A stretch of DNA of 64,000 nt from an uncultured Thermoprotei archaeon (GTDB lineage: Archaea > Thermoproteota > Thermoprotei > Thermofilales > B15-G2), in NCBI GenBank assembly GCA_965367815.1, contig CBDUKN010000007.1, forward strand, positions 22,076-86,075, in the 5' to 3' direction. Within the stretch, counting starts at the first letter, position 1; every line of letters starts with the position of its first letter. The notes under the pieces were generated by a model that made no database searches, was not told the DNA's origin, and was given only the letters and a program-made list of their open reading frames with translations. The translations under genes were made by a program, and so were the position numbers. This document shows positions 1 through 64,000 of the stretch, in pieces.

Positions 1-269
1 TAGAAAAGTACTTTCCCGAAGGCTGTAGGTGGACTAGACCTGTCGGAGGAATGTTCATTTTCGTCTACTTACCCGAGAAAATCGATACTACTAAAATGCT
101 TGAAAAAGCTAAAGAAAAGAAAGTAGCCTACGTCCCCGGGCGATCATTCTTTGTCGATGGAAGCGGATGGAACACAATGCGCCTAAACTTTACTTTCGTA
201 GTAGAAGACAAAATAGAGGAAGGAGTAAGGAGGCTAGCTAGTATTATTAAAGAAGAACTCGGAGCATAG
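1..269 (+). CDS. PLP-dependent class I/II aminotransferase, C-terminal part (5' end outside the window)
   Basis: The frame is open from nt 3 (EKYFPEGCRWTRPVGGMF...) into listed ORF 51..269. 'P.GGMF' and 'AYVPGRSFF' resemble C-terminal motifs of aspartate/2-aminoadipate-type aminotransferases. Confidence 0.6.
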   Translation, partial: EKYFPEGCRWTRPVGGMFIFVYLPEKIDTTKMLEKAKEKKVAYVPGRSFFVDGSGWNTMRLNFTFVVEDKIEEGVRRLASIIKEELGA

Positions 270-402
270 AATCAGGACACCGGGCTTTCATCACTTGTCA
301 GCGTGGGTTCATTTCTTCATAGGTCTATTCACTATTATTTTTCTTTCAGGAATATAAAGCTCTTTTTATAAGCTTCAAGAAAGGTAGCTCAGAATAAGTG
401 TT

Positions 403-478
403 GCGGGGTCATCGGGGTTGGTAACGCAGGCCTAGTCGTTTTTAAGACTAGGCCTATGCTACCTACCCCTCACCCCAC
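403..478 (-). ncRNA. GC-rich rod-like stem-loop with a K-turn-like internal loop (candidate L7Ae-binding RNA or 3'-UTR element of surE)
   Basis: A perfect 10-bp apical hairpin (aggcctagtc / gactaggcct, 428-437 / 446-455) extends into a ~17-bp imperfect stem, then a UGA / GAUGA asymmetric loop on the minus-strand reading, then a 6-bp basal stem. It is a GC-rich island in AT-rich intergenic DNA with no ORF. Confidence 0.35.
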
Positions 479-568
479 TATATATTAGTCCAGAGGAGGA
501 ATTTAAATTTTATTTATATAAAAGACGGTATAATTCGGTAATTTTTATTAATATTAATTCATAGCTAT

Positions 569-1381
569 TTATTTATCTTGTAATGTAATTGTATCTTTTA
601 ATACATTATTAAGAGTTTTTTCAAGTAAGCGCAGGTGAGGCGATAGAGGACAGGAGAGCTCGAATTTTATTGGCGTCAGTACTATGTTCTTGTTTACCAG
701 TAGTTCATATGTATCAGTATTTTCTTTAGGTGAAGTTGGGACACCGTAAATCCAATAGTATTTTTTGCCTCGAGGATCTACTCTCTCTTCGATATTCTCT
801 ATGAAGCGTAGTCGAGCGGGTTTGGCTATAACTACTCTAGTTTTTTCAGAAATATCTGAGGGGAAGTTTACGTTAAGAAAATCTGCGTCAGGTATTCCTT
901 CGCTTAAAACTTTTTCTATAAGTACCCTACATATTCTTTTTATTGCTTTTGCTAGTGTTTCGTTTTTCTCAAATTCTTCTCCACTTTCTACTGCGGCAGA
1001 GAAAGCTATTGAGGGAATTCCGAGAAGCCACGCTTGAACTGTTGCGGCTACAGTACCCGAGGAGAGGATTACTTGTATACTTGTGTTATCTCCTATATTT
1101 ACTCCTGATACTACGAGGTCTATTTTGGGCACTATTTTTCTGTGGGCAAAGTGAATAATGTCACTTGGAGTACCGTTGATGAGGTAAGCAGTCATTCCAT
1201 GGTAGTTGATCGTATATGCTCTGAGGGGCTTATGAAGTGTAAGCCCTGTGCCGCTCGAGCTTTTAGGTGTTTCAGGTACAACAACTATAGTCCTACCTAA
1301 GTCTGACACAGCTTCGTACAGGAGCTTAAGTCCCGGACTATATATCCCGTCATCATTTGTAACTAAAATTACCGGCTTCAT
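569..1381 (-). CDS. surE: 5'/3'-nucleotidase SurE
   Basis: The N-terminal signature 'ILVTNDDGIYSPG' and the size (270 aa) are typical of the SurE family. Confidence 0.9.
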   Translation of the reverse strand: MKPVILVTNDDGIYSPGLKLLYEAVSDLGRTIVVVPETPKSSSGTGLTLHKPLRAYTINYHGMTAYLINGTPSDIIHFAHRKIVPKIDLVVSGVNIGDNTSIQVILSSGTVAATVQAWLLGIPSIAFSAAVESGEEFEKNETLAKAIKRICRVLIEKVLSEGIPDADFLNVNFPSDISEKTRVVIAKPARLRFIENIEERVDPRGKKYYWIYGVPTSPKENTDTYELLVNKNIVLTPIKFELSCPLSPHLRLLEKTLNNVLKDTITLQDK

Positions 1382-1773
1382 ATTCTGCCTTTAGTACGAG
1401 CTTTTAATCTTAAGTACTTTCTATAAAGCTTTTCTACAATATCGTCTTCTATATACCTTTTGTGTGGTCTTAAGCCTCCGCTGAAAGAGCGAGGTATATG
1501 AAGTAGCTCATGTATAAGAACTTTGATTTTTTCTTCTTTCGGTAAAGCGTCAAAATTCTCGGAAATTACTTCGATAATGTAGTGTGCTTTAATTTTAAGA
1601 GCATGCTGCCATATTCTAGGTAAGCCGTGTATACGTGCATAAGCATAAGTGCGAGAGCCTTTACTTCTTACACAGCGGACTCTACTTAAGTCGATGTAAT
1701 ATAAGCCTAGGGTTTCTACAATATCTTTTAGCATTTTCTTTACGTCTTCTGCCTCATAGTACTTTACTCGCAT
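1378..1773 (-). CDS. Putative small zinc metallopeptidase (HExxH)
   Basis: It carries a 'HELLH' HExxH motif near the C-terminus. A 4-nt ATGA overlap with the surE start suggests an operon. Confidence 0.5.
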   Translation of the reverse strand: MRVKYYEAEDVKKMLKDIVETLGLYYIDLSRVRCVRSKGSRTYAYARIHGLPRIWQHALKIKAHYIIEVISENFDALPKEEKIKVLIHELLHIPRSFSGGLRPHKRYIEDDIVEKLYRKYLRLKARTKGRI

Positions 1774-2115
1774 TCAGCTGATTAACTGCTTTATAAGGTT
1801 TAATAAGTCTTCTCGAGTATCGTAGGATAATATTCTGAATTTTGATACCATATTAACGCCGTATTCTTCGACTACTTTTCTGCTGGCAATTAAGTATACT
1901 TCAGCTTTATTTTTAAGGTCTATTGACCTTATAAGAGTCTTCAAAAGAGTTTCTAGGAGATCGTATTCAGCTATATTGAAGCATAAGACTTTATTCTTCT
2001 TCCTAGCTACTATATCGAATGTATGTGATATACCGCTCACACCAGTAATTTTTCCTTTTATTTCAACTTTGTAGCCTGCTCTCTTTAATTCGTTCTCTAT
2101 TATTTTTGCATGCAT
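1774..2115 (-). CDS. Hypothetical protein, first gene of the surE operon
   Basis: The 113-aa ORF abuts the next gene with no gap. I recognised no motif with confidence. Confidence 0.4.
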   Translation of the reverse strand: MHAKIIENELKRAGYKVEIKGKITGVSGISHTFDIVARKKNKVLCFNIAEYDLLETLLKTLIRSIDLKNKAEVYLIASRKVVEEYGVNMVSKFRILSYDTREDLLNLIKQLIS

Positions 2116-2213
2116 GTAAGCTCTCCCTGTAATCGATTGAATAAGTTCGGTGAAAGTATATAATCCTTTAGCTTAGTAAATGAAACTATAGATTTTATCT
2201 ACAATAGTTTCTG

Positions 2214-2825
2214 CTATAATCTTTTCCTAAGATAATTTACATAGAGTGCTGCAGCCGGATTATGTCCGGTAACTCTATCTTTAGCTATTAAACATACTAC
2301 AGGAGCTTTTGAAAGTTTAGTGAAAACAGCATCGTGTCCTACACAGAGACCTATAGTCACATTGAGCTCTGTTTTAAGTTTATTTAAAATAAGAGCCTGT
2401 AAAACAGGGTTACATATAGCTTCGAAAGAGCCAGGCCTAAGCTTGTCTTTTTCATTCAATCCCACTTCAGTTTTATCTATTCCTCCACATTTACAGCAAA
2501 CAGAGTATACTTCGAAACCCTTTTCCTTTAAGTACTTAGCCACCTCGGCTGCTTCACTCGAGAGCCCTATACAGAAAGCTAGGCCTATTTTCTTAACTCC
2601 AAGTAATTTGGCGTATTCGGCTATTTCTCTGACTCTAGGCCACTTACAATAACCTCTTTTTTCAACAAAAGATGCTGCTAGAATAAGTTTCTTTAAATCC
2701 TCTCTTTCCATAAGCTTTTTAGCTTCAGCTATAACGTCCTCCATTCGAGCTATAGGGCAGTTTTTCCCTCCTTTATAGCACGCTTTCTCTACACATAAAT
2801 CACATCTTACAGCAGTATTCTTCAC
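2214..2825 (-). CDS. Cys-rich metal-binding protein, DUF1847-like
   Basis: It has an N-terminal CxxCxxxxCxxxxxxC cluster plus internal CC.C and C.GHD motifs. The layout and length match my recollection of DUF1847. Confidence 0.55.
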   Translation of the reverse strand: MKNTAVRCDLCVEKACYKGGKNCPIARMEDVIAEAKKLMEREDLKKLILAASFVEKRGYCKWPRVREIAEYAKLLGVKKIGLAFCIGLSSEAAEVAKYLKEKGFEVYSVCCKCGGIDKTEVGLNEKDKLRPGSFEAICNPVLQALILNKLKTELNVTIGLCVGHDAVFTKLSKAPVVCLIAKDRVTGHNPAAALYVNYLRKRL

Positions 2826-3130
2826 GAACTAAATATACTGTGATCAAAGCTTTAAGCTTAGGTGTCTGCATTAAAAGAACATTTGCTTGGCACTATTGTA
2901 GAAAATATAAATTTTATATAGAAGGTAGAAGAAGTGGCGAGTATTGAAAAGAAATTTTTTAATTATAGCAGAGTGTTGCGAAAGTCTGGTGAAAGACTAA
3001 GCTACTGAAGCATGCATTTAAGTAACTGTTGAAAACTGAGCGAAAATCATCTTTCGTCTCGAAGACCAAAAATATTTTATTACAATTGGCTTTAGAGTAT
3101 TCTGAAAGTAGTAGAAGGGAGGAGACTACT

Positions 3131-3661
3131 ATGTCGACACTGAATATGAAAAAGCCTTTGAAGATAGTGCTTTGCGGTGAAGGAGGAGTAGGAAAAACCA
3201 GTATTGCTTTTCGCTTTACAAAAGGAGTATTCTACGAGACCATAAAGATTACTGTAGGAATTGAGCATTTTACGAAAATAGTTAAAATTGATGGCAAAGA
3301 AGTCAAAATAGTTTTGTGGGATTTGGGTGGTGAAGAGCGCTTCAGATTCTTAGCGCCGGTATTTCTCAAAGGAGCCAAAGGAGGAGTATTTGTATTCGAC
3401 GTAACTAGAGAAGAAACTTTTCTTAAATTAGAAGAATGGTATTCAATTTATAGGCAGCAGGTAGGAGATTCTCCAGCAGTGCTAGTAGGCAATAAAATAG
3501 ATTTAGAAGAATTTAGAGTGATTTTAAGGGATCATGCAGAAAAATATGCTAAATCGAAAGGCTTTATAGGATACTATGAAGTTTCTGCCAAAAACAATGT
3601 CAATATAGAGAAACCTTTTATTGATCTAATAAAATGTATACTTTCAAAGGAGTCTAGTTAA
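3131..3661 (+). CDS. Ras/Rab-like small GTPase (paralogue 1)
   Basis: G1 is GEGGVGKT, G3/switch II is WDLGGEERF, G4 is GNKID and G5 is SAK. The start is moved to ATG 3131 because GGGAGGAG (3117-3124) lies 7 nt upstream and the paralogue at 11113 begins at the equivalent position. Confidence 0.85.
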   Translation: MSTLNMKKPLKIVLCGEGGVGKTSIAFRFTKGVFYETIKITVGIEHFTKIVKIDGKEVKIVLWDLGGEERFRFLAPVFLKGAKGGVFVFDVTREETFLKLEEWYSIYRQQVGDSPAVLVGNKIDLEEFRVILRDHAEKYAKSKGFIGYYEVSAKNNVNIEKPFIDLIKCILSKESS

Positions 3662-3671
3662 CTTCCTGTAT

Positions 3672-4088
3672 TTAGGGTTTGCGCAAAACGGTCTCTTTGT
3701 ACAGATTCATTATCTCCCTCCAGGCCTTCTTGACATCATTTATGTCCTTTACTCGTTCTTCAAAAGGACAATTTTCTATCTTATCTATGAGTTTACTATA
3801 TTTTACAAAAATATCGTGTTTAGTGAGCAGGTTGTAGGCAGCTTTTGTCATTACTTTACCGTAAACAGCTCGAGCACCATTTCTTACTAAAATAACTGCG
3901 GCAGCTTTTCCCACAACTTTGTCGGCTACACTAGAGTTACTCAAAATAGTCATAACGTCTACTAATTCTTTTACACCTTTACCAAATCCGACAAATTTTA
4001 CTTCACCTTCTCTTACAACTACAAGTGATGCATTAAGTTCATTAAGGAATTTTATTGCTATTTCAAGGTCTTCTGGCATAAAAGTCAC
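3672..4088 (-). CDS. DUF1893 (TM1506-like) protein
   Basis: The 'ADKVVGKAAA' core and ~138-aa length match my recollection of the TM1506/DUF1893 family. It overlaps the upstream gene by 4 nt. Confidence 0.6.
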   Translation of the reverse strand: MTFMPEDLEIAIKFLNELNASLVVVREGEVKFVGFGKGVKELVDVMTILSNSSVADKVVGKAAAVILVRNGARAVYGKVMTKAAYNLLTKHDIFVKYSKLIDKIENCPFEERVKDINDVKKAWREIMNLYKETVLRKP

Positions 4089-4396
4089 TTTTCCTCACCT
4101 AACTTTCTTTTAGCACTTTCTACTTTATATTCAAGACTCCATTCTGACCTATTTCTTCTTTCATCTATTTTGATTAATGTAAGTACTCTAAGAGCTTTTT
4201 CTAAGACTTTTTCATGTATTTCGGCTACTATCTTTAAAGCTTTATGTACATTAATTTCTTCAAAAATAGTGCATGAAGGTGCAAGAACATATTTTATGTT
4301 ATATTTACGTAGAATTTCGAGAGCTTCGGCAACATATTTAGATAAGCTTGATCCTACTCCTATGGGCACTATAGATATTTCTACTACTACGGGCAT
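4085..4396 (-). CDS. MTH1187/YkoF-like (DUF77) small protein
   Basis: The N-terminus 'VVEISIVPIGVGSSLSKYVAEA' and ~100-aa length are typical of the family. Confidence 0.6.
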   Translation of the reverse strand: MPVVVEISIVPIGVGSSLSKYVAEALEILRKYNIKYVLAPSCTIFEEINVHKALKIVAEIHEKVLEKALRVLTLIKIDERRNRSEWSLEYKVESAKRKLGEEK

Positions 4397-4430
4397 TCAT
4401 GTAAATAATAACATAAGCAGTATATTAGCG

Positions 4431-7400
4431 TTATTTTGAAGTATGAGATTTTTCTTGCTCTAAGCTATTTGCAATTAAATAAAGTAAGTATATATTCTTC
4501 AGATTTTCTTTTAAGTACTCTTCTAGTTTCTGCTTAAGGTACTTAGTTAAAATCTTAGTTCTTCCTGTTCTCTGAGATAGAGCTGTTTCAAGCATAATTT
4601 CTCTCAGAGTAGTTTTCCTTTCAAGGCCTACTGCTTTCTCTATTTCTTCTAGCGGAGCTATATTTAGGGAAAGTTTTTCTTTAATTTCTTTCCGCACATC
4701 GATGATTTCTCCTAAAGACTCGAGGCCTGCTAGAGTTACTAAAATAGATTTCTGGTTGAGCTCCATAAGTACTCTGTTTAGTGTTTCTTTTGAGTAGACT
4801 AGTATTTTGAAGCCTTTATTCAGAAGAGATCTTAGTGCTCTATCGGCTAGCTCTGTGTCCTCTTCATCTACCCAGTACTCTCTGTCCCGTACTATCACTG
4901 TATAGTTTTCTCCGTCAAATACTCCTATAGCGTACACGCTTTTCTTGAGTTCTTCGACTAGAGGTACTTCGAGGGCATCTATTGCAGCTAATTTAAGTGC
5001 TCTAGAAGGCTTAGGTATGTAAATCTTTTTATCTTTGAGTTTGAGCTCAATTTTTTCTCGGAGAAGGAGGTACTCAACGACTTTAGCGGCAGCTTTCTTG
5101 GCTAAATTCCAGTTCATGTTGTAAGTAACTAAATCTAAGTAAGCTATTTCGTCTACTTGCAGTAAAAGTATTTCATCTAAGTCATCTGGAGTATACTCCT
5201 CTACACTTTTCAATACTTGCGACCAGTCTAGTTTTTCTAAAAGTCCCGCGCTTTCTGGCTCATGGAGATTCATTAACTTCTTTTCACCTATTTTCGCCAA
5301 ATCATACATTATTGTCTCAAAAGCAATACCGTATATTCTCCTGAGTATAAGCGTTAAGTACCCCAGACCTATTCTCAATATTGTTAGATCTTCTGAAGGA
5401 TCAAGCTCTACTGTTACTCCGTAAGTGTAGTCTGTGTACTTGCCGTGAGTTACTGTCGGAACAGGAATAGTTTTAACATCTTTGAAGACAATAGTCTTTC
5501 CTCCAATATTCTTTACTATAGGCTTTCTTCCCCTAACGTACCAGACTACTCTATTTGGTATCTTAATGAGCTTGCCAAACCCGCTGCGAGGAGGATATAC
5601 TACACAGAGTACTTCGGAGTGTATTCTTCCTGTATAATAGTCTTGAGTAAACCTAGGTTCTTCTCTCCACATCGCCTTAATCTTAGAGTATTCTTCGTAT
5701 GCTTCAGCGAGACCTTCATGTTTCCATAAAACTCTCTCGTTGATAGGTTTTACTACAACAGCTGTCACTACTCTACCTGTTTTTCCTCCGAGTCTGTGTT
5801 CAACTACAATAGAGTCTGAAGTATAGTCTAAGCACCCAATCTGAAACTTCTCTACTAGATCGCAGTGCGAAATATCTTCTAAGTAGTATTCTTTTTCATC
5901 GAAATCTTCTTTAATCCTCTTAATACCGTAGGGAGGAGAAAACTCATAGAAGTTTAAGCAAAGCCATACTCTTTTACCACGCTCAGTAAGCTTGAAGTTT
6001 CTAACTAGCCCGAATTTCTCCAAGAAGGAATATTCTTTTTTAGTGAGCTCTTTTCTTAAAAGAGGTGAAATAAATTTAAATAAGCTTTCAAATAAAAGCG
6101 AGTACTTGTTCTCAGGATTAACTATAGTTTTCTCAAGAGGTAGCTCAACCCAGTTCTTTAACACTTCAACTCCTCGTGAAAGAAGATCTCGATCCCATCT
6201 CGCGTACGGAATAATAATTGACTCAGTGTACTCTATGCTTTCTCGTCTTCCTTTTCTTCCTTCTCTCTGCCTAAATTCTTTAACATCGTCCGGTAAACCT
6301 AAGTGAACTATTCTAATTACAGTGCCTATATCTATGCCCTGTGAAAGAGTTCTCGGAGAAACTATTATTTTAACTAATCCTTTGCGGGCTCCCTCTTCGA
6401 CTTTCTCTCTAATTTCTTTTGAAATTAAGTGGTGATGTGATGCTACTCTTTCTCTAAGCTCCTCGGGCAGCTCGTGTTTAAGTCTTCTGGCTACTTCTTC
6501 AGCTTTAGCAATACTTCTAGTGAATATTAGTGTTACTCCATTGTCGTCAATGTAGTTCTTTAAGATCTCTATAGGATCTAAATCTACGCTTGGTATTTCT
6601 ATGTCTAGTGCCTCGGCAGTGCTAAGAACTTTATATAAATTCTTTTTGAATAAATCAAAGTCATTTAAACTATTTAAAATATCTTCGCCTACATTATACT
6701 TTTCAAAGATATCTTTCTTAGACTTTAAAATATCCCATATTCTCTTAATATTTTTACCTAGAATTACATACACGTAGTTCTTTGTTCTAAAAGGCTTTCC
6801 TTCAATAACCGTGCTTTCACGTTCAGTAATTTCGGAAAAGAACTTTGCTACCTCGTAAGCGTTCGCTAAGGTAGCTGTAAGTAGACAGAGCTGAAAGTTT
6901 TTCGCTGAAAGTTTCTTGATTATCTTGGTCATCGAGAAAAGTAAGGCTATTTCTCTAGGTCCATAGAAATCGAACTCATCTATTACAATGAGGTCTACTT
7001 CTCTAATGAAGTCTAATAATATAGAGCTCCTAGGGCTTATAGCCCACTTCTTTAAATCTTGTAGAAGAAAGGCTGGGTTTGTTACAAGAATTACTGCGTC
7101 GCTTAAGTATCTTCTTAAAGCGCCTCGGCTTTCGAGTTCTTTGTAGAGTTTTTCTTTCTTTTTAGCGTCAATCGCTACTGCTTTTACTCCTGTGGCTGAA
7201 GCGTATTTCTCTATTCTTTTTATCTGATCGTTTGCTAAAGCTAAAGTGGGATATAGGGCAATAGTTTTCTTAGAGTGTTTTAAAGTATAGAGAAGCCATG
7301 CTTCTGTTTTACCGGAGCCTGTTCCTGCTCTAAGAATAATGTTTTTTCCGCTACAGAGAGCGCTATATGCTTCTACTTGGTGCCTGTAGAGCTTCTTAGA

Positions 7401-7556
7401 GCGAATGCTCTTTAAGAACTCGTCTGTAGCGTTACTTAGCGAAGGCAATAAGTCTTGAAAACTTATTTCGCTACGGTCGGGTTTAACTGCTTCTTCTACG
7501 AAATAGTAATAGTCGTAGCCTAGAGTCTCGAGAACATTTTTTGTTAAAATACCCAC
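4431..7556 (-). CDS. Large SF2 DEAD/DEAH-type helicase (1041 aa) with a ~550-aa uncharacterised C-terminal region
   Basis: Motif I is AGTGSGKT, motif II is DEFD, motif III is TAT and motif VI is QREGRKGRR. The C-terminal half has no motif I can name. Confidence 0.85.
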   Translation of the reverse strand: MGILTKNVLETLGYDYYYFVEEAVKPDRSEISFQDLLPSLSNATDEFLKSIRSKKLYRHQVEAYSALCSGKNIILRAGTGSGKTEAWLLYTLKHSKKTIALYPTLALANDQIKRIEKYASATGVKAVAIDAKKKEKLYKELESRGALRRYLSDAVILVTNPAFLLQDLKKWAISPRSSILLDFIREVDLIVIDEFDFYGPREIALLFSMTKIIKKLSAKNFQLCLLTATLANAYEVAKFFSEITERESTVIEGKPFRTKNYVYVILGKNIKRIWDILKSKKDIFEKYNVGEDILNSLNDFDLFKKNLYKVLSTAEALDIEIPSVDLDPIEILKNYIDDNGVTLIFTRSIAKAEEVARRLKHELPEELRERVASHHHLISKEIREKVEEGARKGLVKIIVSPRTLSQGIDIGTVIRIVHLGLPDDVKEFRQREGRKGRRESIEYTESIIIPYARWDRDLLSRGVEVLKNWVELPLEKTIVNPENKYSLLFESLFKFISPLLRKELTKKEYSFLEKFGLVRNFKLTERGKRVWLCLNFYEFSPPYGIKRIKEDFDEKEYYLEDISHCDLVEKFQIGCLDYTSDSIVVEHRLGGKTGRVVTAVVVKPINERVLWKHEGLAEAYEEYSKIKAMWREEPRFTQDYYTGRIHSEVLCVVYPPRSGFGKLIKIPNRVVWYVRGRKPIVKNIGGKTIVFKDVKTIPVPTVTHGKYTDYTYGVTVELDPSEDLTILRIGLGYLTLILRRIYGIAFETIMYDLAKIGEKKLMNLHEPESAGLLEKLDWSQVLKSVEEYTPDDLDEILLLQVDEIAYLDLVTYNMNWNLAKKAAAKVVEYLLLREKIELKLKDKKIYIPKPSRALKLAAIDALEVPLVEELKKSVYAIGVFDGENYTVIVRDREYWVDEEDTELADRALRSLLNKGFKILVYSKETLNRVLMELNQKSILVTLAGLESLGEIIDVRKEIKEKLSLNIAPLEEIEKAVGLERKTTLREIMLETALSQRTGRTKILTKYLKQKLEEYLKENLKNIYLLYLIANSLEQEKSHTSK

Positions 7557-7669
7557 GTGTTTATGATTGTAGACACTATAAAATACCTTTTTGGCAGATA
7601 TTCAGTAGTATAGCCGATGATGATTCATGCAGGCGTTGATTGGTGATGTGGCTCGGGCAATCATTGAGG

Positions 7670-8542
7670 CTACTCGCTGTATGCAATTACTCTTACTTCG
7701 CCTTTATTATTGCATACTGCTATGAGGTCTCCTCTGGGACTGAACCTGACACAGACAATGTTCTTTTTCAGTACTTGATATATTTTCAGAGGATTGCCGT
7801 TAAAGGCGTCTACTATCTTTACTATTCCGTCGCTACAACCCATAGCTATTACTTTTTCTTTAAGGTCTATACTGTAAATAGGTTCTTCTTGAGATTTTTG
7901 CCACTCTACTGAGTATGTTTCAAAATTGACTACACCAAAGTTCTTTACGTCTGTCGCGAAGACTATGTGTGCGGCGTCTTTCCAAGCAATATTCTTGATT
8001 GTCTGCTGTGAAGCTATTTCCTGTATTATACCTCCGTTTATATCGAATATTCTCATTCCGTCCTTATATCCGCTTGCAATGAGGTCTTTATCTGGGTGAA
8101 ACACTATGTCGTAGACTTTGCTGTCGTGTTTAACCATGGCTAGTTCTTCTCCTGTACGCGGATTCCATATTTTCACGATTTTATCGTAGCCTGCTGACGC
8201 TAAGTACTCGCCGTTTCTACTCCAGGATACGCTAACACATTTCTTATGTTTAAGTATACTTTTAATTGTAAAGAACTCGGTTTCTAGAAGAACTACACCT
8301 ACTTTGGGGTCTGCTAAAGCCACGAGGTCTTCGCGAGGACTCCATGCAACAGGATGACCGTGGTCTTTAACATCTACTACTAGTTTTTCATGAGATTTAA
8401 TACAAGTTTTTGTCTCAAGATTCCATATACAAGCAGCATTTTTGTCTACTGTAATTAAGAAGCGTGAATCAGGGCTCCATGCACATGAAGTGTTCTTTTT
8501 ATGTATTTCTGAAACGGATAGTCTGTAGGCTTGTGCGCACAC
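7670..8542 (-). CDS. WD40-repeat beta-propeller protein
   Basis: It has repeated W-S/W-D units, for example 'VSWSRNGEYLASAGYDKIVKIWN' and 'AWSPDSRFLITVDKNAACIWN'. It is co-oriented and directly upstream of the helicase. Confidence 0.8.
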   Translation of the reverse strand: MCAQAYRLSVSEIHKKNTSCAWSPDSRFLITVDKNAACIWNLETKTCIKSHEKLVVDVKDHGHPVAWSPREDLVALADPKVGVVLLETEFFTIKSILKHKKCVSVSWSRNGEYLASAGYDKIVKIWNPRTGEELAMVKHDSKVYDIVFHPDKDLIASGYKDGMRIFDINGGIIQEIASQQTIKNIAWKDAAHIVFATDVKNFGVVNFETYSVEWQKSQEEPIYSIDLKEKVIAMGCSDGIVKIVDAFNGNPLKIYQVLKKNIVCVRFSPRGDLIAVCNNKGEVRVIAYSE

Positions 8543-8698
8543 GAATAATATCTTCTTCCTTATATTAATAGTTTAGCAGTACTTGTCTGCGAGAAAAGTA
8601 TTATCTTTCTCACTGCTAATACTAATGAGCTGAGAAAACGGCCTATAGCTGATACTGCTTCAGGTGTTCAAAGCATAGCTAAAAACCACAAAGATCAT

Positions 8699-9002
8699 GT
8701 GCTGATAGCTTATTTTGATAAATTCGGCGTTGAAGCAGTAGAAACAATGGGAGAAGACTTAGGGCCTCTTCCCTCAAGATTTACTTACATACCGATTCCG
8801 GAGAGTAAGTCAGAGAATATTCCTTCATTAGATAGCTTGAGTCCACTAGAGTTAAGAATACTTGCTCTCTGCGATGGAACTAGGTCTCTCAGGGGAAATC
8901 GCTCAAACTCTTGGAATGAAGTTTTCTGAAGTAAAGCTTATAGCAGAAAACTTACCAGTGAGAGGATACTTAAGAGAAATAAAGACTAAGATAAAAGTTT
9001 AG
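8699..9002 (+). pseudogene. Possible frameshifted small wHTH-like protein
   Basis: ORF 8699..8929 ends '...LRILALCDGTRSLRGNRSN'. A different frame continues sensibly as 'GEIAQTLGMKFSEVKLIAENLPVRGYLREIKTKIKV' to the stop at 9000-9002. Confidence 0.3.
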
Positions 9003-9058
9003 GTAAAACTGTTTCCAAAATACAAGACTTATGTTTTTTGTAGTCATGAAATATTTAT

Positions 9059-10185
9059 GTGCACAAAGAATACGATGCAATCGTAGCTGGAGCGGGGCCT
9101 GCAGGGAGCGTTGCGACGTACCTTTGTGCAAAAATGGCTTTAAAGACACTACTTCTTGAGGCGCGAAATCTCCCTAGAGAAAAATCTTGTGGAGGAAGAC
9201 TTACACTTAAGTGCGTTAACTTGTTCGAAAAACACAGAATTTTTCAGAAAACTCATTAAACATGTAACGCTATACGCCAAGTTCTTTTTCATGAAAAGAG
9301 AGCCCATTATACCAAGTGATAAAACTCCTGTCCACATGGTTCACCGAAGCGAATTCGACTATCTCTTAGCAAATAAGGCAAATGAAGCAGGAGCAGATTT
9401 ACTGGCCAAGACTCCTGTAGAAAAAGTGACTATTGAGAAAAACTATGTAGAAGTCAGTGCTAAAGGCAAGATCTTTAGAGGAAAAGTTCTCGTAGCAGCA
9501 GACGGATATCCAAGCACTGTAACTAGGCTATTAAATGCAGAGTCTAAGTGTCTCAAGCATTTTGGAGTATCTGCAGAATTAACTGATGTTGGCGGAAACA
9601 TCGAAGAAGAGTACTCTTACTTCTACTTTATAGGAGTACCTCTAGGATACTGCTGGGTATTTCCCGAAAAAGAGACAGTAAACATAGGTTTTGTAGCAGA
9701 CCCAGATTTCGTCAAGAAAACGATGTTAAGAAAATATTATCAGAGTACATTAAGCACACAGTCTTAGGCAAAGTAGATTTAAGCGGAGTTAAGGTCACTA
9801 GGAAGCTATTTACCTTGGGGAGGCATACAAACCAAAGAGAGAGTAGTTAGAGATAGAGTACTATTCATCGGAGACGCTGGAGAATTGACTGACCCCTGGA
9901 CAGGAGAAGGACTATTTTTCGTAGCGAAGAGCGCCGAGCTAGCCGTAGAAGCTATTAAGAAAGCTTTCGAGAAAAAACGATTTCACAGCAGAAGGGCTCT
10001 CCACTTACTGGAAACTACTAGAAAAAGAAGAATTCATGATAGGAAACCATCTGAGAGCAAGCTATGGCTTCGCTAAAGAATTCTACGACAGATTGAAAAT
10101 TTATGCTAAAGTATTTTACTCAGATAAAAATACTACTGCTAAAACTATAGCTGATCACTACCGATTGAAAGAAGTCCTCAAATAG
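9059..10185 (+). pseudogene. Geranylgeranyl-reductase-family FAD oxidoreductase, multiply frameshifted
   Basis: It starts with the FAD fingerprint 'YDAIVAGAGPAGS'. The remainder (..VLVAADGYPS.., ..GYCWVFP.., ..LFIGDAGELTDPWTGEG..) is spread over at least four pieces in different frames (9059-9259, 9156-9767, ~9770-10076, to 10185). Confidence 0.75.
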
Positions 10186-10384
10186 TAAAAGAAGGCAAAA
10201 AGGGATTAATAGTTAAAGTAATCAAGGCTATCCCAGTAAAGCTAGATGAATTTGAAGTAGACTTGGTTTTTTGAACTAAATAACGTTTATTTTTCTCTCA
10301 ACCGCAACCTTTGCTTTAGCAAAACTACTTAAGCACCTAAAAAAGAGCCTAGTAAGCACTTATACTCTTAGAAGCGTTTACCTA

Positions 10385-10861
10385 ATGGCTTTGACTGAAA
10401 TGATGGACAAGTACGGAGCAGAGGAAGCACTAAGAAAAATATTCAGATGGGGATATGAAATGGGACACAAGTATGCCCTGAGGTTAGGCAAGGACCTCAA
10501 ACGCTATACAAATATCTTTAAAGACAGCCCCTTCTTTGGAAGACTTGGCTGGTACTTGTTCTCCGGAAACATTCCTCAAGTTGAAGTCCACGTAATAGAA
10601 ATAGAAGGCTATAAAGTACTCGAAATCTTTGTTAGAGACTATAATTGTCCATGGTGTCTCGGATTCGAGTACAGCTATCCTATATGCAGTTACCCCTGTG
10701 GAACTTATGAAGCAGGAACACTCACGTGGTTTATGCTCATAGGCAAAATAGACGAGTATTGTGCTATTACTAGAGAAAGTAAATGTAAAGCTAGAGGAGG
10801 TCCTTGCTGCAAGCTTTCAGTAGTATATTCCAAGAGAGCTTTCAATAGAAAAGTTCGCTGA
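10385..10861 (+). CDS. V4R-domain (4-vinyl-reductase-like) Cys-rich protein
   Basis: The C-terminal pattern 'CPWC..(9)..C..PCG.YEAG......(E)..C.A.GG..C' resembles the V4R small-molecule-binding domain. It lies immediately upstream of a small GTPase. Confidence 0.55.
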   Translation: MALTEMMDKYGAEEALRKIFRWGYEMGHKYALRLGKDLKRYTNIFKDSPFFGRLGWYLFSGNIPQVEVHVIEIEGYKVLEIFVRDYNCPWCLGFEYSYPICSYPCGTYEAGTLTWFMLIGKIDEYCAITRESKCKARGGPCCKLSVVYSKRAFNRKVR

Positions 10862-11081
10862 AATTAAACCAGAGCTGTTTAAAATAATTAGTCCAGAGGA
10901 TTCTCTTAATGCTTTTAAGGAGATATTCGGGTAAATAATTGCTTTATTTTTGATTGGAATCAATTTTCTACTATGGTAAATAAAATAATTTATATATAGT
11001 GTTTTACATATGTATAGGTTATACTTGAAATAATAAAAAAGGAATATATTGCCTAGAATAGAAGAGCCTGCCCCTAAACGC

Positions 11082-11095
11082 TTATAATTTATATG
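11082..11095 (+). promoter_or_regulatory. TATA box for the GTPase-hypF unit
   Basis: 'ttataatttatatg' is centred ~25 nt upstream of ATG 11113, the geometry of a leaderless archaeal mRNA. Confidence 0.4.
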
Positions 11096-11112
11096 GAATC
11101 AGTATACTTGGT

Positions 11113-11625
11113 ATGTATTCAATTAAGATAGTGCTTTGCGGTGAAGGAGGAGTAGGGAAAACTAGCATAGCCTACCGCTTTACAAAAGGAGAATTTCCAA
11201 CAGATATTAAGCTTACAGTAGGAATCGAGCATTTTACTAAAGTAATCGAGGTTAATGGGAAACAGGCCAAAATAGTTTTGTGGGATTTGGGTGGTGAAGA
11301 GCGCTTCAGATTTTTGGCACCAGTGTTCCTCAAAGGAGCCAAAGGAGGGCTCTTCGTATTTGATGTGACCAGACTTACTACATTATTTAAACTAGATGAG
11401 TGGCTAAAAATTTTCAGAGAGCAAGTAGGAGATGTGCCTGTTGTGCTAGTAGGCAATAAAGTAGACTTAAGTGAAAGCAGAGCTGTTTTTCGAGAAGCCG
11501 CAGAAGAATTCGCCAAAACGAAAGGGTTTTTAGCATATTATGAAGTTTCAGCAAAGACAGGTGTTAATGTAGAGGAAGCATTTATGCATTTAATCAAAGC
11601 TGTTTTAGAAAAAATACAGCTGTAA
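11113..11625 (+). CDS. Ras/Rab-like small GTPase (paralogue 2)
   Basis: It has the same G1-G5 motifs as 3131..3661 (GEGGVGKT, WDLGGEERF, GNKVD, SAK). Confidence 0.9.
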   Translation: MYSIKIVLCGEGGVGKTSIAYRFTKGEFPTDIKLTVGIEHFTKVIEVNGKQAKIVLWDLGGEERFRFLAPVFLKGAKGGLFVFDVTRLTTLFKLDEWLKIFREQVGDVPVVLVGNKVDLSESRAVFREAAEEFAKTKGFLAYYEVSAKTGVNVEEAFMHLIKAVLEKIQL

Positions 11626-11664
11626 GCTAGTTTAATATATTTCGGTGTTTTCAGAGAACTGTTA

Positions 11665-13971
11665 ATGAAATCTGTTTTAGTAAAAGTAAGGGGTGTAGTT
11701 CAGGGAGTAGGATTTCGGCCTTTTGTTTATCGTCTCGCAGTAAGCCTCGACCTCAAAGGATACGTAAGAAATACTGGTGGCTCTGAAGTAGAGATACTTC
11801 TTCAAGGCAAGAATATAGACGAGTTCTTGACTAGACTCAAGAAGGAGAAGCCTCCTTCAGCGCTAATAGAGGAAATAGATGTGCAAGAAGTAGATGAAGC
11901 CCCTTACAAGTGCTTTAGAATACTGGCGAGCACGTATTCCGTAGAAAAGTACTCTATGATACCTCCTGACTTTAGTTTCTGTGAAGAATGTTTGCGGGAA
12001 GTACTCGACGAGTCTTCTAGATGGTATATGTATCCGTTTAATTCATGTGCATGGTGCGGGCCTCGCTTCAGTATAATTGAGAAACCGCCTTATGATAGAG
12101 AGAACACTTCTATGAGAGATTTTCCTCTATGCGAAAAGTGTCTAAAGGAGTATCGTGACCCAAGTAATCTCAGGAGGTTTCATGCTCAAGGAATAAGCTG
12201 TCCTAAGTGCGGGCCTAAAGTATGGTTGACCGACTCTTCTGGAGAAAAAATTGGGTGCGAAAATCCTATAATAGAGGCAGCTAAGCTGATCGAGGAAGGA
12301 TTTATTGTCGCTGTTAAAGGAATAGGAGGTTTTCACTTAGCTTGTCTAGCTACAGACGATGATGTTGTATTGAAGCTAAGAGCTAGGAAGAAGAGAAGAA
12401 GAAAGCCTTTCGCCTTAATGGCACTAGACTTGAAAGCAGCGTCAAAAATCATAGAAATTACTCCCGCTGTAGAGAAGTGCCTTGCTTCGCCTCAAAGACC
12501 TATTGTAGTTGCTCTCAGAAAACCTGAGGCAGAAGTTTCTTTTTATGTTGCACCGAACTTAAAGACTCTTGGAGTAGAACTAGCGTATACGCCTCTACAC
12601 TACATACTTCTAATGAATACTAGAGACAGATACCTCGTTATGACGAGCGGGAATTTAACAGGACTACCTTTGTGTCATACTAATGAGGAAGCTTTAAGGT
12701 CTTTAAAGGGAATAGCAGATTATTTTCTACTACACAATAGGAGAATAGTTAATAGAGTAGACGATAGTGTAGTAAAAGCCGTAGGCTCGCACGTATTCTT
12801 TTTAAGGAGGAGTAGAGGCTACGTTCCCTGCTGGATCAAAATACCTTTCACGTCTAAAAGGAACATAGTAGCTTTAGGAGCAATGCTCTCTAATACAGGA
12901 GCTCTCCTCATTGAAGATAAAGTAATACTAACACAGCACATAGGCGACATAGAGAATTTCGAAACCCTAGAGTTCGAGAAGAACGCAATAAGCTTTCTCT
13001 TAAGAGCCTACAACATTGATATCAAGGACTGTGTCATTGCAGTAGACAAGCATCCCCGCTACTTAACGAACCTCATTTCAGAAGAATACTCCCTAAAGGG
13101 GGCAAAAGCGCTTAAAGTACAGCACCATCACGCGCACATAGCTTCAGTAATGGCAGAACACAAGATTCCTCTAGGAGAAAAAGTAGTAGGTATAGCAATA
13201 GATGGAGTAGGCTATGGAGAAGACGGATGTATATGGGGAGGAGAAATATTAGAAGTCTCGTACACAGATTTCAAGCGTTTAGCTCACTTAAAGTACTTTA
13301 AAATGCCTGGAGGAGACCTAGCCACAAAATATCCAGTAAGAGTCCTACTAAGCATACTGTCTGATAAGTTATCTGAAGAAGAGCTGAGAGAAACAGCATT
13401 AAAGCTCAAGCTTCAAGATAAGCTTCCTCGAGGACTTCGAGAACTAGATATTGTTCTAAAGCAGATTTACTATAGTAGGCAGCCTTTAGCATCAAGTACA
13501 GGCAGGTTCCTTGATGCAGTTTCAGCTCTACTGGGCTTCTGTTATGAAAGGAGCTATGAGGGAGAACCAGCTATTGTATTAGAGGAAAAAAGTTTCGGAG
13601 GCAGAGTACTAGATGAAATTAGCTATAGGATCGAAGGAGATAGTGAAGGACATAAGGTAATTGAGCTAAGTTCTACATTGCTTCAAGTGCTTGATCTGCT
13701 CCAGTATACAGATACAGAAAACATTGGAGCCAGTGTTCAGTACTGGTTGGGAAGAATTTTAGCCAAAGTAGCTTTAATGTTCAGAAAAAAGCATAGATAT
13801 CTCGTGGTCGGCGGAGGAGCATCAGTTAACACTTTCATTATTAAGGGAATACTAGATGAAGTAGGAGATTCAATTAAGGTACTCTTTGCTAAGAAAACTC
13901 CTCCAGGTGACGGAGGCCTGAGTTTAGGTCAAGCTGTTATTGCTGCGGCTAAGCTACATGAACAGATTTAA
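11665..13971 (+). CDS. hypF: [NiFe]-hydrogenase maturation carbamoyltransferase HypF
   Basis: It has an acylphosphatase N-domain (VRGVVQGVGFRPFV) and two CxxC..CxxC zinc fingers. It also has a YrdC-like 'GIGGFHLAC' and a Kae1-like C-terminal half (HHHAHIAS). Confidence 0.95.
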   Translation: MKSVLVKVRGVVQGVGFRPFVYRLAVSLDLKGYVRNTGGSEVEILLQGKNIDEFLTRLKKEKPPSALIEEIDVQEVDEAPYKCFRILASTYSVEKYSMIPPDFSFCEECLREVLDESSRWYMYPFNSCAWCGPRFSIIEKPPYDRENTSMRDFPLCEKCLKEYRDPSNLRRFHAQGISCPKCGPKVWLTDSSGEKIGCENPIIEAAKLIEEGFIVAVKGIGGFHLACLATDDDVVLKLRARKKRRRKPFALMALDLKAASKIIEITPAVEKCLASPQRPIVVALRKPEAEVSFYVAPNLKTLGVELAYTPLHYILLMNTRDRYLVMTSGNLTGLPLCHTNEEALRSLKGIADYFLLHNRRIVNRVDDSVVKAVGSHVFFLRRSRGYVPCWIKIPFTSKRNIVALGAMLSNTGALLIEDKVILTQHIGDIENFETLEFEKNAISFLLRAYNIDIKDCVIAVDKHPRYLTNLISEEYSLKGAKALKVQHHHAHIASVMAEHKIPLGEKVVGIAIDGVGYGEDGCIWGGEILEVSYTDFKRLAHLKYFKMPGGDLATKYPVRVLLSILSDKLSEEELRETALKLKLQDKLPRGLRELDIVLKQIYYSRQPLASSTGRFLDAVSALLGFCYERSYEGEPAIVLEEKSFGGRVLDEISYRIEGDSEGHKVIELSSTLLQVLDLLQYTDTENIGASVQYWLGRILAKVALMFRKKHRYLVVGGGASVNTFIIKGILDEVGDSIKVLFAKKTPPGDGGLSLGQAVIAAAKLHEQI

Positions 13972-14655
13972 GCCATATTTCTTAGACAGGAGGTCTTTAA
14001 TGAGACAAGGATAATCTGTAGTAATCATATCTACGTCTAAGTTAATTAGTCTAATAGCTTCTCTCTCAGTATTAACTGTCCATGCACATAAAGTGAGCTT
14101 CTTTTCTCTAACCAGTTTAACATAATCTCTATCTACGAGAGAGTAATGTACATGAACAGCATCGGCTCTGAGACTTACTGCTCTATTTAAGTTTTCAATA
14201 GGGTTTTTCGCGTAAATAAGACCAGCTTTTATAGATGAAAGTTCTTTAACCTTTTTAACTACTTCTGGGTAAAACGAAATAATCATTATTTTAGGCCCCT
14301 TAAATGACTCTACTTCACCTATAACTTTTTCAGTGATATCTGGTTCCTTTACTTCGACTAGAACTCCGACTTTGTTTTCACATAATTCTAGTGCTTCCTT
14401 TAAAGTTGGTACTTTCTCGCCTTTACCCGCGTCGAGTTTTCTTACTTCGCTGAACAGCATTTCTCTGAGAAGGCCTTTACCGTTAGTTGTTCTATCTACT
14501 GTATCGTCGTGCATTAAAACAAGTACACCGTCCTTGGTTGCGCGAACATCTATTTCGATCCAATCTACTCTGCACTCAATGCCTTTCCTTATTGCTTTAA
14601 GAGTATTTTCGGGCTCATATCCGGCTGCACCTCTATGACCTACTATTTCTATCAT
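13954..14655 (-). CDS. Glycerophosphodiester phosphodiesterase (GDPD family)
   Basis: It has the 'GHRG...ENT', 'EIDV' and 'LMHDDTVDRTTNG' signature. It has an 18-nt convergent overlap with hypF. Confidence 0.85.
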   Translation of the reverse strand: MIEIVGHRGAAGYEPENTLKAIRKGIECRVDWIEIDVRATKDGVLVLMHDDTVDRTTNGKGLLREMLFSEVRKLDAGKGEKVPTLKEALELCENKVGVLVEVKEPDITEKVIGEVESFKGPKIMIISFYPEVVKKVKELSSIKAGLIYAKNPIENLNRAVSLRADAVHVHYSLVDRDYVKLVREKKLTLCAWTVNTEREAIRLINLDVDMITTDYPCLIKDLLSKKYGLNLFM

Positions 14656-14736
14656 ACAGCCTAATCAATTAGGGCTTAGATAAAAATTTGATTGCAATAT
14701 GAAAATGCTTATTATGCTTGAAGCCAGTAATAGGTT

Positions 14737-15276
14737 ATGTCCGAGAGAGTAGAGCTTAGTTTTACTGAAGTATCTGATAAGACACTTGAAGTAATGAGAG
14801 AACTAGGATTACTTCTAGTATCGGTAGATAATGAAGGTAAACCAAATGCTATGACTATAGGCTGGGGTTTTATTGGCATAATATGGATGAAGCCTGTTTT
14901 TATAGTAGCCGTAAGGCCGTCGAGACATACTTACAATCTACTTGAGCAAACAGGAGACTTTACTGTAAATGTTCCAGCTAAAGGATTAGAGAAGGCTGTA
15001 GAGTACTGCGGTATTGTTTCGGGCAGAGACGTAGATAAGTTCAGGGGATGTAAGCTCACACCTCTCCCCTCGAAGTACGTGAAGTCGCCGCTAATAGAGG
15101 AGTGCGTTATAGGCTATGAGTGTAAAATTATCTATAAATTTGATTTAGAGGCAGAAAAACTCCCCAGTAGTGTTCTCTCTGTGTGTTATCCTTCGGGAGA
15201 CTACCATAGGCTGTACTTTGGTGAAATCTTGAGAGTAGTAGTTGTAAAAGACTTTGAAAAGAAATTACCTATATAG
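14737..15276 (+). CDS. Flavin-reductase-like FMN-binding protein
   Basis: The 'PNAMTIGWG' motif and ~180-aa split-barrel size are typical of the family. Confidence 0.65.
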   Translation: MSERVELSFTEVSDKTLEVMRELGLLLVSVDNEGKPNAMTIGWGFIGIIWMKPVFIVAVRPSRHTYNLLEQTGDFTVNVPAKGLEKAVEYCGIVSGRDVDKFRGCKLTPLPSKYVKSPLIEECVIGYECKIIYKFDLEAEKLPSSVLSVCYPSGDYHRLYFGEILRVVVVKDFEKKLPI

Positions 15277-15278
15277 AT

Positions 15279-16169
15279 TTATTCTTCAGAGGTCTTGATT
15301 ACTTTAAATCCCTTTCTAACAAAGTCTTTTTTAGGAATAAAGACTATTCCCTTTTCTGTTTCAAGCTCAACCATTAATGTAGTTATTTTAACTATTTTAC
15401 CCACTGTGTCATTTATTTCAATAATCGTCCCTTCTTTTAAGCCGCTAGGCTCATTGAATAGGAGTATGAGGGCTTCTTCTCTTAGTCCCAACCCGAAGAG
15501 AAGAGCTAATGCGAGACCTACGCTTATTCCTATTGCTAGGAAGAGTGCTTGAGCTATGTAGGAGATTACTCGAGGAGCTATGTCAGCTATTTCAAATACT
15601 ATGAATATAAGTATTATGTACATTGCGTATTTTAAGAACGCTGCTAACGATGATTTAAACTTAGGCGAAAGAGGTATTTCTTTAAGCGCGCCTTCAGCAA
15701 ATCCTACAATCCACTCAGTGAAAAGAATTCCTATGAAGAAGACCAGTATGGCTCCAAAGAACTTCGGTACATAAGTTACTGCAGCTACACTTAGTTCTTC
15801 TAAAGCCGGAATATTTAGCACAGAAATAGCTGTAACGATAGTTACAGTGTATATAGTAAGCTTCGTTAAAAGCGAGAGTATTCTTGATATAGGATATCCT
15901 GCTTTGGTTAAAAGAGCACCTATTTCAGATTTCTTAAAGCTTTCATCGCCTTTAACTAACTTAACCGCACCAGCAACAGCTTTTGCTGTAACTTTGCCTA
16001 CGATGTAGCCTATAATTAGAACTACTAGCGATGACAGGATGCTTGGAAGATAAGAATATATTACTTTAATTATTTCTTCTAAAATTTTCAGTATATTTTC
16101 CTCCACTCTCTCCCCGTTTAGATGTAGAGGAGGTGTATTTATTCTCTTGTCACTAAAGATAACCCACAT
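15279..16169 (-). CDS. Membrane protein with a small MscS-like C-terminal beta domain
   Basis: Multiple TM helices are followed by 'IIEINDTVGKIVKITTLMVELETEKGIVFIPKKDF'. Confidence 0.4.
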   Translation of the reverse strand: MWVIFSDKRINTPPLHLNGERVEENILKILEEIIKVIYSYLPSILSSLVVLIIGYIVGKVTAKAVAGAVKLVKGDESFKKSEIGALLTKAGYPISRILSLLTKLTIYTVTIVTAISVLNIPALEELSVAAVTYVPKFFGAILVFFIGILFTEWIVGFAEGALKEIPLSPKFKSSLAAFLKYAMYIILIFIVFEIADIAPRVISYIAQALFLAIGISVGLALALLFGLGLREEALILLFNEPSGLKEGTIIEINDTVGKIVKITTLMVELETEKGIVFIPKKDFVRKGFKVIKTSEE

Positions 16170-17451
16170 TTGTCATCAGCGCTAAAATTACCATTGAAAC
16201 CAGTATTTGTGCAAGCGCTATTGGATAGCATTTTTTAACATATTCTCCCATAGATACTTCCATTTTTCTCCGCTCAAGTAGTCTTATACCAATAAGTACT
16301 GAAGGAGAGCCAAAAGTAGTCAAGTTTCCTCCAAGATTGCTTCCAACTATTAGTGCCCAATAGAAAGGCAGAGGATCTATACCCAAGATCTTAACTAAGT
16401 CGTTTACTATGGGATATAGTATTAACACTACGGGAATGTTGTCTATAAAGGCTGAGACAGTAGCACATATAAGTAGCAGTAGAGGCGCGCTGATACATGG
16501 ATTTAAGTAAAGTAAGTCTACTAATTTTTCTGCTATCTTGTCGAGTACTCCGCTGCGCTCTAGACCTCCAACGAAAATAAAGAAGCCTCCAACGAAAAAG
16601 GGTATGCTCCAGTCAGTTCTTCTAAAAACTTTATCTGGGTCTACTCCGCTGAGCATAAATGACAGTACAACGAAGAAGAATGCGATAAAAGACGGCGGTA
16701 AATCAGTGCCGCTACTTAAAGATACCGTTATAAGGAATCCTGAGAATATGAGAAACGATCTGTAGAGAGCCGAAGGCTTCTCTACAGCCGACCACGGGTC
16801 TATAAGCTTTCTTATCACCTCTTTATTCTCAGGATTCAGTTTAGAGTCTCTACGGTAGTATAGAACCCACGATATAATGACGGTGACTAGAGTAAGTAGT
16901 ACTATGAAAGGCAGTGATATTTTTATGAAGTCTGAAAAACCCATACGAGTTTTTGTTGCAATAATGAGCGCTGGAATAGAGCTTATAGGTATTAGAATAC
17001 CTCCCACATTAGTCTGAAGTCCTTCAACTAGTATTGTCTCTTTTGCATTAAATCCTAAAGATTCCGCGAACTTGAAGGTTATAGCGCCAAAAATAAGCAT
17101 TACTGTTATATTTGAAGAAAATCCGGAAAATAGAGTCACCAGCACTATTAGCGTGATTATCGACAATGTATAATGTGAACCAAGTTTTTGTAGTAAGTAT
17201 AGTCCTATAAAGTCAAAGAAACCTGACTCACTTAACGTTTCAAAGAGTATTAGTATTCCGACTATAAAGAGTACTGTATCTAAGTTAATCATTTCGACAA
17301 TATCTTCGTATGTGAAGAGACCGTAAGATATTCCAAAATATACTGAGAGTACTGCGGCGAGCATTGCTACAATAGCTCTATGCTCTATTTCGGCTACTAG
17401 AAGAAGTATGACTATTGTGAAAATTATAGTGAATGTTGCCAGGGGAGTCAT
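16153..17451 (-). CDS. ArsB/NhaD-superfamily (CitMHS-like) anion permease
   Basis: The 432-aa polytopic protein has the two-halves layout of this superfamily. It overlaps the downstream gene by 17 nt. Confidence 0.6.
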   Translation of the reverse strand: MTPLATFTIIFTIVILLLVAEIEHRAIVAMLAAVLSVYFGISYGLFTYEDIVEMINLDTVLFIVGILILFETLSESGFFDFIGLYLLQKLGSHYTLSIITLIVLVTLFSGFSSNITVMLIFGAITFKFAESLGFNAKETILVEGLQTNVGGILIPISSIPALIIATKTRMGFSDFIKISLPFIVLLTLVTVIISWVLYYRRDSKLNPENKEVIRKLIDPWSAVEKPSALYRSFLIFSGFLITVSLSSGTDLPPSFIAFFFVVLSFMLSGVDPDKVFRRTDWSIPFFVGGFFIFVGGLERSGVLDKIAEKLVDLLYLNPCISAPLLLLICATVSAFIDNIPVVLILYPIVNDLVKILGIDPLPFYWALIVGSNLGGNLTTFGSPSVLIGIRLLERRKMEVSMGEYVKKCYPIALAQILVSMVILALMTNVGYL

Positions 17452-17454
17452 TCT

Positions 17455-17778
17455 TTAATGTTTTTTAGCCAGTTTATATAAGCTTAGCGTAATGTCTATG
17501 AATATCGGGGCTCCGATGAAGAAAAGAAACAGCAGAATAAGTGCTTCTACTTCTTTACTTAAAGGATTTTCTCCTAAACGGACTACTACTGCTTCGTGTA
17601 CAAGCGACAGGAGAAGAATATAGACTATTCCGTGGATTACTCTTTTGAACAGCAGACCCTTTTTACCGTATTCTTCGTCGAATTTTCTTTTAATAGATCG
17701 GTAGCTGTAGTATCCTATAGAAAATCCTACGCAAAAAAGTATCATCAAGGCCCAGGTGTATATTATGCTCAGTATCAT
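17455..17778 (-). CDS. Small membrane protein
   Basis: The 107-aa protein has about 3 hydrophobic helices. It is separated by a 3-nt gap from the permease gene downstream of it on the minus strand (16153..17451). Confidence 0.4.
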   Translation of the reverse strand: MILSIIYTWALMILFCVGFSIGYYSYRSIKRKFDEEYGKKGLLFKRVIHGIVYILLLSLVHEAVVVRLGENPLSKEVEALILLFLFFIGAPIFIDITLSLYKLAKKH

Positions 17779-17811
17779 CCAGCTTACTATTATGCATCAA
17801 AGTATATTTTG

Positions 17812-18797
17812 TTAACTCTCAAGTAGTTTTGCTTCATATAAAATCCATCTATCTACTTGTGTAGCCCAGCCGACTTCTTTAGTGTACTTGGGGCCTATTG
17901 ATTCAATGTATATTAGTACTCTATTATTGTCATAGTCGAAGACTATGCTCGAGTACCCGTGTGTAGGCCAGTCTTTTCTTTCGTAAGGTGAAGCTGCTTT
18001 CCACTCTGTCTGATAGACTGTCTCTAAATTGTAGTTGCGGTAGTCGACTACGTATGCTTCGAAGTGTTTTGCTATACCGTAGCCATTTATTAAATATCTT
18101 CGAGCAAGACCCATGAAAGAACTCCCCTCCGGCACAAGTGAAGAAATTGCCGTTTAGCTGGAAGTAGTCTGGCTGTTTTTCGCCGTCTATAGTAGGTATA
18201 CCTAGTTTCTTTCAGTGAATACCGTCGTGGCTTATTGCTAGACCTGTCTTCACGTTCTTTACTTCTCTTTGAGCCTTATAGAACATAAAATAAGTGCTGT
18301 CAATAATATCTACCACTACGTCTCTTGCCTCTTTAGCATCGTACCTCTCGCCTGTTTTCAAGACAAATCCTTTGTACTCCTGGGGGCCTGCGGGGGTCGT
18401 CAGATACATAAAGTATTGCTTCCTAAGCCCGCCTGTAGTCTACAGACACGTAGAGGTATAGGAGGTCTGTTAAGGGATCTCTTATAATCTGTACTCCTTC
18501 AATGCTGAGAACTTCTGTTTTCATGTCCCTAGATATATCTTCTTTAGTCAAAGCTGTCTTCAGGTAGAAGTCTTCTCCGTTTTTACTGGAATATATTCTG
18601 ACTTCAACTCCTCTCGCTGGAGCAGGTTTTCGAGGCCTTACAGCCATTAAATACTCTTTAAAGACGTGGTCATAGAATACCCTGCCTGCACCAACCCATG
18701 AGCCAGGTTCAGAGCTCGGGGGGTCTAGTACAACTTTCTTGAATCTAGTTGCTCTGTCGATGTACTGGGGAGGAATAAAGCCTTTCCAGTCGACCAT
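17812..18797 (-). pseudogene. Gene of unknown function broken into three ORFs
   Basis: ORFs 18423..18797, 18212..18409 and 17812..18135 are collinear on the minus strand in three frames. Only short gaps separate them, and there are no independent start contexts. Confidence 0.45.
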
Positions 18798-18832
18798 GGT
18801 ACTTATTACTCATGACAAAATAAAAACTACTT

Positions 18833-20143
18833 ATGGTTATAGATTTATACTTGAGGGTTAAACATTATTCTGTGTCCGAAAAACCAGCAATATTGGGTGG
18901 AAAGCCCGTAAGAGAAAAAGGCCTTGTAGACTGGCCTATAATAACTGAAGAAGAATATGAGGCTGTTAAAAGAGTTTTGAAGAGGAAAAAGCTTTTCGCA
19001 AGCATGTATGAGGGCTATGAAGTACCTGCTTTTGAAGAAGAGTTCGCTAAAGTAATGGACGTGAAATACGCTATCGCTTGTAGCTCCGGCACAGCCGCAC
19101 TCGATATTGCTATAAAGGCCTTAGATATAGGACCTGGAGATGAAGTAATAACTACTCCCTACACGTTTATCGCTTCCGCTACCTGTGTTTTACACAACTG
19201 CGCTATACCTATTTTCGCTGACGTAGATCTCAAAACAAGAAACATCGATCCATGTGAAATAGAGAAGAAGGTCACTGATAGAACTAAGGCAATTATAGTA
19301 GTGCACTTAGCAGGTCATCCATGTGAAATGGATGAAATTATGCGTATTGCCGAAGAGCATGGACTTTATGTTATTGAAGACTGTGCACAAGCCCATTTAG
19401 CGGAGTATAAAGGAAAGAAAGTAGGCGGAATAGGACACATAGGTATTTTTAGTTTCCAGCAGTCGAAAAACATGACTGCTGGCGAAGGAGGAATGATCAC
19501 TACAAATGACCCAGAGCTTGCCGAGAAGTGCAGGTCTCTTAGAGAGCACGGTAGACGTAGAGATAAGCCTTGGTACTATCACGCAGAGCTAGGCTGGAAC
19601 TACCGTATGACTGAAATGCAGGCAGCGATTTTAAGAGTACAGCTCAAGAGGCTACCTAAAATAACTGAAGAGCGTAGAAGAAATGCTGAGTATTTGTCAA
19701 AGTTAATAAAAGAAGAGCTTGAGGGAGTAGTAGAGCCTCCTTATGTTGCTCCATATGTTAAACACGCGTGGCATCTCTATCCAATATACTATCATCTCAA
19801 AAAAGTAGGTTTGTCTAAGGCAGAATTCTGTAAGGCAGTACAGGCAGAGAACGTCGAGTTATATGAAGGATACGCTTGGCCAGTGTACGAGAACCCTATA
19901 TTCAGAGAACACAGAGCAAGACCTAGAGGATGCCCGTACACTTGTCCATTCTATGGTAAGAAGGTAGAATATCCTAAAGGACTGTGCCCGAATGCAGAGA
20001 AACTATGTTATGAAACAGGCTTGTGGCTACCTGGCTCAGCGCTAAATAATCCACAGGAAGAAATGGATACAGTAGTTAAGGCAATTAAAAAAGTAGTTAG
20101 GCATGCCTCCAAGATAAAAGACTATTTCTCTAAGAAGAAGTAG
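18833..20143 (+). CDS. DegT/DnrJ/EryC1/StrS-family PLP aminotransferase or dehydratase (intact copy)
   Basis: It has 'CSSGTAALDIA', 'GDEVITTPYTFIAS', a PLP-lysine region 'FSFQQSKNMTAGEGG', and 'NYRMTEMQAAI'. Confidence 0.9.
   Translation: MVIDLYLRVKHYSVSEKPAILGGKPVREKGLVDWPIITEEEYEAVKRVLKRKKLFASMYEGYEVPAFEEEFAKVMDVKYAIACSSGTAALDIAIKALDIGPGDEVITTPYTFIASATCVLHNCAIPIFADVDLKTRNIDPCEIEKKVTDRTKAIIVVHLAGHPCEMDEIMRIAEEHGLYVIEDCAQAHLAEYKGKKVGGIGHIGIFSFQQSKNMTAGEGGMITTNDPELAEKCRSLREHGRRRDKPWYYHAELGWNYRMTEMQAAILRVQLKRLPKITEERRRNAEYLSKLIKEELEGVVEPPYVAPYVKHAWHLYPIYYHLKKVGLSKAEFCKAVQAENVELYEGYAWPVYENPIFREHRARPRGCPYTCPFYGKKVEYPKGLCPNAEKLCYETGLWLPGSALNNPQEEMDTVVKAIKKVVRHASKIKDYFSKKK
19260..19360 (+). repeat. 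101-nt tract identical to 26138..26238
   Basis: Direct reading shows both copies read tagagaagaaggtcactgataga...cgtattgccgaagagcat. The flanks are much more divergent. Confidence 0.9.
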
Positions 20144-20157
20144 AATTAGCACTGGTA

Positions 20158-20508
20158 TTATTTTCTATAAAATCTTATTTTTATGTCTCTTCTAGTTCTC
20201 CTATAAAGTTCAGCCAGTATCATTTTAAGCTCACTATCAGTTACAGGTATTTTAAGGCGGCCGGCTTGAGCTAACTGAATTAACTGAAGTTCGAGACTTT
20301 CTGCGAGCTCGGGCTTAACGAGCTTCAAGTTAATTAATCTTTGTCTAGCCTCGGGAGTCAATATAGCTCTGAGCATAGCTTCTTTTCGTGCTTCAAACTC
20401 TCTTCTAGCTCTCTCTTGCTCCTCTAGCTCCCTTAATCTGCGCTGATACTCCTGAAGCTTCCTAAGCTTAATAGCTTCTAGCTCTTCATCATACTCTTCG
20501 GACATCAA
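20158..20508 (-). CDS. PDCD5/TFAR19-like dsDNA-binding protein
   Basis: It has the '[34 protein letters not shown]' core of the family and is 116 aa long. Confidence 0.8.
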
Positions 20509-20570
20509 TAGTACTAAGCGGTAGTCTACTAAAATAGTTTTCTATATCTTGTATGCAAATAAGGTCTAGA

Positions 20571-21992
20571 TTAAATAATTTTCATCAATATTCTTCTAAG
20601 CTTTAATTCGAGCTCTTTCGCTACTTCTTTTTCTTCACTAAATATGTTTTCTTTCTCGGGCTGATCTCCTATACTCCAGTCTTTAGGCGGAGGCGGAAGA
20701 TAGTTCCTATCAAGACTATATAACTCCGGCTCCACCTTCTCTTGTTCTTTTATGTATCTTGTGCCGAAAGTATAGGGTGTCATTTGCTGAGGCCAAAGAT
20801 ATAGACTATAGTCTTCTGTCCTAATGCTCCACGACCGCCCATAGTGTCCTGCTATTGCACAGTCTCTAACATGTTCTTCTTCTCCTAGCAGGACTGGCAG
20901 TAGACTTTTGCCTTCATATGAAGGCTTTACAGTCCATCTGCTTCTTTCTTCAGGTAGCTTAAGTAGGTCCACTATTGTGGGAGCCAAGTCGACTGTCTGA
21001 ACGAATGTTTTTACTCTTTTCGGCTTTGCTCCTAGTTCTTCAGGAGGCTTAATCATAAAGACTATTCGCGAAAGCTCTTCGTAGGGCCAGGGCCTCACTT
21101 TTCTTATTATACCATGTTCTCCTAGAGGCTCTCCGTGGTCGCTAATAAGTATTATCAACGAGTTCTCCCATAGTCCTAGCTCCTTTACTTTCTCGAAGAA
21201 AATGCCTACCCACTTATCTACTAGCGTGATTTCGCCCGCATACTGTGCTCTAATGTGCTGTATTTCAGGTAAAGTGAAGTGCTTAATGAATCCGCCGTCT
21301 TTTCCTCCTATTGATGGATGAATAATAGGTAGGCCGCTGTAGTCAGGAGCATATAGTTCATAGTATTCTTGTGGCGGGTCCCATGGCTCGTGGGGATCGA
21401 ATGAGTCTAGCCACAAAAAGATTCTGTCTTTGCGTCCTCTAGCTACTTGTTCTTCAAGCCACTTAATGGCTTCTTTAACTACTTGAGCTACAAAGTGGTC
21501 TTCTTCGCTTTTCCAGTGAGCAGTGTTCTTGAGGTATTGAGTTAAGACATTTCTATCGTGGTCCGTGAGATAGTTCTTAGGACTCCATTTACTTAAATCA
21601 ACTTTTATATTTGGGTCGACTATATAGGGGTCTGCTTCCTGGCCTCTAATCCACTTTACGTAGTCAAATCCTCTCTCGTAGGCCATAGTAGGCTTATGCA
21701 TGTGGTATGTGTCACTTATAAGTGCCGTAACATAGCCGCTATCCCACAGGACTTCAGCTAAAGGAACGTCTTCTGGCTCAAGCCTCTGCCAGCCTTTTCT
21801 CATTAAAGTATATCTGCCTGTAAAAAGCGCTGTGCGTACAGGAAGTGTAGGCATTCCTTCAGCGTAGGCTCTATCAAAAACAATACTTTCCTTTGCAAAA
21901 GCATCTATATTAGGTGTCTTAATCCATGAGTTACCATAGCAACCTAAATGATCTGGCCGCAGGCTATCAAGCATCACAATAATTACGTTCAT
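20571..21992 (-). CDS. Sulfatase-family (alkaline-phosphatase superfamily) hydrolase with Thr at the nucleophile position
   Basis: It has 'NVIIVMLDSLRPDHLGCYG' and 'TPNIDAFA'. 'MPTLPVRTALFTGRY' aligns to the C/S-x-P-x-R sulfatase motif but reads T-L-P-V-R. Confidence 0.8.
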   Translation of the reverse strand: MNVIIVMLDSLRPDHLGCYGNSWIKTPNIDAFAKESIVFDRAYAEGMPTLPVRTALFTGRYTLMRKGWQRLEPEDVPLAEVLWDSGYVTALISDTYHMHKPTMAYERGFDYVKWIRGQEADPYIVDPNIKVDLSKWSPKNYLTDHDRNVLTQYLKNTAHWKSEEDHFVAQVVKEAIKWLEEQVARGRKDRIFLWLDSFDPHEPWDPPQEYYELYAPDYSGLPIIHPSIGGKDGGFIKHFTLPEIQHIRAQYAGEITLVDKWVGIFFEKVKELGLWENSLIILISDHGEPLGEHGIIRKVRPWPYEELSRIVFMIKPPEELGAKPKRVKTFVQTVDLAPTIVDLLKLPEERSRWTVKPSYEGKSLLPVLLGEEEHVRDCAIAGHYGRSWSIRTEDYSLYLWPQQMTPYTFGTRYIKEQEKVEPELYSLDRNYLPPPPKDWSIGDQPEKENIFSEEKEVAKELELKLRRILMKII

Positions 21993-22073
21993 ACAAGTGA
22001 ATACTCAGGTTTTGTAATAAAACACTTTGCTGTCAATAAACATAAAAGCAAGTTAAACGTAAATAATCCTGCT

Positions 22074-22493
22074 GTGAGTAAAGTAAGCAAAGAATACATT
22101 AAAAGTGTTTTAAAGGAAATACAGGATGCTTTAGATGAACTAAAGACTATAACTAAATTTAGTGAATCTGATTTTATGTCTAGTAGAACACTTAGATTTT
22201 CAGCTAGATTCTCAATAATACAGATAGTAGAAGCTGCATCTGACCTAGGAATAGCAATACTCGAAAAAGACTTTTCGGAGACAGCTGAAAGCTATAGGGA
22301 AGTTTTTTCAAAACTAGCTTTGAAAGGAGTAATTAAATCTGAAACAGCCGAAGAGATGGAAAAAATAGCATCTCTAAGAAACATGATTATTCATAGATAC
22401 TGGAGAATTGATGATAGGAAAATATATAGAGATGCTATTTCGGGAAACTTTCGAGAGCGGTTATGTTTATTGTTTCTTGTTCCACCAATATAG
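22074..22493 (+). CDS. HEPN-domain protein (DUF86/HepT-like toxin), probably 3'-altered
   Basis: It has the Rx4H motif 'LRNMIIHRY'. The start is moved to in-frame GTG 22074 because the listed ORF start overlaps the divergent sulfatase gene. The last ~14 aa (RERLCLLFLVPPI) look atypical. Confidence 0.7.
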   Translation: MSKVSKEYIKSVLKEIQDALDELKTITKFSESDFMSSRTLRFSARFSIIQIVEAASDLGIAILEKDFSETAESYREVFSKLALKGVIKSETAEEMEKIASLRNMIIHRYWRIDDRKIYRDAISGNFRERLCLLFLVPPI

Positions 22494-22724
22494 GAGTCGA
22501 TACGGCACACCTATTAAGCTCTCCTCTACAACAATGATTACCGTATTTCCCGCCTTACTAATCCACGAGCCAAGCACCTTACCCTCTACCTTAAACTCCT
22601 TCGGCAACCTATACTCAAGCCACTCATCACTCCCTAAACAAGAACTCAAAGCCCATAAATCATGAATATAAATACTTAAATTAACATCAAGGTAAAATAC
22701 TTGGAGAGAGGTGGGGGGAGGGTT

Positions 22725-22780
22725 CTATTGCTTCTGAGACTAGTATTCCCCCGGCAGGGGGTTTGGTTTAGAAGCAATAG
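22725..22780. repeat. Nested GC-rich hairpin
   Basis: The outer stem is an 11-bp perfect pairing, ctattgcttct (22725-35) with agaagcaatag (22770-80). It encloses the hairpin CCCCC-ggca-GGGGG (22748-61). Confidence 0.6.
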
Positions 22781-23026
22781 GGCATTGGGCAATGAGTTCC
22801 GTGTCAGTCACTTACTTCTATTCATTCACTAATATACGAGTGAGGAAATAACTATTGCTTAAGCTTTGTCAAGGAAACTAATATACTGTATGGCTATTTA
22901 TGCAAACAGCTTATATATCTCTGAAACAACTATTACTTTAGATGACCCACTCTACCTCTAGGGTAGAGTAGCGATGAGGCGAGAGCCCTATGGCTCAGTG
23001 AGCCCCACCCCAGGCCCACAGCTACT

Positions 23027-23048
23027 AGAGCTACGTGGGGTGTCTCCC
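23027..23048. repeat. Left arm of the inverted repeat bracketing tnpB
   Basis: AGAGCTAcGTGgGGTGTCTCCC; the reverse complement of 24523-24543 reads AGAGCTA-GTGaGGTGTCTCCC. Confidence 0.85.
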
Positions 23049-23108
23049 CGGGATAGGGAAGGCAGGTGCCCCCCGCTACCATTCTTTACGGAGCGGTGGG
23101 GGTGTCTT

Positions 23109-24505
23109 GTGGGGCGAGAGGTAGAGGTTTTAAGAAGTAATATTTTGAGGATAATAGAGGATGAGAGTTTTTTAGAAGAGCTTAGGAAAGAATTTAAGAA
23201 ATACTTTGATACTGCAAATAAATTCATAGAACAGTATTATCGGGAAAACTGTAGGCTTCCTAGTGTTTTAGAAGTCTATAGAGTTCTTCGTAGAAATAGT
23301 GCTTTCAGTGTTATTTCCAGTGAAGTAGCTAGGAAGGTCCTAGAGGCTTGGAAATCTTATATTGAGCTTAAAAAGCGTGGCTATAAGGTTGAGAAGCCGG
23401 AATTTAGGAGGCCTTCAATTATTCTTCATAATCAGCAATACAGGATTTATGCTAAGAGGGAAAGTGATGGATGGTCAGTTGAGAAAATCGAGGTGAGGCT
23501 TAACAGGAAATGGATTTCAATTAAAGCTAGAGGGAAGCTTAGACGGATTCCAGTATTGGAGAGTGGTCTAGTATTTTACATTAATATTGATAGAAAACTA
23601 GTATATTTGAGACGCTACTTAACAGACAAATACTTGATTCTAGGAGAATACTGCACTAATAAAAATAAGGCGAGATTTTTCAGAGAAATAATAAGTGGTA
23701 TTTTGTTTTTAGTGTTTCTTTAAAGATTCCAGTGCTTAAGGGGGATGGTGTAGCGGGTGTAGATATTGGTGTAAGGAATCTTATAGCGCTTGTCGGAATT
23801 GACGGTGAAGGTGAGGCTTTTTCACTGTTGTTTAAGAGTGGTACCTTAAGGGCTTACTGGCTTAAAAACGAGAAGCTTGCTAGACGGAGACAGAAAATCG
23901 CTTACAAGTATTTCTGGGGAGCAGCAAAGTGTGCTGAAGAAGGTAATAGAGAAGAAGAGAAAGAGTTTTTCAGTAAATATGAATTGTATTTGAGGAAAGC
24001 AGGAAGGTTTAAGAAGAAGGCTAGGGAGGTTCGTAGGAAAGCGGTTAATCAGATGTGTCGATTGATTGCAGAGTTTCTTGTAGAGAAAGGTGTTTCAAGG
24101 GTGTTTGTTGGTAATTCGGTATGCTACTGTGTTAGTAGTGAAGAAGAAGTTAAGAAAGTTTCTAAGTCTACTAGAGAATTACTGCGCAACTTTTTTGCTT
24201 CCCGTCAAATCATTAATGCTCTTAAGCGGCACTGTGAGGTCAGGGGTATTAGAGTAATTGAGGTGAGTGAAGAGAATACTAGTAGTGTTTGTCCTGTGTG
24301 TGTTCAGAGGGTTGAGCGTCCTTATAGAGGGCTAGTAGTGTGTGAGAAATGTGGACAATTTAACGCGGATTTAAGTGCAGCATATAACATAATGAAGTTT
24401 AATAGTAGTGTCGAGTTAAGTGGTAAAGAGTTAAAAAGACTTCTCAATAATCCTAAAACATTCCTCTACCTTACTAAGGAACAGAAATGGATATCTAAAA
24501 ATTAA
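23109..24505 (+). pseudogene. tnpB: tnpB (RNA-guided nuclease family), frameshifted
   Basis: The N-terminal part is in the frame of ORF 22974..23723. The C-terminal part is in the frame of ORF 23732..24505 and is open from 23669 (..NNKWYFVFSVSLKIPVLKGDGVAGVDIGVRN..). RuvC-I is 'GVDIG', the zinc finger is 'CPVC..(15)..CEKCG', and RuvC-III is 'NADLSAAYNI'. The true start is uncertain (GTG 23109 or TTG 23145). Confidence 0.75.
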
Positions 24506-24640
24506 ATCTTTTTTACCCGATAGGGAGACACCTCACTAGCTCTCTCCGAAGAGGAGGGGTAACCCGCCTGACCCCCAGGCAGGCAATGAAGGGGCAAAAG
24601 CCCCCAAGCCGAAAGAGGGGTCTGGAGGCATATGTGCAAT
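24506..24640 (+). ncRNA. Candidate omega-RNA/right-end scaffold of the TnpB element
   Basis: A GC-rich block lies immediately 3' of the tnpB stop, with hairpins GCCTG-acccc-CAGGC (24566-80) and GGGGC-aaaa-GCCCC (24591-604). TnpB guide RNAs are known to derive from this position. Confidence 0.35.
24523..24543. repeat. Right arm of the inverted repeat bracketing tnpB
   Basis: gggagacacctcactagctct is complementary to 23027-23048, with one mismatch and one 1-nt indel. Confidence 0.85.
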
Positions 24641-24761
24641 AGAAAGATTTATGGAAGAGGTAAGAGAATATGTGTCTAAGGACTGTTGAGGAAAAGAAAA
24701 AGTTTACATTCTACAATATTAGCTTTAATTCTCGGAAAAAATTCTAGATAAAATAGCTCTT

Positions 24762-25132
24762 ATGTTAGAGAAAGAAAAAGAAATAATTTTTGCAGTAATT
24801 TATGGCGGATTTATTGATTCAAAAATTTTTAGAGATATTGATATAGCAGTTTTCACAGGATATAAAGTGCCGTATGAAGAAATGTGGTCTTATACGGGGT
24901 CTCTGGCTAAAAGACTCGAGGAGGTGGCAAGTATTCCAGTCGATATTAAGATGCTTGATTACGCTCCTCCTTCTTTTAGAGTAGAAATCTTAAAAAAGGT
25001 AAAGTTATAGTCGACAAAGAGCCTTATATAAGAATCATATTGAAGTGGGCATCATTATGTGAATTAAATGATATTTCAATAAAATGTAATAAAATTAAAA
25101 GTATTTTAGGCGAAGAGGTATTAAGCCCTTAA
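24762..25132 (+). pseudogene. MNT-type minimal nucleotidyltransferase (antitoxin-like), frameshifted in an A6 run
   Basis: It has the 'YGGFIDSKIFRDIDIAV' (G[GS]..DxD) NTase motif. The ORF stops at 25010, but another frame entered at the A6 run (24992-97) continues 'GKVIVDKEPYIRIILKW...' to the stop at 25130-32, which restores a normal length. Confidence 0.6.
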
Positions 25133-25169
25133 GCTAAGTTTTATTTCTAAAAAACGGGAATAAATCTAT

Positions 25170-25694
25170 ATGTCGAGGGTATTTGAAGTTATTAAAGCTA
25201 GAAGAAGCATTAGGAGATACGAGCCTAAGCCTATTCCGCGAGAAGACCTAGAGAAAATATTTGAGGCTGCGAGACTAGCTCCTTCAGCGAAAAATCTTCA
25301 GCCCTGGAGATTTGTCGTAATAACTGACCCTGAAAAGAAAAAGGAGCTAGCTAAAGCCTGCTGGAACCAGATGTTTATAGCTGATGCAGCTGTAATCGTT
25401 GTAGCGCTCTCAGATCCTAATTTGTCTCCAAGGTGGCATGATAAAGACACTATGATAGCTATAGAGCACATGGTGCTTGTTGCAGCTGATTTAGGGTACG
25501 GTACATGCTGGATAGGAGCTTTTGACGAAAACGAAGTAAAGAAGATAGTTAAGGCTCCTAAGAACCTGAAGGTAGTAGCTGTACTGCCTATCGGTTATCC
25601 AGCGGAATCTCCTCCACAGAGACCTAGGAAGAAGCTTGAGGAAATCTTCTTCTACGAGGAGTACGGAAAGCCGCTAGATTTAAGTAAAATATAG
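25170..25694 (+). CDS. Nitroreductase-family FMN oxidoreductase
   Basis: It has 'RRSIRRY..KPI' and 'AARLAPSAKNLQPWRFVVI', with typical length. Confidence 0.85.
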   Translation: MSRVFEVIKARRSIRRYEPKPIPREDLEKIFEAARLAPSAKNLQPWRFVVITDPEKKKELAKACWNQMFIADAAVIVVALSDPNLSPRWHDKDTMIAIEHMVLVAADLGYGTCWIGAFDENEVKKIVKAPKNLKVVAVLPIGYPAESPPQRPRKKLEEIFFYEEYGKPLDLSKI

Positions 25695-25750
25695 CTTGCT
25701 ACGACTTAGTTCACGTAGAAAAAGTAATTATTTAAAAAATACTGTATTTT

Positions 25751-26820
25751 GTGGCTAAGCTAGCTCTTTTAGGAGGAGAGCCTGTTAGAGACCTGAAGAA
25801 GAATCTATATCCTTTTTACCCTAGAATTGGTGAAGAAGAAATAGAGGCTGTAGTTGAGGTCATGAAGAGCGGCACTTAAGTTCTCTTAGAGGAGAATATA
25901 CGCGTAGATTCGAAGAAGAGTTTGCTAAATATATTGGCGTAAACTACGCAATTGCCTGTAGCTCAGGGTCAGCTGCTCTGCACCTAGCTCTGGCTGCTGT
26001 AGGAGTAGGACTTGGAGACGAAGTAATAGTTCCTGCATACACTTTCACATCGACTGCTGCAGCAGTATTAATGCAGTGTGCTATACCTATTTTCGCCGAC
26101 GTCAGCCCCGAGACATATACAATAGATGTCGAAGACTTAGAGAAGAAGGTCACTGATAGAACTAAGGCAATTATAGTAGTGCACTTAGCAGGTCATCCAT
26201 GTGAAATGGATGAAATTATGCGTATTGCCGAAGAGCATTCCGAGTTTCTTAAAAAGAAGCCTATTAGTGAAGCATTCAATATGCTTGGACGGAACTACCG
26301 CATGACAGAGCAGCAGGCAGCTATAGGCTTAGTTCAGCTGAAAAAGCTAGATAGAATGAATGAAGCTAGAAGAAAAAAGCCGAAGCGCTGATTAAAGTCT
26401 TTGAAAAACATGATTGCTTGGATGCTCTAAAAGTAAAGCCTTATGTTAAGCATGCATGGCACTTGTTCTTCGGAAAATATTTTGAGGAAAAAACAGGTAT
26501 ATCAAGAGAACTTTTCATCAAGGCGCTAGCAGGCAGAAGGAGTACCCGCCTACATCGGCTACAAAGAACCGCTATATGCAAGTTCTCTCTATAAGTATAA
26601 ACTTGCTCGTAAAAGAGGATGTCCATTTACTTGCCCATTCTACGGCAAAGAAATAGATTATCCAAGCGGACTCTGTCCTACTGCCGAAGAACTATGTTAC
26701 AAGAGAGCACTTTGGCTTCCGTGCCACTCTGAGCTTAAGAAAGAAGATATTAAAGATATTATAGAAGGCATTGAAAAGGTAGTAAATAATATAAATGAAT
26801 TAAAACAATTTAATACCTAG
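25751..26820 (+). pseudogene. DegT/DnrJ/EryC1-family paralogue with frameshifts and an internal deletion
   Basis: Family motifs are readable in several frames (..ALLGGEPV.., ..YAIACSSGSAALHLAL.., ..GDEVIVPAYTFTST.., ..NYRMTEQQAAIG.., ..YVKHAWHLF.., ..CPFTCPFYGKEIDYPSGLCP..). There are in-frame stops, and the PLP-lysine segment is missing. Confidence 0.8.
26138..26238 (+). repeat. 101-nt tract identical to 19260..19360
   Basis: See 19260..19360. The identity ends abruptly on both sides. Confidence 0.9.
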
Positions 26821-26992
26821 CCACAAAGACCCCTAATCATATTCTTATCAAAAAAGCTTTTCGCAGATTACATTGTAGTGTAAACAGAGTGGTTGATTAA
26901 GCACGTAAGATTTATATGTATAAAAGATTCTCTCCTCTAAGGGACCCAGTATTTCCGAAGAAGAAACAATTACGCGGAAAGAAAGTATTATT

Positions 26993-28726
26993 GTGTTTAA
27001 AAAACTATTACCTTATATAAGAAGACATATTAAATATTTCCTAATATCTTTAGTACTATTATTCCTATCTAATCAGTTGAGTGTAATAGTACCTCTTATA
27101 TCGAAAGACATCATAGATAAGTGCATTATAGGAGGAAATCTAGAGCTACTACCTAGACTAGTTATTTTAACTATAGTTCTTTCCGTAGCTTCGGCAGGCC
27201 TCGGTGCTTTAAGAGGATATATTAACACATTTTTTGCCCAAAAAATAGTATACGAGCTTAGAGTTGACGCATTTAAAGCGGTTCAACGTCAGTCATATGT
27301 ATTCTTTTCTAAAATGCCAATAGGTCAGCTGATCTCGAGAATCACTAGCGACACCGATGTTGTTTCAAGTTTTCTCAGCAGACCTTTACCTAATGCTCTC
27401 AACGCGATTATTTTAGGAGTTCTAGCTTTCAGTGCAATGACGTCGATAAACTTAAAGCTCACATTCATGATATTTCCCTTCTTTATTGTAATAGTGCTGA
27501 TTTTCTACAGATATTCTTCGCTAATAAGACCTCTTTTCCTAAAAATTAGAAATCAGTATGGAAGATTAACTTCAATTACTAATAATTCTCTAGTAGGTAT
27601 AATAACTATAAAAGCTTTAGGTGTAGAAGAATATTCTATTAAAAACTTTAAAGAAGAGAACAGTAGATACTTTGATTTGACAATGAAAGCTGCTAAAGTG
27701 AGGGCAACGTATATACCGCTAGTATCACTCATAATTGGTATAGCTACAGTTATGATCCTCTACTATGGAGGAATCGAAACCATATTAGGAGCATTTACCG
27801 TAGGAAGTCTTTTAGCTTTTATAAGTTATCTTACAATGCTTGCATGGCCCTTCAGGTTTATAGGCTTCTTCGTGACATCTTTTCAGAGGTCAATGACTGC
27901 TGCAAAAAGAGTGTTCGATTTAATAGAGGCAGTCCCCGAAGTAAAAGAAAAACCTGATGCTATACCTATGCCTCCAATTAAAGGACACATTGTCTTCGAA
28001 AATGTTAGCTTTGGCTTTAGCAAAGATAGACTTGTCCTAAAGAATATAAACCTTGAAATAAAGCCTGGAGAAAAAGTAGCTGTTGTAGGTCCAACAGGCT
28101 CAGGTAAAACGCTGCTAGTAATGATGATTCCAAGGTTCTTTGATCCGATTGAAGGAAGAATACTGATAGATGGAATTGATGTAAGAGATGTTAAAATAAG
28201 ATCTTTGCGCAAACAAATAGCGATAGTTCCTCAAGAACCCTATATTTTCGCCGGGACTATCAAAGATAATATTGCTTTCGGTAAGCCTAAAGCCCGATTA
28301 GATGAAATAGTTAGGGCAGCAAAAATTGCTAGAATACACGATTTCATAGAGAAGCTTCCACAGAAATATGATACACTGGTTGGAGAAAGAGGAATAACGC
28401 TTTCCGGTGGGCAGAAGCAGAGAATAGCTATTGCAAGAGTTATTCTCGTAGACCCCAAGATACTCATACTAGATGACCCTACATCGAATCTCGATGCACA
28501 AACCGAGAAAGAATTTGTTGAGATGCTCAAAGACGTGATAAAAGGCAAGACTACAATTATTATAACTTCTAGACCAGCTTTACTCAAACTAGCAGACAGA
28601 ATAGTCGTGCTGAAAGATGGAACTATTGTGGAAGAAGGAACCCACGAAGAGCTTCTCGCTAAAAAGGGTCTATATTACAGGCTTTATGAAGAGATGGTTA
28701 AAATGGCTGAAGTTGAGGTGAAATAA
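26993..28726 (+). CDS. ABC exporter half-transporter (TMD-NBD), degenerate-site subunit
   Basis: Walker A is GPTGSGKT and the signature is LSGGQKQR. Walker B is ILILDD (Asp where the catalytic Glu is expected), and the H-loop reads 'IITSR' with no His. Confidence 0.9.
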   Translation: MFKKLLPYIRRHIKYFLISLVLLFLSNQLSVIVPLISKDIIDKCIIGGNLELLPRLVILTIVLSVASAGLGALRGYINTFFAQKIVYELRVDAFKAVQRQSYVFFSKMPIGQLISRITSDTDVVSSFLSRPLPNALNAIILGVLAFSAMTSINLKLTFMIFPFFIVIVLIFYRYSSLIRPLFLKIRNQYGRLTSITNNSLVGIITIKALGVEEYSIKNFKEENSRYFDLTMKAAKVRATYIPLVSLIIGIATVMILYYGGIETILGAFTVGSLLAFISYLTMLAWPFRFIGFFVTSFQRSMTAAKRVFDLIEAVPEVKEKPDAIPMPPIKGHIVFENVSFGFSKDRLVLKNINLEIKPGEKVAVVGPTGSGKTLLVMMIPRFFDPIEGRILIDGIDVRDVKIRSLRKQIAIVPQEPYIFAGTIKDNIAFGKPKARLDEIVRAAKIARIHDFIEKLPQKYDTLVGERGITLSGGQKQRIAIARVILVDPKILILDDPTSNLDAQTEKEFVEMLKDVIKGKTTIIITSRPALLKLADRIVVLKDGTIVEEGTHEELLAKKGLYYRLYEEMVKMAEVEVK

Positions 28727-30510
28727 TGCATAGAGCACTGTGGATGGAGCCTGTGAAAGGAGAACATAAAATACCTCTTAAGGTTCTTTTAAAAAGGCTA
28801 GCTAAATTACTGGCTCCGTATAAGTGGGTTCTCTTAGGAGTCTTCGTCGTAACTATTCTGTGCGCTTTAATAGGGCTTGTTCAACCCTATTTAATTAAAG
28901 TCGCCATAGACAGCGGAATAAGTAAAGGCAATATGGAAGTGCTACTGAAGGCTTCAGCTTTATATCTGCTGGCAGTTGTGTCGCTCTGGGCTTTCGACTC
29001 AATAAGATCTTATTATTTCGAGTGGATAGGAAATAGATTTGTATACGACTTAAGAGAAAAATTATTCAATCACATGGTAGGCCTATCTCACAGCTTTTTC
29101 GCGAAATCTCGTGTAGGAGACCTTATAGCCCGTGTAATGAGCGACTGTGCCAGAGTAAGAGACGTTTTCATAAGTGGACTAGTAGCTGTAGCCGGCGACA
29201 TTGTAAGCCTAGCAGGCGCACTAATCATAATGTTCATACTAAACGTTGAGCTAACACTAGTTACGCTCACAATTATTCCCGCTATGATTATTGCAGCCTA
29301 CTTGTTTACAACTAGATTTAGGAGAGTCTTCATGAAAGTTAGGGAAAAAACTTCGGAGCTCACAACTAAAGTACAAGAAAGTGTCTCGGGTATACGTGAA
29401 ATACAGGCTTTTGCTAAAGAAAAAAGAAGTCTAAGAGAGTTCTGTAAAGTCAGTGAAGAGGCTCTCGAAGCTAGAATAGAGGCTACAAAAACATTTTCTC
29501 TTTTTCTGCCGCTAATGAACATTATAATCACAATAGGCTCGGCTCTAGTAATATGGTACGGCGGACTAATGGTTGTAGCAGGCAGAACTACTGTAGGAGT
29601 ACTAGTAGCGTTTATAACCTATACATCTAGGTTCTTCAGGCCAATATTTACACTAGTATCAATGTACAATATAGTCCAAGAGGCGCTTGTCGCTTTAGAG
29701 AGAGTATTTGAGGTAATGGACGTTAAACCCGAAGTAGTCGACAAACCTGGAGCACTAGAACTAAAAGAAGTCAAAGGACATATAGTATTTGAAGACGTAT
29801 GGTTCTCCTACGACAAAAAGACTCCTGTACTTAAAGGAGTGAGCTTTGAAGTCAGGCCTGGAGAAAAACTAGCGATAATTGGTCCTACTGGAGCAGGAAA
29901 AACAACAATTGTATATCTTCTCTGCAGGTTCTACGACCCCGATAAAGGGAGAGTTCTCGTAGATGGACACGACTTGAGAAATGTTAAGCAGAAGTCTCTA
30001 AGAAAATTCATAGGCTATGTTCCGCAAGACACTATACTTTTTCCAGGAACAGTAAAAGATAATATTAAAGTAAGTAAACCGGAGGCAAGCGACGAAGAAG
30101 TAGTAGAAGTATGCAAGAAGCTCGGAATACACCACATAATAGAAAAGCTTCCTCAAGGATACGATACAGACATAGGTGAATTCGGTAAAAGACTTTCAGC
30201 AGGCCAAAAACAGCTAATATCAATAGCTAGAGCACTTCTCAAGGATCCTCCGATACTGATACTAGACGAGGCAATGTCTAACGTCGATCCAGCTACAGAA
30301 AGCATAGTTAAGAGAGCTCTAGATATTCTGATGAAAAACAGAACTACTATAATAATAGCACATAGACTTACTCTAGCCAGAGACGCCGATAAAATAATAG
30401 TAATTCAAGATGGCAGAATAATAGAAGAAGGCAGTCACGCCGGATTAATGGCGAAGAAAGGAGTATATTACAGACTTTATACAGCACAAATGGGAATAGC
30501 TGCTAAATAA
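28726..30510 (+). CDS. ABC exporter half-transporter (TMD-NBD), consensus-site subunit
   Basis: Walker A is GPTGAGKT, Walker B is ILILDE and the H-loop is 'IIAHR'. The signature is weakened to LSAGQKQ. The start overlaps the upstream stop (TAATG). Confidence 0.9.
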   Translation: MHRALWMEPVKGEHKIPLKVLLKRLAKLLAPYKWVLLGVFVVTILCALIGLVQPYLIKVAIDSGISKGNMEVLLKASALYLLAVVSLWAFDSIRSYYFEWIGNRFVYDLREKLFNHMVGLSHSFFAKSRVGDLIARVMSDCARVRDVFISGLVAVAGDIVSLAGALIIMFILNVELTLVTLTIIPAMIIAAYLFTTRFRRVFMKVREKTSELTTKVQESVSGIREIQAFAKEKRSLREFCKVSEEALEARIEATKTFSLFLPLMNIIITIGSALVIWYGGLMVVAGRTTVGVLVAFITYTSRFFRPIFTLVSMYNIVQEALVALERVFEVMDVKPEVVDKPGALELKEVKGHIVFEDVWFSYDKKTPVLKGVSFEVRPGEKLAIIGPTGAGKTTIVYLLCRFYDPDKGRVLVDGHDLRNVKQKSLRKFIGYVPQDTILFPGTVKDNIKVSKPEASDEEVVEVCKKLGIHHIIEKLPQGYDTDIGEFGKRLSAGQKQLISIARALLKDPPILILDEAMSNVDPATESIVKRALDILMKNRTTIIIAHRLTLARDADKIIVIQDGRIIEEGSHAGLMAKKGVYYRLYTAQMGIAAK

Positions 30511-31069
30511 ACTCCTCGTTGTATTTTATCCCGATAGGACAGACTAGTACACATGATAAGCAAAATACACACTTATAGGTCTTAACTGAACTTAAGCCAA
30601 TAGCGCCTACTGGACAAAAAGCTGTACAAGCTAAACAGTTCTCACAAGGATTAAAATCACCTAAAGCCTGTTTCTTTTCAAAAACCTTATCCAAAGCAAC
30701 TCCCGCAACAACTACTCTAGGACCATACCTAGGTGTAACTAAACGCCCATTTCTTCCAACTACTCCTAAACCACCTTCCTCTGCATATTTCTCAAGAGGT
30801 AAATTAGTAAATGGCGGAATGTACTGAGCAAAAACACCTAGTGACTGTAGCTTTGATACAACATAAAATCCTATTTCAGAAGACTTTCTACAAGCTTCAA
30901 TCATTTTAGAGAAAACGTTTCTCTTACTCAGCCCTATGAAGGGAATATAGTACACTAGAATAGACTTAACCCAAGGAAAAATCTCCGCTAAGAGACTATC
31001 AGCCTTAACTACACACCACTCAGTTAAACCTACTTCGTTCAGTACCTTTTCTAATGAGAATATATCCAC
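30503..31069 (-). CDS. 4Fe-4S cluster-binding protein (QueG/reductive-dehalogenase-like C-terminus)
   Basis: It has two Cys clusters, 'CENCLACTAFCP' and 'CVFCLSCVLVCP'. Confidence 0.55.
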   Translation of the reverse strand: MDIFSLEKVLNEVGLTEWCVVKADSLLAEIFPWVKSILVYYIPFIGLSKRNVFSKMIEACRKSSEIGFYVVSKLQSLGVFAQYIPPFTNLPLEKYAEEGGLGVVGRNGRLVTPRYGPRVVVAGVALDKVFEKKQALGDFNPCENCLACTAFCPVGAIGLSSVKTYKCVFCLSCVLVCPIGIKYNEEFI

Positions 31070-31157
31070 ATTAGCTTAGGCTTAAGAAAAGTATTAATTA
31101 TTTTCTGTAAACAGTAAAACCGAAAAATATACTAGCAGTCAAGCGAACTAGCCATAG

Positions 31158-32978
31158 ATGTATTTAACCGAAATAAAGTTCATACAAGAATACTTCAAGC
31201 TGAAAAAACTATTTAGTAAACTGAAACACTATAGTAATATACTCAAAATATACTTTGGATTAAAGTTATATGAATTTATATTAAGATATCCTAATGTGAA
31301 TAAGTATAAATTAATAGAAATAGCTGAATTAAACAAAGATTTCTTTGCAATTAAAGTACTAGAAAAAATATTTGAAAGACCGAGCTATAAAGAGCTAGTC
31401 GAGTACATTATAGAGTCTGAAAACATTAAGCTAGACGGCAACGGAGTACCTTATGTCGAAAAGAAAACTGTCTTGCCGAGGCCTGTTGCATGGACTATTG
31501 TAGGCTTTATTTTCAACAGTAATGTTGTTGAAAAATACATAGATTACTTAAAGCTGTGCATAAAAATAAGTGGTATAAAGGAGTTTCTAGAAGGTAAGCT
31601 AGAGAAGGTAGAGATTTTAGAGCCTCGAAAGTCTCTAAGCTATATTCTGTATAGCTTCCTTACAGGAAAGAATGTTTTATACAAGCAGGTTCTGCTTAAA
31701 GAACTTCTCAAAGCTAGATTTATACTATACTGTAAATTTGCTGAGGAGACGGGAAGAAAACCCTATAGTTTTTCAACTATCCTTTCAGAAAACTATTTAA
31801 AAAGAATCGTTAACTTAGCTTACTTAAGTCTTAGAGAAAGATTTACTATCACACCTGCAGTAGCTCTTTCGGAAGACCTAATTCTATCTAAAAATGTCTC
31901 ATTCACAGTAGTCTACGGTAGCTTAAAGAGAGGCTTTATTAACGCTTTATGGGATTTAGCGAGAGATGTACACGAATACGATATCTTCTCTAAAAGCAAC
32001 ATAGTCTTTTCCGCCTGCCATTGGAAGAAGCTAGCTTTACTTGAAGACAAAATTCTGCTTGCAGAAGGTTTTGTAGGAGAAGGAGACAAAGTAGTGTACG
32101 GGTCTTTAAAGTATCTTCCAGAAGTAAAATGTGTTTTCTTTCTGAACTTTCCATACGGAAAGGAAATAAGTCTTCACAAACATTTATCTGAGATTTTTTC
32201 GCAGAGAGACATTATTCAAGTAAATCCCTATTTTTCATCTAAAATAGCTGATAGCAAGTACTTAACTAATATTGTTTTAAAGAAAGCGAAAATAAATATT
32301 CCTGCTCAGTTGAGGCTCCTCAGGGGCTTAAATTTAAGCTACTGTATAGAGCAGATAAAAGCTTTTTCGAGAGAGCTTGGAGCATCTATACTTGTAGTAA
32401 AGCCTGAGCACGGAACTGAGGGAATACAAGCTGAAGCCTTAGAGTTGTCTAACGAAAGAAAACTAATGCAGTGCTTGCAGAGAATTCTTCAAAGCGATAA
32501 CGCCGTAGTAGAAGAGCTAAGAGGCAACATAGGGTACTTAGGATATCCTACTGTATTTAGAGTAGTTGTTTCATGGAACGGCGAAGACTTTGAGTGCGAA
32601 GGAGGATACGCTATAGTGTCTCCAGCTAAAAGGGAGTACATTGCTTCGGTATCACATGGAGGAAGAATAGTGGACATAAATACTGCTTTAAAAAACCTTT
32701 ACACTTACAGTGAGCTGAAGCAAGTAAACGTGAATTCAGAAATACTAGTTTCTTCTTCTAAAAGAGCCGCTAAAGTACTGAATACTGGTTTCAGTGAAGA
32801 AGACTACTTGAAGTACATGGGCATAGACTTAGTACTTGAGCAGAGAAGTAAAGAAATCGAAGCAGTTGTCATTGAAGTAAATGCGAGACCTAGCGGTCTA
32901 AGTTTCCTAAAGAAAATAGACTCAGGTGAAGTAAACGTTATAAAAAATTTGTTAAAGTATTTAAAGAGATTCGAGTAA
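31158..32978 (+). CDS. ATP-grasp enzyme (RimK-like C-terminal half) with a ~340-aa uncharacterised N-terminal region
   Basis: The C-terminal half has 'ILVVKPEHGTEG', 'ASVSHGGRI' and 'VIEVNARPSG'. The N-terminal half has no motif I recognise. Confidence 0.55.
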   Translation: MYLTEIKFIQEYFKLKKLFSKLKHYSNILKIYFGLKLYEFILRYPNVNKYKLIEIAELNKDFFAIKVLEKIFERPSYKELVEYIIESENIKLDGNGVPYVEKKTVLPRPVAWTIVGFIFNSNVVEKYIDYLKLCIKISGIKEFLEGKLEKVEILEPRKSLSYILYSFLTGKNVLYKQVLLKELLKARFILYCKFAEETGRKPYSFSTILSENYLKRIVNLAYLSLRERFTITPAVALSEDLILSKNVSFTVVYGSLKRGFINALWDLARDVHEYDIFSKSNIVFSACHWKKLALLEDKILLAEGFVGEGDKVVYGSLKYLPEVKCVFFLNFPYGKEISLHKHLSEIFSQRDIIQVNPYFSSKIADSKYLTNIVLKKAKINIPAQLRLLRGLNLSYCIEQIKAFSRELGASILVVKPEHGTEGIQAEALELSNERKLMQCLQRILQSDNAVVEELRGNIGYLGYPTVFRVVVSWNGEDFECEGGYAIVSPAKREYIASVSHGGRIVDINTALKNLYTYSELKQVNVNSEILVSSSKRAAKVLNTGFSEEDYLKYMGIDLVLEQRSKEIEAVVIEVNARPSGLSFLKKIDSGEVNVIKNLLKYLKRFE

Positions 32979-33458
32979 AGCAGCAGCTTCTTTAACTTTG
33001 TTTAAAGCTTCAGAAACTTTCTCTTTATAGGTATTCAGTTTATTCTCAGCCTCTTCTAGTTTCTTTTTAACTTCTTCTAGCTCAGCTTTGAGTTTCTCTA
33101 TATCTTCTTTAGGCGCAGCCCTAACTAAGGGAACTTCTATCTTTACTCCTTCTCTAGCAAAGCGTTCGTAAGTTTCTCTCACAAGTTTTCCTGCCTCAGT
33201 TTTACCAGACAGGTGATTTCTAATAGTAGCTTCAGTTCTACCTAGTTCTTCAGCTATCATTGATATCGTGTAGCCAGCTTTTTCTCTAGCTAAAGCTGCG
33301 GCAGCTACTCCGAGAGAATCTAGCCAAGTTAAGCGTTCTTCAGCATGCTTCATTTTCTCTAAAACATCTTCTCTGAGTAGAGTAGCTATCATTAAGGCAG
33401 TTTCAAGTTTATGAATATCGCTCTTAGTCAAAGGCTTGAGAGGAATTTCTTCGCTCAT
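32961..33458 (-). CDS. HTH DNA-binding protein with a C-terminal coiled coil
   Basis: 'YTISMIAEELGRTEATIRNHLSGKT' is a helix-turn-helix. The last ~50 aa are heptad-like (KLKAELEEVKKKLEEAENKL..). Confidence 0.5.
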   Translation of the reverse strand: MSEEIPLKPLTKSDIHKLETALMIATLLREDVLEKMKHAEERLTWLDSLGVAAAALAREKAGYTISMIAEELGRTEATIRNHLSGKTEAGKLVRETYERFAREGVKIEVPLVRAAPKEDIEKLKAELEEVKKKLEEAENKLNTYKEKVSEALNKVKEAAALLESL

Positions 33459-33576
33459 ACTATAATATATACTGGATTTACAGTATATTATTTAATCGCC
33501 TAAATTTCTTCTCGATCTCGCGGAAAGCTAATAGTATATGCGTTAAGTAAATTAAAGACTTGTTCAACGAATAGGT

Positions 33577-34452
33577 GTGCACGTATTCATAAGTCATATT
33601 TGTCTCCAGTGTCTAGGTAAGCTAGCATACTACTTCGTATCGAAGACTAAGCTCAGTGAAGAAGAGAAAATAAGGGCTACAGCACACCTCTACAGAAAGA
33701 TAGCCGAGCTATTTGAAGGAGATTTAAGCAACTACATGGAGATCTGCGCCAACTTCTACTTAGAAGTATTCAAGGTCACTGGTGAAGAAGACTTATTTGC
33801 TGAAGAAAAGAAGCTGAGCAATGAAATAGCTTTCAAGCTACTTGACTTAGCTAAACAGCATGCCGAAACTCTCAGCGGAGCAATTAAAGTAGCTGCTGTC
33901 GGAAATGCACTAGACTTCGGTACAGGCGTATACGAGGTTTCCCTAGAAGATTTCAAGAAAGAGTTTTCTGAACTTGTATCTCGGGAATTCGCTATAAACG
34001 ACTACAGTGTATTCGTAGAAGACTTAAAGAAGTCTCAGAACATACTCTATGTTCTCGACAATGCTGGAGAAGCAGTATTTGATTTAGTGCTAGTAGAAAA
34101 ACTGAAAGAATATGTAGATGAAGTAATTGTAGCGGCGCGAGACAAGCCTGTACAAAACGACGTGACGGCAAAAGAGGCTCTAGAACTAGGCTTCAGAAAA
34201 ATAGCTAAAGTTATCAGTACTGGGTCTAGAGTACCTGGAATTTATTTAAAGACATGTAGCAGCGAATTCATTGAGATCTTGAAGAACAGCGACCTTGTTG
34301 TTCTCAAAGGACAGGGCAATTACCAGTCAATAGATGAAATAAAGAAAGTTAGAAGCAAGCCTACGTACGCTATTCTGAGAGCAAAGTGTCCTCCAGTAGC
34401 AAAAGCTCTTGGCGTGAAGTACGGAGACTTTGTTTTCAAGAAGCTGATTTAA
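33577..34452 (+). CDS. DUF89 (ARMT1-like damage-control phosphatase) family protein
   Basis: It has 'YVLDNAGEAVFDLVL', 'VVLKGQGNYQS' and an N-terminal C..C pair. Confidence 0.65.
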   Translation: MHVFISHICLQCLGKLAYYFVSKTKLSEEEKIRATAHLYRKIAELFEGDLSNYMEICANFYLEVFKVTGEEDLFAEEKKLSNEIAFKLLDLAKQHAETLSGAIKVAAVGNALDFGTGVYEVSLEDFKKEFSELVSREFAINDYSVFVEDLKKSQNILYVLDNAGEAVFDLVLVEKLKEYVDEVIVAARDKPVQNDVTAKEALELGFRKIAKVISTGSRVPGIYLKTCSSEFIEILKNSDLVVLKGQGNYQSIDEIKKVRSKPTYAILRAKCPPVAKALGVKYGDFVFKKLI

Positions 34453-34485
34453 CGGAAAGAGAAAATCGAGACTTTTAGTACACAT

Positions 34486-34498
34486 GCTTTTTATATAG
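34486..34498 (+). promoter_or_regulatory. TATA box for the envelope operon 34517-42445
   Basis: 'ctttttatatagc' is centred ~25 nt upstream of GTG 34517. Confidence 0.4.
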
Positions 34499-34516
34499 CA
34501 AGCTGAGGTAATTGCC

Positions 34517-35830
34517 GTGTACAAGAAAATAGTATTCTTCATACTCACACTTATTTCCTCGTTTGTAATAATGTATAGCGTAGTATCGAAGTGTCCTCTA
34601 CTGCCCGGCATAGACGGTCCCTACTACTTAGTTCAGACAAATTATCTCTTAAAGTACTTTAAGCTAAAATACATGGATCCTCCTTTGGCTTTCTTTATTC
34701 TAGCTTTCTTCAGATTGTTTATAAGCGACCCCTTTGTAGCGCTTAAAGTAGGAATAACAGTAATTACGTCAAATATAGCAGCCACTATTTTCCTTTACTC
34801 AGATTACTTCACTAAAGACGAAATACAGGCTTTCTTAATTTCGCTTATATTTGTCTTAAACAGCACTACATTTAGACTGCTGCAAGACTTCTGGAAAAAC
34901 ATAACTGGCTTCATTTGGATAGTTCTGTCGCTGTATTTTACTGCAAGAGGGGTAAACGAGAACAACAGAAAGTACTGTATCTTAGCCTCACTATTCATAG
35001 TGCTGACCTATTTAACACATATACTTGACGCAGGAACCATTACCTTGATCTATCTATTTACACCATTTTTTCTTCTAATACACTCTACTAAAAGTGTTAA
35101 GAAAGTATGGGTTCAGGTAGCTACAGCAGCATTAATGCTTGCAGCAGCTTTCGCAGCGCCAATAATTGTCGGAGGAGATATAGCCAAAGGAGTAGCCTTT
35201 ATTGAAGACTTACTGGAGCTAGAGAAAGAGGTAGAAGAATTTCCGCCTATTATTGCTGTAAGGTGGTCGTTTACAGGACTTCTCTTCGGTGCAGCCTGCT
35301 TAATCTTTTCAATATACTATATTAAAAGAAAGCCTGTGTGCAGTATACTGGGAGCAATAGGTGTAGCTTTAATAGCGCTAAATTTACCTTTCATTGAAAG
35401 AGGCTGGCTATGGAGATTTCAGTTAATGAATGGACTTCTCATAACTTTAGCTCTTCCAGTAATTTTAGCGGAAATCGAAGACAAGACCGCTAAAATAGCT
35501 ATACTTCTTCTAATTCTAGGCTTTGTTGTATACGACTCTGCCTACTACTTCGACAGAGGACTCCGTATGAGCATATCTTTAGCTGAATACGCTGAAATAA
35601 AGCTTCTTGTGAAAAAGCTCCCTCCAGGCGCAACTCTAGTAGTACCTAATACTAAGCTAAGGTACTGGATTGAAACATTTTGCGAAAATGTAGTTAGACA
35701 GCCGACAGGAGCTGAGGGAAAGCTTATTCTAGTAATTGAGAAAAGAGTAGTGCACAAAAGACCTCCTTGGCCTGTGTTTTTCAGAGGAAAATTTATTGAA
35801 GCATACATTATATTGAAAAAGAGACCTTAA
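34517..35830 (+). CDS. Polytopic membrane protein (GT-C-glycosyltransferase-like topology; function uncertain)
   Basis: The 437-aa protein has about 11-13 hydrophobic segments and a soluble C-terminal ~90 aa. It is the first gene of a tightly spaced operon. Confidence 0.45.
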   Translation: MYKKIVFFILTLISSFVIMYSVVSKCPLLPGIDGPYYLVQTNYLLKYFKLKYMDPPLAFFILAFFRLFISDPFVALKVGITVITSNIAATIFLYSDYFTKDEIQAFLISLIFVLNSTTFRLLQDFWKNITGFIWIVLSLYFTARGVNENNRKYCILASLFIVLTYLTHILDAGTITLIYLFTPFFLLIHSTKSVKKVWVQVATAALMLAAAFAAPIIVGGDIAKGVAFIEDLLELEKEVEEFPPIIAVRWSFTGLLFGAACLIFSIYYIKRKPVCSILGAIGVALIALNLPFIERGWLWRFQLMNGLLITLALPVILAEIEDKTAKIAILLLILGFVVYDSAYYFDRGLRMSISLAEYAEIKLLVKKLPPGATLVVPNTKLRYWIETFCENVVRQPTGAEGKLILVIEKRVVHKRPPWPVFFRGKFIEAYIILKKRP

Positions 35831-35885
35831 GTTTCACAGGGTAGAAGTTTTTTATAATAGATAATATACAGTACCTTGAGGTGTT

Positions 35886-38800
35886 ATGCTTAAAGGGAAA
35901 TTATTAGCTTTCATACTAGGATTAACTCTAATATCAGCGGCTCTGCTAGCGCCTATTTCAGCTGTACCAATGTTTACCATAAGAGGATATGTTAAAACAT
36001 GGAAAGGAGAGCCTCACACCAATACTATAGTCGTGGCATTCGATATAGCAAACTACGAAGTAAGAGGAGTGACTAAAACAAATGCTAGCGGATACTTTGA
36101 AATTACAGTACCGAGAGGCTATAAGTACGTAGTATTTATTCTGCCGCTCAACGCTAATGGAACAGCTCTAAGCCATGTACCAGAAATAGCCGACTTACAT
36201 TCATTTGAAGACTTAGTTGAAGTCACTATAAACTTCAAGGCATACCCAGCAGCATTTGTTAAAGTCTACGGAACAATACACTATGTTGGGGGAGATTGGC
36301 TCGAAATATTTTCACTTAAAGTACTAGATACAAGCGGAACAAGGATATCTGAAGTACTAGACGCAGGTAAAGCAGTATACTCAAGAGAGTTCGTGGGTAA
36401 AGGTGAAGTAAAAGTATCTCTTGTCGACGAATATGGCACAGCGTCAAGTTTCCTCGTATACTATGAAGTAGGAGTAAGGAGAGGAAAACTGCCTGCAGGT
36501 CTAGCCGATAAAAGCATAGCTATAGTTCCTGCAGAAAAACCAGTTATAGTTGAGTTCACGACAAGCATAATAGATAACCGTAAGCCACCGTTCCTTAGAG
36601 AACCAATACACAGAGTAAAATTCACTATAGGAGATCCACTCAACCCGCTAACACTAAAACCCGGAGAAAAAGTATTATTTGATATCGAGAAAGAGTCCTT
36701 GAAGAGAATTATCCAGGAAGTTAGAAGAGACGTCGATATAGCTGAATCACTCATAGAAGAAATGGAGCGAATGGGCTTCTACCTAGCTCCAGAGAGAGCA
36801 GACTTAGCTAAAGCTATAGCGCTAATAGAAGAAGCAAAGCTCGCCTATGAGCAGAACCAGCCAGTAGAGCAGATAATAGAGAAGCTTGAGAGAGCATACG
36901 TTATAGCGACACAAGTAGTAGCTGGACGAGTATTTTTCCTCAAAACAGTTGCTTTAGAGGGAGCGCCTCTTCTCTCATACTTCATAGCACTCTTCGCAGC
37001 AGTAATGGCCTACTACTTCTTCGAAGACCCCAAGAAAAAACTATACTCGTTCATAGCGTTCTTCGCAGCCTTCATGATAATATTCGCGCTATCTTACCCA
37101 GGATTCCCACTACTATGGAACAACAGAAGAGACCTCTTCCTAATCTCAGTATCTACAGCCTTCTTCGGAGTACTCTTCTTACTATTCTACTTACCCATCA
37201 AAATAAAGGAAGCAGAGCTCCCAGGAACATTCAGAAGAGGAGCAATACTGGCAGTAACATTCTCACTTGCAAAGAGATTCTCTAGACTCAAGAAAACTAG
37301 AACAGGTATAGTAGTGTTCTCTCTAGCGGCTCTAATCTGGGCGTTTACAGTACTAGCATCTATTTCAACAGTATACGGCATATGGAGCGCTGAAGTACCT
37401 TCAGTAACCAAGGTAAACGCGCTAGTGGTAAAGCACTTAATAAATGAGACAACTATAAGTTCACTAGGCTATTTCTCTGACTACCAGTGGTTCGTCCAGC
37501 AGCTAGGCAACGATAGTGTATCAGTAGTAGTCTATAACGATCCGACAATTAAGCTAACTATACTCATTACTTCACCTGAAGGAAAATCTGTTGAAGTCAA
37601 AGCCTTCATGGGAGTCTCAGAGATAGAAGACAAAATTACAGGCATATCAAAAATAATAGTTGAAGGAGACTGGTCAAAAGTAGAGGAAAAGAACTCTGTC
37701 TTCTTACCTTCAACTCTAGCTGAGAAGCTTGGAGTGAAAGTAGGAGATGTAGTTAAAATAGAAGTATATAGGCCGGGAGTAGAAATACCTGTATCAGAAA
37801 AATACGTTGTCGCAGGAATATTTGATGAACTGTCTCTAGACAGAATAAAAGATATCGATGGAACACCGCTTAAACCACTAGTTCTAGTGAAAGGAGGCTT
37901 TGCTCCAGCAAACTCAACAGACATAATTATTGGCAACTGGGAGTACTTACTCAAAGAAGTTCTCCTTGAAGAGAAAGCACTATTCTCAACAGTATTTAAG
38001 ATATACAGAATAGCTGCAGTAGGGTCATCAGATGTACTGAAGAGCGTAGCCAGAAGATATATTGAAAGAAAAGGTGAAGGCTACTATGTTTACGTAAATA
38101 CTGAAGGCAAGTGCTACAAACTTTTCTTCGGACAGAAAGTAGAAAACATCTTAATGAGAAACGTTGACTTCATAATACCAATAGCAATAGTAATCTCGGT
38201 AGTACTTGTATCAATGTACAGTATAGTAGAGGAAAGAAGAAGAGAAATATTTATCTTCAACGCTATAGGCTTCAATCCAATGCACATAGCCTTCCTATTC
38301 TTAGCGGAGTCAATAGTCTACGGACTCATATCAGGAGGCCTAGGATACATAGCTGGAATAGTCACCTTCAGAGTAATGGCAACATACTTCTCGTCACTAA
38401 ACCTCCTAGTAAGAGAAAAGCTAGAGTGGTACTGGAGCATCATAGCAATATTTATCTCAATACTAGTAGCCATGATCGCTTCCTTCAAGCCAGCACTCAA
38501 AGCAGCCATGATGTACACTCCATCAAGAGTACGCAGAGTAAAGGCCACTGAGGCAGAAAAACTCAAACGCGAAGAAAAAATCCTAGTAACCTACGTAGGC
38601 AAGAGGTATCTACTATCAGCTAAAATCAAGGAAGATGAGGCCGTAATATTCTTCTCGTTTATATACTCAAGGCTCAAGGACATGGAGTCAGGATACACTG
38701 AGAGAGTAGAAGATCTGCAGGAATATGATGAAGAAGAGCTTCCCGACGGAACACTAGTAAAGAGATTCACCTTCAAGTGCGTGCTCTTAGTTGAAGGAGA

Positions 38801-38996
38801 GCGCGTAGTCATAGACAACGACTTGAGGTGCACAAAGAGTTCTAAAGAGAAGTTCTATAGAGTAGAGCTCTACGCGAAGCCTCATGGCGAAAAAGAAATC
38901 CCGCTGAGGTACCTTGATAGAGTAGCCTCAATGATCAACGATATACTCAAGTCATGGGAAGAAGAAAGAAAGAGGCTGCTGTCGTCGCGCCGATAA
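35886..38996 (+). CDS. Secreted-domain / FtsX-MacB-type permease fusion protein (P1)
   Basis: It has a signal peptide, a CarboxypepD_reg-like domain (RGYVKT..TNASGYFEITVPRG) and a 3-TM bundle. Next come MacB-type TM1, a periplasmic-domain motif 'LPSTLAEKLGVKVGDVVKIEV' and the FtsX core 'EERRREIFIFNAIGFNPMHIAFLFLAESIVYGLISGGLGY'. It ends in a ~170-aa cytoplasmic tail. SD GAGGTG lies upstream. Confidence 0.75.
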   Translation: MLKGKLLAFILGLTLISAALLAPISAVPMFTIRGYVKTWKGEPHTNTIVVAFDIANYEVRGVTKTNASGYFEITVPRGYKYVVFILPLNANGTALSHVPEIADLHSFEDLVEVTINFKAYPAAFVKVYGTIHYVGGDWLEIFSLKVLDTSGTRISEVLDAGKAVYSREFVGKGEVKVSLVDEYGTASSFLVYYEVGVRRGKLPAGLADKSIAIVPAEKPVIVEFTTSIIDNRKPPFLREPIHRVKFTIGDPLNPLTLKPGEKVLFDIEKESLKRIIQEVRRDVDIAESLIEEMERMGFYLAPERADLAKAIALIEEAKLAYEQNQPVEQIIEKLERAYVIATQVVAGRVFFLKTVALEGAPLLSYFIALFAAVMAYYFFEDPKKKLYSFIAFFAAFMIIFALSYPGFPLLWNNRRDLFLISVSTAFFGVLFLLFYLPIKIKEAELPGTFRRGAILAVTFSLAKRFSRLKKTRTGIVVFSLAALIWAFTVLASISTVYGIWSAEVPSVTKVNALVVKHLINETTISSLGYFSDYQWFVQQLGNDSVSVVVYNDPTIKLTILITSPEGKSVEVKAFMGVSEIEDKITGISKIIVEGDWSKVEEKNSVFLPSTLAEKLGVKVGDVVKIEVYRPGVEIPVSEKYVVAGIFDELSLDRIKDIDGTPLKPLVLVKGGFAPANSTDIIIGNWEYLLKEVLLEEKALFSTVFKIYRIAAVGSSDVLKSVARRYIERKGEGYYVYVNTEGKCYKLFFGQKVENILMRNVDFIIPIAIVISVVLVSMYSIVEERRREIFIFNAIGFNPMHIAFLFLAESIVYGLISGGLGYIAGIVTFRVMATYFSSLNLLVREKLEWYWSIIAIFISILVAMIASFKPALKAAMMYTPSRVRRVKATEAEKLKREEKILVTYVGKRYLLSAKIKEDEAVIFFSFIYSRLKDMESGYTERVEDLQEYDEEELPDGTLVKRFTFKCVLLVEGERVVIDNDLRCTKSSKEKFYRVELYAKPHGEKEIPLRYLDRVASMINDILKSWEEERKRLLSSRR

Positions 38997-38997
38997 A

Positions 38998-40584
38998 ATG
39001 TTAAGTAAATATTTGGACAAAGAATTTTTGTTAACTTTATTTATTCTAATTATTTTGCTTATAGAAATAATAGCATTATTTATACTACCTAGCTTTAAAG
39101 TAAAAAAGTTAACTAGAGAAGAATACTTAGCGAAAGCTATTGAAGCCTACGAGTGGATGATGCAGTTCCAGATAACTCCTCCCGGCACTCCATGGGGATG
39201 GCACCTGAACTGCAGAGACGCATGGGGAGGACTAGCAGGCTACTACACCAGACACTGCAAGTGGGCAGCAGTGTACGGTGCTGAAAGCTTCTATCAGCTC
39301 TACATAGCCTCACACGACGTAGGCTGGTTCTTGGAACTCGGAGTAGACCTATATAATATAACCGGCGAAGAAAAGTACCTTAAAGCTACTGAACTAGCAG
39401 CACAGTGGGCTCTCAGAATACAAGTAGGGTACAGTTCTTGGCTTAAAAAATTCGAAAAGCGCTACATTATGCCTCAAAAAAGTGAACGCAGTGTTAGCTG
39501 GAGATACGTTCCTGGTATAAAGTTTTCTAATGAGGTCATTGGAGCATACACTGAAGGAATGTTTGTTTTCAGCGGCGAACCACCATATCTTCATGATTGG
39601 AGTGAAGGAGTATGCTACGCTGAGCCAGCACTTTGGGTTGCGCCCGAGCATGTCATACCTATAGCTAAAGGTTTACTAAAACTATACTTAGCAACAAAGA
39701 ATAAAACATACTTAATGTCAGCTATGAGGGCACTCGACTTTATAGCTAGAATGCAGTCTCCTGAAGGCGGTATATACACGTGTTATCCTCCGAATGCCTA
39801 CGGAATTAGAATGAGTGATACAGCTAGTGCAGCTGAACTTTTCCTTTATGCCTACATAGTGGTAGGAAACAAAACTTATCTCGAAAGAGGACTTAAGGCA
39901 TGTGACTTCATGATAAGCAAGCAAGTAGCTTACGGCAGGTGGAGAGGAGTGCTGCCTCACTTGTCTACAGCTGGAGGTTCTTGGAGAAAACACAGTTATT
40001 TTACAGGCGACGCTGCTGAGGCTATTATAGCCTGGTTAAAAGCATATGAGCTTACGGGTGAATATAAGTATCTGGAGGCGGCTGTAAGAGCAGCTTACTT
40101 TCTTCTTAGAATGCAGGAAACAGACGCCAGTAAGCCTTGGGGTACTAAGATATATTCATGGGATAAGCGTGCAGTAGGAGGATTCTACTGGGCCTATGTG
40201 CCAGGCTACGGCATCTTGGAATACCAATTTGTTTCATCAACTACGTCAGCCGCCATAGCTTTACTCAAATTATACACTGTAGTCGAAGAACCTATTTTCT
40301 TAGAAAGCGTGAACTTGGCTTTAAAATGGCTTCTCGAGACAGAAATATATTCTCCTTCAAACACATACTTAGATCTTCCCGGCTTAACCGTAGTAAGCGA
40401 TCCTCACGGACTTTATAAAAGCGGATATGTCCCACTATACGGTAAGTATTACGATGAAATCCCCGGAACAATGACAGGAGACCCCGAGCAAGGCTTCTGT
40501 GTAGCAATGGCTGCCTCCGGTCCCTGCTACCTCTTCCTTGAAATATACAGATTATACCATAAAGTATATAATCAGCAGAAGTAG
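38998..40584 (+). CDS. Membrane-anchored extracellular alpha/alpha-toroid (prenyltransferase/terpene-cyclase-like repeat) protein
   Basis: It has an N-terminal TM anchor, then repeated 'RMQ/KQ..G.W/Y' units (RMQSPEGGIY, SKQVAYGRW, RMQETDASKPW). Its start is 1 nt after the upstream stop. Confidence 0.45.
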   Translation: MLSKYLDKEFLLTLFILIILLIEIIALFILPSFKVKKLTREEYLAKAIEAYEWMMQFQITPPGTPWGWHLNCRDAWGGLAGYYTRHCKWAAVYGAESFYQLYIASHDVGWFLELGVDLYNITGEEKYLKATELAAQWALRIQVGYSSWLKKFEKRYIMPQKSERSVSWRYVPGIKFSNEVIGAYTEGMFVFSGEPPYLHDWSEGVCYAEPALWVAPEHVIPIAKGLLKLYLATKNKTYLMSAMRALDFIARMQSPEGGIYTCYPPNAYGIRMSDTASAAELFLYAYIVVGNKTYLERGLKACDFMISKQVAYGRWRGVLPHLSTAGGSWRKHSYFTGDAAEAIIAWLKAYELTGEYKYLEAAVRAAYFLLRMQETDASKPWGTKIYSWDKRAVGGFYWAYVPGYGILEYQFVSSTTSAAIALLKLYTVVEEPIFLESVNLALKWLLETEIYSPSNTYLDLPGLTVVSDPHGLYKSGYVPLYGKYYDEIPGTMTGDPEQGFCVAMAASGPCYLFLEIYRLYHKVYNQQK

Positions 40585-40591
40585 GAGGTAG

Positions 40592-42445
40592 ATGTATATG
40601 TTTGATAAAGCTTTTCAGTTGGCAATAATGATTTTCTCGAGCTTAATGATGGCACAGCTTTTCTCTAGAACTTTATTCGAAAAAGAGTTTTACAGAAAAG
40701 TAAACTTCCTGTTAATATTTCTTGTATCAGTCTTACTCATGTATAAAATAGAGCCAATGCCCTTCGAACTAGCTCTTTCGCTTATAGTGCCGCCCTTTAG
40801 ACTAGAGTACTTAATGACTTTTATTCTAGCGTTTATACCCTTCCTTATTCCTTTAGCTATACTATTTTCACGCGGCGAAACGTGGCTACTCGCAGAGATA
40901 GTCGTACGTTTTCTTAGAAGAAGGCGCCTTAGAACACTATTAAATGTAATGACAGTAGCCTTAGTACTCTCGGTACTAACCTCGGTTGCCGCTATATCGC
41001 CGCTAAAATCATTTTATGTAATGAAAATAGCACAGACACCAGCAGAGCTAAAAGAGCTGTGCAAGCACCACCACGTATACATATTGCTCTATAAGGAATA
41101 TACCTGGATTGCATCTACTGAGGCAAGTATACAGAAGGAAGAAATGAAGTCGCTGACACTGGAAGTGAAAACAGGCTTCTTGTCACTTTTCAGCAAACCT
41201 GAAGCAGTAATAGACTTCATGTACACTGAAGGCCTAGCTGACGGGAAAAAAGTTCAAATTCTCATAACCGATACTAACACTTTACAAGAGATCTTTCCAT
41301 CAAATTTAATATTAAAAAAATTAAATGAAAAAACACTAGCTTACGCCAATTCATATACTTTAATAAATACTACAATCAAAATAAACAGTATTGATCGCGA
41401 ATTTAAGCCCAGCGGATTATTTAATTTAACAGAAGTGAAAATAACAAGAGACATAGCTATTCTAACAAAAACTCCTTCAATCTTAATCGACATTAAAGCA
41501 CTTAAACCAGAAGAGATTTTAAACCTCGTAGATGCAGGAGCCTTAAAGTACGTAGTTGTCGCAGTAAATCATGCTGTTAGCAAATCGAATCTAGAAAAAT
41601 TCATTAAGTTATTTTCAAGTGAAGCGAGCTACCAAGAAAAAGCTCTTGTATACACACCACTAGTATTGCAAATAGATGAAAATAACGTAATGATGTATTT
41701 CACTATAGGCACATACTACATGTTTTCAGGCGAAATAGGGTACTTGTTCTTTGCAGCACTATCAATTTTCCTACTCCTATTTTCAACAATTCTAGGAACT
41801 GTATATGAGAGAAGCAAAGAGTACTCCATCCTAGCCTGTCTAGGGGCAACTCCTAGTAAAATATACCTTGTCATGTTCCTTGAAGGAGCCTACCTAGCCT
41901 CCCTTGGAGGAGTACTCTCAATGTTTATTGCATATCCTATAATAAGGGAAGGGATATCAGCTTACTACAAATCAAACTTGCCTTCAATATTCTTTCTGTC
42001 ACTAGGCACAAGCTACCTAGCAACAATAGCCTCATATTTAGCTCTAAGAATTAAAGGAATACGTGAAGTTACTCCAAGCCGCGTAATAAAATACACTGCG
42101 GAAAGAAAGAAAACAGGGGGAGAATTCGAAGTACCCATAAAAATTCACGACTGGAGTAGTTTCAAGCATTTCCTCAAAGAAATCGAAGGAAAAAACGTTG
42201 AACCAGGAATAAAAGTACTAAAGGTATCCGAGGAAAACGGAAATCTAAAAGCACTAGTCGCATGTGGTATAGATAGAGAAGCCCTATACATGTTTACATT
42301 AATTTATTCAGGAGAATCTGTAAAAATCAGGGTTGCAGGCGAAAGAACATGGACAGCTGAGCACTCCAGATTATATGACCTCGCTGTAAGAAGCTTTAGA
42401 AAACTAGCCTTAAGATACTCACTCAAAGAAAAATTAAACAAGTAA
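40592..42445 (+). CDS. FtsX-MacB-type permease-like protein without ectodomain fusion (P2)
   Basis: It has an N-terminal TM bundle, 'RRRRLRTLLNVMTVALVL' (TM1), a ~240-aa extracytoplasmic domain and the FtsX core 'YERSKEYSILACLGATPSKIYLVMFLEGAYLASLGGVLS'. It ends in a ~130-aa tail. SD GGAGGT lies upstream. Confidence 0.7.
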   Translation: MYMFDKAFQLAIMIFSSLMMAQLFSRTLFEKEFYRKVNFLLIFLVSVLLMYKIEPMPFELALSLIVPPFRLEYLMTFILAFIPFLIPLAILFSRGETWLLAEIVVRFLRRRRLRTLLNVMTVALVLSVLTSVAAISPLKSFYVMKIAQTPAELKELCKHHHVYILLYKEYTWIASTEASIQKEEMKSLTLEVKTGFLSLFSKPEAVIDFMYTEGLADGKKVQILITDTNTLQEIFPSNLILKKLNEKTLAYANSYTLINTTIKINSIDREFKPSGLFNLTEVKITRDIAILTKTPSILIDIKALKPEEILNLVDAGALKYVVVAVNHAVSKSNLEKFIKLFSSEASYQEKALVYTPLVLQIDENNVMMYFTIGTYYMFSGEIGYLFFAALSIFLLLFSTILGTVYERSKEYSILACLGATPSKIYLVMFLEGAYLASLGGVLSMFIAYPIIREGISAYYKSNLPSIFFLSLGTSYLATIASYLALRIKGIREVTPSRVIKYTAERKKTGGEFEVPIKIHDWSSFKHFLKEIEGKNVEPGIKVLKVSEENGNLKALVACGIDREALYMFTLIYSGESVKIRVAGERTWTAEHSRLYDLAVRSFRKLALRYSLKEKLNK

Positions 42446-42765
42446 ATACTGCACACATTACCGTCCAAGAAAGCAATAATTTTAGTTCAATTAACTTTAA
42501 ATTTATCTTTCCTGTAGCCAATCAATCTTTAACACACTACTATAAAATTAGTACTAATTTCGGCAGCAATATTCCTATTTTTTGCTCATAACTACCTTTA
42601 CGTTCTTATAAAAAGACTTTATTAAAGCAGTCTTAAACTAAATGCGTTAATAACTAAACATATGGCTCCTAGCAACAATTTTCATAAAACCCTTACGACA
42701 CGTTATGACCCTGAGAAGAAATTTGACAAAGGTAAAAAATACTGACGGTTCATATATCTTTTTCG

Positions 42766-42781
42766 GAAAGCCTTAAATAAT
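42766..42781 (+). promoter_or_regulatory. BRE/TATA promoter for 42831..44858
   Basis: 'gaaagccttaaataat' combines purine-rich BRE-like bases with a TATA-like box ~55 nt upstream of the ATG. Confidence 0.35.
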
Positions 42782-42830
42782 TTTGTTTTTCTAGTTAAAA
42801 CAGCATTTGATACATATTGAGGGATAGAAT

Positions 42831-44858
42831 ATGGTGGAGGAGACGAAAGTAAAAGAAGTAGAGGCTCTAAAAGTACTCAAATCACCGCGCCTCATAATCC
42901 TCTGGATTATAATTCTACTAGTATTCATCCCCTATCAAGCATTCAGACTCTATGGATGTTACGGCAACGGAACATCGTTCATGAGCCTAGTGCTCTTACT
43001 AACAGCTATAATCGGCTTATTTAGCAAGAAGTTTAAGCTATCACCTCAAGAAGCAACAATAGCCTTTGCCATAGCGACAGTAGCAGCTGATATCTCAATC
43101 TATACAGCTTTCTACGATAATCCACTATCAGGCATACCCTTCATTAACCTATATGGCGGACCAAACCTCGATAAAGTAAAGCAGTGGATACCTTCATGGA
43201 TGTTTATACCTACAGAAGTACTAGAGCCTGCCAGAAATGGTGGAGCAATGCTCCCACTAGGGCCGCTCTTACCAGTACTAGCTTTCTTAACAATATTCTT
43301 AATAGCACTCAAGTTGCTACAGCTAGCCACAGCAGGCATTATTGCAAGACAGTTTGTAGAAATAGAGCGCCTTCCATTCCCAGCCTTCATGCCAAGCCTC
43401 TACGTAATCAAATACTATTCCGAAGAAGTAGGAAAGAAGCCTAGACTACTATCATGGAAAGGCAACACTCCGTTCTGGCTGGGCTTCATCATAGGATTTC
43501 TAATAGATGCTATAGCTATTATGGAAGTATTTAGCGAAGCTGTCACAGGAAAAACCTACATACAGCTTCCTGCAAGCACAGGATTCATAGGACAGTTCGT
43601 AGTTGATCTAAGGTTCCTAGAACCGTACTTGCCGGGCGCAATGCTGTACTGGTATCCAGGACTAGACTTCGGTTTCTTCCCAGTCGCTCTCTTCTTGCCA
43701 TTAGATGTAATGGCTACGGCAATTCTATGGTTCTTCCTATGGTATATCTTCTATCCAGCAACAGTTAATATCCTTGGAATATATCCGACAAAAGTTACCG
43801 CAGGACAGCTAGGAGGAGGTGCTGTAGGAGCATGGCCATTTACATGGGTTGGTCAGATAGCAGTCCCATTTGCATTAGGCCTCTATCCACTAATATTTAG
43901 CTGGAGGTACTTCAGAGACTTCTTCAGAAAAGCTTTTAAGAGAACAGACCTCAATCCATCGCTCCCAGAAACTCTGCCAGTCTACACGGGTATTGTAGCT
44001 TTCATAATATTGCTAGCTCTGCTAGCGACTATAGGCATGCCAATAGTGCTAGCGTTTCTCTGGCTAATAGTTCTGACAATCTGTTGGACAGGTATGGCTA
44101 GAGTAGCAGGCGAATACTTCACTCAGCCACTGGCCTGGGCGTGGGGAGACCTCTACAGAGGATTCATGGGCTTCTCTCAGACAGTCATGGGCTGGCCTAA
44201 CCCCTATCCATCTAAAGAAGCATGGGGCACTATGATGGGCATGAGGCTGACTTACAATACTGTAGAAAGAGAGGTAGACAGCACATGGGGCTTCTTAGGC
44301 TGGTACAGGGTAGCGAGAGACACTAACACAAGCTGGAAAGCAGTCTATATAGCCCAGCTCGTAGCGGTAATTATTGGGGTAATTCTTGCCTGGCCAGCTA
44401 TCTACGGTCTAGCCTACTACAGAGGTCTTGAGGTAGGCTGGAACGGATACTTTACAGCTACATCCATCAGATACGCTGCTAGAAGATTTGTGGACTACGG
44501 TCTAGCAGGAACAGTAAATGCTATTAGTCCATGGAACATGCTAAAGATCGGATGGCTCTTTGGAGGCATCGTAATGGTCTTTGCTATAATGTGGCTTAGA
44601 CTCAGATTCCCATGGTTCTTCCTCAACCCAGTAGGTATGCTATGGCAACACCCATGGTGGCTTGGTGCAACTATGCTAGCTTTCGTTATAAAGTACATCG
44701 TTATCAAGGTGGGCGGTGCACAGGCTAATGAGAAATACTTAATACCCTTCGCTACCGGCTGGGCTTTCGGATCAGCTATAGGTGGACTAGTGACATACTG
44801 GCCCGAAAACATTTATAGAGCGTTCTTCAACAGACTCTTCCCGTACTTCTGGTGGTAA
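42831..44858 (+). CDS. Polytopic membrane protein, OPT/YSL-superfamily-like (Q1)
   Basis: The 675-aa protein has about 14-16 TM segments. 'EIERLPFPAF' aligns with 'EIEKLPFPIG' of the paralogue 49730..51664 and recalls the OPT/YSL 'KLTYPSGTATA' loop. Confidence 0.5.
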   Translation: MVEETKVKEVEALKVLKSPRLIILWIIILLVFIPYQAFRLYGCYGNGTSFMSLVLLLTAIIGLFSKKFKLSPQEATIAFAIATVAADISIYTAFYDNPLSGIPFINLYGGPNLDKVKQWIPSWMFIPTEVLEPARNGGAMLPLGPLLPVLAFLTIFLIALKLLQLATAGIIARQFVEIERLPFPAFMPSLYVIKYYSEEVGKKPRLLSWKGNTPFWLGFIIGFLIDAIAIMEVFSEAVTGKTYIQLPASTGFIGQFVVDLRFLEPYLPGAMLYWYPGLDFGFFPVALFLPLDVMATAILWFFLWYIFYPATVNILGIYPTKVTAGQLGGGAVGAWPFTWVGQIAVPFALGLYPLIFSWRYFRDFFRKAFKRTDLNPSLPETLPVYTGIVAFIILLALLATIGMPIVLAFLWLIVLTICWTGMARVAGEYFTQPLAWAWGDLYRGFMGFSQTVMGWPNPYPSKEAWGTMMGMRLTYNTVEREVDSTWGFLGWYRVARDTNTSWKAVYIAQLVAVIIGVILAWPAIYGLAYYRGLEVGWNGYFTATSIRYAARRFVDYGLAGTVNAISPWNMLKIGWLFGGIVMVFAIMWLRLRFPWFFLNPVGMLWQHPWWLGATMLAFVIKYIVIKVGGAQANEKYLIPFATGWAFGSAIGGLVTYWPENIYRAFFNRLFPYFWW

Positions 44859-44877
44859 ACTAGAAATAGTTTAACAA

Positions 44878-44894
44878 TTTTTTATTTTATTTTT
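44878..44894 (+). terminator. T-tract terminator
   Basis: 'tttttttattttatttt' begins 20 nt after the stop at 44858. Archaeal termination occurs at oligo-T tracts. Confidence 0.45.
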
Positions 44895-45096
44895 AATGTG
44901 TTTTAAATAGTTAGAGTCTTCTTATGCTGTATATGCCTTAATTGAGGCGTAGGAAGTATCCTTTACTACAAGTTCTCGTTATGGTTATGTCTAGTACTAG
45001 GTAAACCGGGAGTCATAATATGGAAGCTTAGCTGACACAATTTTAACAATTATTGGGTTATCTCTATTGAAAAATCTTTTATAAGAACATAAATTA

Positions 45097-45109
45097 GGTT
45101 TATATAGCC
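45097..45109 (+). promoter_or_regulatory. TATA box for 45129..51664
   Basis: 'ggtttatatagcc' is centred ~26 nt upstream of ATG 45129 (leaderless geometry). Confidence 0.4.
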
Positions 45110-45128
45110 AAAGGTTTACTGTTAATTG

Positions 45129-48100
45129 ATGGTGATAAATTCAAAGAAAGCTTTTACACTAATATTCATTATAGTTCTGAGTGTAGTGATTGCCACGGTA
45201 CCTGAAGCAACTGTTTCTCGCAGAGAAACAATTAACTGGGAGGATCTTGAAGCATTCTTAAAGAACTTCAATTACTCCAAGGTTCTCAAACATATCGAAT
45301 ATTTTGGCTCGCTTGATAGTCGCTTGACAGGGTATCCCGGTGCCTGGGAAGCTCTACGCTATATATATTCAGAGCTGGAGCTCTATGGGTACGACTTAGT
45401 CTATTTCCAGAATTTCACCACAGTTGTTCCAGTAGTGCGAGAAGCTTACATTGAAGTTAAGAGCGGCGAGACTGTCAGCAAGTTTAAAGTATACCCTGTT
45501 TGGCCTAATCTTGTTCAAACATCTCCTACTGGACCCGAAGGTATCTCGGGGAAGTTGCTCTACTTAGGTAAAGGGGACTTAGAGAGCATCAAGGGAATAG
45601 ACATAAAAGATGCTATTGTTCTCCTGGATTATAACAGCGGAGACAATTGGGTGAAGTTAGCCGAGCTAGGAGCAAGAGCTGTAATTTTCATAGAGCCTTT
45701 ATCAACCAACAGATTCGAGTCTTTCAATAAATTTGTCTACGTAAATCTTTATTTCCCTAGAGTCTATGTTGACAGAAAGACTGGTATCGAACTAAAAAAA
45801 CTGTGTGAAAAAGATGCCGCTACAGCTAGGCTTATTCTAGATTACTCGATGGAAGAGGTTGTTTCAGCGAATGTAGTTGCTTTCCTGAAAGGAAAAGGCA
45901 GCACTAATGATTCTCTTGTTTTAGCAGCATATATTGACGATTGGTCTCCTGTACCCGAGCTCGCTAGCCACTATGATAGCGCCTGCGGTGCAGCAGTCTT
46001 ACTCGAAGTAGCACGCTTACTAGCTAAAAGTAAGCCAGAACTCAACGTCATTGTAGTATTCTTTACGGGTCACTGGGAAGGTTTATGCGGACCTAGAGCT
46101 TTCGTAGAAGAGGTACTCGAAGTTTTTGCTGACCGCACATTGCAGAACCATCCAATATGGAACCAAAGTGTTCCTAAAACATTTCTTTCATTGGATTTAT
46201 CTACTGGTAGCAGTAGTGTTGCCCTACTCCACTCAGGCGGATTTTATCACGTAGCAGGTCCCAGTATTTTTGAAGAATGCGTAGACATGTTCAGGGGAAT
46301 GGATTTCCTTCTAAGAGAGTATGGTAGGAGTAACAGGCTAGCTGACTTAGTCAAAAAATACTCAGGCAGGGCTCCTGAAATATATTACCAGCTTATAGAT
46401 CAATCTGGAGGCGCTTACGTGGAGGCTGGTGAGCTAGAATACTTTACTCCTGTGCCCTACAAGTACATCGCTGATGTAGAGCCATGGCTTCAAGCGGGAC
46501 TACCAGGCTATACGCTCTTTACTGCTTTCGACTACAGGTTTACATGGTTCACTCCTCTTAAAGAACGAGTACACTTTAACCCGGATAACCTTAAGCCTCA
46601 AGCATACTATGTTGCAGCACTATCTTACATTTACTCCAACGTCGTAACAAGTGATTACCCACCGAGGAGAGTATGGGGCCCGACTCGCTACTATTTCCCA
46701 GGACCCTTCGCCCCATTTGTTCCGGGCTTCACTAAGATGAGAGGTCAAGTCGTAGTATATTTGCCTATTTCGCCTAGACAGTATGAGCCGCTAATGAATG
46801 AAACTATAGTAGCTATAGTGGATTCAGAGGATCAATACAATATTTTCAACTATATTTTCTTAAAAACAAAGCCTAATGGAACTTTTGTTGTCCATGGTCT
46901 AGCCATAGATAGAGGAGGGGGAGCAAGAACTTATATGGCTAGGCTCTACGTAATTGACTATAAGAACAAGGGAAGAATTCTCTATACAAATGATTACGGC
47001 AAATATGGTGCTGAAGCAATATACACTACGAGAACGTTCAGTGTGAGAGAAGGAGTCTATGGATGGCCGCAGCCTTTGCGTTTCGTCGTATTCAAGTGTG
47101 CCAGCATAACTATGTTTAGTGTAACTTTTCCTCAAGGAATGCTTGACTTATACAACTACATGAGTATATACAAGACTCTTCAAGCCCGAGATGTTTCAGT
47201 AATAGTTAGAGAATTTACATCTCACTCAGAGGTATATCACTATGGTTATGAAGTAGACCCTATGTCTAGGATACTAGTTGTCTATGTCAAGCCTGAAGAG
47301 AGAATAGAAATAGAAGTACACGTTAGGTCTCAGGAAGGGCCAATCTACTTAACAATTCTACTTTTAAATGCTTCTGAAAAATACCCGGAGGGTGCTGGTT
47401 ACTATCTTAATGAGCCGGGAGAATCTCTGGTTTTATTAAAGTCTACTTTGCACTACGTCGAGAACTTCTACTGGCTAAGTAGATATAGAATAGACTTGGC
47501 TGCGAGGTTCGGTGTCTTTGACGCGGAGTCTCAGAGAAGTTTGAGGATGCTTGAAGAGTGGCGTAATTTAACTAAAAAGTATTTAGAGGAAAAAGATTAT
47601 AGTAAAGCCTACTATGCTTCGCTAATCGCTTGGGCTTGGGCACAAAAGCTCTATTACTCGTCGAGAGGGCTTATTCAAGGCTCATCTACAACTACTGTAG
47701 TCTACTTCGTTATGTTGATCCCATTTGCTTTCGTGCTAGAGAGACTTTTATTTGAGTTTTACGAGGGCAGAAAAAGACTCTTAACAATAGCGTGTATCTT
47801 TGCAATATTTATTGTCTTGATGTGGCTTAACCATCCAGGTTTCCATTTAGTAGCGAGTATGCCTACACTGTTGCTAGGCTTCGTTATACTAACTATTTCG
47901 GTAGTAATAGGTTTCCTACTCTACACAGATTTCCAAGGCGTAATGTGGAGAGTAAGGAAAAAGACTCTTGGAGTACACTTCGTAGAAGTGAGTAGATGGG
48001 ATGTCATGGTTTCGTCGCTTTACTATGGTGTAGTAAATATGAAGAGGCACAAGGTTACTTCGCTTCTTACTCTGACAGCAATAGTCATCATAACAATGTC

Positions 48101-49727
48101 GCTAATATCACTTACATCAATTACGACGCATACTGTTCTAAAAACATTGAGTATTACTGCTGAGCCTAGTTATACAGGGCTTTTAGCTAGGTATGTCTCT
48201 TATGATACCTTGCCGGAATCGTTTGTGGAGTGCCTAAAGGTGTTAAGTGAAGAAGAAGTAGCTAGACGTGCCTGGCTTTATGGGCCTATTGAAGGATCGA
48301 CTCTATGGGGAGAAATACCTGTAGAGTATGAGGGTAAGAAAGAAACTGTAAGAGCTATAGTAGGCTTAGATGAAGTAGACGGTAAGGTCTTAGGCATAGA
48401 AGCCGCTACTATTTATAGAAGATGGAGTGAGCTTTTCCGCGAAATATCGCCCGACGTAATATCTTGTATAATAAACCGTAAGCTCGCAGAATTCCTTGGC
48501 ATAAAGTCTGTGCCTGCGAAAGTAAAAATATGGGGCATTGACTTTATAGTAGTCGATATATTTGATCCAGCTGCACTCGGTGGAGTAAGAGATATTGATA
48601 ATGAGCCTATAGCTCCTTTCAATATATGGTCTACTGAAGCAGGGGCATCTGGCATCGTTGTTACAGAGAGGCTTCAGTGGGATACTATTATAATTATTCC
48701 CTACAGTGTCTTAGAAAAGTTCCCTGGCTCTATAAGAGCGAGCACAGCTGTTGTAGGCGAAGACTACACGAAACTAGATAAGTTTGCCAGAATACTCGCG
48801 GAAATGACCTATAACATGTATCTCTTTGTCTCTGACGGAAAGAAAGTGAAAGGATATGTTTCGTTAGTAGGTCTCGCTGCTAGAGGATGGTCATTCTTAC
48901 TACCGGCTATAGTTATAGCTTCGCTTATAATGTTCAATATGATGATTTCTCTAGTACAGCAAAGAACAAATGAAGTTAAAACTCTTTCAGCTCTAGGTCT
49001 TGCTCCACTACATGTTGTTGGCCTCTTCTTCTCTGAAGCTATAGCCTATGCGCTCATAGGAGGAGTAATAGGATATACTACCGGTATATTTGTACTCAAG
49101 GCTTTGACACCACTAATGGGCCCCGGCTTCTATCCCAATTACACTTCAGGTGCAGTAGTGTTAGCGATAGCACTTTCATTTGTCACTGTAATAGTACCCT
49201 CAATTATTCCTGCCTTCAGAATGGGTGCTCTCGTAACACCATCGCTTGAAAGAAAATGGAAGATTACTACTAAACCTAGAGGAGATATATGGGAAATTCC
49301 TACGCCGTTTAGAGCAACTAAGGTAGAAGCTCCCGGCGTGCTTCTTTATGTTAAAGAGTTTCTCGATGCTCATAGAACAGAAAGAGCCCATAGATGGTTT
49401 GCTTCACTTGAAGAAGCTAAAATAACCTCATTTGAAATGGAGGGTAAAAAAGGCTATGCGCTTAAAACTAGAGTAATGCTCTATCCATGGGAGGCTGGAC
49501 TAAAACAGGAAGTTGAAATAGCTGCGTTACCAGAAGACGGTATTTCTCGATTCACTGTAGCGCTGCGCCTCGAGTCAGGGCCAAGAGAAGTCTGGATACG
49601 TTCCAACAAGGCGTTCCTAGATATCCTTAGGAAGCAGTTCTTATTATGGAGAAGTATTGTTCCTTCTGAGAGAAGAGAATACGTTAAGAAGGCTTTAGAT
49701 CTTGTGGGCTTGAAGGAGGGTGAGTAG
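45129..49727 (+). CDS. PA/M28-like ectodomain fused to an FtsX-MacB-type permease (P3)
   Basis: It has a signal anchor and a PA domain (GKLLYLGKGD..AELGARAVIFIEP). The M28-like core has altered ligands (AAYIDDW, HYDSACG, TGHWEG). Next come a TM bundle, 'NMKRHKVTSLLTLTAIV' (TM1) and the FtsX core 'QQRTNEVKTLSALGLAPLHVVGLFFSEAIAYALIGGVIGY'. It ends in a ~200-aa tail. I prefer ATG 45129 over the listed TTG 45126. Confidence 0.75.
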   Translation: MVINSKKAFTLIFIIVLSVVIATVPEATVSRRETINWEDLEAFLKNFNYSKVLKHIEYFGSLDSRLTGYPGAWEALRYIYSELELYGYDLVYFQNFTTVVPVVREAYIEVKSGETVSKFKVYPVWPNLVQTSPTGPEGISGKLLYLGKGDLESIKGIDIKDAIVLLDYNSGDNWVKLAELGARAVIFIEPLSTNRFESFNKFVYVNLYFPRVYVDRKTGIELKKLCEKDAATARLILDYSMEEVVSANVVAFLKGKGSTNDSLVLAAYIDDWSPVPELASHYDSACGAAVLLEVARLLAKSKPELNVIVVFFTGHWEGLCGPRAFVEEVLEVFADRTLQNHPIWNQSVPKTFLSLDLSTGSSSVALLHSGGFYHVAGPSIFEECVDMFRGMDFLLREYGRSNRLADLVKKYSGRAPEIYYQLIDQSGGAYVEAGELEYFTPVPYKYIADVEPWLQAGLPGYTLFTAFDYRFTWFTPLKERVHFNPDNLKPQAYYVAALSYIYSNVVTSDYPPRRVWGPTRYYFPGPFAPFVPGFTKMRGQVVVYLPISPRQYEPLMNETIVAIVDSEDQYNIFNYIFLKTKPNGTFVVHGLAIDRGGGARTYMARLYVIDYKNKGRILYTNDYGKYGAEAIYTTRTFSVREGVYGWPQPLRFVVFKCASITMFSVTFPQGMLDLYNYMSIYKTLQARDVSVIVREFTSHSEVYHYGYEVDPMSRILVVYVKPEERIEIEVHVRSQEGPIYLTILLLNASEKYPEGAGYYLNEPGESLVLLKSTLHYVENFYWLSRYRIDLAARFGVFDAESQRSLRMLEEWRNLTKKYLEEKDYSKAYYASLIAWAWAQKLYYSSRGLIQGSSTTTVVYFVMLIPFAFVLERLLFEFYEGRKRLLTIACIFAIFIVLMWLNHPGFHLVASMPTLLLGFVILTISVVIGFLLYTDFQGVMWRVRKKTLGVHFVEVSRWDVMVSSLYYGVVNMKRHKVTSLLTLTAIVIITMSLISLTSITTHTVLKTLSITAEPSYTGLLARYVSYDTLPESFVECLKVLSEEEVARRAWLYGPIEGSTLWGEIPVEYEGKKETVRAIVGLDEVDGKVLGIEAATIYRRWSELFREISPDVISCIINRKLAEFLGIKSVPAKVKIWGIDFIVVDIFDPAALGGVRDIDNEPIAPFNIWSTEAGASGIVVTERLQWDTIIIIPYSVLEKFPGSIRASTAVVGEDYTKLDKFARILAEMTYNMYLFVSDGKKVKGYVSLVGLAARGWSFLLPAIVIASLIMFNMMISLVQQRTNEVKTLSALGLAPLHVVGLFFSEAIAYALIGGVIGYTTGIFVLKALTPLMGPGFYPNYTSGAVVLAIALSFVTVIVPSIIPAFRMGALVTPSLERKWKITTKPRGDIWEIPTPFRATKVEAPGVLLYVKEFLDAHRTERAHRWFASLEEAKITSFEMEGKKGYALKTRVMLYPWEAGLKQEVEIAALPEDGISRFTVALRLESGPREVWIRSNKAFLDILRKQFLLWRSIVPSERREYVKKALDLVGLKEGE

Positions 49728-49729
49728 TT

Positions 49730-51664
49730 ATGGGGAGGTTTAGGTTATTCAATGAAGAAGAAGGATTAACTTGGAGGTCGTTTTTAGCAATAGTGTTTTC
49801 AGCGGTAGTAATACTTCCTATACAAATTTACATGACTCTAGCTACTCCAATATCAGTAGCTTGGCCCGCTGTAATTCTATTGCTCTTCACTGAGCTTGCC
49901 TATTTCTTCCACTCGCCTCTATCCAGACAGGAGGGCTTCATAATATATTTCGTCTCATCAGTAGCTATAGGAGGATCGGTACTCGTAGAGGGAATGATAC
50001 CTTTCCTTAACTTCCCCTACCGCGTATACATGGTTCAAAGCCCCTACTTCAAGGCACTAGGCTTCGATAAAGAGGTGCCCTGGTGGTTTGTTCCGCCTAT
50101 ATCTTCAGAAGCTATACTGAAGAGAACTCTGCTTCACCCAGACTGGCTATTCTACATAGGACTGCTTATCTTAGGCTTCATCATATATCTCGGCACAATA
50201 CTGCCTATGACCTTCATATTAGCTCAGCTCTACATAGAAATAGAGAAACTGCCATTCCCTATAGGAAGAGTACAAGCCGAGACAATAATCAGCTTGACTG
50301 AAAGAGACCCTGAGAGATTCGATAAATTCATACTGTCAGCAGTAATAGGAGTAATATATTCACTCATCCTCTACGGCTTCCCAATAATAACGCTAACATT
50401 CTTCGGCAAAGCATTTTCTGTTACAGGGTCTATGATATGGTCGTTCCTCGACTTGACTCAGGCACTACAAGTAATCATACCGGGAGCAATCTTCGGCGTA
50501 TCGCTAGACCTCCTCAACGTAGCTTCAGCATGGGTCATTCCCTCTTACCTAGTGATTACAGCAACTATAGCATCTATACTAGCCTATGTTGTCGGAAACG
50601 CTATTGCGCTAAAACTTCCGCTAGATATATTCAAGTGGTGGCAACAAGACTGGTTCCCTGGAGCAGGACTAGTCTGGCTCTACCAGCGCTCGTACTTTGA
50701 CTTATGGCTTAGTGCTTACATAGGTGTATCGATAGCTGCCGGTATAATGCCGTTTATCCTCGAGTACAAGAACTATGCCAGAGCTTTCTCTAATCTAAAA
50801 TCTCTCCCCGAGAGCGTGAAGAAAGCAGGGTACATATCGCTGACTCCTCTTCTCACAGTATACTTCCTTTCCGTAGCCGCCTCAATAGCGCTATTCAAGT
50901 ATCTTGTGCCTAGATTCCCCATAATACTGCTTCTGCCTTTCGTTGCCTGGGGCTTCATATGGCCTTTCATCAGCGCCTGGTCTATAGGTATGACAGGATT
51001 TGCTCCAGCCCAGCCCCCGATGCTCAGAGAGGCAACTATTCTCTTCAGCGGATACAAGGATCTAGATGTATGGTTCGCTGGATGGGTTGCTCAGCCAGGA
51101 AATGCTCCAGGAGTAATAGTGAATGCATTCCAAGTAGGCTACTGGTGTGGAGTAACTCCGAAAACATACCTCAAGGCGGCTTTCATGGCAATGCCTCTGC
51201 TCTTCATATTCTCGCTAATATACGTCGACATGTTCTGGCGCATGGCTCCAATGCCCTCAGCCTTCTACCCATGGATCGAGGTAACGTGGCCTATTTCTGT
51301 GCTAAACTGGGTTATCTGGCCTACATTCGTGAGAAAAGGCTTCCTGCCTACAATAAGCTCAGAGTTTATAATAGGGTTCTTCTTAGTATCAGCGATTCTC
51401 GCAGTGGTCTTAAAGATACTTAAGCTACCTCTAGCAGTGCTAATAGGTGTTCTCTGGGGAATTACTTCTATGCCTCATCCGCTAGTAGGAGCAACAATAG
51501 GAGTAATTGTGGGCAAGATACTCGAAAAGAAGCTTGGTAAGGAAAAGTGGGACCGCGATAAAGTAGTCATAGTAGCTGGCTTAACTCTAGGAAACGCTGT
51601 AGCAATAGCTTTCGCCGCCTCGTTGCTACTAATATCGAGGTCGCTATGGGCTCTACCATACTAA
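49730..51664 (+). CDS. Polytopic membrane protein, OPT/YSL-superfamily-like (Q2), paralogue of 42831..44858
   Basis: The 644-aa protein carries 'EIEKLPFPIGRVQAETIISL'. Its start is 3 nt after the P3 stop, with GGAGGG upstream. Confidence 0.5.
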   Translation: MGRFRLFNEEEGLTWRSFLAIVFSAVVILPIQIYMTLATPISVAWPAVILLLFTELAYFFHSPLSRQEGFIIYFVSSVAIGGSVLVEGMIPFLNFPYRVYMVQSPYFKALGFDKEVPWWFVPPISSEAILKRTLLHPDWLFYIGLLILGFIIYLGTILPMTFILAQLYIEIEKLPFPIGRVQAETIISLTERDPERFDKFILSAVIGVIYSLILYGFPIITLTFFGKAFSVTGSMIWSFLDLTQALQVIIPGAIFGVSLDLLNVASAWVIPSYLVITATIASILAYVVGNAIALKLPLDIFKWWQQDWFPGAGLVWLYQRSYFDLWLSAYIGVSIAAGIMPFILEYKNYARAFSNLKSLPESVKKAGYISLTPLLTVYFLSVAASIALFKYLVPRFPIILLLPFVAWGFIWPFISAWSIGMTGFAPAQPPMLREATILFSGYKDLDVWFAGWVAQPGNAPGVIVNAFQVGYWCGVTPKTYLKAAFMAMPLLFIFSLIYVDMFWRMAPMPSAFYPWIEVTWPISVLNWVIWPTFVRKGFLPTISSEFIIGFFLVSAILAVVLKILKLPLAVLIGVLWGITSMPHPLVGATIGVIVGKILEKKLGKEKWDRDKVVIVAGLTLGNAVAIAFAASLLLISRSLWALPY

Positions 51665-51806
51665 AGCGTTCAAAATATTTTTGATAATCTTTTAGTTTCA
51701 GACTGTGGCGTACTCTTCATCTATCTGTTTTCCGAGCTTCATCATCTTAGTTTTGAGTATCTAACCGTAACTTTTACTATACTAACCTAAATAATAATTA
51801 TTAGTA

Positions 51807-52964
51807 ATGCCTGCTGTAGCAGATTTACCTTTACATACAGGCACTGTTCCGCCCTGGCTAGCTTCCCGTATGATTAAGCTGACTGAGATAGTTGTAAGAC
51901 TTCTCGTAGAAGAATATGGTACTGTAGGTGTTCTTGAGAGATTATCTGACCCTATTTGGTTTCAGGCACTAAATAATCTAATCGGAATGGACTGGGATAG
52001 CTCTGGATCGACGACAGTTACCTGTGGAATACTTAAACAGGTTCTTATTAAAGAAGACTTCGGTATTAAAGCAGCTGGAGGTAAGGGAGATAAAGCTAGG
52101 GCAACTCCTTCCGAACTCAAAGAAATCTGTAGCAAATATAGCTTAAATCCAGATAAATATATTCAAGTATCACGTATTGTAGCAAAAGTAGATAACGTTG
52201 CTCTACAGTGTGGATATACTCTATACCACCATATGTTTTTCGTAGACAAGGAAGGCAACTGGACTATAGTCCAGCAGGGAATGAATGTTTCTACGAAAAT
52301 GGCTCGAAGATACCACTGGTTCTCGGGACATTTAAAAGACTTTGTTGTAGAGCCTCATAAGGCAATAAGCGGAACTAAACACAGCTACGCGTTCAATACT
52401 ATAGCTAGAAGAATAGATGAGTTTAGAAAAACAGTAGTAGATTTAGCTAAAGAAAATGCCTCAAAACTCGAGAGAGAACTCAAATCAGTTCTTGCACTCG
52501 CTAAAGGAAATACTCTACTAGCCTACTACACGCCCTATAATCCTGAAGAAGCGAGAAAGAAAGTAAGGAAGTATATAAGCTTGGGGCCAGTAGCGCTAAA
52601 TAGGAAGGCTTTAATTGAGGCAAGAGAACTCGCAGTGTCTGATTTCAAGGAACTGCTTTTAGTTAAAGGACTCGGTCCAAGCACTCTCAGAGCACTAGCT
52701 CTTGTAGCAGAGCTTGTATACGAAACACCTCCCTCGTGGAAAGACCCCGTAACACATCCAATAGACCCCTTCAAGTACGCTTACGCTGTAGGAGGAAAAG
52801 ACGGAGTACCCTTCCCAGTAGACAAGAAGACTTACGATGAGCTTCTCTCTTTTCTAGAAGCACTGCTAGCTAAAGCTAGAGAACACAGAAAAATATTCCT
52901 CAAAAACATGGCTAAGATCACTAAAAACTGGTCTCCTCCACCAGAAGACAAAATTCCAACATAA
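51807..52964 (+). CDS. DUF763-family protein
   Basis: The N-terminus 'LPLHTGTVPPWL..RM' and 'DWDSSGSTT' match my recollection of DUF763. It has an HhH-like 'VKGLGPSTLRALAL'. Confidence 0.65.
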   Translation: MPAVADLPLHTGTVPPWLASRMIKLTEIVVRLLVEEYGTVGVLERLSDPIWFQALNNLIGMDWDSSGSTTVTCGILKQVLIKEDFGIKAAGGKGDKARATPSELKEICSKYSLNPDKYIQVSRIVAKVDNVALQCGYTLYHHMFFVDKEGNWTIVQQGMNVSTKMARRYHWFSGHLKDFVVEPHKAISGTKHSYAFNTIARRIDEFRKTVVDLAKENASKLERELKSVLALAKGNTLLAYYTPYNPEEARKKVRKYISLGPVALNRKALIEARELAVSDFKELLLVKGLGPSTLRALALVAELVYETPPSWKDPVTHPIDPFKYAYAVGGKDGVPFPVDKKTYDELLSFLEALLAKAREHRKIFLKNMAKITKNWSPPPEDKIPT

Positions 52965-53029
52965 TATTCGACTCAACTAGAATATCCTTATATACTTCAT
53001 TCGAGTATATTCGAGTGAAGTATATATAG

Positions 53030-54466
53030 GTGACTCGAGTGATCTCGAAAACTATCGTAGAGCAGAATCCCTGGTGGAGAGTAAAAGATTTCGAGAGATT
53101 TGATTATGATTTAGAAAAATACCAAAAAATGATAGTACATTTCAGTAGAAAAATACCGCCACTCGCCAAAGGGAGAACATATTTTATTAAAGGTCCTAGG
53201 AGGTCAGGAAAGACTATTTGGCTGAAATTATATATTAAGCATTTAATAGAAAATGGAGAGGATCCATTAAGCATATTATATTTATCATGCGATAGAATAC
53301 CTATAGTAAACTATGTTCAGTTAATGAATATTATTAGAGAATACTTAAACATATATAAAAGAGAATCAAATTTTATTTTAATAGATGAAATTACTAGAGT
53401 AAATAAATGGAGCTATGCGCTGAAGGGACTAAAAGACTCCGGAGTACTGGAGAACTGCATAACAGTAGTCACGGGGTCAATACCCTTACTACTGACTAGA
53501 GGAGCAGAATTAATGCCTGGAAGAGGTGTTGAGGGAGGAGAATACTACTTAACGCCAGTGTCGTTTAGAAAATATATTGAAGCACTAGCTAACGAGAAAA
53601 TAAGAAGAATTCTAAAAGAGAAATCTTTTTCATTAGATGAAAGTATAGAAAAAATAGCTAAGAAAATTTCAGAAACATTGCCCTATATTACAGAAATAGA
53701 TGAAATCTTCTACAAGTATCTTCAAACAGGCGGTTTCCCTGAGGTAGTCGATGCTTTTCTCAGAAAAGAGAAGCCTGTAGAAGAAGCTCTTGAAATACTA
53801 CTAAACTATATTTTAGGAGATATAGCTAAAGAGAATAGAGATCCAGATATAGCTAAAGCAGTATTAATAGAAATATCAAAAAACCTATCAAGCATAGTAA
53901 CTTATGCTACATTAGCCAAAAAAATAGGAATATCGCTAGATACTGTTAAAGATTATATAAAAATACTAGAAGAAATGCTAGTAGTAATTCCTCTCGGGAA
54001 ATTCATTTTTTCAAGTAAAACAAGCACTCTAAAAGGAGGAATAAAAGCTTACTTTACAGACATAGGCTTCTACTACGCTATAAAAACATTTAGCGAAGGA
54101 AAATTATACAGTCAAGTAGTAAATGAAACATTAACAGTAGAGAAAACTCCGATCATAGTAGAAAACATAGTAGTATCACATATAGTTCAGCACGGAAGAA
54201 TACCTAAGCTAAGAGAACCAAATACTTTCATAGGCTATATAAAAAATAAAAAAGAAACAGACATACTGTATAAGAGACAAGACGGAACATTAGTAGAAAT
54301 CGAAGTAAAGTATAGGTATAAAGTCAAACTGCCTCCTGTTAAAAGAGCGAAAGAAGTAATAATTATTTCAAGAGACTCTTTTAGCTATGACAAAAATAAA
54401 AAAGTGCTTATAGTTCCTGTTTCAGTATTTCTCGCATTACTTAAAGATTGTGAAAAAAGTCTATAG
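53030..54466 (+). CDS. AAA-type ATPase with a DUF4143-like C-terminal domain (COG1373-like)
   Basis: Walker A is 'GPRRSGKT' and Walker B is 'ILIDEI', with the typical ~480-aa architecture. Confidence 0.7.
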   Translation: MTRVISKTIVEQNPWWRVKDFERFDYDLEKYQKMIVHFSRKIPPLAKGRTYFIKGPRRSGKTIWLKLYIKHLIENGEDPLSILYLSCDRIPIVNYVQLMNIIREYLNIYKRESNFILIDEITRVNKWSYALKGLKDSGVLENCITVVTGSIPLLLTRGAELMPGRGVEGGEYYLTPVSFRKYIEALANEKIRRILKEKSFSLDESIEKIAKKISETLPYITEIDEIFYKYLQTGGFPEVVDAFLRKEKPVEEALEILLNYILGDIAKENRDPDIAKAVLIEISKNLSSIVTYATLAKKIGISLDTVKDYIKILEEMLVVIPLGKFIFSSKTSTLKGGIKAYFTDIGFYYAIKTFSEGKLYSQVVNETLTVEKTPIIVENIVVSHIVQHGRIPKLREPNTFIGYIKNKKETDILYKRQDGTLVEIEVKYRYKVKLPPVKRAKEVIIISRDSFSYDKNKKVLIVPVSVFLALLKDCEKSL

Positions 54467-55270
54467 CCTACATAAGTTATTTAAATATTTTGTATCTCTA
54501 ATTAAAATATCTTTTTTCTCTAAATCACTACATCGTCCAAGAGACTCGTCTTCAATAGTTAAGTCTCCGTTATATCCATGTCTTTTTAAAATGCTAACTA
54601 TTTTCTTCAAGTCGACGTCTCCTTCGAAGAGAGGAGACATAGTTACGTCACCTGGCTTACGCCAAGCTTCTTTACGCTCAGCGACAGCGTTCTTAACATG
54701 AGTGTGTTTAACTCTATCGGCAAACTTCTCGACTATCTCGTAGACTTTGCTCAGCGGATATCCATACCAGTAAAAGTTACCTGTATCGAGAGTCAATCCA
54801 AGAAAAGTTTCCGGAAACTCTTTAAACAAAGCATCCAAGTACTCTTCTCTATTAGAAACATAGCCGTGATTCTCGATAGCTAATACTACGTCCTTTACTT
54901 TATCTTTAAGCTCTTTAAGCCAGTCAATTGACGCCCGAATACAGTCTTCTAAACTATAGCCTTCTACTTCCTTTACAATAGTATCTACACGAACTACTCC
55001 TAATCCAAGCCTATGAGCTATATTGACTGCTTTAACCACATAATCAGTTTCCATAAAATCATTGGCAATAAGTATAGAGTTTACTTCAATATTCTGTTCG
55101 CTTAGATATTTCTTAAAACTGCTTAACTCGTATTCAAGATTATGGCCGCTGAAGACTTTAAAGTCTCTAGGCAAGTAAAGCTCAATACTATTTATTCCAA
55201 GTACACTAAGTCCTTCTTCAACAGAACCGAATACGTTCTTTAAAATAATGTCTCTACAAGCAACGTACAC
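54461..55270 (-). CDS. Sugar-phosphate isomerase/epimerase (xylose-isomerase-like TIM barrel)
   Basis: It has 'LAIENHG', 'LTLDTGN' and 'HVKN' metal-ligand-like motifs. Confidence 0.7.
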   Translation of the reverse strand: MYVACRDIILKNVFGSVEEGLSVLGINSIELYLPRDFKVFSGHNLEYELSSFKKYLSEQNIEVNSILIANDFMETDYVVKAVNIAHRLGLGVVRVDTIVKEVEGYSLEDCIRASIDWLKELKDKVKDVVLAIENHGYVSNREEYLDALFKEFPETFLGLTLDTGNFYWYGYPLSKVYEIVEKFADRVKHTHVKNAVAERKEAWRKPGDVTMSPLFEGDVDLKKIVSILKRHGYNGDLTIEDESLGRCSDLEKKDILIRDTKYLNNLCRL

Positions 55271-55355
55271 GAAATACTCTCAGTTCAAGCAAATATATTA
55301 CTAAGCGCGGCAAATCGCTAGAATTCTTTATAAGAATTAAATCAAAGGTTAATAA

Positions 55356-56570
55356 GTGTACATAAAGCAGTATGAAGACCTATTGTTTAAAATTGTCGAA
55401 GAATACGGCACACCGGTCTATGTTTATTTTGCTGAAATACTGTTAAATAACTTTAATAAAATAAAAACTACTGCCGAAAAATATTTTAGAAAACCATTAA
55501 TAGCTTATGCTTATAAAGCTAACTCAAATATACACTTGTGTAGACTATTGCATGAGAAAGGAGCTGGAGCAGAAGTAGTTTCGCTGGGAGAAATTTTTCT
55601 AGCAATGAAAGCAGGCGCCAGTAAAGTAGTTTTTAACGGAGTATCTAAATCAGTTAACGAAATAGAATACGCAATTAAAAATAAAGTGTGGTTAATTAAT
55701 ATAGAGAATTTAAGTGAACTAAAATACATTAACAATTTCTCTAAAAGAAATAATAGTATTCAAAAAGTAGGGATAAGATTCAACCCAGGTATCGAAGTAA
55801 GCACACATAAACATATCGCTACCGGAGGCAAATTAAATAAATTTGGTTTAGATTCAAAAGATTTCATTAAAGCAGTCGATATCTCAAAGAAAATGAATAA
55901 TGTAGACTTGTGTGCTGTACATTTTCACATAGGATCACAGATATTTGAAATAGAGTCTTATGTAAAGGCACTTGAAGAAGTTCTTAACTTAACTAAAGAA
56001 GCAAAAATAGACTTAAAGGTAGTAAATATTGGCGGAGGCTTCGGCTACTCTTATGAAACAGGAGAAATTCTCAATCTAGACAATCTATTTGCAGAGATAG
56101 CTCCTATACTGAAAGACTTTCTTGAAGAAGAGCCCACAGTCGTTTTAGAGCCGGGCAGAGCTATTGTAGCTTCAGCAGGAATCCTGTTAACTAAAGTAAA
56201 TTATGTTAAAGAAGTCTATGGCAGAAAATGGATACTAGTAGACGCTGGCATGAGTGATTTTATTAGACCTGCTCTCTATGGAGCAAAACATAAAATAACA
56301 GTACTAGGCAAGAGCGAGCCCGTAGAAAAATACTCCATAGGAGGGCCGGTATGTGAGTCAGCCGATGTTTTTGCAGAAAACGTAGAGCTCCCTAAAGTAG
56401 TGCCGGGAGACATAATAGTTGTACATGATGTGGGAGCATACGGCTACTCCATGTCAAGTAACTACAACGCTAGACCCAGACCCCCAGAAATACTAGTTAA
56501 GGGGAGAGAAGTAAAGCTTATTAGAAGAAGAGAAAGCCTAGAAGACTTGCTAAGATTAATGACGATTTGA
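55356..56570 (+). CDS. Group IV PLP decarboxylase (diaminopimelate/ornithine/arginine decarboxylase family)
   Basis: It has the PLP-Lys motif 'YAYKANSN', 'HFHIGSQ', 'IGGGFGYSY', 'EPGRAIV' and 'CESAD'. Confidence 0.8.
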   Translation: MYIKQYEDLLFKIVEEYGTPVYVYFAEILLNNFNKIKTTAEKYFRKPLIAYAYKANSNIHLCRLLHEKGAGAEVVSLGEIFLAMKAGASKVVFNGVSKSVNEIEYAIKNKVWLINIENLSELKYINNFSKRNNSIQKVGIRFNPGIEVSTHKHIATGGKLNKFGLDSKDFIKAVDISKKMNNVDLCAVHFHIGSQIFEIESYVKALEEVLNLTKEAKIDLKVVNIGGGFGYSYETGEILNLDNLFAEIAPILKDFLEEEPTVVLEPGRAIVASAGILLTKVNYVKEVYGRKWILVDAGMSDFIRPALYGAKHKITVLGKSEPVEKYSIGGPVCESADVFAENVELPKVVPGDIIVVHDVGAYGYSMSSNYNARPRPPEILVKGREVKLIRRRESLEDLLRLMTI

Positions 56571-56611
56571 AGTAATTATGACAGCAACCAAATAAAGACC
56601 GGTTTATACTT

Positions 56612-56672
56612 AGTTAGAGTGATGAAGGATTGGCTTACTGAAAGCTGATGAAGGTGCGAGATTCTGATACCA
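56612..56672 (+). ncRNA. C/D-box sRNA (2'-O-methylation guide)
   Basis: C is GUGAUGA (56619-25), followed by a 12-nt guide, D' CUGA (56638-41) and a 3-nt spacer. Then come C' cUGAUGA (56645-51), a 12-nt guide and D CUGA (56664-67). The box-to-box length of 49 nt is canonical for archaea. Confidence 0.7.
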
Positions 56673-56849
56673 GTTTCATCAGTATTCAATACTTTGAGAA
56701 TTTTGTCCGAAGCTCAAACTACAGCAACAGTATTTTGAAACAATAGAATAGCGGTCTGAAGCGAGGTCCCCACCAATCATCCGAGTAGTCAGCGCCCGTA
56801 AGAATTCTTCATCCCATTACTTTAATAGAAGATTCGGGCTTATTTAGTT

Positions 56850-56912
56850 TATTATCAGTGATGGGGCTACCGCTCATCAAATAGCGGAGCCCCAAGTTCA
56901 TCATCTATTACT
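56850..56912 (-). ncRNA. Possible second C/D-like sRNA or K-loop hairpin (non-canonical spacing)
   Basis: The minus strand reads AUGAUGA-12 nt-gcua-uu-UGAUGA-15 nt-CUGA, 50 nt from C to D. The two 'guides' are mutually complementary (GGGGCUCCGC / GCGGuAGCCCC). Confidence 0.3.
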
Positions 56913-56992
56913 CTACTTGAAGTCAGACTTAATAATTTATCTTCGTGACGCGTTAATGATAAATACTTTGGGCAAGCATAGCTTTTGAAAAA

Positions 56993-58111
56993 ATGAGTGT
57001 GTCTTTAGATGCAATTAAAGAACTAGCGGAATCTATTCTTTATCCTCTAGAGCAGTATGTTCGGAGCAATATTTGCTGGGACCCTAATAGCCCCTACTAC
57101 GGCGGACTACTAGAGACTATCCCTCACACTCCTCAGCCTACATGGCCCCACGCCTCTTACGTGACTGCTGACGCCTACTTAAAGCTATATGAAGCCTACA
57201 GGAAACCCGAGTACTGGGAGGTAGCTAAAGTAATGGTAAATTATCTTGTTAGAGAGCAGAGCGACGCAGGTTGCTGGTATGGATATACTGGATATCCGAA
57301 GAGTTTTGGATGGAATGAGAAAAACGCGCCTCCTGGAAGTAAGCTAAATGTTGTTTTCGAAGACGGTACTGTTCTCGACATAATACGTGAGCCTTTTAGT
57401 ATTTTCGGGACAGTTCTTTACGGCAAAGTAGTAGTAAACGCCTATGAAGTAGCTGTTAAAAACAACTTAGACTTGAGCGAGGCCGAGCATTGGAGAATAT
57501 CTTTCCTTAAGGCAGCAGAGTTCGTGTGCCATATGATTGATAATAAGGGCTACTGGGTAGGCAACAGAGCGTGGAATCAGAGAGCTGCAGTAGCAGTACT
57601 ACTTTTTACTGCCAGTAGACTTTTATGTCCTGAACGGTACTTGAGAAAAGCTAAAATAGTACTAGACCAAATTCTGGAAGCACAGCTCGAGTCAGGCGAG
57701 TACCCCTACTCTGAGACAGGAGGCAGAACTTACCATTATCATGCTTTGACACTGTATTTTCTCAATCAAGTAAATAGAGAGTATCCGAGTAAACGCGTAG
57801 AAGAAGCTGTATTAAAAGGATTGAAGTGGATGTGGAGTATGCAGAAAGAAAACGGTGATTTTGACTGGAGTATACACTCACCTAAAGACCATAAAACAAG
57901 GCTGTTCTCGACATTTGGAATAGCTTTAGCTGCAACAGCACCTTACTTAAAGTTATTCAAAGAAAATGTTTACAAAACGCTAGTTTTCTTAAAGAAGCAC
58001 CAGAATCCAAATGGAGGTTTTCCGCGGAAAATAGGACTAGAGAAGACGGATAATGTCACATCAGGAGAGATTTTACACGGCTTAGCTGAGCTAGTTAAAG
58101 CCTTAGAATAG
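56993..58111 (+). CDS. Cytosolic alpha/alpha-toroid (prenyltransferase/squalene-cyclase-like repeat) protein
   Basis: It has five spaced Q/N..G.(W/F/Y) repeats (REQSDAGCW, IDNKGYW, AQLESGEYPY, MQKENGDFDW, HQNPNGGFP) and no signal peptide. Confidence 0.5.
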   Translation: MSVSLDAIKELAESILYPLEQYVRSNICWDPNSPYYGGLLETIPHTPQPTWPHASYVTADAYLKLYEAYRKPEYWEVAKVMVNYLVREQSDAGCWYGYTGYPKSFGWNEKNAPPGSKLNVVFEDGTVLDIIREPFSIFGTVLYGKVVVNAYEVAVKNNLDLSEAEHWRISFLKAAEFVCHMIDNKGYWVGNRAWNQRAAVAVLLFTASRLLCPERYLRKAKIVLDQILEAQLESGEYPYSETGGRTYHYHALTLYFLNQVNREYPSKRVEEAVLKGLKWMWSMQKENGDFDWSIHSPKDHKTRLFSTFGIALAATAPYLKLFKENVYKTLVFLKKHQNPNGGFPRKIGLEKTDNVTSGEILHGLAELVKALE

Positions 58112-58112
58112 T

Positions 58113-59555
58113 TTACTCGCTTGAGAGTTTTTCTAGTATTTTGCCGTACTCTACTAGCGCTTTAATTGCTCTGACAGCTCTTTCTGGAGTCGGGTATGTC
58201 GGTATGCCTTCTTCGTCGAAAAGCCTTCTATAGTACTTAGCCATATCTGCTTCGCCTATATCGCATACTACTACTGGTTTACCGTATTCTTTAATTATCT
58301 TGGAGAGTTTCTTGGGAAGGTCTGTAGTTACTAGCGGTACTTGGTGCATGGGTAAGAGAACTACGCCATCTACATTAGGGTCTCTTAAAACAAGCTTCAG
58401 GGACTCTATGAACCCTTTGTCGTCAGCTGAGCCAGTTAAGTCTACTGGATCTGTTGTGACAGCGAAGTCTCTTAGAATTCCCTGCTTCTTGAGTTCCTCG
58501 AACTTCTCTAAAGTCTCCTTACTGAATTCAGCTAATTTCATTCCCTGAAACTCTATTTCATCGGAGGCCATTACGCCGCATCCTCCGCCGTCAGTAACCA
58601 CGGCTATTCTGTCGCCTTTAGCTGGAGGCTGCATTGCAAGAGCTTTAGCCATGTCGCAGAATTCTTCCATGTCTCTAGCTCTAATTACTCCGCACTGCTT
58701 AAAGGCAGCATCATATATCGCGTCTACTCCAGCTAGAGCACCAGTATGAGAAGTCGCAGCTTTAGCGCCTGCCGCAGTTCTACCAGACTTGAGGACAACT
58801 ATAGGTTTCTTTAAGGCGACTTTCCTAGCTATTTCTATGAATTTTCTGCCTTCCTTTATGTTTTCTATGTAAACCATAATAGCTTTCGTCAAGTCATCTT
58901 CAGCTAAATACTCGAGTAGATCTGCTTCATCTACGTCGCATTTATTGCCGTATGAAATAAACTTAGAGAGCCCTAAGTCTGTTCCAGCAAAGTAGTCTAG
59001 TACAGCTGCGCCAAAAGCACCGCTCTGACTAATAAAAGCTATATGTCCTCTCCTAGGTCTAGGCATTGATAGCAGAGGGCCTTTTGGGCTGTTCTTGTAG
59101 GTCGGTATAAAAAGAGTATCTACGCCGCTCCAAGGATCATATATGCCTATACAGTTTGGACCAATTATTCTAACACCGTACTTTTGTGCTGTATCAACAA
59201 GCTTCTGTTCAAGAGCGTGGTTACCTACTTCAGAAAATCCTGCTGAAATAACTATAACACACTTAATTCCCTTTACACCGCAGTCTTCAATAATTCGCGG
59301 CACTATTCTCGCGGGGACACATACGACACTTAAATCAACGTCTCCGGAGATGTCTCTAACACTTGGGTAACATTTTACACCAGCTATTTCATTAGCTTTA
59401 GGGTTAACTGGGTAAACTTCACCCTTAAAAATCCCTTTTTTCTTGTTACTCAAGAAGTTCTCTAGAATAATTCTCCCCACTGCTCCAGGTTCTCTTGAAG
59501 CACCTATTATTGCTACGCCTCTAGGATTAAAGAATCCATCTAATTCTTTACTCAT
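58113..59555 (-). CDS. acdA: Acetyl-CoA synthetase (ADP-forming), alpha subunit
   Basis: It has a CoA-binding N-terminus 'PRGVAIIGASREPG', a succinyl-CoA-synthetase-like 'GPNCIG' and the phosphohistidine region 'SHTGALAG'. At 480 aa the size is typical. Confidence 0.8.
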   Translation of the reverse strand: MSKELDGFFNPRGVAIIGASREPGAVGRIILENFLSNKKKGIFKGEVYPVNPKANEIAGVKCYPSVRDISGDVDLSVVCVPARIVPRIIEDCGVKGIKCVIVISAGFSEVGNHALEQKLVDTAQKYGVRIIGPNCIGIYDPWSGVDTLFIPTYKNSPKGPLLSMPRPRRGHIAFISQSGAFGAAVLDYFAGTDLGLSKFISYGNKCDVDEADLLEYLAEDDLTKAIMVYIENIKEGRKFIEIARKVALKKPIVVLKSGRTAAGAKAATSHTGALAGVDAIYDAAFKQCGVIRARDMEEFCDMAKALAMQPPAKGDRIAVVTDGGGCGVMASDEIEFQGMKLAEFSKETLEKFEELKKQGILRDFAVTTDPVDLTGSADDKGFIESLKLVLRDPNVDGVVLLPMHQVPLVTTDLPKKLSKIIKEYGKPVVVCDIGEADMAKYYRRLFDEEGIPTYPTPERAVRAIKALVEYGKILEKLSSE

Positions 59556-59714
59556 GCAAGATATAGGGAGTAATAGAATTTAAGTTCTATTGTTAAAAAC
59601 TGTTTAAAGTAATCGCTAATAGTAAATTAGTTAATGGCTTAAGGTAAAGAATATTTTGTCGAATACTAGTATACGATAGTTCAGAAAATATATTTTTCTC
59701 CGCAATATATTCTC

Positions 59715-61388
59715 GTGTTTTTAAACAAGATAAAGAGTATTCTAAAAGGGCTTTTGTCCTTCGGAGAAATCATAGCTGGATCTAGTGAGGAAAAAAGAGT
59801 AGTAGATTTTATTAAAAACAGATTAGAAAAATATGTATCTGAAATAAATATTCAAGAAGTACCAGTAATGAATTGGAGAGAAAAATATTCTATAGTGGAG
59901 GGTAAAAATATTAAGATAAAGTCTATAGCTTTGCCCTATTCTCTTTCTTTTGATGAAGAAAGCACATTAATTCATATAACACATATTAGAGATAAAAAGT
60001 GGAAAAAGGCCTGTGGGAAAATAGTGTTAGTTCAAATACCTCCAGGAGACGTAGATTTTGTTGAAGACTACTACGCCAAAGCAGTTGAAGTAGGAGCTGT
60101 TGGGCTAATAGCCTATGATTCTTACCCGGGGGTCTACAGAAGGATAGTTGTCACTGGAGTTAAAGACTATCGTTGGGGATGCGGCGAAATGCCGCCTCCA
60201 ATTCCTGCAGTAATGGTTAAAAAGGAGGACGGCTTAAAGTTAGCTAAAAGAGAAGGAGAAAAAATACGAGTACTGGTCGAAACCAATGTATTGAGCTCTA
60301 CTGGATATAACATCGAGGGGATTATATACGGACACAGTGATGAAGAAGTCCTTCTTATAGCTCACCACGACCACTGGCTTACAGGCGCAGCCGACAACTG
60401 CTTAGGAGTATCCTTGCTTATAGCTGCAGCCGAACAGTTAAAGAATAGCTTTCTTAAAAGAACAATTAAACTCGTGTCGTTTACAGCAGAGGAGGCAGGG
60501 GCTCCCTGTTTTTCCTCATATTATTGGACATGGGGTTCAAGATACTATGTTAATTCGCTTGAGTCAAAGAAAGCTCTAAGTAAAATCTATGCCGTAGTGA
60601 ATGTCGATGTTTTGGCGAAAGGAGACGTCAAATTAAGTGTGTCTGGACCCGACTACATGTTTTTAGCAGAAAAGCTTTCTGGAATTAAGGCGGAGTACGA
60701 TAGCAGCTACATGGATAGCTACGCTTTTTCATCTAAAGGAGTACCCGCACTGACATTACATACTCTCGACGAATACATGCAGTACTATCATACGGATAAA
60801 GATGTACCCGAGAATATTGATTGGAGTACAGTAGAAAGGGGAGTCTCTATTGCTTTAAAGATCTTAGCAGAACTAGCGAAGGGCTTGGAAATAGACTATG
60901 ACAAGTGGACGGATTTAATAGAGAGTACTGCTAAAAGACTAGATGTACCACTACCCGCTGACTTAAAGAGAATATCTAGAGAGTTTTCTCGAAGTCTGCT
61001 TGAAACAACAATATACGCCTATGACGAGCACTATCCCGACGAACGCCCAGCTTTTTTGAAAACACATTTTCTACCCGAGCTTAAAGCACTCGAAGACTTT
61101 AAGAGACTTCGGGAAGCATACATTGCGCTCAAAGAAGGAAACCTAGATAAATGCATAAAGATAGTATCAAGCATACCTCTGCGAATAAAGCTTGGGTCAG
61201 GTGGGACGCTAATATCACTAAATACAAAGTGTTTGCTCATATTCTTAGAAGAGAAGAGAATATCCACGGCCCTAAAGCTTCTCGAGAATATTCTCTCTAT
61301 TGAGAAAGAATATAAAGCAGAGCTGAAGAAACTTTTCTTGAGGAAAATCGAGGAAGCGAGGATGAAGATCCAGTATACTGAAATGTGA
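59715..61388 (+). CDS. M28-family aminopeptidase with a PA domain and a ~170-aa C-terminal extension (apparently cytosolic)
   Basis: The PA domain reads 'GKIVLVQIPPGD..AVEVGAVGLIAYD'. The M28 ligand set is intact: 'AHHDHW', 'GAADNCLG', 'FTAEEAGA' and 'YYHTDKD'. Confidence 0.75.
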   Translation: MFLNKIKSILKGLLSFGEIIAGSSEEKRVVDFIKNRLEKYVSEINIQEVPVMNWREKYSIVEGKNIKIKSIALPYSLSFDEESTLIHITHIRDKKWKKACGKIVLVQIPPGDVDFVEDYYAKAVEVGAVGLIAYDSYPGVYRRIVVTGVKDYRWGCGEMPPPIPAVMVKKEDGLKLAKREGEKIRVLVETNVLSSTGYNIEGIIYGHSDEEVLLIAHHDHWLTGAADNCLGVSLLIAAAEQLKNSFLKRTIKLVSFTAEEAGAPCFSSYYWTWGSRYYVNSLESKKALSKIYAVVNVDVLAKGDVKLSVSGPDYMFLAEKLSGIKAEYDSSYMDSYAFSSKGVPALTLHTLDEYMQYYHTDKDVPENIDWSTVERGVSIALKILAELAKGLEIDYDKWTDLIESTAKRLDVPLPADLKRISREFSRSLLETTIYAYDEHYPDERPAFLKTHFLPELKALEDFKRLREAYIALKEGNLDKCIKIVSSIPLRIKLGSGGTLISLNTKCLLIFLEEKRISTALKLLENILSIEKEYKAELKKLFLRKIEEARMKIQYTEM

Positions 61389-61445
61389 CGACTTTCGTCC
61401 CTCCTGAGCTACTTACCATATTTCAAATACTTTAAACCTAAGAAA

Positions 61446-62114
61446 TTAATCTAAATACCTTAATAGATCTTTCAAGTCATTTAATATAAAATCACATGAA
61501 AACCTATAGGGAATTACAGAGTATCCTCTCGCTACAAGAGCAGTTTTCATGCCCATTTTCCTAGGTATAGCTAAGTCTAGGTAATAGTCGTCGCCTACGC
61601 TCAGTACTTCTTCTGGTCGGAGACTAAGCGTGCTCAAAGCATATGTGAACATACGTGGATTAGGCTTGACGCACCCAGTATCTCTGCTAGTTACTACAGT
61701 CATGTATTTTTTCAAAGTAGACAATATATCCTGAATAGCAAAAAGAGGAACAGAAGTGACTACAGCCATTTTTAAGTCTTTATTTTTAAGTTCTTCAAGT
61801 ACCTCAAGGACTTCGGGGAAAAATTTGTTTCTAGTACGACTATAAAAGCTAACTATTTTCTTTAAAGATTCGTTATCTACTTTTATGTAGAGGCGGTCGC
61901 ATACTTTTCTGAAAAATTCTTCAAAATTACTGTATTTTTCTCGAGGATAGTCTACAAAAAGGACATAGAGATAGGCTGCTCTTAATTCCTGAGCGTATAC
62001 TTCGTAGCCGTTTTCAAGTAAAATTGATGATAGATCTTCAAATGAAATAGGTTTTTCAGCGTAAACGAGTGTTCCATAAAGGTCAAATACTATACCATGG
62101 ACTTTCATATTCAT
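61446..62114 (-). CDS. HAD-superfamily hydrolase
   Basis: Motif I is 'IVFDLYGTL', with 'VVTS' and 'SVGDD' downstream. Confidence 0.8.
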   Translation of the reverse strand: MNMKVHGIVFDLYGTLVYAEKPISFEDLSSILLENGYEVYAQELRAAYLYVLFVDYPREKYSNFEEFFRKVCDRLYIKVDNESLKKIVSFYSRTRNKFFPEVLEVLEELKNKDLKMAVVTSVPLFAIQDILSTLKKYMTVVTSRDTGCVKPNPRMFTYALSTLSLRPEEVLSVGDDYYLDLAIPRKMGMKTALVARGYSVIPYRFSCDFILNDLKDLLRYLD

Positions 62115-62261
62115 AGGTAATTGTTTTCTTTACCCTTGATATAAACAATGCTGTTTGCCTTAAGTCGTTAATTAAGGTGGCTGTATGTAAAGGTCACGTT
62201 ACCGTTTAGCTAGTTGAGCATAAAGGATATTAATTTCCTCGAGTACTAATCCAATAAGGTA

Positions 62262-63215
62262 ATGTCAGGTTTGTTTGAGAACCTCATTGTTGCAAGCGAG
62301 AACGGACACATGGAGTATGATTTAAGAGTTCACTTAGCTGATCTTAGTCTCGAGAGAGAAGACTATAGTGAAAAACTTGCGGGAACTGTTGTATCAATGT
62401 TGCTGCAGCTATGTAGAGATTTAGGTATAGAGCAGGAAGGAAAGCTGGAAATAGGTGATAAAAGCTTTTATTTTTCTCGTAGAAATGGAGGCTTGGCTTT
62501 AGTATATTTTCTTTCAAAAACTCCTGTTTCACCTGATGAAATAAATTCTTTTCTAAAAGAACTTTTAGCGTTAAGAAAAGAAGTTTATAGCAATGGAGGT
62601 AAACTCAAGGATTTAAGGCGAGAAATAAACAAGTTTCTTGTATACTATATGGGCGTACATAATTATTCTCTGCTTTATTTTAAAAATACTTTGATGGCTA
62701 AAAAAGGAATAAAAAGCATAATAGTTTACTATAAGAATAAAGTATCTATTGATGGAGTCAATTTAGGTGAGGGTGTCCAAAGAAGTATAATCAAACTTAT
62801 TAGAAAAATACAGAGTTTTTGGGATTTATCGATAGATTTTGTTAAAGCTAGAATAAATAATAGCAATACTGTAATAGTATACGTTAGTAAAGACTTCTAT
62901 TTATCTCTTCTTTACGATGAAGGAGCTATAGATCTCAATACTTTAAACGATATTATAATAAAATTGAAAAAAAGACTGTGTTCGATTAAAAAGGAGCCTA
63001 TTAGAATTACATCTAGTCTTATGCCTATTTACGAGAAAATTTTAGAGAATTATAAGCTAATAGACCCGAAAAGAGCTTCGGAGCTTTTATCCGAAGACAT
63101 AAAGAAGCTTGTCTTCGAGGAATGTTTTACGCTTAAAGAAGCTTTAAGTTATATTGAGAGTAAGGGAGGCTTTCCTGTAAGTGCTAGCAAGACGACTTAT
63201 ATAAAAGAATCCTAA
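62262..63215 (+). CDS. Hypothetical protein; possible tandem roadblock/longin-like modules
   Basis: The 317-aa protein shows two repeats of a helix + beta-hairpin + helix pattern (..AGTVVSMLLQLCRDLGI..KLEIGDKSFYFSRRNGGLALVYFL.. and ..IIKLIRKIQSFWDL..ARINNSNTVIVYVSKDFYLSLLY..). The fold assignment is speculative. Confidence 0.4.
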   Translation: MSGLFENLIVASENGHMEYDLRVHLADLSLEREDYSEKLAGTVVSMLLQLCRDLGIEQEGKLEIGDKSFYFSRRNGGLALVYFLSKTPVSPDEINSFLKELLALRKEVYSNGGKLKDLRREINKFLVYYMGVHNYSLLYFKNTLMAKKGIKSIIVYYKNKVSIDGVNLGEGVQRSIIKLIRKIQSFWDLSIDFVKARINNSNTVIVYVSKDFYLSLLYDEGAIDLNTLNDIIIKLKKRLCSIKKEPIRITSSLMPIYEKILENYKLIDPKRASELLSEDIKKLVFEECFTLKEALSYIESKGGFPVSASKTTYIKES

Positions 63216-64000
63216 GCTTAGTGCCAGACGATTTTACTACATAGATATCTTCGAGCACAAGCTCAGTTTTTATTTTAGTTACTATGTTTACGTACGGAGT
63301 TATTAATATTAGTTTCTGTGAAACTATTTTCTCCGATATTTTTATTAATTTTTCTAAAATTTCTTTGATATTTGACGACTTCATTCTAATTCCTCGAGGA
63401 GGATCCGCTATAATATAATCACAGTTCTTTATTGGAGTGAATTTAAAGTCTGCTGTAAACAAGTCTATTTCTACTTCAGCTTCTCTTGAATTATGTAAGG
63501 CGCATAGAATATATTTTCTAGAAATGTCACTTCCTATACAGTATACGTTTTCTAGTATTTTTGCCGTCTCTATTAGTGTTGTCCCAGAGCCGACAAAAGG
63601 ATCATAAATACTTGACTTAGATTCTACTTCAGCTAAAATCAGAGATGCACATGCGACAATAGGGCTTAGTGGAGCTGGATGTTTGTAAACATAGTATGAT
63701 CTTTGGTGAAGTGCTCCTTTCACTTCGATCGCTAGGTAGAGAGTTTTTCCGTAGAGTTCTGCTCTAAGCTTCCTTGTAGCCCTAGGGCTACAGTCTATTT
63801 TCCACACTCTTTTAATTTCTCTGGCTACTATTTTTTCTAAAAAGTTTTCTGAAAAAGTGTGCATAGGAATGTGTGCTCTTACAGCTAGTTTGTCGATATT
63901 TTCTGGCTTAAACGTCCTTGAGAGTAGTTCTCTAATAGCATATCTTAGTCTCTTAACTGAAATAGCTTCCAGCTCAGCTACACCTAGTACTCTAGCTATG
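63184..64000 (-). CDS. THUMP-associated SAM-dependent RNA methyltransferase (N-terminus outside the window)
   Basis: Motif I is 'DPFVGSGTTLIE' and motif IV is 'IIADPPRG'. The reading frame stays open upstream of the listed Met to the window edge. Confidence 0.7.
   Translation of the reverse strand, partial: IARVLGVAELEAISVKRLRYAIRELLSRTFKPENIDKLAVRAHIPMHTFSENFLEKIVAREIKRVWKIDCSPRATRKLRAELYGKTLYLAIEVKGALHQRSYYVYKHPAPLSPIVACASLILAEVESKSSIYDPFVGSGTTLIETAKILENVYCIGSDISRKYILCALHNSREAEVEIDLFTADFKFTPIKNCDYIIADPPRGIRMKSSNIKEILEKLIKISEKIVSQKLILITPYVNIVTKIKTELVLEDIYVVKSSGTKLRILLYKSSC

Follow-up and report, generated by a model that had tools for sequence, protein, structure and literature searches.

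Within the window, by which we mean the whole 64-kb stretch of DNA analysed, positions 42831-51664 carry the archaeal version of a multi-gene membrane system that is uncharacterised and widely conserved. Many bacteria and archaea possess it, and in it secondary-transporter-like proteins are linked with an ABC mechanotransmission module. The conserved core of this system is the gene trio Q1-P3-Q2. It probably serves to capture a peptide-like substrate and take it up, and the best explanation for the whole, a conserved system of giant permease, Q1 and Q2 with mechanotransmission-driven capture followed by uptake via Q1 and Q2, is put forward tentatively, at slightly less than an even chance.

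The genes P2, Q1, P3 and Q2 follow each other in this order on one strand (+), and the ORF positions given for them in the sequence-only reading agree with the ORF coordinates. Q1 (42831..44858) encodes a polytopic DUF6785+DUF6784 protein of 675 aa, P3 (45129..49727) a MacB/FtsX-type giant of 1,532 aa and Q2 (49730..51664) a divergent OPT/YSL-fold transporter of 644 aa. For P3 an alternative ORF opens at TTG 45126, and the gene callers take the ATG at 45129. The stop codon of P3 ends at 49727 and the ATG of Q2 is located at 49730; P3 and Q2 form a conserved, translationally coupled pair. By eye, a T-rich tract after the Q1 stop and TATA-like boxes upstream of Q1 and of P3 were recognized, and Q1 is probably a transcription unit of its own. 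The peptides quoted earlier for the loop E-I-E-[RK]-LPFP were located as 170-IIARQFVEIERLPFP-184 in Q1, ending with the motif E177-I-E-R-L-P-F-P184 (43359..43382, +), and as 163-ILAQLYIEIEKLPFP-177 in Q2 with the motif E170-I-E-K-L-P-F-P177 (50237..50260, +). The assignment of P2 and P3 as FtsX-like holds as well, with E-values for PF02687 of 3e-11 (P1), 2e-6 (P2) and 6e-11 (P3).

With the Q2 motif as search pattern, at least 545 loci were found in GTDB genomes, and 80 Q2-like loci of other species of Archaea and Bacteria were sampled for synteny. The functional pairing of an FtsX-type with a Q-type gene, which had been proposed from the sequence, is well supported by this sample, and the opposite outcome, orthologues that never lie beside FtsX-like genes, does not apply: A P3-type giant is present in 65 of the 80 loci, and in 63 of 66 cases a Q gene on the same strand follows the giant. 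The gaps have a median of -1 nt, with 54 of them at most 50 nt long; typically the stop codon of the giant and the start of the following Q gene overlap. A Q1-type gene was found in 63 of the 80 loci, together with a giant in 58, and the synteny of giant and Q genes extends over at least ten bacterial and archaeal phyla. Some lineages (loci L043 and L081) have no Q1 within 10 kb of their giant-Q2 pair, and a search for giant-Q gene fusions yielded none. Seven loci of Fimbriimonadales/Armatimonadota with full flanks carry a Q2-like gene without giant or Q1, which indicates that Q2-type proteins can work alone. That a pairing of this kind is not a described arrangement, as the sequence-only reading supposed, is in line with the searchable literature, in which we found no publication on Q genes beside an FtsX giant.

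P3 is composed of an N-terminal anchor, a PA/M28-like ectodomain (about aa 59-464; 45303..46520, +), extra TM helices, a MacB-type permease with the order TM1, periplasmic core domain and TM2-4, and a C-terminal cytoplasmic domain (aa 1361-1532; 49209..49724, +), the signature of the giant family. The FtsX C-terminal permease domain with TM2-TM4 (48891..49220, +) matches PF02687 with an E-value of 5.9e-11 and has PDB sequence matches to MacB; in addition, P3 possesses a Pfam M28 match above threshold. The AF2 model of residues 800-1532 (pLDDT 84.7) matched MacB, LolCDE, HrtBA, YtrEF and YbbAP in Foldseek with E-values from 1.6e-10 to 1e-4. The same architecture is found in P3 homologs down to 24% identity. 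In the most divergent giants, at this level of identity, a LysM- or PqqD-like ectodomain replaces M28, while DUF6785, the Q2-like gene, the ATPase and the minimal FtsX are retained with overlapping gene boundaries.

Residues 59-337 of P3 align to the PA-containing aminopeptidase 2EK8 of Aneurinibacillus across both PA and M28 (E 6.8e-10), and resemble PA-M28 aminopeptidases as well as non-catalytic receptors of the M28 fold. P3 differs from the aminopeptidases in the canonical di-zinc and catalytic residues, which are replaced (HHD by YID, EE by HW). This is a feature of the entire family, in which HxD has become [FY]xD and EE has become H followed by a varied residue: Among 56 giants, F or Y stands in place of the first His in 42 and His in place of the catalytic Glu in 46; the second His is lacking. 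Judged from these residues, the ectodomain of P3 departs from the M28 canon and probably lacks catalytic activity. The frequent His at two positions of the M28 site could represent a remodelled site. A simple logic of digestion outside and import inside is not supported by an M28-like domain without canonical catalytic residues.

An HMM of the C-terminal domain built from 54 other giants recognized P3 with an E-value of 3e-44 and left P1 and P2 unscored. A phmmer search with this domain of P3 yielded 1,289 clusters at 50% identity, and among the 150 matches listed the domain is always C-terminal, with full-length proteins of about 1,430-1,585 aa. Neither a Pfam match nor a PDB sequence match of the domain was obtained. 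In the model it shows a beta-alpha-beta5-alpha order with six strands in total, like SRPBCC/Bet v 1-like domains, and Foldseek matches of the 800-1532 model to Ara h 8, Bet v 1, TTHA0849 and Aha1 reached probabilities of up to 1.0, but with weak E-values of 0.008-0.06 and a TM on target of 0.3-0.4. The domain possibly has an SRPBCC/Bet v 1-like helix-grip fold, although it differs from known representatives in lacking Pfam or PDB sequence support.

Q1 and Q2 had been called clear paralogues, of which the homology stands and the clarity was overstated: A BLASTP alignment of the two proteins is limited to the 15-residue motif (E 0.007), whereas hhalign of the Q2 family (n=23 sequences) against the Q1 family (n=6) aligned 567 columns end to end with a probability of 98.3% and an E-value of 2.2e-14. 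This alignment also covers the C-terminal glycine-rich helices, whose likeness had been remarked. As a negative control, the polytopic giants were compared with the Q1 family, and hhalign gave a probability of 0.7%. At the level of profiles Q1 and Q2 are therefore homologous, but distantly. Of 66 Q1-family sequences, 65 retain the E of the motif, 55 the R, 61 the F and all the P; among 93 Q2-family sequences E, L, F and P are invariant, and K is found in 86. Sequence comparison identifies the Q1-type and Q2-type proteins as ancient paralogues, each with orthologues in Bacteria and Archaea; the distance between the two types far exceeds that between archaeal and bacterial orthologues of either type, which indicates an ancient and not a local duplication.

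Q2 belongs to the OPT/YSL superfamily (TC 2.A.67; PF03169), as had been suspected from its loop, whose EIEKLPFP would be a putative counterpart of the YSL loop 'KLTYPSGTATA'. The search with PF03169 that had been suggested succeeded with the homologs of Q2, 12 of 23 family members being matched, for example P0011 with 65.3 bits and the 45% identical P0006 with 37.4 bits over the full length (cutoff 25.8); Q2 itself gave no match to this model in the Pfam search, and Q1 was assigned to DUF6785/DUF6784 (PF20581 47.2 bits, PF20580 29.0 bits, both over cutoff). A sequence-level PDB match was not found for Q2. Its AF2 model (pLDDT 85.7, pTM 0.86) matched only HvYS1 of barley (YS1; 7WSR/7WST) in the PDB by Foldseek, with an E-value of 8.6e-11 and a TM of 0.64/0.68; the next-best match had E>0.03 and a TM of about 0.1. 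Q1 and Q2 resemble the OPT/YSL proteins in being polytopic with about 640-675 aa, and Q1, a distant paralogue, is tied to the superfamily via its profile homology to Q2. In contrast to known members, the Q genes form an obligate-looking pair of ancient paralogues beside a type VII ABC permease, a context without mention in the OPT family review (PMC3061005), and neither the Q1 nor the Q2 family has a characterised member.

A LolD/MacB-type ATPase together with a minimal FtsX permease of 216 aa is encoded in 32 of 50 bacterial loci, which implies a heterodimeric, LolC/LolE-like type VII ABC engine. No ATPase gene was found in the window or adjoining any of the 15 archaeal loci, a difference from type VII ABC systems such as MacAB-TolC, LolCDE-LolA, FtsEX-EnvC/PcsB, HrtBA and YbbAP-TesA, with which P3 shares the MacB fold in its C-terminal half and its bacterial relatives the ATPase and the second, smaller FtsX. 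Each of these systems uses a dedicated partner (EnvC, LolA, MacA-TolC or TesA; PMC12646458), and the giant seems to have one as well. Known partners are a periplasmic adaptor, chaperone or hydrolase, whereas those of the giant are polytopic OPT-fold proteins, and the giant itself is a fusion of about 1,500 aa that includes a PA/M28-like ectodomain, additional TM helices and a cytoplasmic domain of its own. Orphan FtsX permeases of the ADOP type (TIGR03434) likewise lack an adjacent ATPase gene, and P1, P2 and P3 are weak matches, but their scores of 20-32 bits are far from the family cutoff of 622, and P3 comprises one FtsX module instead of a duplicated one, with its own architecture and gene partners.

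Based on these relationships we propose that the giant and the second FtsX protein, with the ATPase where present, would by mechanotransmission move the large ectodomain, which may capture or extract a peptide-like or amphiphilic substrate at the outer membrane face and pass it to Q1 and Q2. By analogy with HvYS1, a homodimer with an elevator-like mechanism (PMC9691689), Q1 and Q2 probably form a heterodimer and would carry the substrate inward by cation symport, the mode of transport of all characterised OPT members, a direction taken from eukaryotic OPT precedent only. Genomic contexts of prokaryotic OPTs suggest peptides (PMC3061005). The cytoplasmic C-terminal domain of the giant may receive or sense the cargo.

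An outward direction of the same conserved system is unlikely, but the strongest of the alternatives. Q1 and Q2 would then deliver an amphiphilic or peptidic compound made in the cytoplasm to the outer face of the membrane, perhaps receiving it from the helix-grip-like domain, and the giant would extract it from the membrane or expel it toward envelope or S-layer. The whole would be a machine for envelope biogenesis, efflux or secretion of the kind of LolCDE, MacB, HrtBA or YbbAP. To our knowledge, the type VII ABC systems whose structures are characterised all have their site of action at the outer leaflet or in the periplasm and push substrates outward, and the fold of P3 matches MacB, LolCDE, HrtBA and YbbAP. 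The missing canonical peptidase residues of the ectodomain and the weak similarity of the C-terminal domain to the hydrophobic-ligand-binding Bet v 1/SRPBCC fold would also fit export, as would the extraction of hydrophobic compounds by type VII ABC systems, described in PMC12646458. However, the characterised OPT-family members are all uptake symporters (PMC3061005), the helix-grip call is weak (E 0.008-0.06) and without sequence support, and in the loci inspected no conserved biosynthetic genes lie beside the cluster. Furthermore, diderm carriers have no conserved membrane-fusion or outer-membrane partner, an Omp85-like gene in one locus (L052) not being conserved.

Somewhat less probable still is that there is no complex at all and that the genes are merely co-regulated within one nutritional pathway, with an FtsX-anchored binding or processing ectoprotein and two independent OPT-type importers of peptides or oligomers. 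Prokaryotic OPT genes often lie beside peptidase genes (PMC3061005). Elsewhere in the window there are genes for a sulfatase and for a free PA-M28 peptidase whose catalytic motifs are intact, suggesting a polymer-scavenging lifestyle, Q2-like genes occur alone in Fimbriimonadales, and the giant ectodomains vary (M28-like, LysM, PqqD-like) as substrate-specific modules would. Co-regulation leaves unexplained, however, the stop/start overlap of giant and Q genes across Bacteria and Archaea, the C-terminal place of the private domain in the 150 matches listed, which are giants of about 1,500 aa where full length, and the joint retention of both Q paralogues in 58 of 80 loci. A dedicated ATPase and a minimal FtsX are part of the same operons, implying an active machine and not a passive anchor.

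The initial interpretation as a duplicated P+Q cassette, taken as a recent tandem duplication with P2+Q1 and P3+Q2 as pairs that work independently and alike, is very improbable: It is suggested by the gene order on one strand, the FtsX domains in both P2 and P3 and the homology of Q1 and Q2, but P2 does not contain the M28-like and C-terminal domains of P3, Q1 adjoins a giant or Q2 and never a P2-like gene in more than 55 other loci, the strong divergence of Q1 from Q2 points to an ancient duplication, and the domain content of P2 and the gene order in two loci (L090 and L010) contradict this model. Of the repeated two-gene module the pair P3+Q2 persists, and P2+Q1 does not, being separated by 386 AT-rich bases and having a relocated P2 orthologue; the conserved unit is Q1, giant and Q2. 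P2 (40592-42445) goes with the upstream gene for an alpha/alpha-barrel-like, membrane-anchored, GH-like protein (38998-40584), in a different, lineage-restricted unit outside the conserved core. In a relative with 63-69% identity the P2 orthologue and its partner, the alpha/alpha-barrel-like gene, are found downstream of Q2 and not upstream of Q1; in L090 and L010 the orthologous pair of GH-like gene and P2 is located after Q2, and Q1 follows another Q2 gene. The neighbouring unit (35886..42445, +) consists of three tightly spaced genes with intergenic gaps of 1 and 7 nt and starts with P1 (35886-38996), an FtsX-type paralogue of the giants without M28 or C-terminal signature. The unit may be an accessory specific to the lineage. 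With its N-terminal part, P1 matches the giants with an E-value of 1e-13, and P1-like genes were found near the Q1-P3-Q2 trio in two further loci (L035 and L089).

Six successive ORFs on the plus strand span 35.9-51.7 kb of the window. They encode the FtsX-type permease P1 (35886-38996, 1,036 aa), an alpha/alpha-barrel-like membrane-anchored protein (38998-40584, 528 aa), a second FtsX-type permease, P2 (40592-42445, 617 aa), the polytopic protein Q1 (42831-44858, 675 aa), the giant FtsX-type permease P3 (45129-49727, 1,532 aa) and a second polytopic protein, Q2 (49730-51664, 644 aa). For P3 the longest ORF starts from a TTG at 45126, and the ATG at 45129 is used by the gene callers on identical public contigs. 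According to Pfam, P1, P2 and P3 all carry an FtsX permease domain; P3 additionally contains an M28 peptidase domain and Q1 the domains DUF6785 and DUF6784. A sequence-only reading of this region had proposed a repeated module, with P2+Q1 and P3+Q2 as two cassettes. The underlying finding holds and reaches further than that reading had realized, and its structure was misread: the conserved core consists of Q1, the giant and Q2 and not of two P+Q cassettes.

Homologs of Q2 with 24-35% identity have neighbors which include a protein of about 1,500 aa with M28 and FtsX domains and a DUF6785 gene. The species genomes of GTDB were scanned with the motif pattern, which gave more than 598 stretches, at least 545 of them confirmed, and the best 80 loci were analyzed. 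These loci derive from Thermoproteota, Bathyarchaeia, Brockarchaeota, Desulfobacterota, Latescibacterota, Gemmatimonadota, Armatimonadota, Nitrospirota, Acidobacteriota and Planctomycetota. With HMMs built for this analysis, a P3-type giant was detected in 65 of the 80 loci, a Q1-type gene in 63 and both in 58. The proposed pairing of P and Q genes is therefore real, and the possibility that orthologs would never neighbor FtsX-like genes turned out the opposite way. Most of the loci without a giant have short flanks. Genuine exceptions are seven loci of the Fimbriimonadales/Armatimonadota (L031, L034, L038, L039, L040, L068 and L080), in which the Q2-like gene stands alone within 10-kb flanks on both sides, with neither a giant nor a Q1-type gene; in this clade the OPT-like protein seems to act without the other core components.

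A giant is followed by a Q gene on the same strand in 63 of 66 cases, Q1-type in 38 and Q2-type in 25, with a median gap of -1 nt and 54 gaps of at most 50 nt, which represents a tight translational coupling. Even the most divergent giants (24% identity; L093-L095) have the same neighbors with overlapping boundaries. These three giants comprise 1,841-2,100 aa and show LysM-like or PqqD-like matches in place of M28; the DUF6785/6784 proteins next to them (L093 4117-6996, L094 14976-17891, L095 4025-6991) are about 960-990 aa long, about 300 aa more than Q1. No Q neighbor was found for one outlier giant with a GH2-like ectodomain and a partial signature domain. Fusions of giant and Q genes were not present among 210 retrieved proteins, the outliers of 1,800-2,100 aa included.

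The polytopic proteins share a motif, E177-IERLPFP-184 in Q1 and E170-IEKLPFP-177 in Q2. Since BLASTP aligned the two sequences over this 15-residue motif only (E 0.007), profiles were needed, for which 22 homologs were collected for Q2 and five for Q1. With hhalign both families were aligned end to end over 567 columns (probability 98.3%, E 2.2e-14), and a control of Q1 against an unrelated polytopic family by the same profile method gave 0.7%. A relationship beyond composition, the absence of which had been proposed as a refutation, thus exists; to call the two clear paralogs was an overstatement, as the raw sequences align over the motif only. In an alignment of 66 Q1-type and 93 Q2-type proteins the positions conserved in both families (Q2/Q1 numbering) are E68/E74, P117/P121, the motif E-[KR]-[LMI]-[PN]-F-P and four C-terminal glycines. 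Q1 and Q2, which keep the same small set of positions, are therefore true but ancient paralogs. In Q1, PF20581 (DUF6785; 47.2 bits, cutoff 25, residues 23-532) is followed by PF20580 (DUF6784; 29.0 bits, cutoff 26.4, residues 574-654), and the bacterial syntenic counterparts of Q1 reached 536-539 bits. In NCBIfam neither Q1 nor Q2 was matched.

Q2 itself has no match in Pfam, PF03169 with its gathering threshold of 25.8 bits included. Nevertheless, 12 of 23 members of the Q2 family matched PF03169, among them P0006, a homolog with 45% identity to Q2 (E 2e-177) which scored 37.4 bits with an alignment from position 2 to position 616 of the 623 in the profile, P0011 with 65.3 bits and P0022 with 43.4 bits. 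The AlphaFold2 model of Q2 (pLDDT 85.7, pTM 0.86) was compared with the PDB by Foldseek, and the barley OPT/YSL transporter HvYS1 (7wsr_A/7wst) was the single significant match (E 8.6e-11, probability 1.00, TM 0.64/0.68), followed by structures with E>0.03 and TM of about 0.1. The resemblance to OPT/YSL transporters noticed in the sequence-only reading was hence borne out: Q2 is OPT-like, on the basis of its homologs above the PF03169 cutoff and of its model. Because of the profile match to Q2 and a DUF6785 match at 4.2e-7 in one Q2-family member, Q1 is tied to the OPT superfamily as well. Neither the profile of Q2 nor an OPT-positive homolog retrieved any sequence from the PDB, even at E<=10. 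NPG and KIPPR are the signature motifs of the peptide-transporter clade of OPTs, and a KLTYPSGTATA-like loop is found in YSL; the likeness of the motif shared by Q1 and Q2 to K-L-T-[FY]-P is no more than a lead. The function that defines the OPT/YSL family is the cation-coupled uptake of oligopeptides or metal chelates. HvYS1 works as a homodimer by an elevator-like mechanism (PMC9691689), and prokaryotic OPT homologs were biochemically uncharacterized as of PMC3061005.

In the giant P3, residues 59-337 align to the PA-containing M28 aminopeptidase 2EK8 (E 6.8e-10), and PF04389 was matched with 42.9 bits (cutoff 21.3). M28 aminopeptidases bind their co-catalytic zinc ions by the ligands H, D, E, D/E and H and possess an additional catalytic Glu. 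According to the 2EK8 alignment, HxD is replaced by Y-I-D and the catalytic/ligand EE by H-W in P3, and the second His is absent. Among 56 giants the position of the first His is occupied by F in 30 sequences, by Y in 12 and by H in only five; H stands in place of the catalytic Glu in 46, the ligand Glu varies, and the second His is lacking. With these residues replaced, the ectodomain is not a canonical M28 aminopeptidase; judged from the alignments, it could carry a remodeled site. That an active extracellular M28 aminopeptidase feeds a peptide importer has become less likely, as the catalytic residues are not conserved. A free PA+M28 peptidase encoded at 59715-61388 (plus strand) of the window has its canonical motifs intact (AHHDH, GAADN, AEE, YHTD).

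The FtsX module of P3 matched PF02687 (E 5.9e-11), and in orthologs of P3 the periplasmic core domain MacB_PCD (PF12704) was matched. A model of residues 800-1532 (AlphaFold2, pLDDT 84.7) retrieved MacB, LolCDE, HrtBA, YtrEF, YbbAP and BceAB by Foldseek with E-values from 1.6e-10 to 1e-4, the best being MacB 5gko with 1.6e-10. P3 is a MacB-fold permease, comprising a four-TM FtsX module whose TM1 and TM2 are separated by an extracytoplasmic domain. Its C-terminal 172 residues constitute a cytoplasmic domain specific for the family (3e-44 against an HMM from other giants), for which at least 1,289 matching clusters at 50% identity were found among 1.84 billion representative proteins; together with the motif-bearing loci in GTDB this signature domain marks a large family. 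Among the 150 matches listed, the domain is always C-terminal and full-length proteins have about 1,430-1,585 aa. Searches of Pfam and of PDB sequences with its profile gave noise only. The modeled order of elements is beta-alpha-beta5-alpha, and weak Foldseek matches to Bet v 1/SRPBCC (E 0.008-0.06, target TM 0.3-0.4 for the whole 733-residue query) make a helix-grip fold of this type a lead from modeling, not a demonstration.

In many bacteria further components are encoded beside the core. The operon of Desulfobacterota is ordered minimal FtsX, LolD/MacB-type ATPase, giant, DUF6785/6784 protein and Q2-type gene. The minimal FtsX protein has 216 aa, is kept in 29 loci (L052 1612-2262, L070 1457-2185 and 27 other Desulfobacterota) and, with only about 45 residues from TM1 to TM2, lacks a periplasmic core domain. 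Its counterpart in L008 has an insertion of about 300 aa at this place. When same-strand genes up to 6 kb from the giant are considered, 32 of 50 bacterial loci encode a LolD/MacB-type ATPase of about 245 aa and none of 15 archaeal loci does; in the archaeal genome an ATPase may be encoded elsewhere. An Omp85-like gene 5' of the Desulfogranum operon was ruled out as a system component because it is not conserved. The window contains no stand-alone ATPase; its only NBDs are those of two ABC half-transporters with fused TMD and NBD (577 and 594 aa) at 26993-30510 on the plus strand, a probable heterodimeric exporter with a stop/start overlap at 28726.

From these parts a mechanism can be proposed. 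The giant and the second FtsX protein would form a LolC/LolE-like heterodimer, in which mechanotransmission moves the ectodomain, Q1 and Q2 would form a heterodimeric translocator of the OPT type, and the permease module and the Q1/Q2 module may act on the same substrate. It is possible, albeit doubtful, that the giant, its FtsX partner, the ATPase where present and the Q1/Q2 heterodimer build one physical supercomplex, in which ATP-driven mechanotransmission would load or gate an elevator-type translocator of the OPT fold. As to direction, we tentatively favor the uptake of a peptide-like or amphiphilic ligand by analogy, because every OPT characterized so far is a symporter for uptake and the gene contexts of prokaryotic OPTs indicate peptides (PMC3061005). 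Transport directed outward would accord with the known type VII ABC systems, all of which act outward, the recently described YbbAP-TesA among them (PMC12646458); it appears rather unlikely against this record of the OPTs. It is improbable that the genes are merely co-regulated and their products form no complex. A duplication of P+Q cassettes is essentially excluded.

Of the proposed repeated module, the pairing of the P3-Q2 type stood and that of P2 with Q1 did not. P2 and Q1 are separated by 386 AT-rich nt, and P2 lacks both domains that distinguish P3, the M28-like and the C-terminal one. In a relative with 63-69% identity (L090/L010) the genes are arranged as giant-Q2-Q1-giant-Q2-[barrel-like]-[P2-like]: P2 and the barrel-like gene move together as a block, and Q1 comes after a Q2 gene. 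Here the giant+Q2 pair itself is duplicated, and the two pairs surround a single Q1 gene (L090 3301-18575, also L010). In the window the gaps between P1, the barrel-like gene and P2 (35886-42445, plus strand) are 1 and 7 nt. These genes are outside the conserved system and look like a unit of their own, with two FtsX-type permeases and a non-ABC extracellular partner and without an ATPase. P1 is a paralog of the giants without their M28-like and C-terminal domains, and P1-like genes occur near the trio in other Thermoproteota too, therefore P1, the barrel-like protein and P2 may be a lineage-specific accessory. A P3-type C-terminal domain in P1 and P2 was rejected at the sequence level, as the HMM of the other giants scored neither and the three-way alignment is 24-25% identical; both proteins have C-terminal extensions of about 135-150 aa with no detectable kinship to that domain. 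By eye, the Q1 stop directly precedes a T-rich tract, TTTTTTATTTTATTTTT, within 44859-45128, and TATA-like boxes lie about 25-50 nt 5' of the starts of P3 and Q1 (44859-45128 and 42446-42830), which suggests separate archaeal transcription units for Q1 and for P3-Q2.

Taken singly, the parts are familiar: they fall into the OPT/YSL superfamily, the MacB-fold type VII ABC permeases and the M28 fold. Their combination matches no characterized system and can be regarded as a type VII ABC system whose class of partner is new. Each characterized type VII ABC system (FtsEX-EnvC, LolCDE-LolA, MacAB-TolC, YbbAP-TesA) has proved to be an envelope machine of its own, with the partner as its defining feature; the partners here are two polytopic proteins of the OPT fold. 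That the arrangement is undescribed, as had been supposed, agrees with literature searches on DUF6785, DUF6784, FtsX+OPT+M28 and 'FtsX-like permease'+OPT, in which no paper named either DUF or described an FtsX-OPT association, and the main survey of OPT genome contexts makes no mention of one (PMC3061005). Whether this amounts to a genuinely new hybrid transport machine is doubtful at present, an affirmative answer being conceivable. If the proteins cooperate physically, an ATP-driven mechanical module would be coupled to a secondary-transporter fold in a new way, and two Pfam DUFs as well as a widespread annotation would gain a function. The giants are named 'hypothetical protein', 'M28 family peptidase' or 'FtsX-like permease family protein' in the databases, and the 'M28 family peptidase / FtsX-like permease' annotation is probably misleading since the giants lack the canonical catalytic residues. 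Cultured carriers, Desulfogranum marinum DSM 2058, Solidesulfovibrio aerotolerans DSM 16695 and Desulfovibrio sp. DV, make the system directly testable.

Rfam and tRNA scans of the window gave no matches. An ORF of 154 aa at 50959-51423 (plus strand), in another frame within Q2, is most likely a chance ORF of a higher-GC stretch. A few kb 3' of the trio a second alpha/alpha-barrel-like protein, resembling prenyltransferases and pectate lyases, is encoded at 56993-58111 (plus strand). A TnpB/Cas12f-like fragment of 257 aa with OrfB_IS605 and TNB domains (23732-24505) and a nearby HepT-like RNase gene (21948-22493), both on the plus strand, are remnants of mobile elements and toxin-antitoxin systems upstream of the region.
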